From positions 78,864,001 through 78,928,000 of the forward strand of contig OZ320319.1 in NCBI GenBank assembly GCA_976226885.1: a stretch of 64,000 bases of DNA, written 5' to 3'. This document shows positions 1 through 64,000 of this stretch, in pieces (position 1 is the first letter of the stretch; each line of letters starts with the position of its first letter). The notes under the pieces were generated by a model. That model was not told the origin of the DNA. It saw only the letters and a list, made by a program, of their open reading frames with translations, and ran no database searches. The stretch comes from Iphione sp. A-MEVVRFRX5 (Eukaryota). The position numbers and the translations under genes are program-made.

Positions 1-148
1 TGGGGTGGGGTCCTTTTTTGTGTTCTTCTATGGATGTTATTTACATTCACGATACATTAGTATGTGCCTTTTCAGATGTGTTAATTGTCCCATCGCCTAT
101 GTTCCATCTACCAACCACCTCTTAAAATGCATTACAATACCATTTCCA

Positions 149-210
149 GAAAAAAAGAAGAAAAAAACAGAAAAAAAAAGAAAAAAGAAGAAAAAAAGAA
201 AAAAAAAGAA
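149..210 (+). repeat. A-rich low-complexity tract
   Basis: Runs of A interrupted by single G/C; it produces the poly-Lys ORF 5..268. Confidence 0.9.
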
Positions 211-227
211 GAGGACGTTCCGTATAT

Positions 228-431
228 ATATCCAAGGTGAGAGTAACTTTAAATTATTTACCTACTAATGATATCATCTATTCCAGGTATCCAAGGTGAG
301 TGAGAATGATTAATGATATTATCTATTCCAGGTATCCAAGGTGAGTGGCCCGTTTTTTGTTGTTGTTGCTGTTAAACGGAATGTTGTTTTTTTATTAATG
401 ATATTATCTATTCCAGGTATTCAAGGTAAGT
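228..431 (+). repeat. Short dispersed/tandem 35-bp repeat
   Basis: AATGATAT(C/T)ATCTATTCCAGGTAT(C/T)CAAGGT(G/A)AGT at 267, 312 and 397, plus a partial copy at about 228. Confidence 0.85.
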
Positions 432-681
432 GGCCCTGATTTTTGTTGTTACTGGTTTAGTTGTTGTTGCTGTTAAACGGAATGTTTTTTTTTTTTTTTT
501 TTTTTAAGAGGTGTATTCTTAAGAACTTTGTTCGTAGGAACAACATGGGCTCCAATATGAATGATGATGTTTTGTGTATGAGATCAGAACATGCTGCAGA
601 TTTATATTCGTCTTTGTATACAGATTTGTATTTGTATTTGTATTCTGACTTCATGTTTCTTCTTTATTGTCGACCACTTCG

Positions 682-959
682 CGTCCTGTGCCACGGATGT
701 CGGCGGAACGCGGACCTTAAAAGTGCCTGGCTACTGTTGCCCTGCGAGTTGGTCAAGCTACGAAAGAACGTCCTGTGCCACGGATGTCGGCGGAACGCGG
801 ACCTTAAAAGTGCTTGGCTACTGTTGCCCTGCGAGTTGGTCAAGCTACGAAAAAACGGCCCTCCTCAGGGCCTCTCTCACGAAAGTTTGAGATCAGAACT
901 CGCTGCAAAACGGCCCTCCTCAGGGCCACCACTCTCTCACGAAAGTTTGAGATCAGAAC
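682..959 (+). repeat. Two adjacent tandem duplications (87 bp x2; about 55 bp x2)
   Basis: CGTCCTGTGCCACGG... starts at 682 and 769; AAAACGGCCCTCCTCAGGGCC...GATCAGAAC starts at about 852 and 907. Confidence 0.9.
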
Positions 960-1061
960 ACGCTACAGATTAATGTTGGTAACTTTGCGTCGTACACGCA
1001 CCTATTATCGTCCATCGAGTATCACCGGTATGTAACTGTTCCCCGATTAAATACAAAACCG

Positions 1062-1296
1062 GCCATTTTGATCGTTGGTCGTCGGTTGTTGTTGGTTATG
1101 GCCGGACTTGGCATTGTATCGAATTAGTCCGGCCATAACCAATAACAACCGACAACCAACGATCAAAATGGCAGCCTTCATCTCTCAGTATGGCCGATGT
1201 TCAAAATGGCTGTGTTCCCGCATGGCTGTGAACCCGACCGGGCATATCGAGAGATCACCTCGGCCATATCGAGACGGCCACTTTGAACATCGGCCA
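1062..1296. repeat. Two inverted-repeat (fold-back) pairs
   Basis: 1062-1108 pairs with 1126-1172 (47 bp, 2 mismatches); 1191-1210 pairs with 1277-1296 (20 bp, 1 mismatch). Confidence 0.85.
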
Positions 1297-1397
1297 AATT
1301 GTCCGTCTACCCTTCCATGAGCATAAAATTCAAGGATTCCATGGCCTTTGGTGGGAATTTGCTCTCCAGTGATCCCTGTCAAGTGCTCTTCTGATGT

Positions 1398-3140
1398 TCA
1401 AGTGCTCTTCTGACGTTCAGGGCAAAATTTGTCTTGCACAACTTCTGCTACTGTATCAATGAGATAGTCCATGGATTCTCCTTCAATCTTAGCTGGTAAG
1501 TACAGACCTCTACCAGCTACTGTGCCTATTCGCTGCTCCTGGATGGTGGCACTTCTGCGTTTCCCTTCTTTTTGGTAATTTCCAAATCTGAGATGGATTG
1601 AAGCTTTGGACAGTTTTGTTTGAAGTGATCTCCTGTGGAGCAATTCTAACAAACAAATTTACCTTGAGCATTCTGTCTGGTACTCTTGACTTTAATGCAC
1701 TCCCATTGCAGATTCACCTTGGATTGAGCCAGCACTGCAGTTTTTACCACTTTTGGTTTCACAGCTGCCACTGGCCTGGACTTAATTTCCTTTTCTGAGC
1801 TTCTGGATTTGCTCCTTCAAGGAATCCTCTGTCATGCTGGTGTAGACTTTCTTCTTTTTAGCATACATTTTCCACTATGTAAATCGCCTCTCCTAGTGTT
1901 TTCACATCAGCTCGCATACACTAAAGCCCAAGTTTATCCCCAAGAGCTCTCTGAAAGAATGCTAATGAGAAAGAATCTTTAGTCTCTTAATTCACTTCAG
2001 GATAAGCTCATGTCATGAGGCAATGGACCGTGTCAGCCAATTCTTTAGGTGCTTGGTCCTTTCCCCTTCTTAGCATGGTTAGTTCCTCAACTGCACAGAC
2101 CTCTTAGCCTCGGCCAAAATGGTCTTGCAGTGCGGCCACCAGTTTCTGGTATATAGACGTTTCCGCCAACGTCAAGTCTCTGAAGAAAGAGTGGGCCACA
2201 CCTGTTAAGGACAACGCCAGCATACTCATCTTCATCTGCAAATCTCATTCACTCACTCGCACCCACTCCTCGAATTGTGAGTGCCATCCCCCCAATCTGC
2301 TTTGCCATCATATGGTTCTGGCTTGAGCAGTGTAATACTTGAGGGTCATTTCGCTGCACTGGTCATTGCAGGCTTCTGTGATAACGAGTCATTCATTTCT
2401 TTCTTGGTCTTCAATTTCTGTTTCTGTTCTAATTTTTCTATACCTTTCATTAGGGATTCTTCGCCAGACTCCTCATCGGTCTTACCAGAGTCATGTGACT
2501 CTTCTTCCTGTTTGACTTGGTGGGTCCTCAGCCGATAATGTTTGCTCCTGTCCTGAATTTTGACAAGAGCCAGATCAGTAGGAGGGGTTCCTTGCAGTCA
2601 CGGATTGATGGGAGGAGTCTGCCATTGTCATTGACAGGGTTCTCTCCGTCCTTGTGTACAGTATCCTGTGGCTGCCCTGGCCCAGGTACAGGGTCTTCGT
2701 TCTCTTCGATAACCTCTACCTCATCTTCATCCGCGTCTTCCCCGCTCAGCTCTCCTCCGTGGTGGCCCACCACATTCACATATATTGGTATAGGCTAGGG
2801 CTGTATTGGTTGCTCGTTGTCTTGCAGATTCAGTGGAGGTTGAGGCTGTGGCTCAATATCTTGCTGGTTCGGCTGAGGTTGATGGTTGGGAGGTCCTTGG
2901 GGTGGTACCTCGGTTGCTTGTTCCTGGTCCTGATCTGGTGGTTGATCCTAATTCCTGTTCTGGTTTGGGGAAACTCCCTCATTCTGGATCAGACTGATCC
3001 CGTTTGGACTGTTGGCTGCCAGCACTCATCTAGGCGTTATTTCTTTTTCGCAATTAGGGATTCAAAATTTGTTATAAGGTCTTCTTGTCAAATCCCATTG
3101 CTACCATCAAATGTAACATGTCTATGTCTCGATGAGCTCT
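1398..3140 (-). pseudogene. Decayed Ty3/Gypsy gag-protease remnant
   Basis: Minus-strand frames give LLKPEPYDGKADW (cf. VKPEPFDGSQDW in the gag at 27465), LVAALQDHFG, a broken zinc knuckle C*NCSTGDHFKQNC and protease-like LYLPAKIEGESMDYLIDTV. Many stops and frameshifts. Confidence 0.75.
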
Positions 3141-3149
3141 AGCTGCCAA

Positions 3150-3590
3150 GGGTTGAATAAAGCTAACAAAGATAAAAGAATCTGGTTCAGTCCAAATACA
3201 TGAATATAGTTGTGCATGTGGTGATCTTTCTCATGTGTGCTAAGAGAAAGGGTTTATTCATCAGAAAAACATGGGGTTTATATATGACAGGGTTACATAA
3301 GAGTGTTCAGAAATAGTACTGTCTAGACATATGTCTGGTCTAGAGGAATCTGCACATTATCGATCCTACTACATCACAATTAATTCTATATGTGCAGTAC
3401 CTTAAATACGCAGTACGATCTGTGAGCGAAACAGATCGCTTGACATGGATTGCTCAACATGGATCACCTGACACAGATTCTTCTGAACTTGATCACACAG
3501 CTTGCATGCATGCACACACCTCAATATATTTCTTTAAATAAACTAGGACTTGCTTGCATCATTACACATATAAAATGCATCATTACACAT
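3150..3590 (-). repeat. Possible 5' LTR of the decayed Gypsy remnant
   Basis: Lies upstream of the gag remnant; minus strand has TGTAATGA near 3570-3590, TATATAAA at about 3280 and AATAAA at about 3255. No partner LTR in the window; boundaries approximate. Confidence 0.4.
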
Positions 3591-3632
3591 ATATAATGTT
3601 AAAAATAATGCTCTCAAATTTATGCAACCAGA

Positions 3633-3880
3633 AATGACCATATTTAGTAATCATACAAGAAGAGGTGACCACACATTGCCACATATTAATCAGACATGAC
3701 CATATTGTGTAACCATACAAGAACAGGTGGCCATGTGGGGTTACGTACCTGTCAGACATGACCATTTTTAGTAATCGCGCAAAAGCACAAGGCCACATGG
3801 TACCACATATCAATCAGACATGACCATATTTAGTAACTGTACAAGACTAGATGGCCACAATGATGCCATGTAACATCTTA
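3633..3880 (+). repeat. Minisatellite, unit about 62 bp, 4 degenerate copies
   Basis: ATGACCAT(A/T)TT..GTAA..ATACAAGA...GGCCAC...TCAGAC recurs at about 3633, 3696, 3758 and 3820. Confidence 0.8.
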
Positions 3881-4559
3881 CGTAATCATGCTATTATTAT
3901 TTGTGATAGTTATGTTTTGATCAGTATTGCATTGTCTTACACTTACTGTAAACATCCTCATTGTACTTAACTAGTATACTTGAAGATTCTCTTTTCATAC
4001 TTTCTGATATTCCTGGAATTATTTTACCAATTTACTATGGTACCATATTCTTCTTTTGTTGTAGCCAAACTACTGCATTGTCTTGATCAAAACAAAGTAT
4101 ATTCAATAATATACAATTGATACATAAAAGTTCAGAATGAAATGATACCGACATATATTGGAATATGCATGTACAACACCTATCATGCACAAGTGAAAAC
4201 ACTACGTTGTTAAGACAAATGTATACTGATTTGCCATATGTCATAAATGATAAGTCTGGGATATTTAAATATAGTGTTCAATCATGATATGTATTCATAT
4301 ACATTTGGATGTTAAATGTATATATTGCGTATTAATATAATTATAAACCTCAAAATCACTCTATAAGCAGGAAATGTTGGCTCCACAACCCACATCAGTA
4401 TCAACCTATAGCAGTTGCGTGTTCAACCTGTGAGAGACAGATATCATGGTAAGATTTATAATGAAAGTTTGATTACAAAAATGATTATTTAAACAAGTAA
4501 ATATTATTTCTACTAAATAAATCTAATCTTAGTTTTTTGAGTTATAAAAAGTTTTGGGG

Positions 4560-7010
4560 AGAGTCAATAGTTCACCATTGCAAGAATGTTGAAGACTAAT
4601 TTCATTTATGAAATTTCACCTGGGCTGAATATCTCAGGTCTATCATTAATTGTTGAATATATTACCAGAAAAATATATAGGAGAGTTATAATAATTGGGG
4701 ACTTTAATGCTAACATGTAAAATGCCAAAGTAATGACAAGCAAGAAGGTAAAGGACTTCATGCTGAAATATGATTGTACACAAAATATAGATCTTCCGAT
4801 GAGGATAACTAGTAGATCGGAGATCCAATTGATCTGGTAATAACTAACTTGGATAGGAGCTAACTGAAAACCTTATTAAGGGACCATTTTATGATAACCA
4901 GTGATGTATTTTGTAGTTACAGGACAACTGGCTTAAAATATATGGAAGTGCAAAGAACTAGAAAATTTGACATTTCATTATTTATTAACAGATTCTGGGA
5001 GAAATTGTTAAAGTAATCAGGGAGATATGTCTCTGAATAAAAATGGGCGTAGATACATGCTATATTGATGCAGTATTTTGATTATATGAACCCAAAACTA
5101 TTAACAAAAAATAAAAACCTGACAATTTTGGATGACTCCAGAATTACATGCTTTGCTTAGAAGGAAGAAAGAAGCCCATAGAATAGCTCTTAAAACTAAG
5201 CAAGTAGAAGCCTGGTTACTGTTTACATTGTTAAGAAAAGGAAGTATGTATGAGGTAAGAAAAGCACAAAGTACCTTCATTGTTCAAGAGGCAGACATGC
5301 CAAGAGATGATAGTAGAAAATACTTTTCGTTTATCAAAAAGAATGTAGGATATAACTCCACGTTGGCTACGCATATAAAGGTTGTGCATAAAGATATTCC
5401 TGTAGATAGGACTGCGTTACCAAATTATATGAACAACTTTTTCTGAATATAGGAACAAGAATATTGCAAAAAATGGGAGCGTCCCCTAATTACCGTAACA
5501 TTGACTATGGCTATTGTCAATATGCGCTAGGTGACATTTGCACCAAGGATGGTGAGGTTTTGAAAAGTGATAGAGTGTTTTGTGGACCATAAGTCAGCAT
5601 GTGTGAGACATATTCCTCAAGTGGTGTTAACAATCCTTTCGTGGAAACCTCATGGATTCTAACAATGAAATCTAATGAGAGTTTTAAAGCAGGTGAAATA
5701 CTGGAAGCGTGGAAGGCAAGTATTGTGATCCCTATCCCTAAGAAGAAAAATGCTGCAAAGGTAGAGGAGTATCATCCAATAAGTTTATTGTGTATCATTC
5801 CAAAAATTTAAGAAGAAATTGTACATAAGCGACTTTACAATCATTGGCAGAAAAATAGGTAGATTTGTAATAATCTATATGGATTCAGACCTGAATACTC
5901 AACAGATATGGCAACTTGGGGACCTAACAAATTATATCCATCGAGGCATAAACAGTGGGAAGTATGTAATAGGTCCAGTATGCCTTCAGAAGGACTTTGA
6001 TTCGGTGAGCCATCAGGGCTTAATCCATATCTTGTCAAAATTGAATATGTCTAAGATACGTGTTATGGATGAAAAATTGTTTGGACAGTAGGCACAGATG
6101 GTAAAATGTAACACAGTTACTTCAGAGTGCAAGCTGCTAAATTGTGGGTACCGCAGGGTTCAGTGCTTGGTTCCCTGTTCTTCTTGATTTTAATGAATTC
6201 ACTGTCACAAGTAGTAACATTCTCAACGGTGTACATGTATGCCAACGACTTGGCCATGATTACATTAGGGGATAGCTTAAAAGATACCATGGACGGGATT
6301 AAAACTGATTTTGCAACTATACCTGACTGGACCAGGAAAATGGAAATATTGTTAATTACAAGTAAAACTGTAGCTATTCGCTTCTCCTCTTAAGTAATAA
6401 TCTGTCCACATTGGATGTAGAAGGTTGCACTATCAAGCTGCTAAACTACTGTTGTATATCTTGTGGTCATTTTAGACCAAAAATTAATTATGGCAGATAA
6501 TCAGAATAACCTCACTAGAACGTTATATGCCAAATTAAATCATCTGTGGATGATAATGAGGTACCAAGACCAGAGTAACACAGTGGAAATTGTGGGAACA
6601 TTAAAGTTACTGGTAGGTGACTATGCTGTTATCACTCATACTATCCAAACACAGAGTCCTTTAAAAGGTTTATCAAAGGTCAGAAGGCAATTATTAACTG
6701 TGGATATGGCCACAAACAAGTAACTGAAATTATAGTAAAGCATGATCTTTTAGCAAAAAGAGAGTATAGACTACAAATTATTGGATACCGGTATGCAGTA
6801 GTAAAAAAATTCGGATGGAATTTGTACATGAAGTGCTGATAGGAAGGAAATAGAAGTACCAAGGCCTAATTATGAATCCTATAGAGTATGAAATGGCCCA
6901 GTTATGGAGTGTATTAGACAAGGACATAAGTAAATTCGATAAGCATTTCAAGTCTCACATAAAACTGCTGAAGAGAAAAGAGGTCTTGTCCTTCAGAGTA
7001 CCTTAATGAC
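4560..7010 (+). pseudogene. Old CR1/L2-group LINE ORF2 remnant (APE-RT)
   Basis: Fragments IGDFNA (about 4695), WKASIVIPIPKK...YHPISLL (5710-5790), QKDFDSVSH, VPQGSVLG, YAND (6140-6250); heavily broken. Boundaries approximate. Confidence 0.75.
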
Positions 7011-7756
7011 CATAACATAATCACTTTGATGATGTACATTTTATGAAAGGCACAGGAAAAATCTTTAGTTTTGCGTACTCCTTTAGACTGAGGACTGAGA
7101 AACTATGTCTGGGATTATGTTGGACAGCTAAATGCACTTAATAGTATTTAAATTTAAGTTAATGATAGTTAAGATGTACACTTTTCGATTACTCATATTT
7201 TTCACCTAATTATTACCAAGGTAAAAATATGATGGAAAATACTGGATGCAAAATGCAAAATGTATGTTCACTTCCAGTGAAAATAAAAGTTATAAAAAAT
7301 ATGGAAGTGGGAAATCTTTCACTTAAAAAAAGGACAGCAATTAATAACGTTTCAAGAAATTGTGAAAAAACACCTAATCTCACCAGGATCAACTCTCTGT
7401 CCCATATCAGGAGAATGATCCTTTCTACAAAGTTTCATGATTTCTTAATTAAATCACTTAATCAAGGGAAGCTTTTTTTACACAGAATATATTCAATTAC
7501 AACTGTACAATCTAGATGCTTTCATGATGCAGTTATTTTCTATACAGCCTAGGCACATTAATTTCCAACCAGTGGTCTGGACCAGGTTAAAATGGTCGTA
7601 ATCGCAAGTTTGGTCAGAAATCAACTTTGTAGGGTGTCTGGACTTAAAACAATATTCCTTTCTCACTCTCTCTCTATTAAAATATGTATTCTACCATTTT
7701 TATACAGAAATCAATTAGGTAAGGGTTCAATACTAAAAGTTCAATAAAGATCAATA

Positions 7757-7968
7757 ACACCTGTACCAACACCTTCGAAATGAATAACCCTACAAACGCT
7801 CTGTTAGAGGGAAGTAGTTGCCTTATACCTGTACCAACACCTTAGACAATGAACAACCCTCTAAATGCGTTGTTAGGGAGTAGTGGTCGCCCGGACACCT
7901 TTACCAATACCTGGGACAATGAATAACCCTCCAAACACTCTGTTAGTGAGTAGTGGTCGCCCTAACAT
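7757..7968 (+). repeat. Minisatellite, unit about 69 bp, 3 copies
   Basis: ACACCT(G/T)TACCAA(C/T)ACCT...AATGAA(T/C)AACCCT..AAA...CTGTTAG...AGTAGT recurs at about 7757, 7826 and 7895. Confidence 0.8.
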
Positions 7969-8292
7969 ATGCATAGGTCGGAAATAAAGACTAAACTGTA
8001 ATCCAGGTATAATTAGTACTTACAAAATATATTTCTGAAGTACTATGTGCAATTTTCTAAATAGACAATAAATTGTACTTCACATAAGTTAAATATGTTT
8101 CACAAGATAATACAACTCTGGGAGTATTTTTCACACCGAGACAAAGTTCGCTCATTCCAAGACTTATAGTATGTATGTCTTTTGAATTTCTAGAATTCTT
8201 TGCTAAAGGACCATGTCAGAAGAAGCAGAGTTTGTAGGAAGCCAAGACTGAGTAAAAGCCTCTAATGATTGATGTTTATCATCCAAATACTT

Positions 8293-9312
8293 CTACAGGT
8301 CTTCATATTCATAATCGCCATGAGACAGTGTGTTCAATATCACAAAAAATGTAATCAGGAGGCAACCAATCACTTCTAAAATATTTTTGCGCCCACTTAG
8401 ACCTTTTCTAGCAAAGATGTATTGCATTATCAGCTGTATTATTGGTCCTAAGTTCACAAATGTTGATGCAACAACTGCATTTAATAACTGAACAGAGAGA
8501 ATAAATGTTATTATATTTATGGCAGAGCCTATACAATGAAGTAGAGTGAGAAAAAGTTGCTCTAAATTCAAGAAAATTACTGGTTTTTCAATATACAGTG
8601 ATAACATTATTGAAAATGGAAGTCCAACAACAGCTGAATAGAATGCAATAAGGATTGATGGTTTATTTTTCAAGGGAAAACTAATCAGAATAATATTGAT
8701 TGCTTCATTTATGCCAGCAGAAATAGTCACAATGCAACCAAATATGAAATAAAGAATTTCATGATTGATTTTGATAAACTTTGGAGTGTCATTAAGTATA
8801 ACTTTATTTGATTCCAAGATGGTGTTATTTGAGAAAACATCATGCTGATCAAAGGGAACATAACCAATATTGAAATCTACCCAAGGTTGTACAAGTAATA
8901 TAGTTCCTGTGATACAGCCACAAGTTGATAGTAATGTGACACCTCGAATTTCCTGTCCATGAAATATTCTGCAGAAAACAGATGTTGCAATCATCAAAGA
9001 CATGGAGAAAATACAAGATGCAGTAGAGATTGGCATTAGTACTAATGCTGCATAAAACAGTACTGAAAACCCAATACTTGTAATGCCAACCCCAAGTACA
9101 GGCAACACATCTTTTTTATCTACTTGTATAGAAGTATTTTTAATCAATAGTACAACATAGCACAGAATGAGTATTGCAAAATATCTAAAAGCACTAAGCT
9201 GGAAATCTGGTATCTTTCCCTTCAATGCTTGTACTGCAACAGATGAGACAGCCAAGCCAAGTGAACATAACAAAGCTAAGGCTGAGCCAATGATGACATT
9301 CTTGGATTTCAT
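8293..9312 (-). CDS. EamA/DMT-superfamily (SLC35G-like) multi-pass membrane transporter, paralog 1, 339 aa
   Basis: Intact ORF with about 10 hydrophobic segments in two halves; motifs QALKGKIPDFQLSAFRY, MPISTAS, LLVQPW, GRKNILEVIG; C-terminal YEDL. A splice acceptor (TTTTCTTTCAG) lies 17 nt before the ATG at 9312, so the 9441 extension is probably intronic. Confidence 0.85.
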   Translation of the reverse strand: MKSKNVIIGSALALLCSLGLAVSSVAVQALKGKIPDFQLSAFRYFAILILCYVVLLIKNTSIQVDKKDVLPVLGVGITSIGFSVLFYAALVLMPISTASCIFSMSLMIATSVFCRIFHGQEIRGVTLLSTCGCITGTILLVQPWVDFNIGYVPFDQHDVFSNNTILESNKVILNDTPKFIKINHEILYFIFGCIVTISAGINEAINIILISFPLKNKPSILIAFYSAVVGLPFSIMLSLYIEKPVIFLNLEQLFLTLLHCIGSAINIITFILSVQLLNAVVASTFVNLGPIIQLIMQYIFARKGLSGRKNILEVIGCLLITFFVILNTLSHGDYEYEDL

Positions 9313-12099
9313 GTCTGACAGGCTGATATCTGAAAGAAAAGCCCAGAAAAGGCTAGTGAAATGACATTGTATAACTTTGTAACATTGTATAATTTCAGAA
9401 AAATATCTATTTTCTGCCCTATTAAAATAATATACCTTCATACATCCAGGGTATTCTCAAAACAACAAAGAAAGTTTATGATTGAATATAACATATTTTA
9501 CCCATGAAACATCAAGAGTGATTTGCCAGATATATATTTATAGCATGGCATTTATTTGTTCTTCTGCCCCTGCATCAATGACATTATGTTTGAAGGTTTA
9601 TTGACATGATTTGTCACAAGTATATTTATACATAGGTATGGAAACAAAATAGTTTTATGTATTACAGAAACTATTCATATGTTTGGAAATGTACTGAGAT
9701 ATTTGCCAAAGTACATATTAACTTTTACACTTACATTGATTATATAGATAGAAAACAGCTTATGGTCTAGAAAACACACAGGAGCACTGAGTTGGTACAC
9801 AGTTGCAGGAAGTATATATCCCTTACTTTCCTAAGTGATGAAAGTATAAGGAAAGAAAAGATATTAATACATGTACTCTGCACATTGGTACTGTATTAAT
9901 GGATATTTAAATCCTACACATGTTCACATTCTCCAAGTGTTGAATGTTAATGCAGTCTAAACATAATCATGATCTTAAACATTTATATGCATGCTAGGTT
10001 TTCTACCAATCAGACCCACATTGAATATTCTTAGGAAGTTACAGCCATAAGTCTTATTCATTAAAAAGGTTAAGGTTTATGCAGCAGAGATATGTAGATC
10101 TATTGAATTTCAATTGAAATATCAGAAACGTGAACCTTTAGTTGTCAAATCTGAATATTAGGTGTCAGTACCTGTGATGTCTTGGTTTGTAGCTGTCCTT
10201 GAACTGAACTTGTTGGTATCATAAGCTTTTCTCTTACCTTAATGGACCCAGCCTATTTTAGGAAAGATAAAAGACAGACCCTACACATGGCCGTATGATA
10301 TATTAGATGAATTACAGTAGTTTAGGAAAGATGACAGGTGATAAAATATAGATATACACACAGTAGCTGAAAAATAGTGACAGCTAAGTAATCCTGAATT
10401 ATTTAAGTAACTAATTAAGGCCATGTACAATAGGTAAGTAAGATGACTAGTATGTTCCTTACCTTGAAATAACAGGACTTAAATCATCAGTGAAGTTGGT
10501 GCTGTATGTTGTACATAACTGTCCACGTAAAGTTTCATTAAGTAGGTCGTTTGATCCATTATCATGCACAGTTCAGTGACATGAATGAAAATGGGTGATA
10601 AATGAAGCAAAACCGGTGAAGATCCACTATGTAAAAATTTTTTTTCACAAAAGCAACTAGTGCATATCAGTGTGGCTGTTCTTTGCAGATGTGTGACGCT
10701 TTTAGTATGTGTAACATCATTCTGGTACAGAGTATATCAATGATATGTCTATGAATTAAGACTTTCCACATAAAATATCTGGTTCACTCCAAAAACAAAA
10801 CATAAAGGCGTATTTACAATCCAGTGTTGTTTTTTTGTTAAAATGTATGGATTATATTCTTGAACATTATACATATTAAATAGTCAGTCCAAGTTGATCA
10901 GAGTTGTGATAATATGAAAGATAAGATGTAGATGAAATACTATGATTATTTTGTGATATTGCACATTATGATATTATTTTTAACCTGACATCCAGTCAAA
11001 CACAGTAGAATTTAGAATTTCTAGCAGAATATAGAATTTCTATTTAGTTTCGCATTTCCTCAGTATGATCAGTCGACTGTTAAAGGCTTTAACCTGGCCA
11101 CCTTGGGGACGCTTCAGTAACTCAATGTCTGTTATAATTACTTAAGGCCTATTCTTGTCCCATCTCCTTGGTATGGTCATGGATAATATCCAGTCCACCA
11201 TAGTCATAGCAGCCCATAGACTTCCTAATTCTGTATAGTCATGGACAATGTCCAGTCTTTCTAAACGTTTTTATTGTAACCGTATATTATCCAGTGTTAT
11301 AAAAAGGTTGATGCAGAAATCTCTTTCCAGAAGCTGGATGACAGAGTGCCAGATCACATACCAGACTAACAGACCAAGGAATTTTGAATCAATCTTGCTA
11401 GATCTCTTTATACCAGATGGGACACAATACTCCATTTATTACATCTTTTCTCTTAGAGAATCAGCTGTGTTGAATAGAATTGTGAACTATGAATATCAAT
11501 ATCGTAATTGCCATTTTTGCATGAAGTATAACCAGACATGTTTTCTCTAGAAATTGTGAATATATCTTCAGTTGTTTTTCTGCAGTGAAAAAAATGTGCA
11601 GGTCAGTGGTCTAAGTGTAGTCAGCGACCCTACTTGGAATGATCAGCAACCTTAATACCTTAATGTAATAAGAATTAAGTTTCATATTTGCACAGTGTGC
11701 ACAAGACTCTCTTCCATTGATATACAAAGTGGCATTTACATTAAAGGTCCTGAGCTTACATAGCTCGGCACAACACTGAAGTCTTTTAGAAATAAATTGT
11801 ATATTTATGAAATAGTACTGTGAAAAAGACATCATATATTATAAGTGATACTTATCACTGCCCTGCACACCTTGCTGTTTTTTTCTCTATTCCATACTGA
11901 CAATTGACGTTGCTTTTGCCTAGGTACATATATGTCTTCATCTATAACTAGTTTGGAATTATACATCCAGGCTTTTTAGAACATAGCTTACATTTCTGGA
12001 CATGGATATGGATGCAGGGATTCACCTCACTTGTTCCTTTCCCAGTTCCAGTTGTATTGGCATGTTTGACTTATTTATCTACTGTTACATGTTTCTTAG

Positions 12100-12500
12100 A
12101 CCTGGATGAATGATGGTTTATGAAATAAAGAATGTCCACACAAAATCTGTGTTCAACGTTCTGTAGTGCAATGGGAGACTAATCCACTATTCAGGAAGAT
12201 AAGTCCCTTATATAAAAAGCTTGGCCCTAAGGGTGGCCATCTGATGCAATCAATCCATCAATTTGAGCAACAATTAACACCTTCGAACAGCCAATTTACG
12301 GCTCCAGTCAGGTTCGAATAGAGACTTCTACAGATTGCCATGAGCCAACCCAAGGTTTCAGTTTCACAACTTAGCCTAGCAAAATACTGCTCATAAGTAT
12401 TGAAAGACAATTGTTCCATGTTGAGACCAAGCTGCTACACTACTTAGATAACCACAAGACATGTGGTTTCCAGATAGACATTACTTAAATATACATAGCA
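12100..12500 (-). pseudogene. Probable LINE ORF2 C-terminal remnant
   Basis: Broken minus-strand frames with LGWL and PSFLYK-type motifs typical of the CR1/L2 ORF2 tail; weak. Confidence 0.35.
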
Positions 12501-15149
12501 AGGGGGGTCCAAGAATGCTTACAAATAATTCAAAGCAGTCATAGTATTTATAAATAAAGCAGATTCCCCTGCACTAAGATGGAGGCAAAAATATTTGCTG
12601 TGTGATAGTACCAGCACAATTTACTATATTGCACCCTTGTCTGCTTGGGTCCAGAATGCAAGTCAGGAATCCACATTTCAATTAATTTTTTCAATGGACT
12701 CTTTATTATTTATTCAGTAATGTTTAATGTTATTGAAATCTTATTTGACTTAACAAATCGATAAGAAATAAAAGGAGATGTTCAATGAAGAAAAACAAAA
12801 CATGCCCCCTGCCAGCTAGTCACCCTCCCTCATCATGGACGAGCAACAGAATGTTTTTTTATGATACTATTAAACTCTTAAAAATGTACAAATTCTAAAG
12901 GTTCGTTTGGCATGGTAAGTTTCATTTTATGTATCTTATAGGTTGAGCGCCCCAGACACCGCCTAGGAGGTGGTGGCTGGGGCACCCGCCCCTGCCACCC
13001 CTGCTGCCACTGACCCCGCCCCAGCCAAGTATGTGAAATGTAATAGTAAAAGTAACATCCTTGGGTATTCTGGAGGAGTCTCTCAATTCTAAAAAGATAG
13101 ATGGTAGTAGGCTAGATAGGAATTCATTCTAAACATGCTTCTTTTTCTTGCAGACCACACAAAAATATCTATGGATATTCCATAGGTTTGGGATCTCCCC
13201 ATGTCCCGTCCAGCATTGATGCCCCTCTGATTTGGGGTGAGCCGCCTAATTGGGGGCTCCCAATCAATACCCATATATCCAAGGTAAGTGGAAGCTTCAG
13301 TCATCTATAATTTGTGTTCAAATTGAGTTGGCGACTGGCAGCTCTGGTGTACATAGTTCTGTTACCTAAATCTGGGAAACATTTAATTCAAGTATACAAG
13401 TTTGGTTTACACTTATATTTTGGGGTCACATTTGTATTTATGCACAAACTATTGATCCCAATGTGTAATATCTACTTCTCAATTATTTTGTCTCACTTAA
13501 TTTCCATTACTCTTATCATTTTCAGACTGTTCAATTATCCAAGTCAACTTTTTATATTTATTCAAGGTAAGGGAAACTTTTATTAGTACATAATTGACTG
13601 ATCACACACAACTTAGAAACATATTCTCTATCCAGCATCTTGTTTTTATCACCTGACTCCGACAGCTCAATCATTGTATGCACAAACAGCAAAATTAGCA
13701 TCATTTATACCCATTTCAATTGTTGTCATGTGCAGTGCGAATGGTCAATTTGAACTTGAGGATGAAGCATGTCTTGCTTTATGTGTATTGTTGTTGAAAT
13801 GATCGAAACCTATTATTTGGTAAGTTGATGTTATTGATATGCTGCCACCTGGTGTTAGAATGTGGGGCTAGCCACACTCTTGGTCAGGCTTTGTTTTGGT
13901 TTGGCACCAACATGCTCTGGTGGGTGATATTAAAGGAAGCCTGTCTGTGAGTCACCCCCCAAAAATAGCTGTTCTATAAACATTATAGTTGTAGCAAAGG
14001 ATTGTAAATAGGTTATATTCATTTCATTCAAATGATTTTAGTATCCAGGAAGGATTTCAGTAGATTAGATAGGCTCAAGTGCTGATGATAACCTGTCATT
14101 TGGTATGTTGATGATTATACCTATCACATGTGTTGCTGCCAGTTGCTTGAATGTGGGGAGCATTGATTGTTAACTGTCAACATGTTTTAGGGTATTTGAA
14201 TGTGTAGAACATCCAATACAAACAAAGTAGATGTGGTAACACTTATATTTATAGGCAAATTGAATTTATATTTGAACTTGTCATCTGGATTTGATGATGG
14301 GTGCCTGTAGAATGCAGACAACCTAAACATATTCTCAATGCTCTTAACACAACACAAAGGCTATTTTTTCCTGTGTGATCATAAATGTTTTTTAAGGACC
14401 GTGTATACATGCATATATATATATATATATAAATGTTTTTTTGGTCGGACAAACATGTTGCAGGGATAAATTGATGAAGAAAATTGGACAACTGGAGTAG
14501 GACCTTGGAACAACTGGACTAAGACGTTGGGTGCCCTGGAGTAATCGTGAGTGGTGGTGGTATGGCCTTAGCTCTATAGGGTGATGACCTGAGCCTAAAT
14601 TTGAAACTAAATTTCAAAAAATCCTTACTTTTTCAACTGTATTTTTTCTACCCTTTTTTAGCTGTGTAGAATGTTGGTTTAAGGTTAGCTTTTGTATCAT
14701 TTGCTGGGGCAGACTTGGTTAAAGTTTCATATATACTGTACAGTAAATGCACTTCATCAGTTACTCTTAGGGTGACTGCGTACATTTGCATAGCACCACA
14801 GAAAAGGGGAGGGTTCACCAAGAGCACTACTCTCCAGCTAAGAGTAGCTTAGCAGTGCATGTGTACTTAGCTGATGTCATTAGGTGCAGATCTGCAGTAC
14901 CACCATATAAGGTGTTACTGTAACAGTAGGAGTCATTCAGTGCTAGCTGCTGTGGTGCAACTTATGGCCACCTTTATTACCATATTAGCAGGTGCATGTC
15001 CATATTATGAGCTTTCTAAGAATCCAGTGATACCATGGAAAATCCCCTGATGTTTGGGAGAGTGTAGCATTCTGGCCTATTCTGACTGGCTAATGGTATT
15101 CTATCTGACTTGAGAGTGTAGCATTGTATCACAAACATTCTATGCCTGT

Positions 15150-16000
15150 TTTTGATTGGTTACTCCCACACGTTGGAGCAACCAGATTATGGAGGAATGC
15201 TTAGCAGACATGGAAAAAGAGAAAAGAAGCACCAATCTAATGAATATAATGATGAAGTTACCTGGGATAGGATCAGTGATCTAGTTAAAATTATAAATGA
15301 GAAAAATATCCTAGCTCCTTGCCTGTCACCAAGTGATTGGGTAAAAAAACCCAACCATTCAAGGCCAATCCTAGTAAAGATCTCTTGTGCGGATAGTCTG
15401 GACAAATTTCAAATTCACTCAAAATTGAAGGATATAAAAACATGTCTCACTTCTATTTTCAGGAGGATTTGCCAGAATTGGTGAAGTCATACCAAATGTT
15501 CGATGCAATTGACGGATCACATGTATCAAAGAAACGTTCTGTAGTCATTTTTAATTGTTTCCTAGATACACAAAATCGGCCAATTGCCTTACTAGCTCAT
15601 AGGAATATATCATAGGAATATGACAAACCAGGTTGTCAGGAGTATCTCTGAAAATGAATGGGGTGTCCTAAATATACAAGACAATTTGCATCCTGCCACC
15701 TATATTTTCCTTTTTTATGGCGACAGATGGTGGTGAAAAATCAACATTGTCAAAGGAAGCTGAAGTTGACCTAATTCCCAATACAACAGCTCATGGCGAA
15801 TGTTCAAGTTTGAAAGGGGCTTCTTGTCCAGATGATTTGATAGTGATGCTTGTGAGAAAAAGCAAAAGAAGAAACTATTATGGGTCTCTGCGAAACTTGT
15901 ACAGTGAGACCTTAAGAGAGGGGAAGATGTTTCCAGTTATCTAGATCATATTATGTTCTTGTTGGCAAAGATCATAAAGAATGTATATATGGATGGTTCC
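15150..16000 (+). pseudogene. Decayed LINE ORF1 (RRM-like) and start of ORF2
   Basis: HSRPILVKISC...KLKDIK resembles the RPI(I/L)VKF...LK motif of LINE ORF1 RRMs; downstream APE traces are faint. Confidence 0.45.
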
Positions 16001-16639
16001 TACATTTCATGATAAAAAGATGAGAAAATGAGAAAAGATATTTCTTATTTTAAGTTTAGACACCATTAGTTTAGGGCCATTTCAGGTTTCATACGGTGTC
16101 AACCCACTACACAAAAAATGGCACCGTTACCGGCTGACAGACCATGGTGTACGTGCATACGAACATGCAGCGCGTCGAGATATGTAACACAGAAGCACAT
16201 AAACTATCTATATCACTGCTACACATCTAGTGATATAGACACGCACACTGAATACATGCAGGCTTTATCACGGACTTCAATCATACCATTGACGCTCATG
16301 CAGACATGCAAAAACAAATGTAAGGTAAAACATCTACTCCATAATGATGCGATATAGCTTCACTATTGGCACTTAGCACCATATACTCAATACACAAGAC
16401 AGTGAAGACATCAATTCACCTCTGACATAACAGTGTAGACATTGCACACGTGCATGACTTAGGACAGCAGATCTTAGACATGTGACATGCAAGAACAAGG
16501 ACGAACAGAACAACATATAAATGTGCAAGGGACACCACATACACATGTACTCATGGGGCACATGATATAACACATATACGATTAGACAGCTCACCGGCTT
16601 TCACCGGTACAGACTCCCTCTAGAAGTAGGTTAATAAAC

Positions 16640-18476
16640 GTTGCCGCAGCTATGGCACTGCTGGACAGGACCAGAGTGGCCTTAGTGCGCTTATAATACC
16701 ATATGTCCTCCACAGTGTTGTATGCAGGTCAGCAATTGACTGTAGGGGCCCTCCCGCATTTCGACTCTGAAGTGCTAAGGTCAATCTGCAAAGCACACAA
16801 TAAAGGGCTGTATGTTTGTGTAGTAGCAATGGATATGCAAAAGCGTTTGACCTAGTTCCATCCGAAACCGTGCTACTGAGAGCAAAGCAAGCGGGAGCAG
16901 GAATCGGTGTGCGCAAACTGCTAGCCAGTTACTTCAGAGACAGATACCAATTCGTCAGGTGCAGAGGTCAGGAGTCTACCCTGAAGGAGATAAAGAATGG
17001 TGTCCCTCAAGGGTCGGTGTTGGGCCCTCATGCCTTTACCCTGGTAATTGACAATGTAGTTGCCACTGTCCCGCAAGGCTGTTCAGTTGTACTCTACGCC
17101 GACGACATCACTGTGGTGGCAGCATCCAAGGATCTACTGAGTCAAAGGTCGGCCACGCAGACGTGTGTTGATGCTATTCATCGCTGGTGTGGTAAGAACG
17201 GACTAATGCTCAGCCCAGGGAAATGTGCCTACATGACTGTACTCAAGGCGGGAGGGGTTGACCTGGACCTGAACATGGACAACGCTGCACTTAGGAGACT
17301 GGATGAATTGGACCTGTTAGGGTACAAGATTGATGACCGATTGTCGTTCAAGAAGAGCATAAAGAGTGTAATGGGCAAAATTTGGGCGGCTGCTGTACAA
17401 ATTGGAAGGGTGAAGCGCTATCTACCGAGGCAGACCCGCATCCTCCTTGTGAAATCACTCTTAGTCCTCCACCTAAGGTATGCCGCAATACTGTACAGTG
17501 GGGTATCAGACTCCGACAAGGTACGGTTACAAGTTCATGTCAACTGATGTGTACGGGTGTGTTTACAAATCGCGGCATTTCTGTCGGCGAGAAGGATCAC
17601 TGTGATGGGAATCCCGAGGGTGACAGACCTGATAGACTCCAGAGGCCTACAGGGGATCCACAGGCAAGTAGGACTGGGTCTGTTACCTATGGAACCAGAT
17701 GGGAGAACCAGGAGAGGCAAAGAACATAGGATCAAGCTTTCCAGGCCGAGATCATCTTTGTATTCCAAGAGCCTGTTCTACAGGGCATTGAGGACATGGA
17801 ATAATCTGCCTGCTGAGATAAGGAACAGGCCTAAATGGGTTAGAAAATGAGGCGACGGCAAGAGTCTGTACACAAGTGACATACTGACTGGATACTGGGT
17901 GATTAAAATGTAGGATCGACGCTACGTACTTAAACTACATTATATGGTAATCCGACGTCCAGTTCTGACATGTGGGGGCAACAGGGGATTACAGTATGGG
18001 TGTTACCGTAGTACGAATATCACGATTAGGGAAACTAGAATAGCGATTCAATAATTTGTCCTGATATATCTGTCTACATGCAGCACAACTTGTGGCTTGC
18101 CTAGTTCACAAACTGTGATTAAGCCATTTTGACGCATATGGCTAACCTCTCATGTCTTGATAACGGGTATATTCACACAGTATTGTAAATTTCCATGTTC
18201 TGTTAAATTGGGACCATGCTGTTTGCTTTGCAATGCTACCAAACGTCATACTTACTGATGCTGCTTACTAGCTGTGATATTCATGACTTACTTACTAGTC
18301 TTATGCACTATGTACAATATAGCACGTATTACTGATCACCTTAAATCGAAATCTGTTTTTGTCAATCTAGCAAAATCTTTGTGACTGTAGAGATCTCAAT
18401 TTACCAAGGAGAACTTCATGTAATCGTTCATGGAGATTTGGTGAATAAAAGCATTTGAATTTGAATTTGAATTTGA
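16640..18476 (+). mobile_element. 5'-truncated CR1/L2-group LINE (copy X1)
   Basis: RT motifs AKAFD, GVPQGSVLGP, LYADD (16816-17547) and C-terminal RTWNNLP (to 17850, after a frameshift); 3' UTR ends in stem-loop, AATAAA (18444) and (TTTGAA)n tail. 5' boundary approximate. Confidence 0.85.
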
Positions 18477-18479
18477 TTT

Positions 18480-20380
18480 CCCACCCATATGCTCGCTCCA
18501 CTCACAATCTATCATATCAGTCAGTCCTCTGGTCACCTGTCACCACCCAAATCTATACAAGTTCCATCCCGTCAGCTACAACCTCTGTACCCTCGTGTGT
18601 CAATGCCTAGGTACTTCTCCAGTGCTTGTGGCATGACCTTCTTCATCCTTGTCTGAGTGATCACTTTTCCAGCTTCATCATATCATTCAGATTCACACCA
18701 TTTCATTGGCCATTGTCAACCTTAGCCAGGGTTTCAGCTTCGGCTTTCTCATCCCCTTCAGAGCCAGGGGCAGTTTATTCCAGGCAGCCACCGCTCAATA
18801 TCTCAGCCCATTACGGAACCAAGTACTCCTCGGTTTTGGCAGCTGCAGGCACGTGGAACACCCCGCACGAGTGCGTGATTTCTTCACTTTCGGCAGGAGT
18901 TGCAGGTTCATTTGGCAATGTATCGCCATCAAAGCCCGCTCATCAACAATTTCCTTGATCCTAGGAATTCCATGCCGGATTGATAATTCCCTGGAGGAGA
19001 CGTTGTTGTTTTTTTCACACCCTTATGCGAAGGCACCTATTCAGGTGCACATTCATCAACACAGCCCCATAGTGAACATGAGGCAACACGAGGGCCTTAA
19101 ACAATCTTCCTCTCACCTGGGCCGGCAATAGTGGTTTTACCCGGCTTAGCTTTAAGGCAGCTCCCCACATGGCCTTGATGCTTTTTAAGGCCGGCTTGAA
19201 CTTAAGTTATAATCTGATGAGTCTGGGTTTTTTTTAACCTAAGCATAATACTTGTAACTTATCTACCTAAACAAAATGCATCGTTGCTAGCAAAAACGCA
19301 TAGCCATCAGTATGTAAACACGTGCAACGACTCTCATTATCAATATGTGTCATAGTGAGAGCATCCTAAAGAAGGCTTATGATTGTATGACTGTATGCCT
19401 GTAGTACATGCGCTGTGACTCTTCCATAAACCACACCTAGAGGTGAAGCCAAATAAAGCCCTCTATTCTCTTTACGTTGTTACATATGATTCGCTGGTTT
19501 GTAATAATTTGTCTGGTATTATAGACTCATTAATCCATGATTAATCTACTACGCCTCACAATTGTAACTTACTATCTTAGCAAAATTAATGTCACTAGCA
19601 ACAATGAACAGCCCTCACTAGGTACATGCCAACAATGAGTCTAATCATCATTATGTGACATAGAGTGAGAAACCCACATGAGGTCTTATAATTGTATAAT
19701 TGCAGGATTGTATTCTGTAACCATAGCAGAGAGCATCTCGGTGATCATGTGGTAGACTGTAATGAAGATCGAGCTGTGTGTCTGAAGGCATTGAATCCCC
19801 TACCCGTGCTAGTTGTGTATTGCCCTGTGATATTTTTGTGCTTAACGCTTGACGTAATATACTGTTAGATCGTAGTCTTTGTCCTTGCTGTGCATACCCT
19901 ACCCATATATCCACAAATGTCCAATGATGTAAACTGAACACACCTGCACATAACAGCACTGCAACCTTTCTATATTTCTATATGTTCACTACGCACTCTG
20001 ATTGTATTACCCAAGGAGAGCTCTGTGTAACAACGGAGATTTGGATAATAAAAGCTCTTGAATCTTGAATCTTGAAGTTTTGAGTCAATCAAGTAGCCTA
20101 GTAGGTTAGTTTGAGTGACAAGTTCCAACTGACTTCCGTTGATTGTGAGGTCAAGAGGTGTATTTGTTGCTCTGCCTAAAACTAGGTAGCAGCACTTACC
20201 TTCACTCAACAGAAGTCCATTGTCTTTCATCCACTGTGAGACGACATTGATTGCCCTTTGTGAAAGAGCCCGTAGATGCAGTAGATCTGTAGCCATAACC
20301 AGCACAGATAGATCGTCCGCATAAAGGACAGATTCGCACCCGCCCGGCATCTTGTTCACCACAGTGTCAATGACCAAGGT
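18480..20380 (-). mobile_element. Related LINE RT fragment (copy X2), split by X4
   Basis: LYADD...LLGYLIDSKL (20377-20075) continues as LKFKPALKSIKAMWGAA...LPAQVRGRLFKALVLPHVHY (19208-18700) once X4 is removed. The rest of its 3' UTR may be the minus-strand GT-rich segment at about 16010-16620 (inference). Confidence 0.75.
19209..20074 (+). mobile_element. 5'-truncated LINE 3'-UTR-only copy (X4) inserted in X2
   Basis: Ends in the same stem-loop, AATAAA (20047) and (CTTGAAT)n tail; flanked by AAGTT at 19204-19208 and 20075-20079; removal restores the X2 frame. Confidence 0.75.
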
Positions 20381-20513
20381 GAATGATCTACAAGAGAAAT
20401 TTCAGAAAAGTTAACAATGCACAAATGATATCAAGAAAAAACTCTGAAGATGGCGATCGAGTAGACGTGCGGTCTTGACTCCCCCCGAAGAATTGCGAAT
20501 TGTGGATTGCAAC

Positions 20514-21893
20514 ATGCCCTCACAACGCTGTAAAAACGCGAAACAAACAGGCAACACACCAGTGCTTCGATCCATGACAAGATCGAAGAAAGGTCAGGTC
20601 CCACAAGATGAAGACGACGGGTTTTCGGCCAGGTCAGACGATAATGGGGAGATTTCCAATGCAGATGGCAGGAGTACGTGTGGAGGTGACAGTGACAGCG
20701 TCCTAGGGAGCTGTCGGTGTCAATGTCAGTGTAATGACAGCCACTCACTACATGATGCTATCAAGGAAATCAAGGAGCTGCGAATCACTATGGATAAGGA
20801 GAGTACTGACCTGAGACAAGAACTGCGCAACTTGAGAAGTTTGTTGGAAGAGTTACGTGCCTGGAAGATTGATACCGAAAGATGCATTGACGGCGTCATG
20901 ACCCGCCATCTACTGTCACTCGAAGCTAGAGTCACTTTGCTGTCAAAGAAGACGGATAATCTGGACATCGAGTTGTCCAGATATGAAATTGATGAGAGGA
21001 GTCGTGATCTTATCATCGAAGGGGTGCAGACTAGCCCAGATGTGGAGATGGAGGAATCGGTGGCCGGCATCCTGAATTTGGCCTGTGACAAGTCGGGTGA
21101 CGACATAGTAAGCATCATGAAACTCGGTGATGACAGGCGAGGCAGCAGAATCAGAGTGAAGGTGAATTCCAGAGAAGTTCGCTCGGATATCCTGAAAGGT
21201 AGGGCGAAACTAGCAAAGTCCAAGGGCTTCGAGGCGGTCTACATCAAGGAGGATATTCCGGCCAGGGCAATGGAGCTGCATAAACTTCAAATTCGCCAAG
21301 CATCGTCCGCTAAGAAGCAAGGGAAGCGTGCAAGCGTGAGAGGCATGAATCTCTACGTGGATGGCGATCGCTTCACGCCGCAAGACAGTGGGTACATTCC
21401 TGGGGACACAGTACCACTTGAGGATTCGCTACGTTTGGACGACAAATACTGTGTGTTTAGCAATGATGCGGTAGGTCTGTCACCTTTAGAGAAATCACCA
21501 GTGATTTTTGACAGTATTTGTTTTGATTCGGCTGAGACGGCCTTCCGGTGGTCGCAGTCTCGCACTTGCAAAGACTCTCGCGCTGAACGAGAAATAAACA
21601 AATGCACATCCGGTTCCGCAACGCGAAGAGAAGGTTCGAAAATTGAGGCGAATGAACAATGGTTGGACTCACAAGAGGTAATTCTTGAACAGGTTCTGAG
21701 GGCAAAGTATGATCTTCATCCACATCTTTTGAAGGTTCTGAAAAGTACAGGCAAAAGTGTGATACTGTATGCTGATCGTGATGAATTCTTGGGAACAGGT
21801 TACTCAATGCACAGTAAGGTTAACAATGGCGGGAAAGCGATGGGGCAGAATATGTTAGGCAAAGCCCTGATGAAAATACGAGACACTATGTAA
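20514..21893 (+). CDS. LINE ORF1p: coiled coil + RRM-like + CTD + C-terminal NADAR (YbiA-like) domain, 459 aa
   Basis: Heptad region HDAIK...RYE; RSRDLIIEGV / RIRVKV / VYIKEDI / NLYVDG as in L1-type ORF1p. The last 150 aa or so match the NADAR pattern (FDSAETAF, QW...LRAKYDLHPHLLKVLKSTG, DEFLGTG, GQNMLGKALMKIRD). Confidence 0.8.
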   Translation: MPSQRCKNAKQTGNTPVLRSMTRSKKGQVPQDEDDGFSARSDDNGEISNADGRSTCGGDSDSVLGSCRCQCQCNDSHSLHDAIKEIKELRITMDKESTDLRQELRNLRSLLEELRAWKIDTERCIDGVMTRHLLSLEARVTLLSKKTDNLDIELSRYEIDERSRDLIIEGVQTSPDVEMEESVAGILNLACDKSGDDIVSIMKLGDDRRGSRIRVKVNSREVRSDILKGRAKLAKSKGFEAVYIKEDIPARAMELHKLQIRQASSAKKQGKRASVRGMNLYVDGDRFTPQDSGYIPGDTVPLEDSLRLDDKYCVFSNDAVGLSPLEKSPVIFDSICFDSAETAFRWSQSRTCKDSRAEREINKCTSGSATRREGSKIEANEQWLDSQEVILEQVLRAKYDLHPHLLKVLKSTGKSVILYADRDEFLGTGYSMHSKVNNGGKAMGQNMLGKALMKIRDTM

Positions 21894-22071
21894 TTCATTT
21901 GTGGTCTCTGTAAAATGGTTTCAATGTGTAGTCGAGTATCATGTATTTCCTTATTGTCAGTCATGCTGATTATACTCACTTATGATGAACAGTATGATGT
22001 GAACTTAATTGATGTAAGATGATGCATTATGTGTGTACGTGTGTGTACGATTAGATAGAGTAACCTAATAT

Positions 22072-22779
22072 ATGCTCATTAATTTCAATTTCACTCATGC
22101 AGAATTTTGGCTTAGGAATAGGCACTCCAAGCCACATCGCAGAAGGTTACGGGTTCTCTGGATTCTTGACAGATGCACCTTGCCTACTGTTCGTAAATTG
22201 GACATGGGTGCTCTCCCGCCGATATCTATTCATGGGTTGGTGGTGAGAAGAGCGACATATGGCTTCCTGTGGCGAACTTGACTATTATGTGACACTACTA
22301 CTTACGATCTAGTCCTGCTCTCTATTGGGACTCTGGATATGATAGTCAGGGAGGACGGTCAATGTTCCGTATGAAGAAGAGGTGCATGGGCCTTCAAGTT
22401 ATACATGACGAAGCTGATCGACAAGTTAACAGCCTGGCTATGGACTCCAAGTCAAGCTGGCCCCAAGTTAGTCTGCTGTCCTGTATCTGGTGTGGACTTG
22501 TCAAGATTGGAGCCAGACATGGACCTGGACTCAGAGGAGCTGTTGCTGCAAGCAGCACTGATAGTGCACAACGGGGTATGTGAGTATACTGCTCGTAGGT
22601 ATGGTCTTTCGCCCCCAGCACTTGACACACCAGTAAATGTGGAGGTCAATGGGCTTCCACACATTGATGACAACTATCTTCGAGCGGACGGCCTGAGAGT
22701 AACATCAGATACTGTCTGTAAATGGGCCAGATCCATAGAGACTTTTCTGCATCAATTCTGCATTAAAATGATGTATTGA
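22072..22779 (+). pseudogene. Middle ORF, divergent SGNH/esterase-fold-like protein with two in-frame TGA stops
   Basis: ORFs 22072..22281 and 22405..22779 share one frame (stops at 22279 and 22372). Blocks RVLWILD, YDLVLLSIGTLD and YLRADGLRVT resemble SGNH blocks I, III and V with the catalytic Ser and His absent. Confidence 0.55.
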
Positions 22780-23209
22780 CATGTAAATGGGCCTAGATAT
22801 CGTATTGGTTACATGTGTTTAGAATAGTAAGTGCTATAACCTGTTATTATAAGGAGAAATGTCTGAGAAGTACACTGATATAGTACAGCTGTCCCAATTT
22901 ATATTATATTAGCATGAGACCAGTCACATGGCTGGATAATCATTGTTTGTGCCATGTGATCGATGATGATATGAGGACGGTGATACTTGTAGTTGATTGG
23001 TTATGAGTCAGGAGAAATCACTTAACAGCCATTATCCAGGATAAAAAAGACCTTTTCCTTTTATTACTGTTAACTTTGCTGATTGTATGGATGATTGTGG
23101 CTATAGCGTTCAATTGTGATGTTAGTGCATCTAAGTGTTGTGAGGGCCAGAAATGAACTCATGTGGGGGGGGGGGGTTACACTAGACAGTTTGTGTACGA
23201 TAGAGAGAA

Positions 23210-25969
23210 ATGAAAGGCGTGTGTGTCATGGTGTATAACATTAGAAGTTTAGGGAAGAAGGTATCTCAACTGGAGTGTTTGTTGAAAAAGGAAGACGTGG
23301 ACATTTGCTGTTTAACGGAGACTTGGTTGGGGAAAGATCACTCAGATAGTGAAATAGCTATAAAGGGTTTTAAAATAATCAGGGAAGATAGACCGCATGG
23401 TCAGGGGCGCAGAGGGGGTGGGCTATTGATCTATCATAAGGAAAACTTCCGACTTATAAGATCAGAGGGTTTTAGGGGAACGGAGACAAAGACAGAATTT
23501 CTTAGTGCACGACTGAAAGGAGGGGAAAGAGGCAGTCTGGACATCTTGGTGATATATAGGCCACCAAATGAGAAGGTATCGAGCTCAGCACATGACCTGG
23601 AAGCGGCTCTCAAACAATCAAACTGGCCGGGGAGGAGCAAGAGGCTACTAGTAGGTGACTTCAACTACGATTACTCCAGCATGACGAATGCGAATGGCAG
23701 CTTGGCTACGGTAATTTCCAGCAAAGGTTTCATCCAGATGGTGGATGAGCCAACAATGGTGCTAAGCCGGCATTGTTTAGACCACTGTTGGATAAACTTC
23801 GATGGCCAGCTTTCATGTGCTACGACGGATGCCTTCCTGAGCGATCATCTCCCGGTACTTCTGCGACTTTGTTGCAGAAAACCAAAAATGGTTCAAGTCA
23901 AGAGGCAGAAGCATTGCTGGAGCAGACTGGACCTGCAAGATTTACATGACACCCTAAGAAAGGAGGCCATTGTCATGGATGGTGACCATGAAGAATCATG
24001 GGACCACTTCGAAAACAGACTGCGAGAGGAACTGAATACCAGATGCCCTGTGAAAGAGTACTCCTTTAAGGAATCAGAGGACGGTCTGGAGGTACCGTAT
24101 GGAGTCAGAGAGCTCATTAAGGATCGGGCATATTTCCTAAAAAGATGGAGGAAAACTCGATGCGAAGACAGCAAGCGTATTTTCAAGCATCTAAACCATC
24201 GAGTGAAGCATGCTATGATCAGGCTAAGGAAAGAAAAATGGGAAATATGAGTAAGGGAGGCAGGTAAGAACACCCACAAACTCTGGAATGTACAACATGA
24301 TGCTCTTGGCAACAAGGACACCTCTCTGAACTTACCGGATGAAGAGAAGACAAAAAAGATCACTGGACTGCCTTTAGCTGATGCGCTAAATGCAGCCTTC
24401 GTTGATGAGGTGAATCGGCTGGGTGCTACTTTAGCATCAGTGCCAGGATTCGTTCTGGAGAGGAATTTCACAGGCATGGAGCTTGAAACTCCAAGCCCAA
24501 CTGAAATCCTGCAACTGATCAAGAAACAGAAGTTAACTAAATCATCGGGTCTGGAAGGAATCCCTACAAGGGTGCTGAAACCTCTTCTGGGGATGATTCC
24601 GGATTTTCTAGCATGGCTTTTTCGAATGATATATGAGACAGGCCGGTATCCCAGCTCCTGGAAAAAGGCCAGGGTCACTCCGCTTCATAAGCGAGGAGAC
24701 CCAGATGAGTTAACAAACTATTGCCCTGTCTCTATTTTGCCCTTACAAGGGAAAATATGTGAAGGGTGGTTTGTCCCGGCGATCACAAAGATCCTCAAGT
24801 CCAATGGAGCCTTGCATCATTGCCAACACGGCTTCCGCACGGGAAAAGGAACAGAGAGTGCCATTGCTCAACTGGTTACCAAAGCAATGTGCCTGCTGAA
24901 TGAAGGTGCATACACGTGCCTTCTCACGTTAGACTTCAAGAAGGCATTTGACCTTCTGCCACACGAGAGCGTAGTGAGGAGGTTGGACGAACTAGGCTTG
25001 AGTAGTAGAACACTGAAGATGGTACACTCCTACTTAAGTGGTAGAAAACAGTTCGTGCGATGCGGAGGTAAAGACTCTGAGGAACTGGACCTGGAGCGTG
25101 GAGTGCCACAGGGATCGATTTTTGGTCCCTGTGCCTTTACACTGGTCTTGGACACTTTACCAGATGTCCTACCAGCAGGTACGTGTCCAGTAATGTATGC
25201 GGACGATGTGTCCATACTTGTCTGGTCTGGTGATCTGCTGCGTCTGCGTGGGATATGCCAGAGAGTTCTGTACGCAATTGAAACTTGGTGTCACAGAACA
25301 GGCCTATTGCTGAGCCCGTCAAAATGCAAGCATATGCCACTTGGCAGATCAAGTGGGCTAGACTTGGATCTCACACTAGCTGGTAACAAACTAGGCCTGG
25401 AACAGACAACAAAGCTCTTGGGATTCACAGTGGACAGTAGGTTGAGAATGAAAGACAGCATCAGGGAGGTAATGAGAAAGTCTTGGGTGATCGCCAAGCG
25501 CCTTGGCAGACTTAAAAGGGTGCTCCCCTTTAATGCCTCCTTGACATTTGTCAAGGCCATGATCCTGCCACATTTCAGGTACCAATCAGTGTTGTGGTAC
25601 GAATTGGTGAGCACTGACATTATAAGGCTGCAAATACACCTTAATCGGTGTTGCAGGGTGGCACTACCTTGCAAGGACTATCTTTCGGCTAGTCAGCTAC
25701 ATCGTGTACATGGGGTAGAGAGAATCTCCGATATGGTTGAACACTGTGGCCTAAACACGGTTCACAAGTTGTTCAGGGAAGGCTTATTGCCTTCTGGCCA
25801 ACTCTCCGTGACGAGAGCTGGAAGGGGGAGGCGGGGATCCACTATGAGGCCAAGGTCATTCGCCTTCGCTCGATCTTTGGCCTACAAAGGTGTCAGACGC
25901 TGGAACGCTCTACCTGAACGGGTAAAAGCACTGAATAGGCTACCTAGATCGCTGACTCTGTCAGTATAG
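23210..25969 (+). pseudogene. LINE ORF2p, APE endonuclease + reverse transcriptase (919 codons, one in-frame TGA at 24248)
   Basis: APE motifs YNIRSL, ETWL, YRPP, GDFN, SDHLPV; RT motifs LDFKKAFD, GVPQGSIFGP, YADD; ORFs 23210 and 24410 are in the same frame. Confidence 0.92.
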
Positions 25970-26320
25970 AGGTAACTACAGACTGACGACAGGGGTTAGG
26001 TAGGGACTACTGTATTGTATGTGTTTGAAGTATTGATGGAAGCTGCTTTCTGGAGGAGAATGTGTAACATGATTCGTTTAAAAGAATGTGGTATATCTGT
26101 GGTGCTATTAAGGATGGGTGTGGTGAGAAGTGTAGAGCGTGCTGCTCTTGCGTGAATGTGTATATAAGATAGGGAGTTCAGTGTATGGATGTGGGATGTT
26201 TATGACGTTAAATTGGATGAGTGCCTGCATGTGCGTGTGTGTTTTGATATGTTATCTGGATTGTTCGGACTGTGCATCATGCTACAGATGCATGTGCACC
26301 AGCTATTGTGATATCAGGTT

Positions 26321-26639
26321 TTGGGTGAAAGAAGTATATTTTGGTCTACAGACTAAGGAGATTGAATGGTATGGTTGATGACGGAGCGGAATTGTATGTT
26401 TTTTAGCAGAATTCCAGAGTAAATGATCAGATCTATCCTTGCTTGAATTGGGAAGTGGTGGTATAGTGTGATAAACTCTTGGGTGAAAGAAGTATATGTT
26501 TGGTCTCCTGACTAAGGAGATTGACTGATATGGTTGACAACGGAGCGGAATTGTATGTTATTGAGTGGAATTCCAGAGTAAATGATCAGATCGATTCTTG
26601 CCTGAATGGGAGGTGGGGTATAGTGTGATAAACTCTTGG
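26321..26639 (+). repeat. About 158-bp tandem duplication in the X3 3' UTR
   Basis: TTGGGTGAAAGAAGTATAT...GTGTGATAAACTC starts at 26321 and 26479. Confidence 0.85.
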
Positions 26640-27226
26640 AAGAAACCATTCTGATGTTGTAGTTGCGCTATTTACAACTGTTACAAAGAAGTGACCACTT
26701 GGATGTTGTAACTGTAGTTTATTAAACTGTAACTAAGACCGAAATGGACAAAGGCGCTTGATATGGCTGAACAATGAATGTTACTAAAGTTTTGTTTCCT
26801 GATGGTATTCCTGATGATCACTGTGATTTGCTACTTGTGATAAACAAATTGTACTCTAAGCTCTTTCCGACTGTACCTATATATGCACCGTTTGTTATTT
26901 GTTAACACTATTTGTCATGGAGAGCTCTGTAATTGGAGAAGGACAAATAAACAATTCAATTCAATTCAATTCAAAGAATGGTCAAATGTCAAGCCTTTGA
27001 CAATGAAGAAAATCCTACAACTTATTATAATAAATTTATGCATGTATTGACAATGGTATGTGATAAAATGGCACTCATACAAATGATCTCAGTAACATAT
27101 GATAGAACCACCTGGATAGATAATGAAGCAATACAGCATATTAATTTAAACAAATTGTATAACAAAGCTGAAAAGACCAAAAAAGAGGAAGACTGGGAAG
27201 CAGCTAAATGACAGCGGAATATATAG

Positions 27227-27480
27227 TGTTGCGGGGTTCAGTTGATTAGCGGAGTTACTGTTGTCGTTGTTGGTTTGGTGGAGGTGCGGAGGTGCGGAGG
27301 CGCGGAGGACCGCGGAGGGGCGGAGGGATGGTCTATTGTCTATATAAGAGCGGGGTTCGCGGAGGGAAGTTCAGTTGTTGCCTGTACCTTGTTGTTGATG
27401 TTTCTCCTCAGGAATAAAAACTCAAGTCAAATTTGGATCAGTCTGGACGTTTATTATTTCCGCTATGGCTGAAGCTAACA
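27227..27480 (+). repeat. 5' LTR (254 bp)
   Basis: Six substitutions versus the 3' LTR (about 97.6% identity); TATATAA at about 27341, AATAAA at about 27414. Confidence 0.95.
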
Positions 27481-28724
27481 TTGGTGGCAGCGGTGGGATC
27501 CGACGCCGGGCAAAGGGGCCTATCACATCAAGCGCTAGCAGCAAGCCCCCGGCGTCGGACCAGCAGCCTGTGGAGGAGGAAAGTGAAACACGAAGAGTAA
27601 CTAGGAGCAGCAGAGGAGGTTACCTCGACGATGCGGCGGGGAGACAACCGGAACGGCGGGCGGAACGGCCCGCGCGGACCCCTTCTCGTCTGTGGGGCGG
27701 CGGAGAGGGATCGGAAGGGGGCGACCACTCGGACCAGGCCGGAGAGGCGGAGGCGGAGGAAGGAATTCCCTCGCGGGTGCCCCAGGATGCGGTGGTGCCC
27801 GTGGGAGGGTCCACTGCCGTGGACGGAACTGTTCCTGAGGCGGAGTCGGACTCCGACCTTGAGCCTTCAGCTGAAATGGATTTAAGTGAGGAGGAGGAGG
27901 AAATCACCGGAGTGGAGGTAGGTGGCCAACGAAGGGGTAGAGTTAAGCCTGAACCCTTTGATGGCAGCCAAGATTGGGAGGACTACCTCCACCACTTCAG
28001 CCTGGTCGCTATGGCTAACCACTGGGAAGATCAGGAGAAAGCAGTGCAGCTAGGGGTGTGCCTCCGGGGGCCTGCGAGGGCCGCTATGCGCAATGCTCGA
28101 GTGAATGTGAGAGAGAGGGGAGCCTTTCGTCGCCTAACCAGGGTGCTTGCCAATCGTTTCCAGTCCCCCGATCAGGTCGATTTGTTTAAACAGCGTCTGA
28201 AGTCCTACAGGCAGAAAGGGGGTGAAGAGCTCTTCCAACTAGCAGATGAAATCGAGCGATTGGTTAGGAGGGCCTACCCGGGTGTGAAGGGACACTGGGC
28301 GGAGGAACTGTGCCGGGAGAACTTCGTCCAGGCGGTGAGGGATGAAAGAGTTCGGCAGTGGATTGTGCAGAAGAGAGTGGATGGGTTCCGGGCAGCTGTA
28401 TCTGAGGCCGCATTCGCAGAGGCGTACTATCGCAACCGAGAGGAGTGGGAAGGCAAGAAGGGCGGAGGCAGCGGGACTCGTTTGGGCTGCAATGCCGTAA
28501 TGACCACTGAAGGGGGACCCAAGGAGCCCTCCGTGAAGCCTAACCCTACGGAAGAACTTCTACTTAAGCTGGCGGAGAAGATCGAGCAGTTGGAAGGCCG
28601 CTGGAAGACGACGGGAGGGGCCAAGAAAACAGGTTGTTTCCGCTGCGGAAAAGAGGGGCACTTCCGTCGCGATTGCCCGGAGAAGCCGAAGCCGGCGGAA
28701 AACGCCCAGCCGTCCTCCCAGTGA
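27465..28724 (+). CDS. gag: Gag with CCHC zinc knuckle (real start may be downstream, e.g. 27877)
   Basis: KPEPFDGSQDWEDYLHHF capsid-like core; CFRCGKEGHFRRDC knuckle. Confidence 0.9.
   Translation: MAEANIGGSGGIRRRAKGPITSSASSKPPASDQQPVEEESETRRVTRSSRGGYLDDAAGRQPERRAERPARTPSRLWGGGEGSEGGDHSDQAGEAEAEEGIPSRVPQDAVVPVGGSTAVDGTVPEAESDSDLEPSAEMDLSEEEEEITGVEVGGQRRGRVKPEPFDGSQDWEDYLHHFSLVAMANHWEDQEKAVQLGVCLRGPARAAMRNARVNVRERGAFRRLTRVLANRFQSPDQVDLFKQRLKSYRQKGGEELFQLADEIERLVRRAYPGVKGHWAEELCRENFVQAVRDERVRQWIVQKRVDGFRAAVSEAAFAEAYYRNREEWEGKKGGGSGTRLGCNAVMTTEGGPKEPSVKPNPTEELLLKLAEKIEQLEGRWKTTGGAKKTGCFRCGKEGHFRRDCPEKPKPAENAQPSSQ
27482..27499 (+). promoter_or_regulatory. Primer-binding site, tRNA-Leu
   Basis: TGGTGGCAGCGGTGGGAT is complementary to the 3' end of animal tRNA-Leu(AAG/IAG) (...AUCCCACCGCUGCCA-CCA). 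Confidence 0.9.
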
Positions 28725-31700
28725 GGGGAGAGGGAAAGGCGGCGGAGGCGTTCATCCCCAGGATTGCAGTGGCGGAGGAGCGGGTGCCCTACGTCGAGGA
28801 GGAAGTGGAACGTGACGAGGTTAGCGGAGAGCATGATGTCAAGACCGGCGCACTCATGCTGAAGGGAACTGTTAGAGACACAGAATTGACTTGGCTGGTG
28901 GATACTGGGGCCTCCGCCACCATAGTATCAGCCAAAGTGGCGGAGGACCTCGGTCTCACTGTCTCGCCGAAGCCTGGGCAGAAGATCGTGGGAGCGGACG
29001 GGCACCCGCTGCCCTGCCGAGGAGAAGTGGAATTCGAGGTCTCCTTCAAGAAGAGGAAGTGGCCCCTTAAGGCACTAGTAGCGGAGGTCGAATTCGCAGC
29101 CATCCTGGGGATGGACGCTCTCCGCAGATGGGGCGCCGTAGTGGATAACGCACGAGGGGTCATTAAGATGGAGGCAGACAAGATGAGGTCGGCGGCGGTT
29201 AGAGTGGCTCGAGATGTGCAAATCGGCGGAAGAGGGGAGAGCATGATCCCTGTCACCCTGGTAGGAGCAGTGTTCTCGCCGGGAGTGTTGGAACCTGAGG
29301 GAAGATTCGAGGAGGCCACGGGCCTGAGGGTTTCGCGGACTCTGACCCCAGAAGGAATCGCCGAGTTCGAGGTGCCTTGCTGGAACGTCACGGGAAAAGA
29401 GAAGTGGTTGAGGAAAGGAGCTACCGTAGGCCATGTTGAGCCCGCGGAGGAGATGGGGACGGAGAGAGCAGAGGAACCCACCGCAATCGCTGTCGAGGGA
29501 GGAGTCCAAGAACTCATGGCCACCGTTTCTTCGGACTACGCGGAGGGGGAGTTACGATGTCTGCGCGAGGTACTTACCTCGAATGCCCAAGTATTCCAAG
29601 CCTGAGGGGAAGAGATGGGGAGAACCGGACTTGTCCAACACGAAATTCGCACCGGTGAGGCGGAGCCCTTACGTCAGAGATTCAGGAGACTCCCTCCACA
29701 TAAACGGAAGATAGTCGAGGAGGAGGTTAGAAAAATGGTCGACCAAGGGGTACTGGAGCCTTCGAAAAGCCCTTGGGCATCACTGGTGGTGCTTGTGAAA
29801 AAGAAGACGGGTGAGTGGCGTTTCTACATCGACTATCGCCGCTTGAACGAGAAGACACGCAAGGATGCTTACCCTATCCCCCGTATCGACGACACCTTGG
29901 ATGCCCTGGCGGGGGGTAAGTTCTTCTTAGTCATCGATCTAGCGTCCGGGTATTGGCAAGTAGAAGTAAGAGAACAAGATTGAGGACCTGGAGGTCCAAG
30001 TAGGGGCTAGCACGGCACTCACCTGGAGGATTGTATCAGTTCCGAGTAATGCCTTTCGGACTACGTAATGCGCCGTCAACCTTTGAACGGCTGATGGAGG
30101 TGGTCCTCAGTGGGATGGTTGGAGAGGGGTGCCTCGTGTACCTGGACGATGTGATAATGACCGGCAGAACGGTGGAGGAGATGTGTGAGCGGCTCGAGGA
30201 AGTGCTAAGACGACTGGGCGAGGCTGGAATGAAAGTTAAACCGTCTAAGTGCCAACTATTGCGGAGGGAAGTGACTTATCTGAGCCATATCGTCAGAGCG
30301 GAGGGGGTCCGACCAGACCCAGAGAAGATTCGAGTGGTGAGGGAGTGGCCTACCCCAGGGTGCCTCCGCGACTTGTGTAGCTTCTTAGGGCTGGCATCTT
30401 ACTACCGATCATTCATCAAGAACTTTGCGAAGAGGGCGGAGGCCCTGCACCGGCTCCTGGACAAGAAGGCAACCTTCGCATGGGGGGAAGAGCAGCAAGC
30501 AGCTTTTGAGGACCTTCGACAGTGTCTGATCACGGCGCCCATACTAGGTTACCCGGAGGCGGAGGGACAATTGATACTTGACACGGATGCTTCCGCGGAG
30601 GGCCTTGGAGCCGTCCTCTCCCAACAACAAGAAGGCAGGGAACGGGTGCTCGCTTATGCCAGTAGAGCCCTCTCCCGTCCTGAGAAGAAGTACTGTGTGA
30701 CTAGAAAAGAGTTGCTCGCCGTCATCTTTGCGCTTCGCAAGTTCCGAGCCTACGTGGGTGGGCGGAAGATCGTGGTCCGAACGGATCATGGAAGCTTGCG
30801 ATGGCTGATGCGGTTCCGGGAGCCTGAGGGACAGATGGCAAGGTGGCTCGAGGAAATCTACTGCCGTGATGTGGATATTATTCATCACCCGGGACGAATA
30901 CATCAGAATGCGGACACACTATCTCGGAAGCCGTGCAAGCAATGCGGTCGAGTGGAAGGAGACATCCAGGAAGACTCAGAAGTATGTGGGCTCCTGAGCG
31001 TCCAAGTAGGGGCTAGCACGGCACTCAGCCGGGTGGCAGAGGAGACGGCGAAGGACGACCGTCTTCAAGAGGTGGTGCACCAATTGGCCCACGGCGAGGG
31101 TCCCCCCGAGTGGGGAGCGGAGGCTACTTGGGAGCAGAGGAGGCTGCTCATGGAATGGGAGAGGCTGTCAATGCAGCAGGGCCAGATCCTCCGCCGCTGG
31201 TCCGTGGAGGACGGACGGTCCTGGTGGCAGGCTTTCGTCCCCGAATGATTGCGCAGGCCTTGCTGGAGCCTTTGGTGGGCATCTAGGACCGGAGAAGACG
31301 GCGGGGCTCCTTCGGACCAAGTATTTCTGCCCAGGGATGTCACGCGATGTGCAAGTCTGGGGAGGTGGCTGCCGTTCGTGTTTGGAGTGGAGGAGTCCTA
31401 CCTGTCGGCGGCGTACCCGACTACAGCGGAGGCAGCCAGGGGGACCTTGGGAGATGGTGGCTGTAGATGTGCTGGGCCCCTTTCCCGAGACAGCTCGTGG
31501 TGCCAAGTACGTGTTGGTAGCCTCGGACCACTTCACTAAATGGTCCGAGGCTTTCCCCTTGAGTACCTTGACAGCGGAGGACACCGCCGACGTTCTGGTG
31601 AGGGAGTTGGTGTGTCGATTTGGGCCCCCGCGGGTGCTGCATAGTGACCAAGGAAGGAATTTCGAGGCTAAACTGGTCGCGGAGGTGTTGCACCTATGTG

Positions 31701-32300
31701 GAATAGAGAAGACCCGGACCACCCCATACCATCCTCAGGCCGATGGCCAGGTAGAAAGGTTTAATCGAACTCTCCAGCACATGCTCGCTACCTCGGCGGA
31801 GGACAACCAGTCTGACTGGGATCTGCTGCTACCATTCGTAACGGCGGCCTATCGTGCTATGCCTCACAGAACGACCGGATACTCGCCAAACTTCCTGATG
31901 CTTCACCGGGAAACCACCCTCCCCCTTCAGTTGGCCTACGGAGGCCCACCCGCGGAGGGGGACGAGAAAGAGGGAAATGTGTACTCCTACGCAGCTGATC
32001 TGAGGGAGCGAGTTAGGACGGCACACAATCTGACCTATGATCGCATGAATGAGGGGATTGCCCGCCAGACGGACTGGTATAACAAAAAGGTCAGGCACAC
32101 CGACTACCAACCAGGGGATACGGTCTATCTGTTCCACCCATTGAAGAAGAAAGGACTGTCTCCGAAACTGCAGAGGTTCTGGAAGGGACCGTGGGTCATG
32201 AGGGAGGCCCTATCCTCCGCCGTCTATCGAGTGCAAAAAGGGCGACGTGAGAGAGTGGTTCATGCAGACTTACTGAAGCCAGGGAAAGTGTCTACGGCCT
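28634..32300 (+). pseudogene. pol: Pol (protease, RT, RNase H, integrase), -1 frame to gag, disrupted
   Basis: LVDTGAS; YLDD (30139); DTDAS, TDHGSL, NADTLSR; GGHLG...CRSC; DVLGP / SDQGRNF / QVERFN; FWKGPW. Lesions: TGA 29603, TGA plus insertion at 29981, TGA plus frameshift at 31246. Confidence 0.93.
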
Positions 32301-32360
32301 CCGCGGTGAGGGCAGCGAGGAATCCCCCGGCGACAGCGACCGTTAGGCTGGCGAGTTTGA

Positions 32361-32485
32361 GGCGGGAACCCTCAGCCAATCAAAGCTCGGCAGAGGGAAG
32401 CAACCCACACCTCCGCGGGCAGCGAAGTATAAAGATGCCTGCGCCGTTCGAGGGACCTCATAACTCATCTCGACCCGCCAAGATG
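32361..32485 (+). promoter_or_regulatory. Putative internal Pol II promoter for Gypsy ORF3
   Basis: GGCGGG (32361), CCAAT (32376), TATAAA (32428), TCATA Inr-like at about 32458, then GCCAAGATG (ATG 32483). Confidence 0.55.
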
Positions 32486-35361
32486 ACGAAGAAGAAGGAC
32501 CTTGTGTTTAAATGTGATCAATGTACCTACACATGCGACAGAAAAGATAATCTTCAAGGGCATGCCCAGTTGCACGAGGAGGAAGGTTACGCTTGGCCGT
32601 GCCCGTCGACTCGGTGTAAAGAGAAAGTCTTCTCGCGCTGGGAGAACCTCAAGAGGCATTTAGAGATGAGCCAGCACGAGGCGGAGGGTGGAGTAAAGGC
32701 CCTCCTTAAGAAGTCGAAGGAGGGCTACTTCCAGTTCTTCAGAGTGGGGGGTTCGAGTACCCTCAGGGGGCGACCCAGTGAGCCACCGACGAAGAGGGCG
32801 GAGGGGAAGCCAACGGAGGAGAAGGCCGATCGGAGGAAGAAGAAGAAGAAGGGCCAAGCTACTGTGGCACCAGGGGCCGGGGTCAAAGCAGATGAGGAGG
32901 AGGAGGACGGAGGCTCAAGGGAAGAGAGCGAGGAGAGCCCCGAAGGTCGGGCCAAGTCGGTGGCAGCAGCAGCGGCGGCCAAACCTGCCGATAGCGGAAC
33001 GAGCGAGGAGGGCACCGCGGCATCTGAGGCGAGTGACGACGACTGGGAGCCTGAGGCCTCCACCTCGACGGCGGTTTTGCCTCCCCGTAAAAGGAAGGGT
33101 ATGCGGACCCGCGGAGGGACTCCAAGGAGGGCGGCGGCAAGATCTCCCCCGAGGAAGAAACAGACAGCGGCGGAGGTGAAATCGCCAAGATCGCTTTGCA
33201 AAGAGCTACGGGGAACTATCTCCGACCTGCAGTCTCGACACCCCGGTACCCCGGCCAGTTCCCCTGCCACGGTGGCGAGAGTGGTGGAGGCGGCGGAGGC
33301 CCTTGAAAGGGCAATGCTGGGGTCGCCAGCGACGATGGCGGAGGCAGCGGCGAAGGGCAGCCCGGCGGCGAAGAGAAGATTGGGGGCAGCTGAAGGGGGG
33401 CTGGCCCCTAAGCGAGGGCGAGGCCGGGGGCAGGCTCTCTCACCGTTGATCAGCAAGAAGGGAGGGCAGTTGCCCTCCGTTCCCTCACCCTTGTCGGTCG
33501 AACAGAGGACACCGCCGGTCCTGCCTGACCGGGCGGCCACTCCGCGGCTACAAACACCGGAGACGGGAAGCAAACGGGTCGGGCAACTATCGAACTTGTC
33601 TACGCTGAGCTTGCCCCCTACCCCAGCAAGCCTCAGCGATATCATCAAGCGGCTGGAGGAGGAGGGCCCCCGAGCTTCCCCCCAGGATATGGCGACGGTG
33701 GCCGCTACCTTAAGGAACTTGTTTGGAGATACCTTCAAAGTCGCCCCTGTCGAAGGCCCGGTGAGTGCTGCAGTGGGAAGGAAGGAGAGCTCCTCCGAGG
33801 AGGAATTAGCTGATACATTGCCAGCCTCGGGGGAAGAGGAGGAGTATGTACCCTCGGAGAAGGACCGAGCGTCGACAGAATTACAGTACGTAGAGGTCGG
33901 GGGTGTCGTGGAAGTTCATGAGGCCATCACCCCAGCGGGCGCGGAGGAGGGCTCTCGAGACTCCCCACCAGTTCAGCGGCCACCGACGAAGCTACCGCAA
34001 CGGGACCCAAGAAGCATGGCACGAGAGGTCTTGGCGTGGCAGGGAAGGAGGGCTGCCGAGGACGAAATGACCAAGAGCCAGGCAGGGGAGCTCCAACCTC
34101 CGCCGTCGAACCAAGGGGCCAACCGTCGCCGGCGACCGAGACAACGATGGCTACGAGAGCGTTAGTGGCTACTATGAGAACCTCGCCACTACCCAAGGAT
34201 GGCTCCTGTGACCAGGAAGGCCGCTCAGCTGACTCCCCTACCACCACGCCGGGGAGAGCCGAGCCAGCCCCTCCGCCGCTGATAGCAGTGGCCGAACCGG
34301 GTCAGGTAGGACCAAGCGAGGGCGATGAAGAACTCCCTGCATGACCGGAGGGCGGCGAACACGGGGGGCCAGCCAGGCCGGCTTCCCCCCACGACACGGA
34401 GCAAGGGGCCAGGCCGGCCCCTCCGCCGCCGGCATCGCCTGCGAGGCCTGGCCAGGAGAAGGACCGCGGAGAACCTCCCTCACGACCGGGGAAGGGCGAA
34501 CACGGGGGGCCAGCCAGGCCGGCTGCCTCCCACGACACGCAGATAGGGGCCAGGCCGGCCCCTCCGCCACCGACATTGCCTGCCAGACCGAGGCAGGAGG
34601 AGGACAGCAGGGCACTTCCCCTACGACCGGGGGAGGGCGAACACGGGGGGCCAGCTAGGCTGGCTACCCCCCACGACGCGCAGCAAGGGGCCAGGCCGGC
34701 CCCTCCGCCGCCGACATCGCCTGCAAGGCCTGGACAGGAGAAGGACCGCTGAGAACCTCCCTCACGACCGGGGGAGGGCGAACACGGGGGGCCAGCCAGG
34801 CCGGCTGCCCCCCACGACGCGCAGCAAGGGGCCAGGCCGGCCCCTCCACCACTTGCACCAGACCGCGGGCAGCAGACCGAGATCGCGGGCCCTCCTCCAC
34901 GACCGGAGGGGGTTGAGAGCGGGGCGGTGGCCGGGCCAACCCATTCTCAGGACGGCCGGGAACCGTGGAGGAGACGGAGAGAGGCTCTATCCACCGATTC
35001 GGTTCGACGGCCCCGTGAGGGGAGGTTGGACGCAGAAATCTGGTCGCGATGGGCGTCAGCTCGACCGCTGATGGCCGATGTGCCACCTTCGTGCGGCTGG
35101 GAGCTCCGCTCCGCCCGAGGCAGGGGCAGACTTTCCTGACAAGTGCACGGATTAACCATCAGTGTGAGTCACACCTTGAGACTATACAGAGACTCCGTCG
35201 AGGCAGATACCAAAGACATACTGACGTGGTTCCATCGGCAAATGGAACGGCCTGACGAACTGAGTATAGAGGATCACGATCTAGAACTCTATACCAATGA
35301 CGAATTAGCCACTCTTGAGGTGGAAGAGGTATTTTCTGTTGTGTTAGATGATTATGTGTGA
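32483..35361 (+). pseudogene. Gypsy accessory ORF3: two C2H2 fingers, long disordered region, 47-aa Pro-rich repeats, acidic C-terminal domain (about 960 codons reconstructed)
   Basis: CDQC-x12-HAQLH and CPSTRC-x13-HLEMSQH. One inferred frameshift at about 34100-34140; the new frame then runs to 35361 with TGA at 34342, 34750 and 35137. Currently in frame with integrase. Confidence 0.65.
34336..34850 (+). repeat. 141-bp GC-rich tandem repeat, about 3.6 copies (47 codons)
   Basis: The homologous (C/T)GACCGG motif falls at 34342, 34483, 34624 and 34765. Confidence 0.92.
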
Positions 35362-35397
35362 TTTTTCTCGGGACGAGAAAAGTGTTGCGGGGGGCAG

Positions 35398-35651
35398 TGT
35401 TGCGGGGTTCGGTTGATTAGCGGAGTTACTGTTGTCGTTGTTGGTTTGGCGGAGGTGCGGAGGTGCGGAGGCGCGGAGGACCGCGAAGGGGCGGAGGGAT
35501 GGTCTATTGTCTATATAAGAGCGGGGTTCGCGGAGGGAAGTTCAGTTGTTGCCTGTACCTTGTCGTTGATGTTACTCCTCAGGAATAAAAACTCAAGTCA
35601 AATTTGGATCAGTCTGGACGTTTATTATTTCCGCTATGGCCGAAGCTAACA
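35398..35651 (+). repeat. 3' LTR (254 bp)
   Basis: Matches the 5' LTR; preceded by GGGGGGCAG and an 8-bp hairpin (35363-35381). Confidence 0.95.
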
Positions 35652-36909
35652 ATATAGAACATTAATTATAACAAAGAAAAAGTTTTTTTTTCAACAGAGG
35701 TTGCCAGAGAATGCTAAGAACCCATGAATAGTATACAATAATATTAGAGGGAAAGGAATAAATCAAAATTGTGTTAACACATTAGAAGGTGAAAACAATG
35801 TAATACATGAAAAGGCATAAGACATGGCAAATAGAATGAATAGGTTCAGAGATTGGAGTATCAATTGATAGAAATATACCTGATCTGACAAAGGAGATAA
35901 TAAATAATAATGAGAGATAATAGATAATAATGATCACAATTATGACACATATCACTTTACGCAAAGAACATTTGAAATTGTCAAGAAGATTTTATAATCC
36001 CCATATGCAAACAAAGCTACAAATATTGAGGGACTGCCAATGTTTTTAATAAAAAAGCACTCAATTGAATTTTCTACTATACTAAGAAAATTATTCAACA
36101 AGATTACTATCTCAAATTGTATACCTAATTAATTGAAAAAAGCAGCAATAACACCACTTCAAAAGGGAGGTAACATGGAAATGATGGATAGTTATAGACA
36201 AATTTCAGTATTGAATGTTCTACATAAAATTTCTGAAAAGGTATTAAGAAATCAGTTATGTATATTTCTAGAAAAAAACAATGTGCTATATAACAAACAA
36301 GCTGGTTACAGAAATGACATGTCAACATTGGATATTGCTAGTAATGTCTTGGATGAAATCAAAAGGAGTATGAAGAAGGCATTTGATACTGTAGATCACA
36401 AAAAATAATATTGCAAAAATTGAATTATTATAATTTTGTTTAATTTATACATTAATGATCTACCAAAATATTGTACTGAAAGATGTAACATCTGCAAGTT
36501 TGCTGATGACACTATTATGACAAAGATCTAACAATGGCTGTAAACAAAATGAATGAAACAATAATTAAAGTCTCAGACTGGCTAGTATATAACAGACTCG
36601 AACTGAATATGAAGAAAACACAATCTATGGTTCTCTCAAACAAAAGTTAAAATGAATTTGATAATAAACCAAGAGTATTAATGAATGGCACCATTCACTC
36701 TGGAGTACGAATACACAAATACCTTGGATTACGGGTTGATCAAAAACTGACTTTTAAATATCACATTTCTGAAGTAACCAAGAAGAGAAGAAATAGTGGG
36801 TTATGTTTTACAACAGTTGGTAAATACTTCAACAAAGAACAAAGCTGATATTATATAAAACGGTCATTGTACCTCTATCTGACTATATGGATGTTTAATG
36901 GGCTAATAG

Positions 36910-39440
36910 TATATCAAATATTCACAGAGTACAGGTATGTCATAACATTTCTCCATTTACCATAAAAACAATCATTCTGAAACCATCCAGGAAAACCAGA
37001 CAAACTTGCATCTGTGGTGAACACTACACTTAGCTTCATGGCTGTGATTATCTTTTTCTTGCAATTAAACATGTCCATGAATACCAGCCACCACTTCAAG
37101 TCATCTTCCACATGATCTGTCAAGCGCATACACTGATTCCTTCTCCCAAAGACTTGCAACCAACTGTATACACTCCTAGCATAAGTCCTGCCTCCTTTCA
37201 CAACTGATGAGCAATGGGCTAACATAACTGTAAGTTTTTCAATTTCTTTTTTCGGAAAGACACTCTGATCTAACTTCCCCACAATGGGAGATTTACATTT
37301 GCTCATTTTGTCATCCGGCAACTTCAATTCTTTATTAATTTTACAGAATCAACTAAAATTCCTGGGAAGCGGTACTCAATACTTGGTGGGATAAATTTGT
37401 TCCTTGATACTTTAAAACCAAATGTCTCTATTATCTCAATCATTTGATTGTCTAGCCAAAGACATTCCTGATATGTGGTACCAATGACAATAAAATCGTC
37501 CAGGTAGTTTACTACTCGACCACCTGAACGACTTACAAGTTCACATTTTATCAGCTCCGATAACCTTGAAAACAGATATGGCACACATTTCAAACCGAAA
37601 CACAAAGTGTTGTCCATAAAGTATTTTTCTTCACCATCTATCTTTCAACTAAATCCTTGAAAGGTTCTATGACCTGGATACACATAAACACTGGGGTATG
37701 CATTATTAAAATATCAATAACCATCATATACTCATTACTTTCCAACATTTTACCAACGTCATGTACTGAGTTGTAAATGAAAGCCTTGTGTGTTGTTAAC
37801 ATAAAATTATTAATCCCTTTTTTTCTCTGGCATGCAGCAGTCCATTATAGACCTGAGGGATCCATCAGGCTTACTTACTCTGCCTAACACATTACTGCAA
37901 CGAGGTTGGTTGACTACACATGAAATATAACCTGACTCCAGTTCATTCAAAAGTTTTGCTGTCATTTCTGTGGTGAACTTTTCTGTAAAAATAGAGTTAT
38001 AATTGCTACATTTGTACCTAGTTTCATGTTGATCATCAATGATCTTAAAACCTTTACTGACACCAAACCACAACAACTCTTCCTCACATTCTGACAAATC
38101 ACGTAATACAAGGGCTTTGACATCCTACAAGGGAGTAAATCAGTTTTTATATTGCCAACTCTATACTCACAGTCACAAATTACATCTAAACAGTCTTACA
38201 TTGATCGCATTACTACCATCAGCAGATATCAAAGTGCAAATATACTTCTCAATATTGATAGAACTCTTTACAGACACTGAATCAGACAAAGATGAGTTAG
38301 CAAAAATACTGACATCAATACAGTGCCAGTCAATGTCTTTCTCAACATCCAAACCATCAACTCGAGGAAGATGATCCTCACTAACCTGAATGTTGCAGTT
38401 CAACTACTGTTCATCAGAACTGCTAATTTTGTTCAGCAAATGCAAATAAACACAAATTTGTCATGCAATTCAACAACATACATGTCGTCCATCACCGGTT
38501 TCCCTGGTGACGGAGCACACCGTCACTGTTGTTTTGACCAAGCATTTAACGATGTAGTAGCAAGACAGTAATCTTTAATTTACCGTGACAATAATGCTAT
38601 GAAATCGTTAAAAGCAGTTCTAACTATGACAATAAATCATTTTCTAGTTAATGCTGGACATAATTTGTCAATTATTCATCATTTTCAACTTGCATGCAGC
38701 ATGTTTACAAAATCGTCATCTTAAATGTACGCTCTGCACATGTCTGCTCTATTAAAATCTGGGTCGAGCAGCATATTCTGTCTGACATCCTTGCTTTCTT
38801 GCCCTGCTTTCCTCTCAAAACACCTGCCATGGAATCCAATCTCATGTGCTTATGGATGAGTTCCGTGTCCCCATAGCAGAACATGTCCATTCCTTTTCTT
38901 GTTGCCTTCTTGCGCATATCTCTATCAAAGCTAATTAGGGCCTTGTGACTATATACCCTAGTTGATGCCTTAACAACCACAGATCATAAATGGTCAACAT
39001 ATGGCTGGACATTCTTACCTTTCATCATGAGTCGCTTGAGCAGACCTAGTCTGCCTACCATTATCTGCTCGAATGAATCAATCGACTTGCCATCAGTATA
39101 CCTCAAGATGTCCAACTTTCTGTGTTGTCTACCCTGTTTTTTTTGCAGTCTTGTCCCTCTTCTTCTCTGTCTCTTCAATCGTAATGTCAGAATCGGAAAA
39201 CTCTGATGCTTCACTGCTTAAAGAGAGTTCATCATTGTTCACCATCTTTTGCTTGCTTTTCATCTCGTCCTGCTTCACATTTACCAGCTGCTCAATCAAG
39301 CCCTCCGTTTGTGACAGTTTTTATCATAATTGTCTGGAACAGGCTTCTTGTCCAAAGAGGCTTTCAATGGCATCTATCACATTTTCCTCACAGGTGGGGG
39401 ATGATTACGTTTGCAACATCTGCAGTATTTACCCATTTTT
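36910..39440 (-). mobile_element. Decayed DIRS-order (Ngaro-like) retrotransposon: ORF1, RT, RNase H
   Basis: ORF1 start MGKYCRCCKRNHPPP (39436); LGRVSKPDGSLRSIMD; LCFGLKCVPYLF...NYLDDF; FTTDASLSG. No tyrosine recombinase seen (truncated). Confidence 0.7.
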
Positions 39441-39647
39441 GTCAGGTAACACTTAATATGTCTGCTTCAGTCAAAATTTTAGCCACGATGACAGTTGGTA
39501 TGGAACATATATACGTCCTAGAGATAACCAAAGTGTGTAGCTAAGAGACAAGTTGCCCATGTGATTAATATATTATTTATATATACTATATATATATTAA
39601 TATATATATACTATATATAAAACATATGCAGGTGCATATGAAAACCG

Positions 39648-39872
39648 ATGAATATCGATATGTATTTGTTAAATGATTCAATAGCAATACATTTTGGTGA
39701 AAACCTTCGCTATAAATTCAAAAATGGCAATTGTGATGATGGTTGTTCTACTATTATTGTTAGTGGTAGCACCTTTTGTAGATGTAAGTACGAATTTGTT
39801 GAAGAGCTACCAAGCAATAACAGGAAGCGTCCCATTGAGCAGTTAGTGATGAATGATTTAAGTGGTGATTGA
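39648..39872 (+). CDS. Orphan ORF, 74 aa
   Basis: ATG follows an AT/TATA-rich tract; uninterrupted; no family recognised. Confidence 0.3.
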   Translation: MNIDMYLLNDSIAIHFGENLRYKFKNGNCDDGCSTIIVSGSTFCRCKYEFVEELPSNNRKRPIEQLVMNDLSGD

Positions 39873-39885
39873 ATAATGTTGTTAA

Positions 39886-40314
39886 ATGATGTTGTTAAAA
39901 TTATGCATTGGTGCTCTCCTTGGTTTATGTGTTACACAGATTCATCATTATCTCGGTTTGCTAGATACTCTGGATCTCACTGGTTTTTATGGGTATTGGG
40001 ACATAGAAGGTGATCAAATAGGTTGTGATTACTATGGAAAGGTCCCAAGTTGTGAGTTGTTTGAGAAAAGCATTAATGTTTATAAGCCATGGCCAGTAAT
40101 GATTGCTTTAAAAAGGAGGTGTCAAAACGGAGGTAAAGTACTGTGCAATTGCATCATTTATAATATCCATCTGGTCTGTGAATATGTCAACACTAGAGAC
40201 AATGTTGTGGCTTATTCTTTATCAAGTTTTCCTGTTGTCATGAAAAATGATAATGTAAGATGGTATACAATGTCAGGAGAAACCTGTTGTCAAGAATTAA
40301 TCATTGCAGATTAA
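39886..40314 (+). CDS. Orphan ORF, 142 aa, signal-peptide-like N terminus, 10 Cys
   Basis: Starts 13 nt after the preceding ORF; hydrophobic N terminus MMLLKLCIGALLGLCV; uninterrupted in AT-rich DNA. Confidence 0.4.
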   Translation: MMLLKLCIGALLGLCVTQIHHYLGLLDTLDLTGFYGYWDIEGDQIGCDYYGKVPSCELFEKSINVYKPWPVMIALKRRCQNGGKVLCNCIIYNIHLVCEYVNTRDNVVAYSLSSFPVVMKNDNVRWYTMSGETCCQELIIAD

Positions 40315-40599
40315 GTGACAGGTTGGATCTACAAATGATGATATTAAAAGCTTCTTCTTTCGCTGAGAGAAATCTGAGGATTAGGAGAGGGTAAGGAGAG
40401 ATTCATTAATGTGGAAGGACAGGAAATACCCAGGGGGGATGTCTTGGATAAACTGAGTAAGTTTTATGTTGAATCAATACAATGGGTCGTAGACACCCTT
40501 CCAGCCCCCACAGCTGAATTAGTCAAAGCAGAGACATTGATTGGTTGGGTCTGTTCACAACCAGTGAGATACGAAAAGCAAAAAAATCAATAACAACTC

Positions 40600-40850
40600 A
40601 AATATCCCGGGAATCCCAAGCAAGGTTCTTAGAGATGCCTTCGTAACACAATTATACCAATAACACAATTGTAACAATAAGACAATTGTTCAACAACATC
40701 ATGAAGCCATGGAAATATATCAGTGAATGGAAAATAAGGACTGTAACTCCAGACCACAAGGGAGGGGACACCCATAATATCAAAAAACTACAGGCCTATA
40801 ATCACACTCTGGCTCCCTGGTAAGATATTTGAAAAAGTGTTCTGTATGAA
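40600..40850 (+). pseudogene. Small LINE RT fragment
   Basis: NIPGIPSKVLRDA and KGGD...NYRP-like traces, broken. Confidence 0.45.
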
Positions 40851-41099
40851 AAGTCAGGAAGGATGGGGGGGGGGGAAGCAAACTACTGGAGTCCTGTTAT
40901 GAAAATAGAGTTCTCATAAAGATTAGAATTCAAAGACAGACCAATTTGGTAGTAAACCAAGAGAGTAGGTAGTGGTTGTTTGTGATGATAAGAATTTTTG
41001 CCATTTGCATGGGTTGAAGCTGTTTTTTTCTATGGTTAGGGTCAATGGTTCAGACCATGTTTTCTCTTTCATTGAGGGAAGTGTTAAATATTACTTTGA

Positions 41100-42200
41100 G
41101 TATTAGAGGTTTCAGTCAGCACTTAAAGATGTTTATAAGATCAGAGGTGTTGTAAGTAGGGTTGCATCTCACTCATTGAGAAGGGGTTGGAGCAACTCAT
41201 ATGGCAAAGTTGGGCATGTCTTTACATTCAATTAAAACTAGAGGTGACTGGAAAATTGACATTGTTCCCTATATTTCACCTTCAGAAGGTCATTTGTTTA
41301 AGCAAAATCTTGTAGTTACTTCTTCTTTGGGGTTGGCCTGACAGTGTGTGTATATGATCTGTGATATATTCAGTATGCCAATCTCATCTGTCCTTGACTA
41401 TCCCTTCCACATTTACCCCAATAAACCAGGTCTGGCCCAGGATGGCGATACCACAGCTGCATGGGCAGAGTATTTTCTCAATTGAGCATTAAGTGGTTAG
41501 GTGGTAGTCTGTAGGTGGTAATGGGGATGGCCCAGAAGGCGGCCAACATAAATCACAAGGAAGGATTGCTCTCGTATGTCTTACTCTGTCTAAAGCAGTA
41601 TTCCAAGGATGTTGGTGCCACTAACTTCCAAGCTAACTCAATGTTGTAGCTAGGCTTTCCCAGCTTACACCCCAGGCTCTTCAATTTTTTGACATGCTGT
41701 GTAGGCTTAACCCCATTTGTAAACATTCCATCATTCAATTCTGAAAAATAGCTGTTTCAGGGATTTTGGTCCTAAACATTTGCTCACATGGCATACATTG
41801 ATGGCATGCCATAGTCTTTGTTGGAGACCCTAAGGTCCATAAGCTTGTAGAAAGCTCTCCTCCTTCTCCAAGTGATGCCTGAGCACCCCCTTGGGCCTGT
41901 TGGAACCTTCCTGCATTCAAGTGTAGTTGTTGCTGCTCCATACCAGAATCTGAGCTACTTACTGAGTCATCAATGGCACAGACTGTCAGTTCTTCTGCCT
42001 CTTTACTTCTCAATCTGCACTGCTTACTCTTTTGTTATGACAAACCATTGATGTTGCTATGCTTCTGTCCAGTCTGATATATGATCTGAATGTCATGAGA
42101 AAATACTTGGGCCACCTGTCCCTGCAGTTTGCTGAAGTTGCATAACCACTGCATGGGGTCACTTTACAGTATTTCACAGTTTGATCGTTATATTACAACT
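41100..42200 (-). pseudogene. Heavily deleted Gypsy RNase H-integrase remnant
   Basis: QWLCNFSKLQGQVA...DIQIIYQTGQKHSNINGLS and TTYRLPPNHLMLN*ENTLPMQL parallel the pol at 30780-31930. Confidence 0.65.
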
Positions 42201-44684
42201 GTCTTATAGATGGAACAAGTAAGCGAGAAGGTATATGACAGGTAGAGAGCAAGAAGAATGTGGTGTGATGTGACTGGGATGTAGTTATGAGTTTCAGGAT
42301 CAAAGCTTCATTGGATCAAAGGAGAATATAATCTTGATATGAAAGGGTAATAGAATCTTTTAGCTGATTATCTGACCAAAGTTGTTAATACATTCTCAAG
42401 TGAGAGAGACATTTTAAATTCAAAATAAAACAATGCTAACAAAAGAACGTATAAACAAATGATGTGAAAATTGCAAAGGGAAGCCTTTCTGCTGTTAAAG
42501 CTTAAAAGCATGTTTGACTGTATAGATGCAATAATAGAATGAGCATAAACTTCTAAGTAATATAGTTAATCTTCATTATGAAAATATTTACCACAAATTC
42601 CTGGCAAATATTTGAAGACAGATATCCATATCTTGGTATTTTATGAGTAAGTTTATAACCCATGCTTATAGACTAATAACTAATTTTATGGCACATGGAC
42701 TGTGCATAGAAAGATATCATGATTTCTTTTTCAAAACTGAACAAGAAATGCCTAATGATATGTCTGTTATAAATAAAGATAGAATGAAATATATTTCTAT
42801 GTATACAGTAGACATCATGTTTTCATTAACTACAAGTGAAAAGGAAATATTTGATGGTCAGTGTCTATGATATCAAATTCTTCACTAGAGATATACATTA
42901 TATAAAAAGGCAAATATATGTTAATCATTGTAGAAATGTTTGGAGAAATTGTTACAATAACATTTTGACCAATATTTACAGCATTCTTGTCTGATAAATA
43001 ATTATTTGTTCATCCATTCGTCTTTCACTTTAGGAGTTTACCAATATTGTAAATCCCTCATATCACATAAAAAATTCTCAAAGGAGAGCTTTACAAAACT
43101 TTTCACTTATTTGTACAGCAGAGTAACACTTTGTGGATTATCCTACAGCAATAATTGTGACAAAAGTCAAAGTAACAATGGTATCAATTTATTTGTTTAT
43201 GAATAAATCCTTCCATATTAGTGCAGATTTGAGGCTTCACTGAAATCTTTGTTCAAGGGTCAGCCAATGAGGCTACATATTAAAGAACAAGTGCCCCAGT
43301 CAAAACCAGGGACTGTGAATACAGCTTCACACCATACCATTTAATGTAAGCATGGTATATTGTTGATGGCATTATTTGCCAGTTACACATATATCTTACT
43401 ATTTAGTTGATTTCCCAACACCCATGTGAGCAACTTGCCTGTTGAAAGTCAGTTTTTATCTCCATCTTTAAGTATGTAGAGAGTTTATGGTCAATCTTCC
43501 AATAATTGACATTGAGAACACAGGTCAAAACAAAGATCAGTTTGAGTGAATTGACAGAGTTGGCATTGATAATAACTGTGAGATGAAACTAGGGCCTCTC
43601 TGAAAATAATTGATATTTAGTTGATGACTCAAATCTGTATATACAGAGAAATGCCAATCATATTTAACTAACATAGTTTGGCAGATCACAATACACCATG
43701 TGAAATTAAGGCAAATTAATATAAAACAGGTAAAGTTAGAATAGTATACAATATATTGGAGCAAAAGAAGAAATAAGAAGTTGTAATCCCCAAATGTTTC
43801 AGTACTAGATAGACACACAGGCCTAAGCAAAATGAAGGTGAAAGGCAAAGCTGGTTAACCTTTTGTGTTTATGGGCTTGTTACATCTGCCATAATCTGAA
43901 ATTAGCCATGAAGTAGGCAATTAATTTAGCCAGGTGTATGCATTGTAATGGATACATCTCTTATTTCTGAATTATATTCTCTATTTTCTCAGGTATTACA
44001 TCAAGATATTATACCTGACTATAGTTATAATACCACGCATATAGAAGGTTACTTGAAAAGAAAAGTCAATAAAATTATTTATCCAGGATAATAAAGAGTT
44101 ATATGACATAAAAAGGGTATATACATTTACATTTTTAGTACACTGTTTCAAAGACTAAATACTATTTTAAGTAATTATCCTGAAATGAGTTATTTAGAAG
44201 ATTATATCAAGATGGCACAAGAACTGTTTGTGAAAACAAAACGTGAGTCTTTAATCACACATTATCCAATGCAGCTAAATGTGGGAATTCCCAAATACCC
44301 TCTTATAATCTGGGGTTACAATGTGTCTTGTCAGATGAATTTTTCTTATCTGATATCTTAACATTAACTGTAATATTTGCTAAACTGTTGTTGTGTTGCT
44401 ACACATGGAATATAGGCTGAACAATGGGTTTGACTAAAGCCATTCTATTATGTTGTTTCTACAACAATCGTTAAAGAGTATGGGGTGAGTAAATCGACAG
44501 AACAACCATTTTTCTATCTTATTAAACCAGTCTACCAAACTATGTTATTTTAGTACTATTTTGTTTCATCTGTATTCCAGTGACAACAAGATACATTTAA
44601 GATCACATAATACATAATTCAGAATGTACAATTAATTTAGTTTAAATTCTGACCTTTGTTGAGCAAAATGGACCTCAAAGATTA

Positions 44685-45704
44685 CTAGAGGTCTTCATAT
44701 GCATAAAAATCATGACACAGTGTGTTCAATATAACAAAAAATGTAACAAGAAGACAACCAATTACTTCTAATATATTTTGTCGCCCACTTAAACCTTCTC
44801 TCACAAAAAAGTATTGCATTATCAGATGTATCATTGGTCCCAAGTTCACAAATGTTGCTGCAACTACTGCAGTTAACAATTGAATGGACATAATGTATGC
44901 TAATAGGCTTACAGCAGAGCTTACACAATGAAGCAAAATGAGAATGATCTGTTTTGAACTTAAGATCAATACTGGTTCTTCAATATATAAGGCTAACATT
45001 ATTGAAGATGGGAGTCCAATAATGGCTGAATAGAATAAAATGAGCATTGATCGTTTATTTTTCAAGGGAAAACTAATGAGAATAACATTAACTGCTTCAG
45101 TTATACCTGCACTAATAGCTACTAAACAACCAAGGATAAAATAGAGAATTTCATACCTGATTTTCAGACGCTGTGGAGAGTCATTAACTATTCTTCCATC
45201 TAATTCAATGATTGTGTTATTTGAAAAAACATTATGACTAAAGGGAATATAACCAATATTGAAATCTATCCAAGGTTGCACAAGTAATATGGTACCTGTG
45301 ATACATCCACAAATTGAAAGGAATGTGACACCTTGAATATGCTGTTCATAAAATATTCTGCAGATTACAGATGTTGCTATCATCAAAGATATGGAGAAAA
45401 TAGAAGATGCAGTGGAAATTGGCATTAGAGACACTACTGCAAAAAACAGCACTGAAAATCCAGCACTTGTAATGCCAACCCCTAGTAGAGGCAAGACATC
45501 CTTTCTTTCTATTCTTATAGATATATTTTTGATCCATAGTACAATGTAACACAGAATGAGTATTGCACAATATCTGTAAGCACTGAGCTGGAAATCTGGT
45601 ATTTTTCTCTCTAGTGCTTGTACTGCAACAGATGAGGAAGCCAGGATGAGTGCACTGAAAATAGCTAATATGGGGCCAATAATGACATTCTTGGTGATTT
45701 TCAT
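44685..45704 (-). CDS. EamA/DMT-superfamily (SLC35G-like) transporter, paralog 2, 339 aa
   Basis: Collinear with paralog 1 (roughly 60-65% identity by eye), same length and C-terminal YEDL; the same TTTTCTTTCAG acceptor lies 15 nt before the ATG. Confidence 0.85.
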   Translation of the reverse strand: MKITKNVIIGPILAIFSALILASSSVAVQALERKIPDFQLSAYRYCAILILCYIVLWIKNISIRIERKDVLPLLGVGITSAGFSVLFFAVVSLMPISTASSIFSISLMIATSVICRIFYEQHIQGVTFLSICGCITGTILLVQPWIDFNIGYIPFSHNVFSNNTIIELDGRIVNDSPQRLKIRYEILYFILGCLVAISAGITEAVNVILISFPLKNKRSMLILFYSAIIGLPSSIMLALYIEEPVLILSSKQIILILLHCVSSAVSLLAYIMSIQLLTAVVAATFVNLGPMIHLIMQYFFVREGLSGRQNILEVIGCLLVTFFVILNTLCHDFYAYEDL

Positions 45705-48700
45705 GTCTGAATAATTTGTCTGAAAGAAAACCCAGAACAGAAAACTAGAAAGTTTGTTTTCAACATCATGAACAAGAAAGAGTCTACAATTGAATATCAT
45801 CCATTTAATGCATTTTAAACATGAAGAGAGAGAATGAATTGACAGAGATATATACTATGACTTTTACTTGCTATTCTAGCCCTGTTTTAAAACAGGGCCA
45901 GAAAATTTTTCTTAAAAAATTGTATAAATGTGCAAATAATTTTACTCTTACCCTCGAAATGCTGATGGAATAGCGATTATTGTCCAAAGACGATGCTGGA
46001 GCAGTGACCTGGTACCTAAGTACAAGAAGTGAATATCCCATATCATACTACAGTCGAAACTCTATTTGTGACCACCATTTGATACCAAGCTCAAATGGTC
46101 ATATTGGGGAATTTTCTTGTAAATAGGTAACAATTCCTACAGAAACTATGATATGTGTTCCCATCTTAAACGGCCAGCAATGGGAAATGGCTGCTAATTG
46201 ATGTGGTGGAAAATTGGGGGCTGGAATGTAAATAAATTAATGTATAAAGAAATCTTAGTTGAGAGATGACTTCATACTAGTACTGTGCACATTAGTACTG
46301 TCCACTCTCCCTATCCATATGTTAATTTTAACTTGTACTTTGATTACAGGTATATTTTATCATTTGTAATAACCACAAAATGCAATATCAATACAAGAGT
46401 AGAACATGTCTTGTCAATATAGATAGCCTTCTAGTACTAAATGTTGGTGCAGATTAAGCCTTATCTGGCCCATCATCATGTCAGCTGGTTATAGTACGTC
46501 ACAGTACACTCTTTTTATGCCAAGGGTCATTAGGGTTTTGGTGACTTTAAATAGTCTTGTCTTCAGTGCTGTAAATTGTACTTGTCTCCTGTGCTTCAAT
46601 ACTTATACAATGAGACAGAGACAATGGCAGAAGCCCAGATCTGGAAACAAACCCAAATACTGAAAGACATTGTGAAAAAGCTCAAGAGGAAACAGCCAAT
46701 AAGACTGAGCATCACCAAGAGGATTAATACAAAGGCAAGCCATAAGGATAATAGAGACAAAGGTGGAGACAAACCAGGATGAATATGAGCACCAACATGA
46801 TATATGTGTAGCGGAGACATGCCATCATCTGCCAGATTCCTCACCATGTGGTGTGAGTATAGGCTAAGAATAGACATTGGGGTTGATTATTATTGAGTAA
46901 TCTGATGTTCAAGTATTGCGTAAGAGTGACCATGTGGTTGCTCCTGTAACTGCTCTGGTAATTTTAAAAGGAGCCACTACAGGAGCAACCAATCAGAAGG
47001 TTGCTGAGTTATTTTTAGCAACAGTCTAGACAGAATGTCAAACATTTACACAAAGATATCTGTGAGCAATGTAAGAATGAAAGACTGAAACACAAAGTTA
47101 ACTGATTATACTGAAAGAGTTGATACAGTCAAAAATAGATTATGTAAGTTGAAATTGACCGATGGTACATGGTGGCTGAGTAAAGTATTGTCTATATACA
47201 AACTATACATGATAAACAATAGTGGGATGTAGATCACAATACATTGCTCTTAATGTAGCTTATCACAGTAACTGGACTATCACAGCCTGGTCTCCAATTT
47301 AAAAAGGTTTTTCTCTCTATATTAAGTGTGTTCCTCTACACTATGGGTTTCTACACATAAGATTACTATTGGATATTTGTATTTACACAGGCTGTAGATA
47401 TGGTTGGAAATAACATCTTTATTATGGACAGTCACTGTAGGGGATTGCAAAAGTTTAAGGATATCTAGGATGGCACAGTACTGTAATATTGTTCCCACAT
47501 GCAAAAAACTTCACAGGTGATGAAAATTACCTGGATATAAATGAACGCCATACTCCAATGGCCACAGTGCTCCTAGCTAGAGGTAAACACACTACAACTC
47601 TACAAAAACATCTCTACAACGCTACGTTACAACTCTAAATGGCGACCACTCTTTCTCGCTGTACTTGTAATGTTCTATTCCATGATATATTATCTATATT
47701 TGAGCTGCTGATGAATAGCATTCAAACTATGACAAGCCTAAACTGTGCTATCATTTTCAAAATTCACACACAAGGAATTATATCATAAAATATTATATGC
47801 TAAACAGCTATACTGAGAGAATATTTCCTTGAGAATACAACCCATCCTTAAAGATAGTCGTTGCAGTTAACCAATAAATATCTCCATACAGAGAAATTGA
47901 TATACTTAGAACCTCAGCATATAGAGCTGGACATTAGATGCTGGAGGAACAGATCATGTAGACTCCAATCCAAGCCTATCCGACCTATAAGCTATGGGGT
48001 TGTGACATTTGCAATTCCCGAATAATCATTGTTTAAACCTCCATGTCTATTGCAAATATAGCTTGGACGGCACCGCTCCGTCGACACAGTAGTTTCACAC
48101 CCTTTACCACAAGATTGTTGTTACTCAGATGATAGTTTGGTCCATCTATGGCTGCACTTGACTAGATAGCCATTAAACACAATCGAATGAAGGGAATTGT
48201 TACTTACAATGTACACAACTTACCAACAAGTGTTTGATCTGCTTTCTCTCTTGCAAAGTGAGTCAGTGGACACGGGTCGTGTAACTGACCGGTTTATGGG
48301 TTTGGGGGTCCAATTCAGGTGGCTGTTGCGGCATGTCCATTAAGAGTACACATATATGTTTATTGCCATTGTGAACCTCTCACTGAGAGCTGTCAATATT
48401 TTTGCACCGTACAATCTTGTGTGTACTATCATTGGATAGCTCTTGTTGAAAACTTTCTGTTGGTGTAGGAATGACTTCTATTATCCTCAATCTGCATGAA
48501 CATAAACATCTAAGATGGGGAATTCCCACTCCCTGGCTGGGAGGGAGCCCCTAGTGACCTCATCACAGTGGGAAATGGCCTACTTTAACGACCGACAGGT
48601 AGGACTGCTGATGTAGTCCTCTTCTAGGGTGGCTAACAAGGGTGGGTAACGGCCCACTGAAATTGCATTGCATAATATAAACAAAGGTGGGCCAGAGGCG

Positions 48701-49999
48701 GCCATTTTACACCACTATCATGTCATGAGTAAAACCTCATCATATGCATATTAGCTCACGGTTGGCATCAATTATCAACTTGAAACTGGTGAAAGGTTTC
48801 CCTGGAATTTGCTGGGGGTTATAGGCCGAAAGGCTTGCCGGCCGTCAGTGAAAGATCCTCTAGTAAGCTAACAGAACAATAAGACTGGTGGACATTTTCA
48901 TATTAAGGTTATTACATAATGAAATTGTTCAAGAAAAAGGTGTATGCTTTGTTAATAGCTTTCTGTGGCAACTGAATTTTGCCATTTCTTTAATGAATGT
49001 AATGCTTGAAATACGTTTCATTTCCTGGGAGCTGTGAGTAGACTACTGTTAAAAGAAAGTCGAATCGCATGGGCGAACACTGCGGTTGTACACACAGGCT
49101 GGGGGACTGAGAGTGACGATATAATCCCGTCCGGGTGCAACACTGGATGTGCTGGATGCTTGGATTCAATTGACAAACTTTACAGATGAGCACCCTGTTC
49201 ATCGATGTACTGTTGAGTCTGCGAAATTACAAAACGTATTTGTGTAAATGGACGGAAAAGGCATGAGCCCAGATATGATGGTATTGAACAAATAATAGAA
49301 ACTTTTCAGCATAAGCTAGTTTAAATTCTTTCACTGCACCTCAAGACAGTTACACCTAGCAGACTTCTGCACTTGGAGTGAACCAGATATTTCCTGCTTG
49401 GACTTAATTCATTTTCCTCTGGTGCTTACCATCACCTTCTGAGACAGGTTCATGTTGTAATACTGACTAGGACTATGTTAGCCATATAAATAGATTCCAG
49501 GATGAATAGCAGACATAACATATAGTGATGTATGAATGCAAGCAAAGCAGTGGATCTGTCACAAGAGGTAGGGTCATCCATAAAATGTCCATTTATTGGT
49601 CCGCCATCTAAAAGGAGAACAATAACACATGTCTAGGATGTTGTAGTCTAGTTAAAAGACCTCTACATATTTCATCTTAAATTATAGTGTTCAGGTAACA
49701 TTAGAATCAACTGGAATGTCATAGTTTGGATAGGTTAGAAAAAATTATAAAACGTAAAATTTATTCATTTTTTTCTGTTTTTCGCTGTTTTCATGCCCTC
49801 CAGGATCATTCAATCCTTTATGGCATATACAGAGTCTGTGTTCTAGTCTTGTTCAAGACTGCTACTACTGGTTCTTTATTGGGTACATATTCGGTTCCTT
49901 TACCATCAGCATATTTACAGGTGACCAGAGTGATGAATTATGAAGTATGTGATAAATGATGTATATATGGTACTCCTTGCTACCACTTATACATAAAAA

Positions 50000-52200
50000 T
50001 TCTAAAATTTGCTAAGAAGCATCTTTCCCACAATGGTTTATGTACTTATCTTTAAGCTTCTGTATATTTTGTTGACAATCTGCAGCTTTTAGAAAGACTA
50101 TTCTATATGATACTTCCCCTGTATCCCCAGCTATCTCTAAATTCCTCTTCATGTACCCTGGGGAGCATTACTTGCAATCCTCTTCAACCCTTCTTATTGA
50201 CTGGGAAGCTTTTGTCTTCTGTTCACAATGCTTTGTGCACCTGTATTACATATGCCTCATCAACGGTACTGGAAACTTTTGCTTCCTCTCCCTATAGTTG
50301 TTATAATTGGCCAGTTGAGATGAATCACATCCTAGGGCAATTTAATAAATCTTTCTTATCTTTTGATTGGGTTTCCTGCACCCTGATTTACCAATGGCCA
50401 CTAAGCCATAATACAAAACTAATACCTTTACTTCTTGTACAGCAATTGATACAATTTTTTAAGCATACATTTGTTTTAAGCATATATACCTTATAGCTCA
50501 ACTTGCTGTTCATTGATGATATGTGTTGTCGGAAAGTCATCTATTTTTAACACCTAAATAATTGTATGATTTAACTTGATCTAATTGCTTGTCGCTCAGT
50601 GTTAAACCACCATACTCATCTGCTTTTATCTTCCTACCCAAAATATGAAACATATACATGTACATGTATTTCAATTTTCTTACATTCAATAATAACCTGT
50701 TTTCCTTACATCGGCCATATATGTTATTCAAGTCTCTTTGCATATTATCAAGTGTTTGATCCCAAGTTTCACCCACACTGATTATTGCTGTATCATCTGT
50801 AGTATCACAAAGCATCACAGTTCCAGAAAAGATTACATTTACTATATCGTTAGTAATCAATTGAAGCAAGATCGGACTTAGAAGATTTCCTCGCGGTACG
50901 TTATGTTTTATGGTCAGTGCTGCTGATGCTATACCGTTTGCTATTGTTCAGATACTCCCTAAAAATATTTGCCAGGTTATTCACAAAATAGTTTCTGATT
51001 TTTCACATAAAATATCATAGTCTAAAGAGTCAAACACCTTGACAAAATCAAAATATGTAGTGCAGACTTTCTTCCTTTTATTTAAGATGTTCGATATTAT
51101 TTTTGTTAGATCATCCACAGCATTGACAGTTGGCAGCCCTTTATGGAAACAATATTGCCTACTATATAAGACATCTCGCTCGATTAATTTCCTTTCAATT
51201 TGTTCTCTATCTCCTTTCCACCCTCCACTAGATTCACTTCTATTAGCCCCTCCCTCTTGTAATGGATACTTTTATTCGTTTGTCTCCAATACTGTTTTGG
51301 ATCATTGCTAGAATCCCGTAATAATAATGAATTATATTCCTTTCATCTTCCATCTTATTTTCTACAATCTTTCCTATGCTTTTTATGGGACTTCCGTGGT
51401 TCGTCCCTTCCTACCTGCTGGAATCTTAGTTCTTGGCTACATTTTTTTACACTCCTCCTATACTGATCATCAACCCAGCTAACTGTTTTGTCTGTTTGCT
51501 TCATAATTGCTTTTATAAGGGGCCAGTCTGTCTAACACCCTATGTCTCCATCCCATATTTCTACTTTCCTATCTATGTTCTGCTTGTCCCAGAATTCCTC
51601 CCGAATACTGTTTATTAACTCTCTGTTTATTAACTCTCTTATGAAAGTCGTATTATTCAATTGTCTATAGTCCCTTCTTCTCAACTTCCCTTTTTTACCT
51701 TCAACCTTCACAGTACAGCATGAGATCTCCCCTCATATATGTGCATGGTCACTCAGCACATTCATATCCACTTGCATTTCATGCCCGTAGCTAAGGGGGT
51801 ATTGGGGGTATCGTCCGATACCCTCCACAGCTATTACTGTCTATTGGCTCTTATAGGGATTGAAAAGAATAGTTCCACATCTGTGGTATTAGGGGTATTG
51901 TCCGATACCCCCCAGAAAACCTCCTGACTGCCGGCCTGCACCTGTCCTGTATCACTCACATTCGCAAACCATGCATCAATACTTGAAACTGATCTGTTGG
52001 TAATTTGCGTTGGCTCATTAATTCTATTTATCATACCATACATCAAATGCATGTCACACATGGAGATTTTCTCACAACTATTATGCGTCATGTCTATATT
52101 TAGGTCCCCTATTGAATAAATATCGATTCCGTCACCTATATTATTTAGGTGGGTGTCGATTGCTGCGACTACTTGGGCTATGTTCCCATTTGGCAACCTG
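50000..52200 (-). pseudogene. Old LINE ORF2 remnant
   Basis: IGDLNID and NEPTQIT...SIDAWF (APE, 51834-52196); VPRGNLLSPILL...TDDTAI (RT, 50537-50930). Confidence 0.7.
51782..51915 (+). mobile_element. MITE-like fragment inserted in the LINE remnant
   Basis: GCCCGTAGCTAAGGGGG start and two copies of the palindromic GGGGTAT(C/T)GTCCGATACCC unit (about 51805 and 51892); other end not found. Confidence 0.45.
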
Positions 52201-53078
52201 CAGATACATACTAGTGCAATTTGTCCAGTTCTTGCTTATTTTCGGGTCTAGGTGCAATAACTACATTTGTGGTTATTTTAATCCAGTATCATGCAGGCCA
52301 ACTTACTATGCACATACACAAGTATTCCCCCTCCCCTTTTGTTGTTCCCGCAGTCTGCTCTGACAATGCCGAACCCTTCCCAATCTATTGCTTGGTTTGG
52401 TATATTATCATGCAACCATGACTACACCAATATCACCACATCCATTTCCTCATCAAATGGCCTTTAACTTCATCATTCTTTTTGAAATAGCTGCAGATGT
52501 TCTGGTAACTTATTGTTAGTTTCCTAGTAATCTATTTCACAATGACTACAATCATAGAAGTTACATGGATTAATACAAATATTTGGATTCCTTAGTTTTA
52601 CGGTATGTGAGGTTTTAAAGTATATTGCTCCAAAATCTTAATGTTTCAGGAAAGTTAGGATGAAATATTCGTAACATATTGTAGTTTCATCAGTAATGTT
52701 TTAAAATATAATTTGGTTTCATAAGATTATTAACATAATGAATATTTGGCTTGATTACATAAGAAGTCAAGACAACAAAGTTTGTTAGGTATTAAATTTT
52801 AAATCAGAAAAACTGTGTTCAAATCCTATAGGATAATTGAGTCTTATTTTATGCAAACATTTTGTAAAGGTTATTACAGTTTTTTTCCGTAAGTTTCACT
52901 ACAATGAGCTAGACACTTTTAAAATCTTCACCATTTTACGTTGCTGTAATGTTATACAATAATGTTTCCATAACCAAAATACAATGGGCAAGGGAAAGGA
53001 GTAAGTCAGGTTTTCGCACCTTAGTTATAAGTAATGAGTTATTACAAAAACAAGTTATTTTATCATTAATATAACCAG

Positions 53079-53310
53079 GGGCCGGCTGCTGTAACACCGA
53101 ATTGATGCTCATTAACCTTAATACCGCGACTTAATACCAGTAAATTTTGAGTGCTCTCTGCTGTAACGGCTTAAACCGCAAGTTACGACCACCCAGCTGG
53201 TATTAGCCAAAGTGCGCTCTGCTGTAACCCTCGTAATACCACGCGGGACGTATTAATTGTGGATTTAACCTACTTTCCCTAAACCGTCTCCATGGGTCGG
53301 TTTAAGCGGG
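53079..53310 (+). repeat. Left TIR and subterminal motifs
   Basis: CTGCTGTAA recurs at about 53158 and 53219; TAA(T/A)ACC(G)C-type motifs at about 53119, 53132, 53171 and 53232, mirrored at the right end (about 61888 and 61972). Confidence 0.8.
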
Positions 53311-53359
53311 AGTTTTAAGCTAGTACTAGTTTGTCACTCGTATCCTCAACACGTACACC

Positions 53360-55179
53360 ATGGATCTTGCTCGTGATTTTGATTACGAAAATGTTATGGA
53401 AGCTACTCATCACCGGGAATGTGATCCAGTGGATCCTGAGAACCTTGGAATCGACGTAATGGCGGATTACGAGGAGTTGGAAGAGGAGGAGATTGAGATG
53501 AATGAGGTGAGGTGGGGGAGGCGTTTTTATGGGCAAGACTTCGTAACCCGCCGTCTAGTCGATTACCAAAACCCCCTAGAATCCTTGAAACGTGATGAAA
53601 TACGTGAGAAATACCGCTTCTACCCGCATAACATCTACAGGATCGTGGATTACGTGACGCCACGGCTTGAGCAAAGGCGCAAGCGAGGGCCGGCCCTCCC
53701 CCCCTTAATTCAGGTGGTTCTATTTCTACGTTACTTAGCTACAGGTGAGTTTTCGTATTCAATGTTAATATTCTCGTATTGATGTAGTTAGGGCTGACAG
53801 AGACACAACGTACAATGGGATGATTTTTTATTTCTGAATCTTGAAATATTTGTATTAATTGCGATATTTAGTTGTCGCTGTCGCTGTCATCCGTGCGCCA
53901 CCCTTGCGCATCCTGCTCCATCATCTTCTTCAAGTTTTCCAGTTCTTTCATGCGTGCTCTTGTGGCATCTGTGCTTATCATGGCTCGCGTTTCTTCGTCC
54001 TGTACAAATAGGAGATATATTCGTAACTATCTTCGCTGCAGTTGCAGTTGCGGCAAGTAACGTATGCATTGCTTTTCACTTACAACAACAGGGGCCATCC
54101 AGGATGTTGTGTCGGACATCGTCAGGGTGTCCAATCCCACCGTGTGTCGCACAGTCCATCGGGTTGCCATGGCCGTTACGGACACAATGAAGACTGATTA
54201 CCTGACCCCACCACGCCCGGACGAATTAAACGAGATCATGCTGGCCTTTCAGGAAAAGGCAAGGTTTCCGTTCGTAATCGGCCTGGTGGACTGTACACAC
54301 GTGCGGATCATTCGACCCAAGGGACGGCACCCTGAATACGTCGACAGGAACAATCACTACTCCATCAACGTGCAGGTTAGTAATGGCCTCTAGTGCTTAC
54401 GACCCAGCCTAGTGTTAGCTAACGTATTGGTAAACTTTCGTAAAGATTATTTCACATGCATTTTTGTTACCTGGCCGGTTACCTCGGTGACGTACTGTCT
54501 GCTTACCCACAGGCCATCTGCGACCACAAGCAGCGGATCCGTGACATCGTTGCCTGCTATCCGGGGAGCACACATGACTCCCGCATTTTCCGTGGTTGCG
54601 ATTTCACACGTGACTATCTCTTGCCCTGTAGGTACACTTAGCGTTACGAGTTGTATTATTAGTTCCACTCACTTTACACTTAGTCGTTATGTTAGTTTCA
54701 GCAAACACATGCATTCACAATTCGTATCAAAATTTGGTGGTAATCTTCTCTTTGCAGTGGTCGGTCCGGGACACCTTCTTGGAGACAGTGGCTATGCCTG
54801 CGACAGGCGCTGCCTCACACCATACCGCCGTAACCAAGTGCTTACCCCAGCCCAGAATCGTTACCAAAATGCACACACCCATACGAGGGTTCTCATCGAA
54901 GAGACCTTCGGCGTCCTCAAACGCCGCTTTGGTATGCTCCACGAGACCATGTGCTTTCGCCCTGGTCGAGTGGGGGAAATGGTTAGTGCAGCCGCCATTC
55001 TCCACAACTTCGCGGTGGAACAGCGAGATGATTTGCTTGCAAAGATACGACCGCGCCGGCGGCAGGTCCATGCACACAACCCGCCACAACTGCCGCCCCC
55101 ACCAACGTACCTAGAGGACGAGCGTGGGTTAAATGGGCTGCAATATCGAGAGACATTCGTACAGCAATATTACGGATAA
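53360..55179 (+). CDS. Harbinger (HARBI1-like) DDE transposase, 401 aa, 4 exons
   Basis: Exons 53360-53744, 54092-54375, 54513-54627, 54758-55179, all GT-AG and phase-compatible. Motifs LRYLATG, GLVDCTHV, YSINVQ, PGSTHDSRIF, LLGDSGY, IEETFGVLKRRF. Confidence 0.92.
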
Positions 55180-57111
55180 TTACGGATGGTGTCACCTCAT
55201 GTTCCGGGTAGTCGGCGATGTGGCCGGCGAGTTCGGTGGCCGTCTGCTGGAGTGCCCTCGTAACATCTGCCTGCAGCTTCATTAGGCGGGCGATGGTCTC
55301 CTGCCTGGCCAGCTTGGCAGCCTTCCTCTGGGCCTTGGCCTGTGCGGCTTTCGCTTGGGCCTCTTGCACCTCCCGACGCTCGCGCTGCTGCTCGCGTTCG
55401 AGCAGGTACTTGTAGAAGGCCTCCCTGGCCTCCTCTGCCTTACGAGCGGCCTCTTTCGTTTTCACCTCCTCGGTCGCCAGGCCGAGGCGCGTCTGGGCCA
55501 CATCCTCCCTTCGCTTATCATCTTTGGCCATATTTGTTAATCTGGCCTCGGCAGTTACCACCTCCTTGTCCAGCAACTCCTCCCGAGTTCGTACGCCCTC
55601 GTGGCAACGTCCTGTAAAGGGGTTGGAATAATAATTACGAATGGGACAATGTTATTGTAAACGGAACGCCTGCTGAAACAGAGACATTTTCACTCACAGC
55701 AATACAAGTTGTCTTCAATGGTAGAATTACAAGTACGTACTTCGTTTGGCCTGCTGCTGCTGTTGCTGGGCTGCTGGGGCTGTGGCCTCTGCCCGATTTG
55801 CCGGTGGAGCTGCAACGGCAACTCGAGCGGCTTGGGCTTGGGCGTCGGCGGCCGGTACCGGTGCTCGCAAGGCATTGTTGGCCACAGGTGGAGGTGGCGC
55901 ACGGACGGCATTCGTATTGCCGACGGGGCGGCGTGGGAGAGGTGCCGGTGGACGTGGTGCCGCTCTGCCAGCACCTGGCGCCTGGGGTTCGACCTGTGCA
56001 GGTCGAACCTGCTGCTGCCTAGGCCTCTGGCTGCCTAATGGTTGCGTAATGGCGCGGGGTCGTGGTGTGGAGGTGACCGGCCGCGGATCATTACGGGCGA
56101 TGGGTGCTGGGGCCGCACAACTGCTGGTTGATGGTCGTGGTGAGAGTGGTGGCATCGGGCGGATATGAAATTCCTCCTCATCTTCCTCCACCTCCGCTTG
56201 GTCGGCCCCTTGGCTGTCCGGCACGACCTCGACCTCCCCCACAGGCCGTCTGAGTGCGGCCAAGAGTGAGCTGCTTGGCCCTGGCAGCGGCCGCTTCTGA
56301 GCCTTCATGTGCGACGGCCTCACGGGATCTGTTGGTGTGCCCGTAATTATGTCCACTTGCGAGTCGAGGGAAGCCTGCGTCAGCTGCAGCTGCTCCGATA
56401 CCGTGTCAGGTACGAATATATCGTAATCCTCCACGGCGGGGAGAACATCCTGCAAGTCCGCCAGGTCCTCATCCTCCTCCGAATCATCCTCGTTATCCAC
56501 CTCGCGCTCATCAGGCTCGCCTTCCTCCAAGTCATCCACTTCGTCCTGGCCATCGTCGTAAGGCACCGGCTCCAGACCGCCGGAACAGGCAGCAACGTTC
56601 CGGTTTGCCAGGGCCTGCGAGCCCGGGCTGCGTTCGCCAACTGCAATATAATCAAGTAGTAGGGAATACATTACGAATGTCAGCAGTCAGGTCTTATAGT
56701 CTCGTCTGCAAGTGTTACATGGGGACCCCAATGCGCGCGGTCGATATACGAAATATACAGCCTCACCACTAGCGCATTCCAGAGGCCAACGATGCGTGAG
56801 AGATGCTAGGCGGCGGGCCCGATCCCTCAGGTCGATGTGGACATCCAGTTCCATGTCGTCGATCGACACGGGCTCCACCCTGGCGCGGCGAAAAGCGATG
56901 GAAGCCTGTCCTGCCCATATGCCGACTTCAGCTAAAAGCGACGGTCGGCACGGAATTACGAAATTGGATAGACTTAGAGAACTGCATCTGAATTACAAGC
57001 TATTTACCGTACCATATCTGTGTACTTACTACGAAATATCAGCCTTATAGCACCGACAATGGGCTCCTCATGCTGCCGATTGATGTCACCCACACGTCCG
57101 CCTCCTGCCAT
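54983..57111 (-). CDS. Harbinger third gene (gene B), unknown 591-aa protein, 4 exons
   Basis: Exons 57111-57030, 56931-56767, 56640-55741, 55611-54983, all phase-1 GT-AG junctions with an open frame. N-terminal 80 aa or so look globular, then acidic and Pro/Ala-rich regions, then a C-terminal coiled coil. Confidence 0.7.
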
Positions 57112-57119
57112 TTTGTCGT

Positions 57120-57197
57120 AATGAATACCTGTCACACTGGCGACGTGGTTTTTTTATAGGCACTGATAAGGATTGGCGCAGGTGCTAATGCGCCAAT
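57120..57197 (-). promoter_or_regulatory. Putative promoter of gene B
   Basis: CCAAT boxes (57172-57176, 57193-57197), TATAAAA (57158-57152), TCATT (57124-57120), then AAAATGG; lies just downstream of the gene A poly(A) signal (57393-57388). Confidence 0.65.
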
Positions 57198-57492
57198 CAG
57201 AAAGGATCTCGTACCATGTTACTTAGCTAACGTTGTGTCGCATTCACCGTACTGTACTTACATTCATTAACCGAGATGTACAATTATCAGATTCGTAATT
57301 ATTAAACTGCCAATTGTTGAAATATGCTGTCTTGAGTATAGTTCATCTGCTGGAATAAAGATAACGCAGCACGTTTACAAGTATTTTTTTATTGTACTAT
57401 TTAAATATTAAATAAATTTGGGTGCACGGCACCCGAATCACAGACACTTGTAATTGAACGTCCTTCAAGCGTAAGGGCTTGCTGCCTTGCTC

Positions 57493-60400
57493 TTAACGGG
57501 GCCGCACCCGTTCCAAGAGGGCCATGAGTTGCAGGAACTCATCCTGCGTTATCTGGCCCTCCAGCACCAGCAGGTGACCCACGTAGATACGGAGGGCCTC
57601 CTCTTCCGCCCGGCGGTAGCGCGGAATCGCACGGCGAGTGCGAGCGGCTGGGCGGGGCTGTGGCAGGGCCAGAGCCACCTCAGGATTACGGATGGGGGAG
57701 AGGGGTACGGGGAAGGAGGAAGGCATACGAGGGGGGGACGCGACAGGGGATGAAGTAGCCACAGGTGGAGACAGACGGGCGACAACAGGAGGAGACGACG
57801 GGGTTACAGGTGTTTGGACAAGAGACACAGGGGCGACATTGGTCGGGGCGACAGACACATTGACACGTTCAGGGGAGACAGACTGTGAGTACGATACGAT
57901 AGGGTGGGGGGGAGACACAGACGAGACGGAAGTGGAATATGCCACGATTGGGTCGGGGACAGACACAGGTGAGAGGGAAGGGGAATACGCCACGATTGGG
58001 TCGGGGACAGACACAGGTGAGAGGGAAGGGGAATATGAAACAAGGTGACAGGTGGACGCCACAACAGGGACAGGAGGGGTGGGGGTTACAACAGTACGAG
58101 GCGGGGGTGGCGCGGGTCCGACGGGTGCCGCCTCTTCTTCACGATCCACCTCGTAATGCGGCGCGTGCTCCCCGCCGTCTGGCAAGGCTGCAGCCCCATC
58201 CTCCGCCTCTGTATTGGACGGCTGCTCATCAGCTGGTCCTCGGTCTTCAGGGCCGCCCCGGTCCAGCGGCCACCGCTGGTCCACCGCTGCCACCAGTCCC
58301 CCGTTGGCATTACGGAGAAGCACCAAGGCTTCCACCGTGGAGACTGGGGCAGCGGCGTCGACCTCCTCGCGCAGCATATGGACCTCCTCCACACCGATCC
58401 ACTGACCTGCCGGGGCTAGGAAATGGAAAGAAGAGACATGTTCAATTTATAGTCGCTAATTCCTCGTAACCGTTTATGTAGTCAGTGTCAATTCATCGTA
58501 ACAGATACTGTTCAACTCAAGGAAGAATAAAGCAACATAGCCTACTCTCTGGACATGCGTACGTGAACGCCGGCGAGGGTTATACTCGTTTATATAGTCA
58601 TTGCCAATTCATCTTAACCGATACATGTTAAAGTCAAGCAATAATAATACAACAGATCCTACTCACTGGCCATGCGTACGTGGACGCGGGCGATGGTGGG
58701 GACTTGGTCTGGAGGCACCTGTGGGGCATCGCCCTCCTCTTCCCTCAGCGCCTCGTAATCCTCCTCCTGTCCCCCACCTGGCTCCTGTGGAGTGTCGTCC
58801 GCCTCCTGCGGCACCTCTTCCGCCGGCGCCACGATCACCTCCTCCGCGGACGCCTCGTGGTGTTCCGGCTGTTCTTGGTCAACTTCGACCTCCTGCCCCT
58901 CGTAAGTCGCTTCGACCTCCTCCTCCTCCTCCTCCTCCTCCTCCTGGGCGCGCGCCGCCGCCTGGTCGCGCAACTCCTGTCGGCGTCGCGCGGCCGCCTC
59001 ACGCCTACGGGCATTGCGTGCTGCACGCCGCTGGGCCCGTAGGAACTCACGCTGGGCCCGGCGTTGTTCCGCGAAAGGGTTCCCTGTGAAAGACACACGT
59101 AATGTCGTGGGTGAGCATGTCAACATACGGTCATATTAAAATTTACGAGCAGTATTTAGTAGTATGGCTGTAAGTCGTACCCAAACGCCAAAGCCATTCA
59201 CTATTGTCGCAATGAGACGTACTCATACTCATGTCCTAGCATGGGGCATTAGTTTATTGGCAGTTTTACACAGGAGGTATGTCGGCCACTTAGCAATTGA
59301 ATAGATACGATATAATTCAGCCTCTACTTACGATAACGCTGGACCCTCGCACGCTCTCTGGCGAGGAAGAGATCCCCGAATTGGGCCTTCATGGCCTCCC
59401 GCCACTTGTAGGCGGACTTGCCACTGGGGGTTCGCTGGGCGTCTGGTCCTTTGTTTGGCCGTCTGAAGGGGAAGAAATTACAAGGCAATTAAAACCAACG
59501 GAATGAGCATGCGACCTACTTGGTTGGAATCGTAAATTGTCGGCACTCTGTTTCATTTACAAAATATGACACCGGTAATAATAAACGTAATGACATTGAA
59601 GAATAGATGTGTACTCACGGCATGGTGTCTGAGAAGAAAGTGGCAGGGGGGCCTGCTGCTGGATCCATCGCTTGTCAATCAAAATCACATGCTACATTCC
59701 AGCGGTTTCACGCCACCGTCGGTAAGGCGCATAGCGCACGGTTACCATGACGACCTTAACTACCCAATGCCGCTACGGCCGTCAGATGTGATTGTTTCGT
59801 GGTAAACACTTAACGGTTCGCGACCGCAGATCTCAACGAGCCCCCATTCCCAGGGTCCGGGAAAAAGCATGTAAGACTTGCAGACATGAATGCGTAAAGA
59901 TACAAGTAAGAACATACATTTTCTTGTGGCTTGTGTAATATTTACCGAAACAAAGGGCCATTGGAAAGGCTATAACAATTACAGATCTCGTAAAAGTTCC
60001 CGCGCTTAGCAATATCATTATACTCTATCGAATGTGTAACATTAATACTCACTGAAGCCTGGGGCACCTGGTCCCTGGAAGGGCATGGCGGCATCGGGCT
60101 CGTATTCCCGGAAAAAGGCAACATCTTCATGGACCGGTTGGGCTGGCCCTCCACCAGTACGGATGCGCGAGCTTTTCTCAGCTTTGTCTGCAGAAGACAA
60201 TAGGCCATGCTTACGAAATATTATCCCAGTGAGGTGACAGAAACAGACCATCAGGTAGAGCACAGTGGCCCGCAAAAATTGAAATTGTAATGCTGTAACC
60301 CTAAACCAACCTCGGGTACGGACACTTTTCATACGAGCCACTATTTCAGCCCTCTTGCGTGGAAACGATGCCCGGCTGGAATCAAAGGCAAAAAATATTA

Positions 60401-61677
60401 ATGTCAGCACAGTTGCAATACGTACACAGATCAAATCGCTTTCACTTGCCAGTGGCTGGTTCCCCACTGGGCTGGTCGTTACACGGCATGACACACACAT
60501 TTGGTCAATTAGGCAGGGAAGATCCGCGGAAAGATTACGAAAAGCATTTAACTAGTCACTTGCCATTCCGACAGACCCCCGACTGGGCTTTCAGACCATC
60601 TGGCTGTCAAGCGCCCGTAGCTGTCGGGGTGGCATTCAATTAATCGGACGTTACAAGCAGCAGGAGATTTTTTTACTACCATATTGGTGCTGGTGGGATA
60701 CGCGTACTGGCAGAAAACACATGGCCATGAGAGCTCGTAAATGCCACCGTCCCCCAGCAATTCACAGTGAAAGTTATTAGAACACCTTGGGAGAAAGCAC
60801 AACATGGCACGCATACGAATAATTTGTCACTACCATGCTGGTGCATACGCGGACTGGCAGGAAACACATGGCCATGGTAGCTCGTAAATGACGCCTTCCC
60901 CCCCCCCCAAATGAGACCGGGTAAAAGTGATTAAAACACCTTGGCCCAATGACATGGCTCACGTGACACGCATACGAATACGAAACACAGAGTAGTTGGT
61001 AATGGTCATAAGAAAACATAAAAAGTAATACCCCACAAAAAAATCACCCTCGGAAATGCTCGTAACTGCACCGTAGCCAGCCAATGACACCCATTGAAGT
61101 CATTATAACACTTTGGCAGACAGAACAATAGCATGCATGTGACAAGGAAAAAATTGACAAGGATACCAATATGCTGCAATGAATTCTAGTTATTCTTATA
61201 ACAATTTGACCGACCCCTCCCTAAAAATTTGTCCGCCCATAACGGAATTATAACGAAATACTGCACAAATAGATTACCCTCCAGTTAAGGCGATTCTGCG
61301 GGCCCTGAACACCCAAAAGAAAATTACGAATACCAGCCAAAATTTTTTTAAAAGTGTCCACATATTGTTGTTAAATTACGAGCGTATCACACTTACCTAT
61401 TGAACTCCTCTACGAGCTTCACCCAAGCCTCTTCTCGGCGGCCCTTTGCACCAGGGCCCTCAAAAGCGAGGGCGTTCTGCAATTTGTATTTGTAATGCAG
61501 CTCGATCTGTAGGCAGCTGTCCGCCATGGTCCAGTTTTCTTTCCGCTGCACCACTTTCTTCTCTTTTCCTTGTCCATCTTCAGCAGCTGCAGGTCGCCCG
61601 CGCTTGGGAGTAGTTCTCCTCGTACTCTTTACGGGCGTCGTTCCTCGCTTGGAACCACGGCGACCTCCTCTAGGCAT
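57493..61677 (-). CDS. Harbinger Myb/SANT-like (trihelix/MADF-type) DNA-binding protein (gene A), 653 or 667 aa, 7 exons
   Basis: Exons 61677-61397, 60375-60311, 60187-60053, 59628 (or 59670)-59619, 59462-59332, 59083-58667, 58415-57493, all phase-compatible. RKENWT...EEAWVKLVEEFN...RIRTGGGP is the Harbinger Myb-partner signature. Confidence 0.8.
57880..58035 (-). repeat. 48-bp coding tandem repeat in gene A (YSPSLSPVSVPDPIVA)
   Basis: Two near-identical and about two degenerate 16-codon units. Confidence 0.85.
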
Positions 61678-61763
61678 GGTGTTGAGGATGACGTTACGAG
61701 AATTACGAACGGAGTTTGCTGGATACCTGAGCGGCAGTGTGTCGAGCTGCTCAGAGTTGCCCC

Positions 61764-61854
61764 TTTATATACTACTAGGTACACGTGGAGCCAACACGTG
61801 TGTTTGTTTACGGCGGAAGCCAAAATACGCGCGAAAATTACGAATTCCACCAAT
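61764..61854 (-). promoter_or_regulatory. Putative promoter of gene A
   Basis: TATATAAA (61771-61764), CACGTG (about 61781 and 61795), CCAAT (61850); ATG in CACCATG context. Confidence 0.55.
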
Positions 61855-62007
61855 CAGCGGACACGGGACACTCACTCGTAATCGCGGCGGTATTAGCGGT
61901 TCGAGGTCAAAAGATTTAGCGCTTAAGCCGTCGTAAGAAAAATGGGTCATCCTTAATACGGTTCAAGGGAAGCGGTTTAAGATATGCATTACAGCAGCCG
62001 GCCCCAG

Positions 62008-62500
62008 GAAGATCCTTAATGAATAAAGAGAACAGCAGGAGTCCTAATGTGGACCCCTGCAGGATTCCAAAGCTATCGTTTGGAATATTACCTTTCAGGT
62101 CCGAAGAATTTTTCTAAATCCAAATTAACTATTATTAAATTTTAGTGATGCATTCGAATCCAAGTAATCACATAATTGAACAGAGTCTAGTTTTTCAAGA
62201 ATCTTAAAGGGGAGTGGTAAAAGGGAAATAGGCCTGTACTTATCCTTTATTTTATGATTACCACTTTAAAACAAAAGGACAATCCCAGCTGTCTTCAAAT
62301 TGCCAGGTACTGTACTAGAACTAATAGTCAGGTTTAGCAGGTTAGTGAACTGATGTTTGTGAGCAAGTAACAGTTTAATCAAAATCTTTGTTGATAAATC
62401 AGGAACATAGAACCTGGTTTGTTTTATGATTTTGATAGTGCCAGTAGCATATCATCAATTCCATTTTTTTTCAAGACAAACATGATGTATGTATGTTTTC
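62008..62500 (-). pseudogene. LINE RT remnant hosting the Harbinger (continues left of 53076)
   Basis: WKTAGIVLLF and GILQGSTLGLLLFSLFIKDLP on the minus strand. Confidence 0.7.
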
Positions 62501-62709
62501 TTACATGACTGGTCATTAGTTTCTTTAAACTCAGGTATGGATATGGAATTTATGTACAGTCGATACTCCAAATCAAAATGATAGCCATTTCAGGTGATGT
62601 TTTTCGGATTTAGGAAAATTCAAATTTCAAATTGTGACCTAAGACCACTGTTTCACATGCTCTTCATAGTCTAAGTTGTGACCAGAAGTGTAACTACAAT
62701 ATTTCGGCA

Positions 62710-62890
62710 AAACTGAGGAAAATTCATCCCTAAATCGGAATATTAATCCAAAGCCATCCCAAAGCTGAGCAAAATTCATCCGAAAATTGGCCAAAGTGAG
62801 CTAAATTCTTCTGAAAAATGACAAAAATGACCCAAATTCATCTGAAAATCCACAGAAATGACCCACATTTGTCAAAAAGCAGGAAAATCT
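62710..62890 (+). repeat. Degenerate minisatellite, unit about 31 bp
   Basis: AAA.TGA(G/C)...AAATTCATC..AAAA recurs about 5 times. Confidence 0.6.
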
Positions 62891-64000
62891 GACAAATAAT
62901 TAATCTGAATATCATTCAGATTTCCTGCTGTAATCGTTCATTTATATAAGTATTTTAACAATGGAATACAGTTCGTCACAGTGAAAACTGTTTGGATTTG
63001 GGAACATTTGGTTTCTGATTGTTCAGTTTTGGGGTATTATAGAATTTATTCATATACATAGAAATGTAAAGAATATACTTGCCCAATTACATATAATTTT
63101 ACACTCTCCTATGTAATGTAGGTTGAATACAGATTATGGTCCTAAGAAGACACAGAAGTACTAAGTTAATATGAAGGGTGTATTCCTTACACGTATCAAA
63201 AGATATCAGTGGAGGGATTACTTTTTATTACTGTGCAAATCCACACTGTCTACAGTAGCCTTATCCATCAAAACACCAATTACCAATAAATGAGTCAGAA
63301 TGTTTTGTCATATCTCTTTGAGGCCCTTAGTAATTTGTAATATGTCACCAACCTTGAGATTTCAGTCCTAAAATTCCATTCTCTTACTGCCATATGTAGG
63401 ACATGTTTCACTCTATGATACCATTTTAACACCCATATATAAAGCACACATTCAATAAAATAGGTCAGTTGTTCCATAGTCATGCACAGCTAGGTCGGCT
63501 ATAGTGTGCATAGAAATCTAGGACAAATGTGGTATCACTTAATGCATCACAAACCACCAGTAATAATATCATTTGACAGGTAAATGTAGGTCAACATAAC
63601 TTATTCACCTGTAGCTTTTGATATAACAAAAAATACAGTGGAGTCTCTATTACTGACCTCTGCGATTTCCAATCAAAATGCCCAATGTGACCAGTTGAGG
63701 TTGGAACCAAAATTTTGCCTATACATAACCAATTTGATAGGGCTGAGATATTACCACACATTTCTTTCCTACAGAACCAGTTACATGTCATTGTGTTACA
63801 GCAACTACGCATCACATCTGAACAAATAGCATATCACTCTGTATCATAGTAAGTGTTCTCAATTGGAGTTCATGATTTAACTATACACTATGGACATTTA
63901 TTATATGATTTAGTACGTAGGTAATCACCTCGCAGTGGTACACTCATCACTACTCACTACATAAATGGGATATTACCACTCCACCACCGCTTGCAGCTTC

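Follow-up and report, generated by a model that had tools for sequence, protein, structure and literature searches.

A putative C2H2 zinc-finger accessory gene recurs behind the integrase of a Ty3/Gypsy lineage

Introduction

What does the region between the integrase and the 3′ LTR of a decayed Ty3/Gypsy element encode, and from which transcript would it be expressed? The element lies in the 64-kb stretch of DNA analyzed here, which we hereafter refer to as the window. Extra third genes (ORF3s) are already known from Ty3/Gypsy elements of bdelloids, for which the available text of PMC5408684 describes env-like, GDSL esterase, and DEDDy nuclease types. We give roughly even chances to the reading that the gene in the window, which is not env-like, specifies a nuclear protein that binds particular DNA sequences and regulates transcription of the element, with translation from the gene's own ATG on a subgenomic mRNA.

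Results

A full-length but decayed element

The element spans positions 27227-35651 and is full-length but decayed. It has the features of Ty3/Gypsy elements: LTRs with TG...CA ends, a target-site duplication, a primer-binding site, which we take to be of tRNA-Leu type, and a polypurine tract (Table 1). The two 254-bp LTRs mismatch at 6 of 254 positions. Pol is ordered PR-RT-RH-IN with a GPY/F-type C-terminal module, and it matches the Pfam families Asp_protease_2, RVT_1, RT_RNaseH, Integrase_H2C2, rve, and Integrase_p58_C. This copy is dead, because pol holds two stops (29603 and 29981) and two frame changes (near 29984-30030 and 31246-31285). The GC content of the element is 56-70%, compared to 30-45% for the surrounding sequence, and it lies amid LINE and other repeats, a setting that suggests an animal host.

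Table 1. Features of the element and its accessory gene, in window coordinates
Feature	Position	Strand	Remarks
Left target-site duplication ATATAG	27221..27226	.	same hexamer at 35652-35657
5′ LTR	27227..27480	+	TG...CA ends; TATAWA 27341; TCAGT with A at 27373
gag	27465..28724	+	start within LTR; Retrotrans_gag weak; CCHC knuckle
Primer-binding site	27482..27499	+	
pol (protease, RT, RNase H, integrase)	28700..32482	+	
Integrase C-terminal tail	32291..32482	+	in frame with finger gene; terminal R..R.IK.P motif as at relatives' integrase ends
CCAAT box AGCCAATCA	32374..32382	+	CCAAT at 32376; sole RRCCAATSR on the element's + strand
TATAAA	32428..32433	+	no other TATAWA within the 7.9 kb between the LTRs; TCA follows at 32 nt, spaced as in the LTR
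AG-free stretch	32453..32482	+	30 nt, AAG right at ATG; Inr-like site and/or weak splice acceptor
Accessory gene, segment 1	32483..34165	+	560 codons counted from the ATG; holds both fingers and the disordered basic and acidic tracts
C2H2 finger 1	32507..32575	+	helix RKDNLQG; best solved matches are Helios/Ikaros fingers
C2H2 finger 2	32594..32677	+	CPxxxC type with helix RWENLKR; solved matches include WT1/EGR1 chains
RRKKKKK, NLS-like	32831..32851	+	motif match only
Accessory gene, segment 2	34072..35361	+	different frame; TGA at 34342, 34750, 35137
141-bp tandem repeat	34329..34847	+	3.7 copies, 85% matches
Acidic C-terminal 73 codons	35140..35361	+	end 36 nt short of the 3′ LTR
Polypurine-tract region	35362..35397	+	
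3′ LTR	35398..35651	+	

The accessory gene and its reading frame

The initial annotation read about 2.9 kb behind integrase as one reconstructable frame. In the present sequence, the roughly 960 codons downstream of integrase fall into two frame segments with three stops, all TGA. The integrase frame runs uninterrupted from 31010 to 34165, across the ATG at 32483 and both fingers, and the best-scoring frame switches between about 33950 and 34165. We trained a codon model on the element's own gag and pol and scored 21 intervals along the accessory region; the segment-1 frame wins in 11 of 11 intervals starting at 32300-33800, and the segment-2 frame in 10 of 10 starting at 33950-35300. As the model picks exactly these two frames in 21 of 21 intervals, it is reasonable to suppose that the roughly 960 codons once formed a single frame.

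A tandem repeat is present where 47-aa Pro-rich repeats had been annotated, with a period of 141 bp. Single-base differences between the repeat copies gave no signal of purifying selection for the Pro-rich frame (17 synonymous versus 41 non-synonymous; another frame gives 30 versus 34), and the Pro-rich reading thus lacks support from selection.

Anatomy of the predicted protein

The two annotated N-terminal C2H2 fingers were recovered by Pfam zf-C2H2 with an E value of 3e-5 over two stretches, at 24.6 bits, slightly below the 25.2 cut-off. The Cys2-His2 spacing is present, and a structure model shows two hairpin-and-helix units at a mean pLDDT of only 59. The best solved PDB matches are the DNA-binding fingers of Ikaros/Helios, CTCF, WT1, and EGR1. 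The finger helices carry Arg, an acidic residue, Asn, and Arg at what we take to be the base-reading positions. GAGNAG, the site predicted from the finger helices, is not enriched in the LTR, with 0-1 matches.

The basic NLS-like and acidic tracts that had been described are also present; besides RRKKKKK there are further basic tracts, including Arg-rich ones. The acidic C-terminal domain reported just before the polypurine tract corresponds to the last 73 codons. Its predicted fold is not confident (pLDDT 52), and it had no Pfam or word-index match and no convincing Atlas match, the Atlas returning weak unnamed ones. Beyond zf-C2H2 in segment 1, Pfam detected no domain in either segment, and hence no GDSL, DEDDy, TatD, or JmjC catalytic domain. 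The protein is poor in hydrophobic residues, and a hydropathy scan found no transmembrane helix (highest 19-residue values 0.8 and 0.69), and we therefore reject an env-like ORF3, which would have a signal peptide and a transmembrane helix, in agreement with the initial annotation.

Finger genes behind integrase in relatives

We queried with the integrase end and fingers of the window copy using phmmer and examined 150 listed proteins. C2H2 fingers follow integrase in the same chain in 5 of these 150 integrase relatives, one of them (P0070) a Mytilus gene model; a sixth regular-expression match proved to be an EGF-type domain, not C2H2. In P0003, the third best match, a finger pair follows integrase and is 30% identical to that of the window over 53 aa (pairwise E 4e-6), with finger 2 of the window resembling finger 2 of P0003.

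We also collected Gypsy loci from contigs of metagenome-assembled records, many titled as lucinid-clam symbionts, and took them by inference to be host DNA. Among the 48 loci with an integrase C-terminal end and at least 1 kb downstream, we searched ORFs within 2.6 kb. A C2H2-like motif occurs in a plus-strand ORF at 13 of 48 loci and on the minus strand at 4 of 48. The 13 positives comprise 8 N-terminal finger genes, 4 TatD-type genes, and one seemingly spurious match (L090). L139, L129, and L006, missed by or outside this census, also carry finger genes. Host breadth is thin, as a single genome record supplies 9 of the 12 accepted loci. Other cargo in relatives includes SGNH-like (read by eye, with no Pfam match), env-like, and macro genes, and many relatives have no cargo. 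From these comparisons, a third gene after integrase appears to recur across the Gypsy lineage of the window.

An integrase tree retained 44 of 76 rows after long-branch, redundant, and outgroup rows were dropped. In it, the window, P0003, P0005, and P0078 form a clade with 97/97 support; the P0005 and P0078 proteins end without fingers. Finger-bearing and finger-less elements interleave within a 97/89 clade, and because backbone support is weak, the tree does not demonstrate a single origin of the finger genes.

The finger genes have a common layout of fingers, a disordered acidic/Pro/Ser region, and a short C-terminal domain. C-terminal sequence is shared by sister pairs only (L085/L093, p 0.003 against shuffles). 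The C-terminus of the window protein, compared with those of 10 relatives, beat shuffles in no case (p 0.3-0.9); a likeness to L105 that we saw by eye failed this comparison (p 0.83). Therefore, beyond the fingers, layout is shared and not sequence, and these genes are perhaps not one gene family.

By word-index search, the first 100 aa of the window protein had 0 direct homologs among 38 candidates, and its C-terminal 142 aa, with X at the stop, had 0 among 901. A three-sequence finger profile recovered only the families of its own input sequences (P0003, P0152, and P0155-P0158) plus generic multi-finger proteins, and no closer kin of the window. An Atlas search with the fingers gave generic C2H2 clusters only, and viral contigs and phages gave no useful match.

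The two word-index results, together with repeats that bear no purifying signature, would fit a one-off captured host fragment or a non-coding 3′ region that is open by chance. We consider this very improbable. The codon model favors the gene's frame throughout, P0003 and other lineages have a finger pair in the corresponding position, and the fingers show constraint where families can be compared. P0152 and the P0155-type family share 87-89% of integrase residues, 67-76% of finger residues, and 45-50% of linker residues; identity is 39-49% for the acidic part and 48-59% over the last 60 aa. The higher identity of the fingers than of the linker shows that the fingers are constrained in this family. 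The initial annotation had named lack of conservation, or a one-off capture, as outcomes that would count against it; recurrence and finger constraint were found instead, and for the fingers one-off capture is largely refuted.

The link to integrase

The in-frame connection to integrase, which the initial annotation offered as an alternative to a separate gene, is real. A stop-free integrase-finger link is found in the window and in P0003, its nearest finger-bearing relative, as well as in L082, P0097, P0099, P0048, and L105/P0152; in the last, P0152 is an open 1800-aa PR-RT-RH-IN-finger frame. In the P0155 cluster, 7 of the 15 listed members (of 25) are stop-free from integrase into the fingers, and 2 of the 15 end in the linker. 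The in-frame link is thus a family trait in the P0155-type family, and since the window copy shares it with P0003 and other families, it is not an artifact of decay there. The retention of a stop-free link in several families is unexplained by a pure separate-gene model.

Chromoviruses carry a chromodomain on integrase. The fingers might correspondingly be a C-terminal integrase module that directs integration by holding on to a DNA sequence or a chromatin protein, in the place that the chromodomain has in chromoviruses, where the reader module is likewise in frame at the integrase C-terminus. The stop-free links point this way, as do other relatives with a PHD finger on integrase, read by eye (L099, L106, L107, and L116, which have TatD genes behind it). 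We nevertheless give this reading a modest minority chance. Finger genes are in frame with integrase at L082 and L105 and are separated from it by a stop at seven loci (L085, L093, L096, L098, L101, L103, and L139); therefore the finger gene can work unfused. A Met is kept before the fingers, the P0155 cluster includes the two members that end in the linker, and a disordered tail of 900 aa does not look like part of a compact targeting module. The element also differs from chromoviruses: Pfam found no chromodomain at its integrase C-terminus or elsewhere in it, so we reject a chromodomain-type integrase, and its integrase is just 25-31% identical to those of chromodomain-type loci.

Start codons, splice acceptors, and a candidate internal promoter

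Each of the 7 fused proteins listed has a Met shortly before finger 1, and so do the separate ORFs; in 6 of the 7, this Met closely follows the R..R/K.P motif at the end of integrase. A splice acceptor (pyrimidine tract plus YAG) lies 1-16 nt before the ORF3 ATG in 15 of 17 relatives. The count is 9 of 11 among finger-type relatives, and among other ATGs it is 74 of 1437 (background 5%); we drew up the rule with the sequences already in view and chose the ORF3 ATGs by eye, and the excess is nonetheless very large. Although L082 is fused to integrase, a strong acceptor lies 10 nt upstream of its Met, which also argues against a purely integrase-bound role. Given the constant Met ahead of the fingers and the acceptor in 15 of 17 relatives, a spliced subgenomic mRNA is the likely default for the finger gene in this lineage.

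These data do not bear out the gene's own promoter, as initially proposed, for the lineage at large. TATAWA occurs within 160 nt upstream in 1 of 17 relatives, and the CCAAT/TATA set is absent from all relatives compared and present only in the window. The window copy itself fails the acceptor rule applied to relatives, and its AAG-ended stretch occupies the position where relatives have a strong acceptor. Its leader contains no strong splice donor, the best being at 27918, within gag, and neither the window nor L082, L085, or L092, relatives whose primer-binding site was plausibly caught by our pattern, has a conserved donor near the primer-binding site.

The promoter motifs that had been described were found in order in the window copy (CCAAT 32376, TATAAA 32428, TCA 32458-60, ATG 32483), except that the annotated GC box is uninformative, as the element has 18 such hexamers. 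The TATA-to-TCA spacing is 32 nt at both the LTR and the internal site. When we recoded the integrase-tail peptide at the element's codon usage, both boxes arose in 0.43% of 100,000 draws, a post hoc p of about 0.004. Against a promoter, TATAAA falls on Ser-Ile-Lys codons within the integrase-end motif that relatives conserve. An octamer common to the LTR and the internal promoter is ordinary, as 23 of 33 control windows share one. For the window's family alone, a putative internal promoter is a fair reading of these motifs.

RNA export and anti-silencing as alternative roles

A splicing element needs a route for its unspliced RNA, and acceptors are present in the 15 relatives noted above. The accessory protein could accordingly be a CERV/Rev-like factor that binds element RNA and acts in export of unspliced genomic RNA or in splicing control. 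The described case is CERV of Cer1 in C. elegans, made from a spliced mRNA, which the available text of PMC10309623 presents as a nuclear accessory protein, distinct from env, that an animal Ty3/Gypsy element encodes in the env position, with an acceptor before its ATG and partly in the frame of the polyprotein. By that description, CERV differs in having H/M/G domains, a C4-type loop, exons shared with gag, a role in RNA export, and no C2H2 pair (PMC10309623). Weak Pfam matches of L082 to zf-met and zf-C2H2_jaz, and the Arg-rich tracts of the window protein, lean toward RNA; the fingers of the window, however, match those of DNA-binding transcription factors, and splicing is no indicator of an export function, given that the same acceptor also lies ahead of genes of the TatD and SGNH-like types. 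We judge an RNA role quite unlikely.

PLDLS/PLDLR, which we take to be a CtBP-type motif, occurs in L093 and L101, and SIM-like strings occur in L105, P0155, and P0097, for 5 of 13 relatives scanned. Together with the fast divergence outside the fingers, this would suit a protein that, instead of serving as a simple activator, counters host silencing by recruiting or sequestering SUMO, CtBP, or HP1-pathway factors at element copies. That role appears improbable to us, since the window protein matched neither type of motif, short motifs arise by chance, and the protein has no enzyme domain.

Discussion

We favor a nuclear DNA-binding regulator. The initial proposal of a regulator-type accessory gene agrees with our comparisons, by which the gene appears to be family-borne, conserved, and equipped with a start codon of its own, and its product to be built like such a regulator. 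We hypothesize that a short mRNA is made, which relatives would produce through splicing from the 5′ LTR. For the window copy, it is an even call whether this mRNA would start from the internal CCAAT/TATA promoter in the integrase tail; use of the weak AAG acceptor is possible but less probable, and we think it quite unlikely that none is made. The basic tract would import the protein into the nucleus, the finger pair would read DNA, and the disordered acidic parts may recruit host cofactors, by analogy to foamy-virus Tas. Because no stop separates integrase and the finger gene, some fingers would additionally be produced as a fusion to Pol, in amounts as low as those of Pol itself.

To our knowledge, Tas has no C2H2 fingers. 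It belongs to the Retroviridae, which have env, and its likeness to the window gene would be one of function. As a model of how such a gene might work, Tas/Bel-1 is nonetheless apt: in the available text of PMC4929722, it is an accessory gene before the 3′ LTR with an internal promoter, and its product, with an N-terminal DNA-binding domain and a C-terminal activation domain, acts on the LTR and the internal promoter. We regard it as unlikely, and offer it as speculation, that the lineage is "complex" in the retroviral sense, with its own C2H2 trans-regulator, which most families would express from a spliced mRNA and the window's family from an internal promoter of foamy-virus type that has newly arisen within the integrase tail; with fingers also on integrase, one DNA-reading module might then serve both transcription control and target choice.

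Other known accessory genes share the position. Like that of the window, the ORF3s of invertebrates in the available text of PMC5408684 are sense third genes between pol and the 3′ LTR, in a slot with exchangeable cargo, to which our relatives add TatD, SGNH-like, env-like, and macro genes. Those ORF3s are enzymes or membrane proteins, whereas the window gene has C2H2 fingers plus disorder, a type often in frame with integrase. Maize Grande gene23 and other plant aORFs also lie between pol and the 3′ LTR, with their own promoter and a nuclear product, but they belong to the Tat/Retand lineage and are antisense, and no C2H2 fingers are reported in the available text (PMC7264820).

A full-text search of freely accessible papers turned up no description of a C2H2 ORF3 among animal Gypsy elements. 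The term "zinc" is absent from a mollusc survey (PMC6238403) and two annelid surveys (PMC8556966, PMC8220671), and the terms "Gypsy" and "integrase" are absent from PMC10547256. The available text of PMC2774666 and PMC6431247 names no such gene, and that of PMC6338049 names chromodomain, exonuclease, and helicase only. Extra Gypsy ORF3s are thus already known; the C2H2-finger type in animal Gypsy elements is seemingly new, and a prior mention in Repbase, a subscription journal, or a supplement may exist.

C2H2 fingers are a tool of the host against retroelements, and here retroelements themselves carry them. Annotators are liable to mistake such ORFs for zinc-finger genes of the host. With its conserved acceptor and exchangeable cargo (fingers, TatD, SGNH-like), the site downstream of integrase offers a testable model for the acquisition of env-like and accessory genes. 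Should the protein read DNA, invertebrate LTR retrotransposons would have a sequence-specific regulator that they encode themselves, in a role familiar from complex retroviruses, and the forms fused to integrase would be candidates for directing integration to particular sequences.

Cargo genes around the integrase in related elements

Four related Gypsy loci (L099, L106, L107 and L116), whose integrase carries a PHD finger, have a separate gene behind the integrase, with a splice acceptor upstream. The product of this gene combines a TatD DNase domain, matched in L116 at Pfam E 9e-35, with a C2H2-like finger. A literature search found no paper on the combination of Gypsy, TatD and PHD.

Other relatives carry different domains or genes around the integrase. 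In L001 and L008, the integrase stop directly abuts an SGNH/GDSL-like ORF that has a splice acceptor 3 nt 5′ of its ATG; the L001 ORF had no Pfam match. A macro domain follows the integrase in two related proteins, P0124 and P0138 (Pfam E 0.0014), and the env-like protein of L127 shares a reading frame with the integrase. In P0078, a close relative of the window's integrase, residues about 40-185, upstream of the integrase, form what we take, by appearance, to be a NADAR/YbiA-like domain.

Many of the prokaryotic species-representative records (genome_contigs) behind L082-L159 hold whole animal-type Gypsy elements, which are likely host contamination.

Coordinates of features in related loci and in the window
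Feature	Position	Strand	Remark
Gypsy element with PHD finger on integrase, then separate TatD-type gene	L099:2851-6130		
As above	L106:8260-11440		
As above	L107:9461-11924		
As above	L116:9241-11263		
SGNH/GDSL-like ORF	L001:1858-2572		by eye
SGNH/GDSL-like ORF	L008:950-1667		by eye
Env-like protein with hydrophobic segments, after integrase	L127:1095-2896		
As above	L128:4257-8353		
TTTGAGGCGGGAA	window 32356-32368		just upstream of CCAAT box
Two related ORFs, about 388 aa	window 8293-9456 and 44685-45854 (- strand)		
LINE (endonuclease + RT)	window 23204-25969	+	neighbour of the element
Decayed LINE	window 36000-36850	+	
Decayed DIRS-like RT/RNase H region	window 36914-38124	-	

Structure of the window element

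The 5′ LTR contains the gag ATG, and the gag frame reads through the PBS (27465-27499). Within the gag/pol overlap (28700-28724) lies a GGAAAAC heptamer, which is likely a site of -1 frameshifting. At a break in pol, a 40-nt piece of the RNase H-integrase linker is duplicated inside RT (29987-30026 and 30993-31032), which suggests a template switch.

TTTGAGGCGGGAA resembles an E2F site; the element contains a single copy of GGCGGGAA. Where the PPT meets the 3′ LTR, AGTGTTGCGGGG is present in two consecutive copies (35383-35407). Since the AG of the 6-bp flank repeat ATATAG is also part of this motif, the true target-site duplication may be 4 bp (ATAT).

Neighboring repeats

The two ~388-aa ORFs, 79-84% identical in DNA, are probably a transposase pair. 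The Gypsy element itself is inserted into or beside the decayed LINE.

Follow-up and report, generated by a model that had tools for sequence, protein, structure and literature searches.

Why does a Harbinger transposon carry a single 6-bp word over its whole length, exons included, and what might read it? The analysis covered a 64,000-nucleotide stretch of Iphione sp. DNA (hereafter, the window).

Structure of the element and its genes

The element is a complete three-gene PIF/Harbinger transposon of 8926 bp (53079..62004). It is bounded by a perfect pair of 16-nt terminal inverted repeats (TIRs), the left one (GGGCCGGCTGCTGTAA) at 53079..53094 on the plus strand and the right one at 61989..62004 on the minus strand. 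CAG flanks both sides (53076..53078 and 62005-62007) as a 3-bp target-site duplication, a trait of PIF/Harbinger elements. These ends had been proposed in a first-pass annotation of the window, and so had the three-gene organization; both were borne out, with a DDE_Tnp_4 transposase, a Myb/SANT-like gene (an atlas lead of 0.85) and a conserved third gene.

The transposase gene is on the plus strand (53360..55179), with exons at 53360-53744, ~54083-54381, ~54510-54625 and ~54757-55179, the internal borders being approximate. All four exons were located by tblastn with bivalve HARBI1-like proteins, and exon 4 shows 81% identity to P0001. The match to DDE_Tnp_4 (PF13359) in Pfam, with an E value of 5.4e-16, identifies a PIF/Harbinger transposase, in which VDCTH, LGDSGY and IEETFG supply all three of the catalytic-motif contexts expected. 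A Pfam search of all ORF pieces at E values up to 10 gave nothing besides DDE_Tnp_4.

The third gene, gene B, is on the minus strand (55175..57111) with its ATG at 57111. According to splice sites read by eye, exon 1 extends to 57030, exon 2 is 56931-56767, exon 3 starts from ~56640 and the last exon is 55618-55175. The ORF continues to 54983, antisense to the 3' end of the transposase gene. The product is acidic and rich in Pro and Ala, with a C-terminal coiled coil. Compared with L001/L002, three blocks show 65%, 48% and 49% amino acid identity, on that strand only; one homologue, P0014, was found, and a look-up of the gene B ORF as an exact protein, aimed at further copies in this genome, gave no record. 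Gene B matched no Pfam family and has no recognizable DNA-binding domain, and its C-terminus fell in the atlas just into generic, unnamed or coiled-coil-type (SMC/MksF-like) clusters.

The Myb/SANT-like gene is on the minus strand as well (57493..61677). Its coding exons, 61677-61397, 59462-59332, 59083-58667 and 58415-57493, with frames and GT-AG borders read from the sequence, encode a product of 583 residues. This consists of a basic N-terminus, a Myb-like domain (exons 1 and 2), a basic coiled coil, a poly-Glu acidic region, Pro/Ser repeats and a conserved C-terminal helix. The gene contains tandem peptide repeats, and long acidic tracts are found in two of the three element proteins. Every named neighbour of exon 1 in the atlas belongs to a Myb_DNA-bind_5/MADF cluster, at a score of 0.85, which is below the 0.9 threshold and serves as a lead only. 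The AF2 model has two helices, at residues 51-70 and 77-93 (pLDDT ~81-86), and the spacing of the Trp residues (W49, W85 and one in exon 2) is compatible with a Myb-like domain. The domain is split across exons 1 and 2, and Pfam searches of the separate exons did not match it; searching the PDB with a profile of the aligned Myb exon also gave no match, and a HMMER search with exon 4 against 1.84 billion representatives gave 0 matches. The putative Myb-like assignment is thus a lead, drawn from the atlas, the Trp spacing and the Harbinger architecture.

Enrichment of the hexamer

TTACGA occurs 18 times and TCGTAA 22 times within 53079-62004. The plus-strand sites are at 53183, 53383, 53467, 54397, 54644, 55440, 55635, 56671, 56956, 59143, 59328, 60211, 60535, 61324, 61376, 61694, 61703 and 61838, and the minus-strand sites are at 53231, 53541, 54021, 54272, 54438, 55258, 56421, 56556, 57116, 57293, 58151, 58464, 58496, 58753, 58900, 59530, 59988, 60735, 60882, 61060, 61876 and 61931. 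The other 55 kb of the window contains nine copies (2 + 7), all on the left side. The first-pass tallies, about 40 inside and about 10 to the left, match these 40 and 9 copies. The site density is 4.5/kb in the element versus 0.16/kb in its surroundings.

A first-order Markov model gives an expected count of 3.3, which means that the observed count is about twelve times chance. Shuffling 300 times with dinucleotides preserved gave 3.4 ± 1.75 copies, with a maximum of 8, and no hexamer rose above 21 in these shuffles. By z-score, TTACGA ranks first among the hexamers of the element; when 8.9-kb windows were slid along, a comparable z-score was observed only in a Gypsy region (CTCCGC/GCGGAG). 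The exonic sites number 11, versus 3.1 ± 1.45 in synonymous-codon shuffles, none of which reached 11 in 2000 trials. In addition, all seven Tyr-Glu/Asp dipeptides are written xxT-TAC-GAx (joint P = 1.1e-4). The enrichment therefore holds against Markov, dinucleotide and codon controls, and the word is under selection at synonymous sites.

In its degenerate form the word is WTACGAR, with about 40 strong and about 30 weak sites. At position 1, T (12x) exceeds A (5x) and G (2.4x); positions 2-5 are nearly fixed; at position 6, A (12x) exceeds G (2.4x). Judged from sequence, such position-specific constraint would be typical of a binding site. TTATGA, the deamination product, occurs once versus 3.6 expected. 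TTATGA is depleted and TTACAA enriched (1 versus 12) both here and in the sister family described below. An origin of TTACAA by CpG decay was rejected, since TTATGA is depleted though TTACAA is enriched; TTACAA looks like a tolerated variant.

Distribution of the sites

Sites were found in every compartment, the promoters and UTRs as well as the introns and exons. About 11 are coding (2.4/kb), in exons of all three genes, versus 29 non-coding (6.7/kb), and all three ATGs have TTACGA sites within 200 bp upstream. Around the 40 sites, the flanking sequences vary and are unrelated. The placement shows no departure from uniformity (P = 0.18) with a gap CV of 0.84, which excludes a regular, nucleosome-like spacing, and no pairs of fixed spacing were seen by eye among the distances between neighbouring sites. 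The orientations (18 plus versus 22 minus) are balanced and unrelated to the direction of transcription. Because there is neither a strand bias nor a link to transcription direction, the signal seems to be read on double-stranded DNA, and an RNA-level signal was ruled out.

Tandem repeats explain at most 4 of the 40 sites, and there are two places where repeat formation added sites. Three tandem copies of ~150 bp in Myb intron 1 (60698..61116) carry one TCGTAA each, at 60735, 60882 and 61060. A 117-bp tandem duplication (58471..58697), covering the 3' end of Myb exon 3 and its splice donor, has TCGTAA (58496) in one copy and TCTTAA in the other. Seven sites are within 330 bp of an end and the other 33 are farther inside. 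The earlier description of the motif as dispersed over both strands and all compartments, and as neither a tandem repeat nor only subterminal, is thus accurate.

The end density is five sites in the last 310 bp and two in the first 280 bp. The left subterminal region (53095..53340), which doubles as the transposase promoter and 5'UTR, contains two more copies of CTGCTGTAAC, four of TAATACC and three of TAAACCG, together with two TTACGA sites. The right subterminal region (61740..61988) contains TAATACC, TAAACCG, GCTTAAG and three TTACGA sites; it doubles as the promoter of the Myb gene, with two tandem TTACGA in the 5'UTR at 61694 and 61703. TAATACC and TAAACCG are end-restricted motifs: 5 of 6 copies of the former and 4 of 4 of the latter are within ~250 bp of the ends.

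Comparison with the sister family

The sister family (family 2, for example L051) was found in marine metagenome contigs. Its TIR is identical over 16 nt, the DNA identity being only ~65%. In L051 the TIR is preceded by CAG, as in the element, and the end of L051 shows 78% identity to the right subterminal region of the element. The Myb-like domain is the best-conserved segment (47 of 51 residues identical), the other compared segments showing 48-81%. Gene B accompanies the dispersed pattern in both families.

The sister family contains 20 TTACGA in 5.4 kb versus 2.2 expected. In the aligned region, only 2 of ~23 sites have positions common to both families. In the Myb intron, which is unalignable, the density is ~4.7 sites/kb in the element and in the sister family alike. 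The neutral chance of a given 6-mer being identical in both families is ~0.07, yet both are at ~4 sites/kb. The sister family therefore keeps the density and not the positions, which answers the question of conservation and turnover raised by the first-pass annotation: density kept with positions shifted points to turnover under selection, that is, to selection on the word itself.

Other Harbinger elements and the neighbouring Gypsy-like element

No TTACGA enrichment was found in 46 other Harbinger loci; the motif is restricted to this clade. Other Harbinger families have enriched hexamers of their own, of CG/TAA type (CGATTA, AGGTTA, CGGATA and GACTTAAGTC). Where present, these form short, mostly subterminal clusters: in L005, 9 of 11 sites are in the terminal 160 bp, and in L007-L023 the sites form blocks of 110-250 bp. 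Such end-clustered words fit a family-specific logic of Myb sites, as in Harbinger3_DR. The sites of the present element are not confined to the terminal few hundred bp, as those of a classical Harbinger array are.

A Gypsy-like element in the same window (~25-36 kb) has 64 GCGGAG(G) sites, which are element-wide, CpG-containing and diverse in their flanks, with dense clusters in the terminal repeats. Both elements are saturated with a CpG hexamer; however, the Gypsy-like element is an LTR retrotransposon, its word is another one, and its sites are strongly biased in strand (49 of the 64 being on the coding strand). Its signal may be partly at the coding or RNA level. If the address-code reading considered below holds, the Gypsy-like element may be a second, independent case in the same genome. 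That its word is different argues against one shared host factor.

The CpG observed/expected ratio is 0.95 in the element, 0.55 in the left flank and 0.29 in the right flank. The CpG richness pointed out earlier is real, but it gives no special support to an anti-silencing role: it is not specific to the Harbinger element, because the neighbouring intact Gypsy at 26-36 kb also has ratios of 0.76-0.85. The richness of the element may only reflect its youth.

Comparison with known systems

In zebrafish Harbinger3_DR, according to PMC9710019, which cites Sinzelle et al. 2008, a Myb-like protein binds a 9-bp subterminal motif, a short family-specific word, and recruits the transposase. The present element is of the same superfamily, with the same two core genes and motif-rich subterminal regions. 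In Harbinger3_DR and in our control families, however, the sites do not extend beyond the terminal 100-250 bp, whereas here most are internal, uniformly placed and found in the exons of three genes.

In Arabidopsis VANDAL21, the VANC21 motif YAGTATTAY is mainly non-coding, points one way within its arrays and has multiplied through tandem repeats (PMC5735166), and loss of methylation has been shown for VANC. The likeness is that the word is enriched in one family and rare elsewhere, that specificity comes from density, that an extra gene is present and that positions differ between relatives (PMC5735166); here, too, the short motif is enriched in its own family and rare both in the surroundings and in the 46 other loci. 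The arrangement is different: sites lie in both orientations, 11 of 40 are coding, and few are tandem-amplified. Family searches found no VANC-family protein, the matches being only DDE_Tnp_4 or the Myb-like lead. Furthermore, VANDAL21 is a plant Mutator-like element and the present one is an animal Harbinger, for which an effect on methylation would hold only by analogy.

Maize Ac (AAACGG hexamers) and En/Spm (12-bp motifs of TnpA) also have short CpG words in many copies and both orientations, bound by an element protein, with the motifs restricted to the subterminal 200-300 bp. In addition, a silenced element can be activated by its own TnpA. In Arabidopsis, the domesticated Harbinger pair ALP1/ALP2 acts against silencing. 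Spm TnpA is a transcriptional regulator (bioRxiv 10.64898/2026.08.24.746577). HDP1/HDP2 of Arabidopsis, a transposase-derived protein and its Myb-like DNA-binding partner, likewise act against silencing on chromatin (PMC5339849). Ac and Spm belong to other superfamilies (hAT and CACTA) of plants, with subterminal instead of element-wide sites. HDP1/HDP2 and ALP1/ALP2 are immobile host genes with neither TIRs nor a dispersed array, whereas here the pair is in an intact mobile element, for which a chromatin role would be putative.

Possible mechanism and alternative explanations

The reading we favour, with about even confidence, is that selection maintains WTACGAR across the element as an array of short binding sites, to be read by a sequence-specific DNA-binding protein that the element encodes, most likely the Myb/SANT-like one. 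We infer the binding of a protein to the word, the identity of its reader and the effect of binding. The Myb/SANT-like protein would be the likeliest reader, since in Harbinger elements this is the protein known to read DNA. A word of only 6 bp cannot be unique in a genome, and specificity would come from density. Coiled coils in the Myb-like and gene B proteins could make the binding multivalent. Coating of the whole element, including its three promoters, would gather the proteins of the element on their own copy and would drive or protect its transcription via the long acidic regions. Recruitment of the transposase to the ends would probably be left to the end-restricted motifs and the denser subterminal TTACGA. 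Alternatively, the Myb domain could read the subterminal motifs (TAATACC, TAAACCG and the TIR), which are equally conserved, and TTACGA could be read by the transposase HTH, gene B or a host factor. Gene B, which co-occurs with the dispersed pattern in 2 of 2 families, is likewise a candidate reader, although it has no recognizable DNA-binding domain.

It is doubtful whether the array goes further and serves as a whole-element address code, in which the Myb-like protein, perhaps with the gene B product, coats every copy through its strong and weak WTACGAR sites, placed even at synonymous exon positions, and leaves it transcriptionally open or protected from silencing, as a convergent animal counterpart of VANC. 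Likewise unlikely in our view is the related proposal that an element protein binds the CpG word element-wide and frees its own copies alone from DNA methylation or heterochromatin, by removal or by prevention. An element-wide spread is what coating of a unit needs, rather than end recognition, and specificity via density is as in VANC21 (PMC5735166). The CpG within the motif and the rarity of TTATGA are consistent with it, as are the long acidic tracts, the tandem peptide repeats of the Myb gene, which resemble the variable VANC regions, and the anti-silencing role of domesticated pairs of the HDP1/HDP2 type (PMC5339849). Against it, the CpG ratio is nearly matched by the Gypsy, no VANC relative was recovered by the family searches, and the use of both orientations and of exons, with hardly any tandem spread, is unlike VANC.

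The array might instead serve transposition only, with Myb or transposase sites spread inward as an antenna for cis-preference (over short non-autonomous derivatives) or for complex assembly, and with no role in transcription or chromatin. The behaviour of the Harbinger3_DR Myb-like protein, the higher TTACGA density at the ends and the similar family-specific hexamers of other families are in line with this. We nevertheless consider it distinctly unlikely, since most sites are internal and uniformly spaced, classical families keep theirs in the terminal 100-250 bp, the element already has separate end-restricted motifs, and exonic sites are kept at a coding cost, which calls for a benefit that end recognition by itself would leave unexplained. 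That WTACGAR is recognized by a host factor, for example a germline transcription factor, and that the element gathered sites for its expression, is improbable. Selection on the word would fit equally well, as would the sites close to all three promoters, and a conserved factor would allow the motif to be kept in a relative from another organism. The uniform spread over 9 kb including exons, however, is unlike a promoter or enhancer cluster, the word is unused by the 46 other Harbinger loci and by the Gypsy, which has its own, and it is scarce in the surrounding 55 kb. The host bZIP-like site suggested earlier was discarded in its PAR-bZIP form: there are 0 copies of the palindrome TTACGTAA, and TTACGT stands at 1.1x expectation. 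Finally, an array with no function, arising as a by-product of mutation or insertion, shared ancestry or amino acid composition, is largely refuted and hardly credible. Seven exonic sites do encode Tyr-Glu/Asp in acidic tracts and a few sites are within tandem duplications, but the synonymous-codon shuffles and the uniform codon choice reject amino acid composition, the flanks are unrelated, and similar densities are maintained in the two families with only two shared positions.

Implications

Element proteins that read short words at the ends (Harbinger3_DR, Ac and Spm) are already known, as is anti-silencing in plant VANDALs. In the literature searched, no animal element was found that keeps one word at equilibrium density throughout its body, exons included, and shows site turnover from one diverged family to another. 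Should a protein of the element read the word, the locus would offer a tractable example of self-recognition through motif density. The system, being small (a single hexamer, three proteins and multiple genomic copies), is directly testable. If true, it would open the question of whether animal transposons actively resist silencing, and it would suggest where the chromatin roles seen in domesticated Harbinger pairs may have come from.

Structure of the Harbinger element

On its sequence features, the element at 53079-62004 is a complete PIF/Harbinger transposon. Both ends carry perfect 16-nt terminal inverted repeats (GGGCCGGCTGCTGTAA), the flanks show a CAG target duplication, and the reading frames of all three genes are open. 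The transposase gene, on the + strand, gives a Pfam DDE_Tnp_4 match (5.4e-16). Its four exons all align to bivalve HARBI1-like proteins, and the product carries all three catalytic-motif contexts that would be expected (VDCTH, LGDSGY, and IEETFG).

The Myb/SANT-like gene (61677-57493, - strand) was delineated from reading frames and GT-AG borders: it has four exons and encodes 583 aa. Exon 1 resembles Myb_DNA-bind_5/MADF by atlas features (score 0.85, a lead only), and AlphaFold predicts two helices in it (pLDDT about 81-86); the third helix and the third Trp are located in exon 2. Gene B lies on the - strand from 57111 to about 55175 and is conserved with a relative on this strand only. Family searches assigned it to no family, and its C-terminus is a generic coiled coil. 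The Myb/SANT protein and extra gene of the first-pass annotation correspond to a four-exon Myb-like gene and a conserved gene B, with the Myb assignment itself kept as a lead.

Several local features should also be mentioned. The last exon of gene B is conserved up to 55175, and its frame continues for about 190 bp beyond this point (54983-55179), antisense to the last transposase exon; the counterpart in L001, a sister-family locus, stops about 9 codons past the conserved end. Either a convergent 3' overlap or just an unused ORF extension would account for this. In Myb intron 1, an open frame at 60052-60190 (- strand) reads ADKAEKSSRIRTGGGPAQPVHEDVAFFREYEPDAAMPFQGPGAPGFS, and its splice signals are good (acceptor ttgtcttctgcag, donor GTGAGT); it may represent an alternative exon or a piece of a nested gene. 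Myb exon 4, for which a search of 1.84 billion representative proteins found no relatives, contains an in-frame tandem repeat (three 48-bp units, 57896-58037) encoding SPSLSPVSVPDPIVAY-type peptide repeats.

Distribution of the TTACGA word

The 8926 bp of the element contain 18 TTACGA and 22 TCGTAA, and the remaining 55 kb of the window contain 9 such sites (4.5 versus 0.16 per kb). The first-pass annotation had put these numbers at about 40 and about 10, on both strands, in exons as well, and not as a tandem repeat. The recount agrees on every point: at most 4 sites are attributable to tandem duplications, and the 40 sites are embedded in unrelated 15-nt flanks. Under a first-order Markov model of the element, 3.3 sites are expected. 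Dinucleotide-preserving shuffles (n = 300) gave 3.4 ± 1.75, with a maximum of 8, and the ceiling for any hexamer whatever in the same shuffles was 21. TTACGA ranks first among the hexamers of the element, followed by CTCGTA, ATTACG, and TACGAA, which are overlaps of it. The gaps between sites do not differ from uniform placement (CV 0.84, P = 0.18), and the longest of them is unremarkable in size.

Positions 2-5 of the word are nearly fixed. Position 1 allows A (16 observed, 5-fold) and G (2.4-fold), position 6 allows G (2.4-fold), and A before and G/A after the word are preferred, giving roughly aWTACGAr. This single-base variant profile seems to be that of a binding site. No orientation bias was found, either overall or relative to transcription; therefore, the signal would be read on duplex DNA.

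The density is 6.7 per kb in non-coding and 2.4 per kb in coding DNA. The coding part (about 4.5 kb) has 11 sites, whereas synonymous-codon shuffles within each gene gave 3.1 ± 1.45, and none of 2000 reached 11; the enrichment thus survives all three controls. Every one of the seven Tyr-Glu/Tyr-Asp dipeptides encoded by the three genes uses the spelling xxT-TAC-GAx; with the codon usage of these genes, the joint probability of this is 1.1e-4. As far as can be judged from sequence, the shuffles and this codon choice show selection at the DNA level on TTACGA within exons.

Comparison with related Harbinger elements

A sister family (L001, L002, L051, and others) was found on short metagenome contigs of marine and other origin, one sample being from Tara Oceans. 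Its terminal inverted repeat is identical to that of the window element, with CAG before it, and subterminal words are common to both. The amino acid identity is 81% in transposase exon 4 and 65% in the last exon of gene B, and the overall DNA identity is about 65%. TTACGA is again the top hexamer (20 in 5406 unique bp; 2.2 expected), and the same weak variants are kept: ATACGA (12; 2.1 expected) and TTACGG (7; 2.5 expected).

In the aligned 2.5-4 kb, the window element has 14 sites and the relative has 12, at about 23 positions in all; the families have only 2 of these positions in common, and at several others the two sequences differ by a single base. Myb intron 1, unalignable between the families, has 9 sites in 1.93 kb in the window element and 5 in 1.05 kb in the relative. 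The chance that a neutral hexamer is identical in both is about 0.07 at 65% identity. The motif is thus conserved in a related Harbinger while its positions turn over, and an equal, tenfold-enriched density with so few shared positions would need continued gain under selection. The sister family, including loci L053, L054, L001, and L051, came only from short marine metagenome contigs (Tara Oceans and others), which makes an unsequenced or unindexed marine animal its probable host.

No clear TTACGA enrichment was seen in the 46%-related family L003-L006 (four copies) or in 42 further loci (L007-L048, 34-71% aa). Many of these Harbingers have a family-specific word of their own (CGATTA, AGGTTA, GGTTAA, CGGATA, TCGGAA, AATAGG, or ATCCCG), packed in tight blocks of 110-250 bp, which are terminal in one delimited element. 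In this 8.4-kb element, the only one fully delimited, the 10-bp palindrome GACTTAAGTC occurs five times in the first 160 bp and four times in the last 100 bp, and the interior has only two partial (CTTAAG) matches. This is the arrangement of a classical Harbinger, and the 9-bp subterminal Myb sites of the zebrafish element Harbinger3_DR (PMC9710019) present the same picture. The window element also has words near its ends (TAATACC, 5 of 6 copies; TAAACCG, 4 of 4 copies; CTGCTGTAA likewise). The dispersed TTACGA array, so far restricted to one Harbinger clade, therefore seems to be an additional layer.

Possible role of the TTACGA array

The comparisons show TTACGA as a duplex-DNA word with site-like degeneracy, apparently selected in coding and non-coding DNA, which turns over yet stays at an equilibrium density and appears specific to one Harbinger clade. 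That it arose as a non-functional by-product is extremely improbable, since the codon and turnover tests both reject this. We give roughly even chances to an array of sites bound by an element-encoded protein; this estimate covers anti-silencing and transposition-only variants, and the likelihoods given here overlap and do not sum to unity. Within this reading, the Myb-like protein might be the reader, at somewhat less than even chances overall. It is the best candidate because it is the known DNA reader in the Harbinger superfamily, its helices are identical at 47 of 51 residues between the two families (48-81% in the other protein segments compared), and TTACGA resembles the CG/TAA-type words of other Harbinger families. 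Specificity could come from the site density together with the coiled coils present in gene B and in the Myb-like protein. The 200 bp upstream of each of the three ATGs contain sites, and long acidic tracts occur in two of the three proteins. This suggests a transcriptional or chromatin role, which would be added to transposase recruitment.

Anti-silencing of the kind exerted by plant VANC proteins is attractive by analogy and rather unlikely. The CpG richness noted in the first-pass annotation is real (observed/expected 0.95) but unspecific, the adjoining intact Gypsy having 0.76-0.85. Moreover, family searches matched none of the element's proteins to VANC, and the array differs in architecture from VANC targets. 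Slightly less probable still is a function in transposition only, with TTACGA as antenna or assembly sites: the sites are denser at the element ends, but the internal spread is uniform and the cost of exonic sites would be left unexplained. Recognition by a host factor is improbable. The PAR-bZIP palindrome TTACGTAA occurs 0 times in the element, which gives no support to the bZIP-like alternative raised earlier, and the other transposons examined do not use TTACGA.

A word in the neighboring Gypsy-like element, and significance

The Gypsy-like LTR element at 25062-35530 is saturated with another CpG-containing word, GCGGAG(G): 64 sites, 49 of them on the + strand, and 63 in one 8.9-kb window against 8.4 expected. 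Tandem 8-mer clusters are located in both LTRs (27286-27320 and 35449-35473), and copies with diverse flanks are dispersed throughout the interior. This looks like a second, independent element-wide saturation in the same genome.

A transposon-encoded reader with its cognate word is a known kind of system; here, the word is element-wide and in exons, in an animal Harbinger, with a putative reader. The metagenome and ENA Harbinger loci L007-L023, together with the delimited control L005, form a ready comparative set for the evolution of Myb-like specificity.
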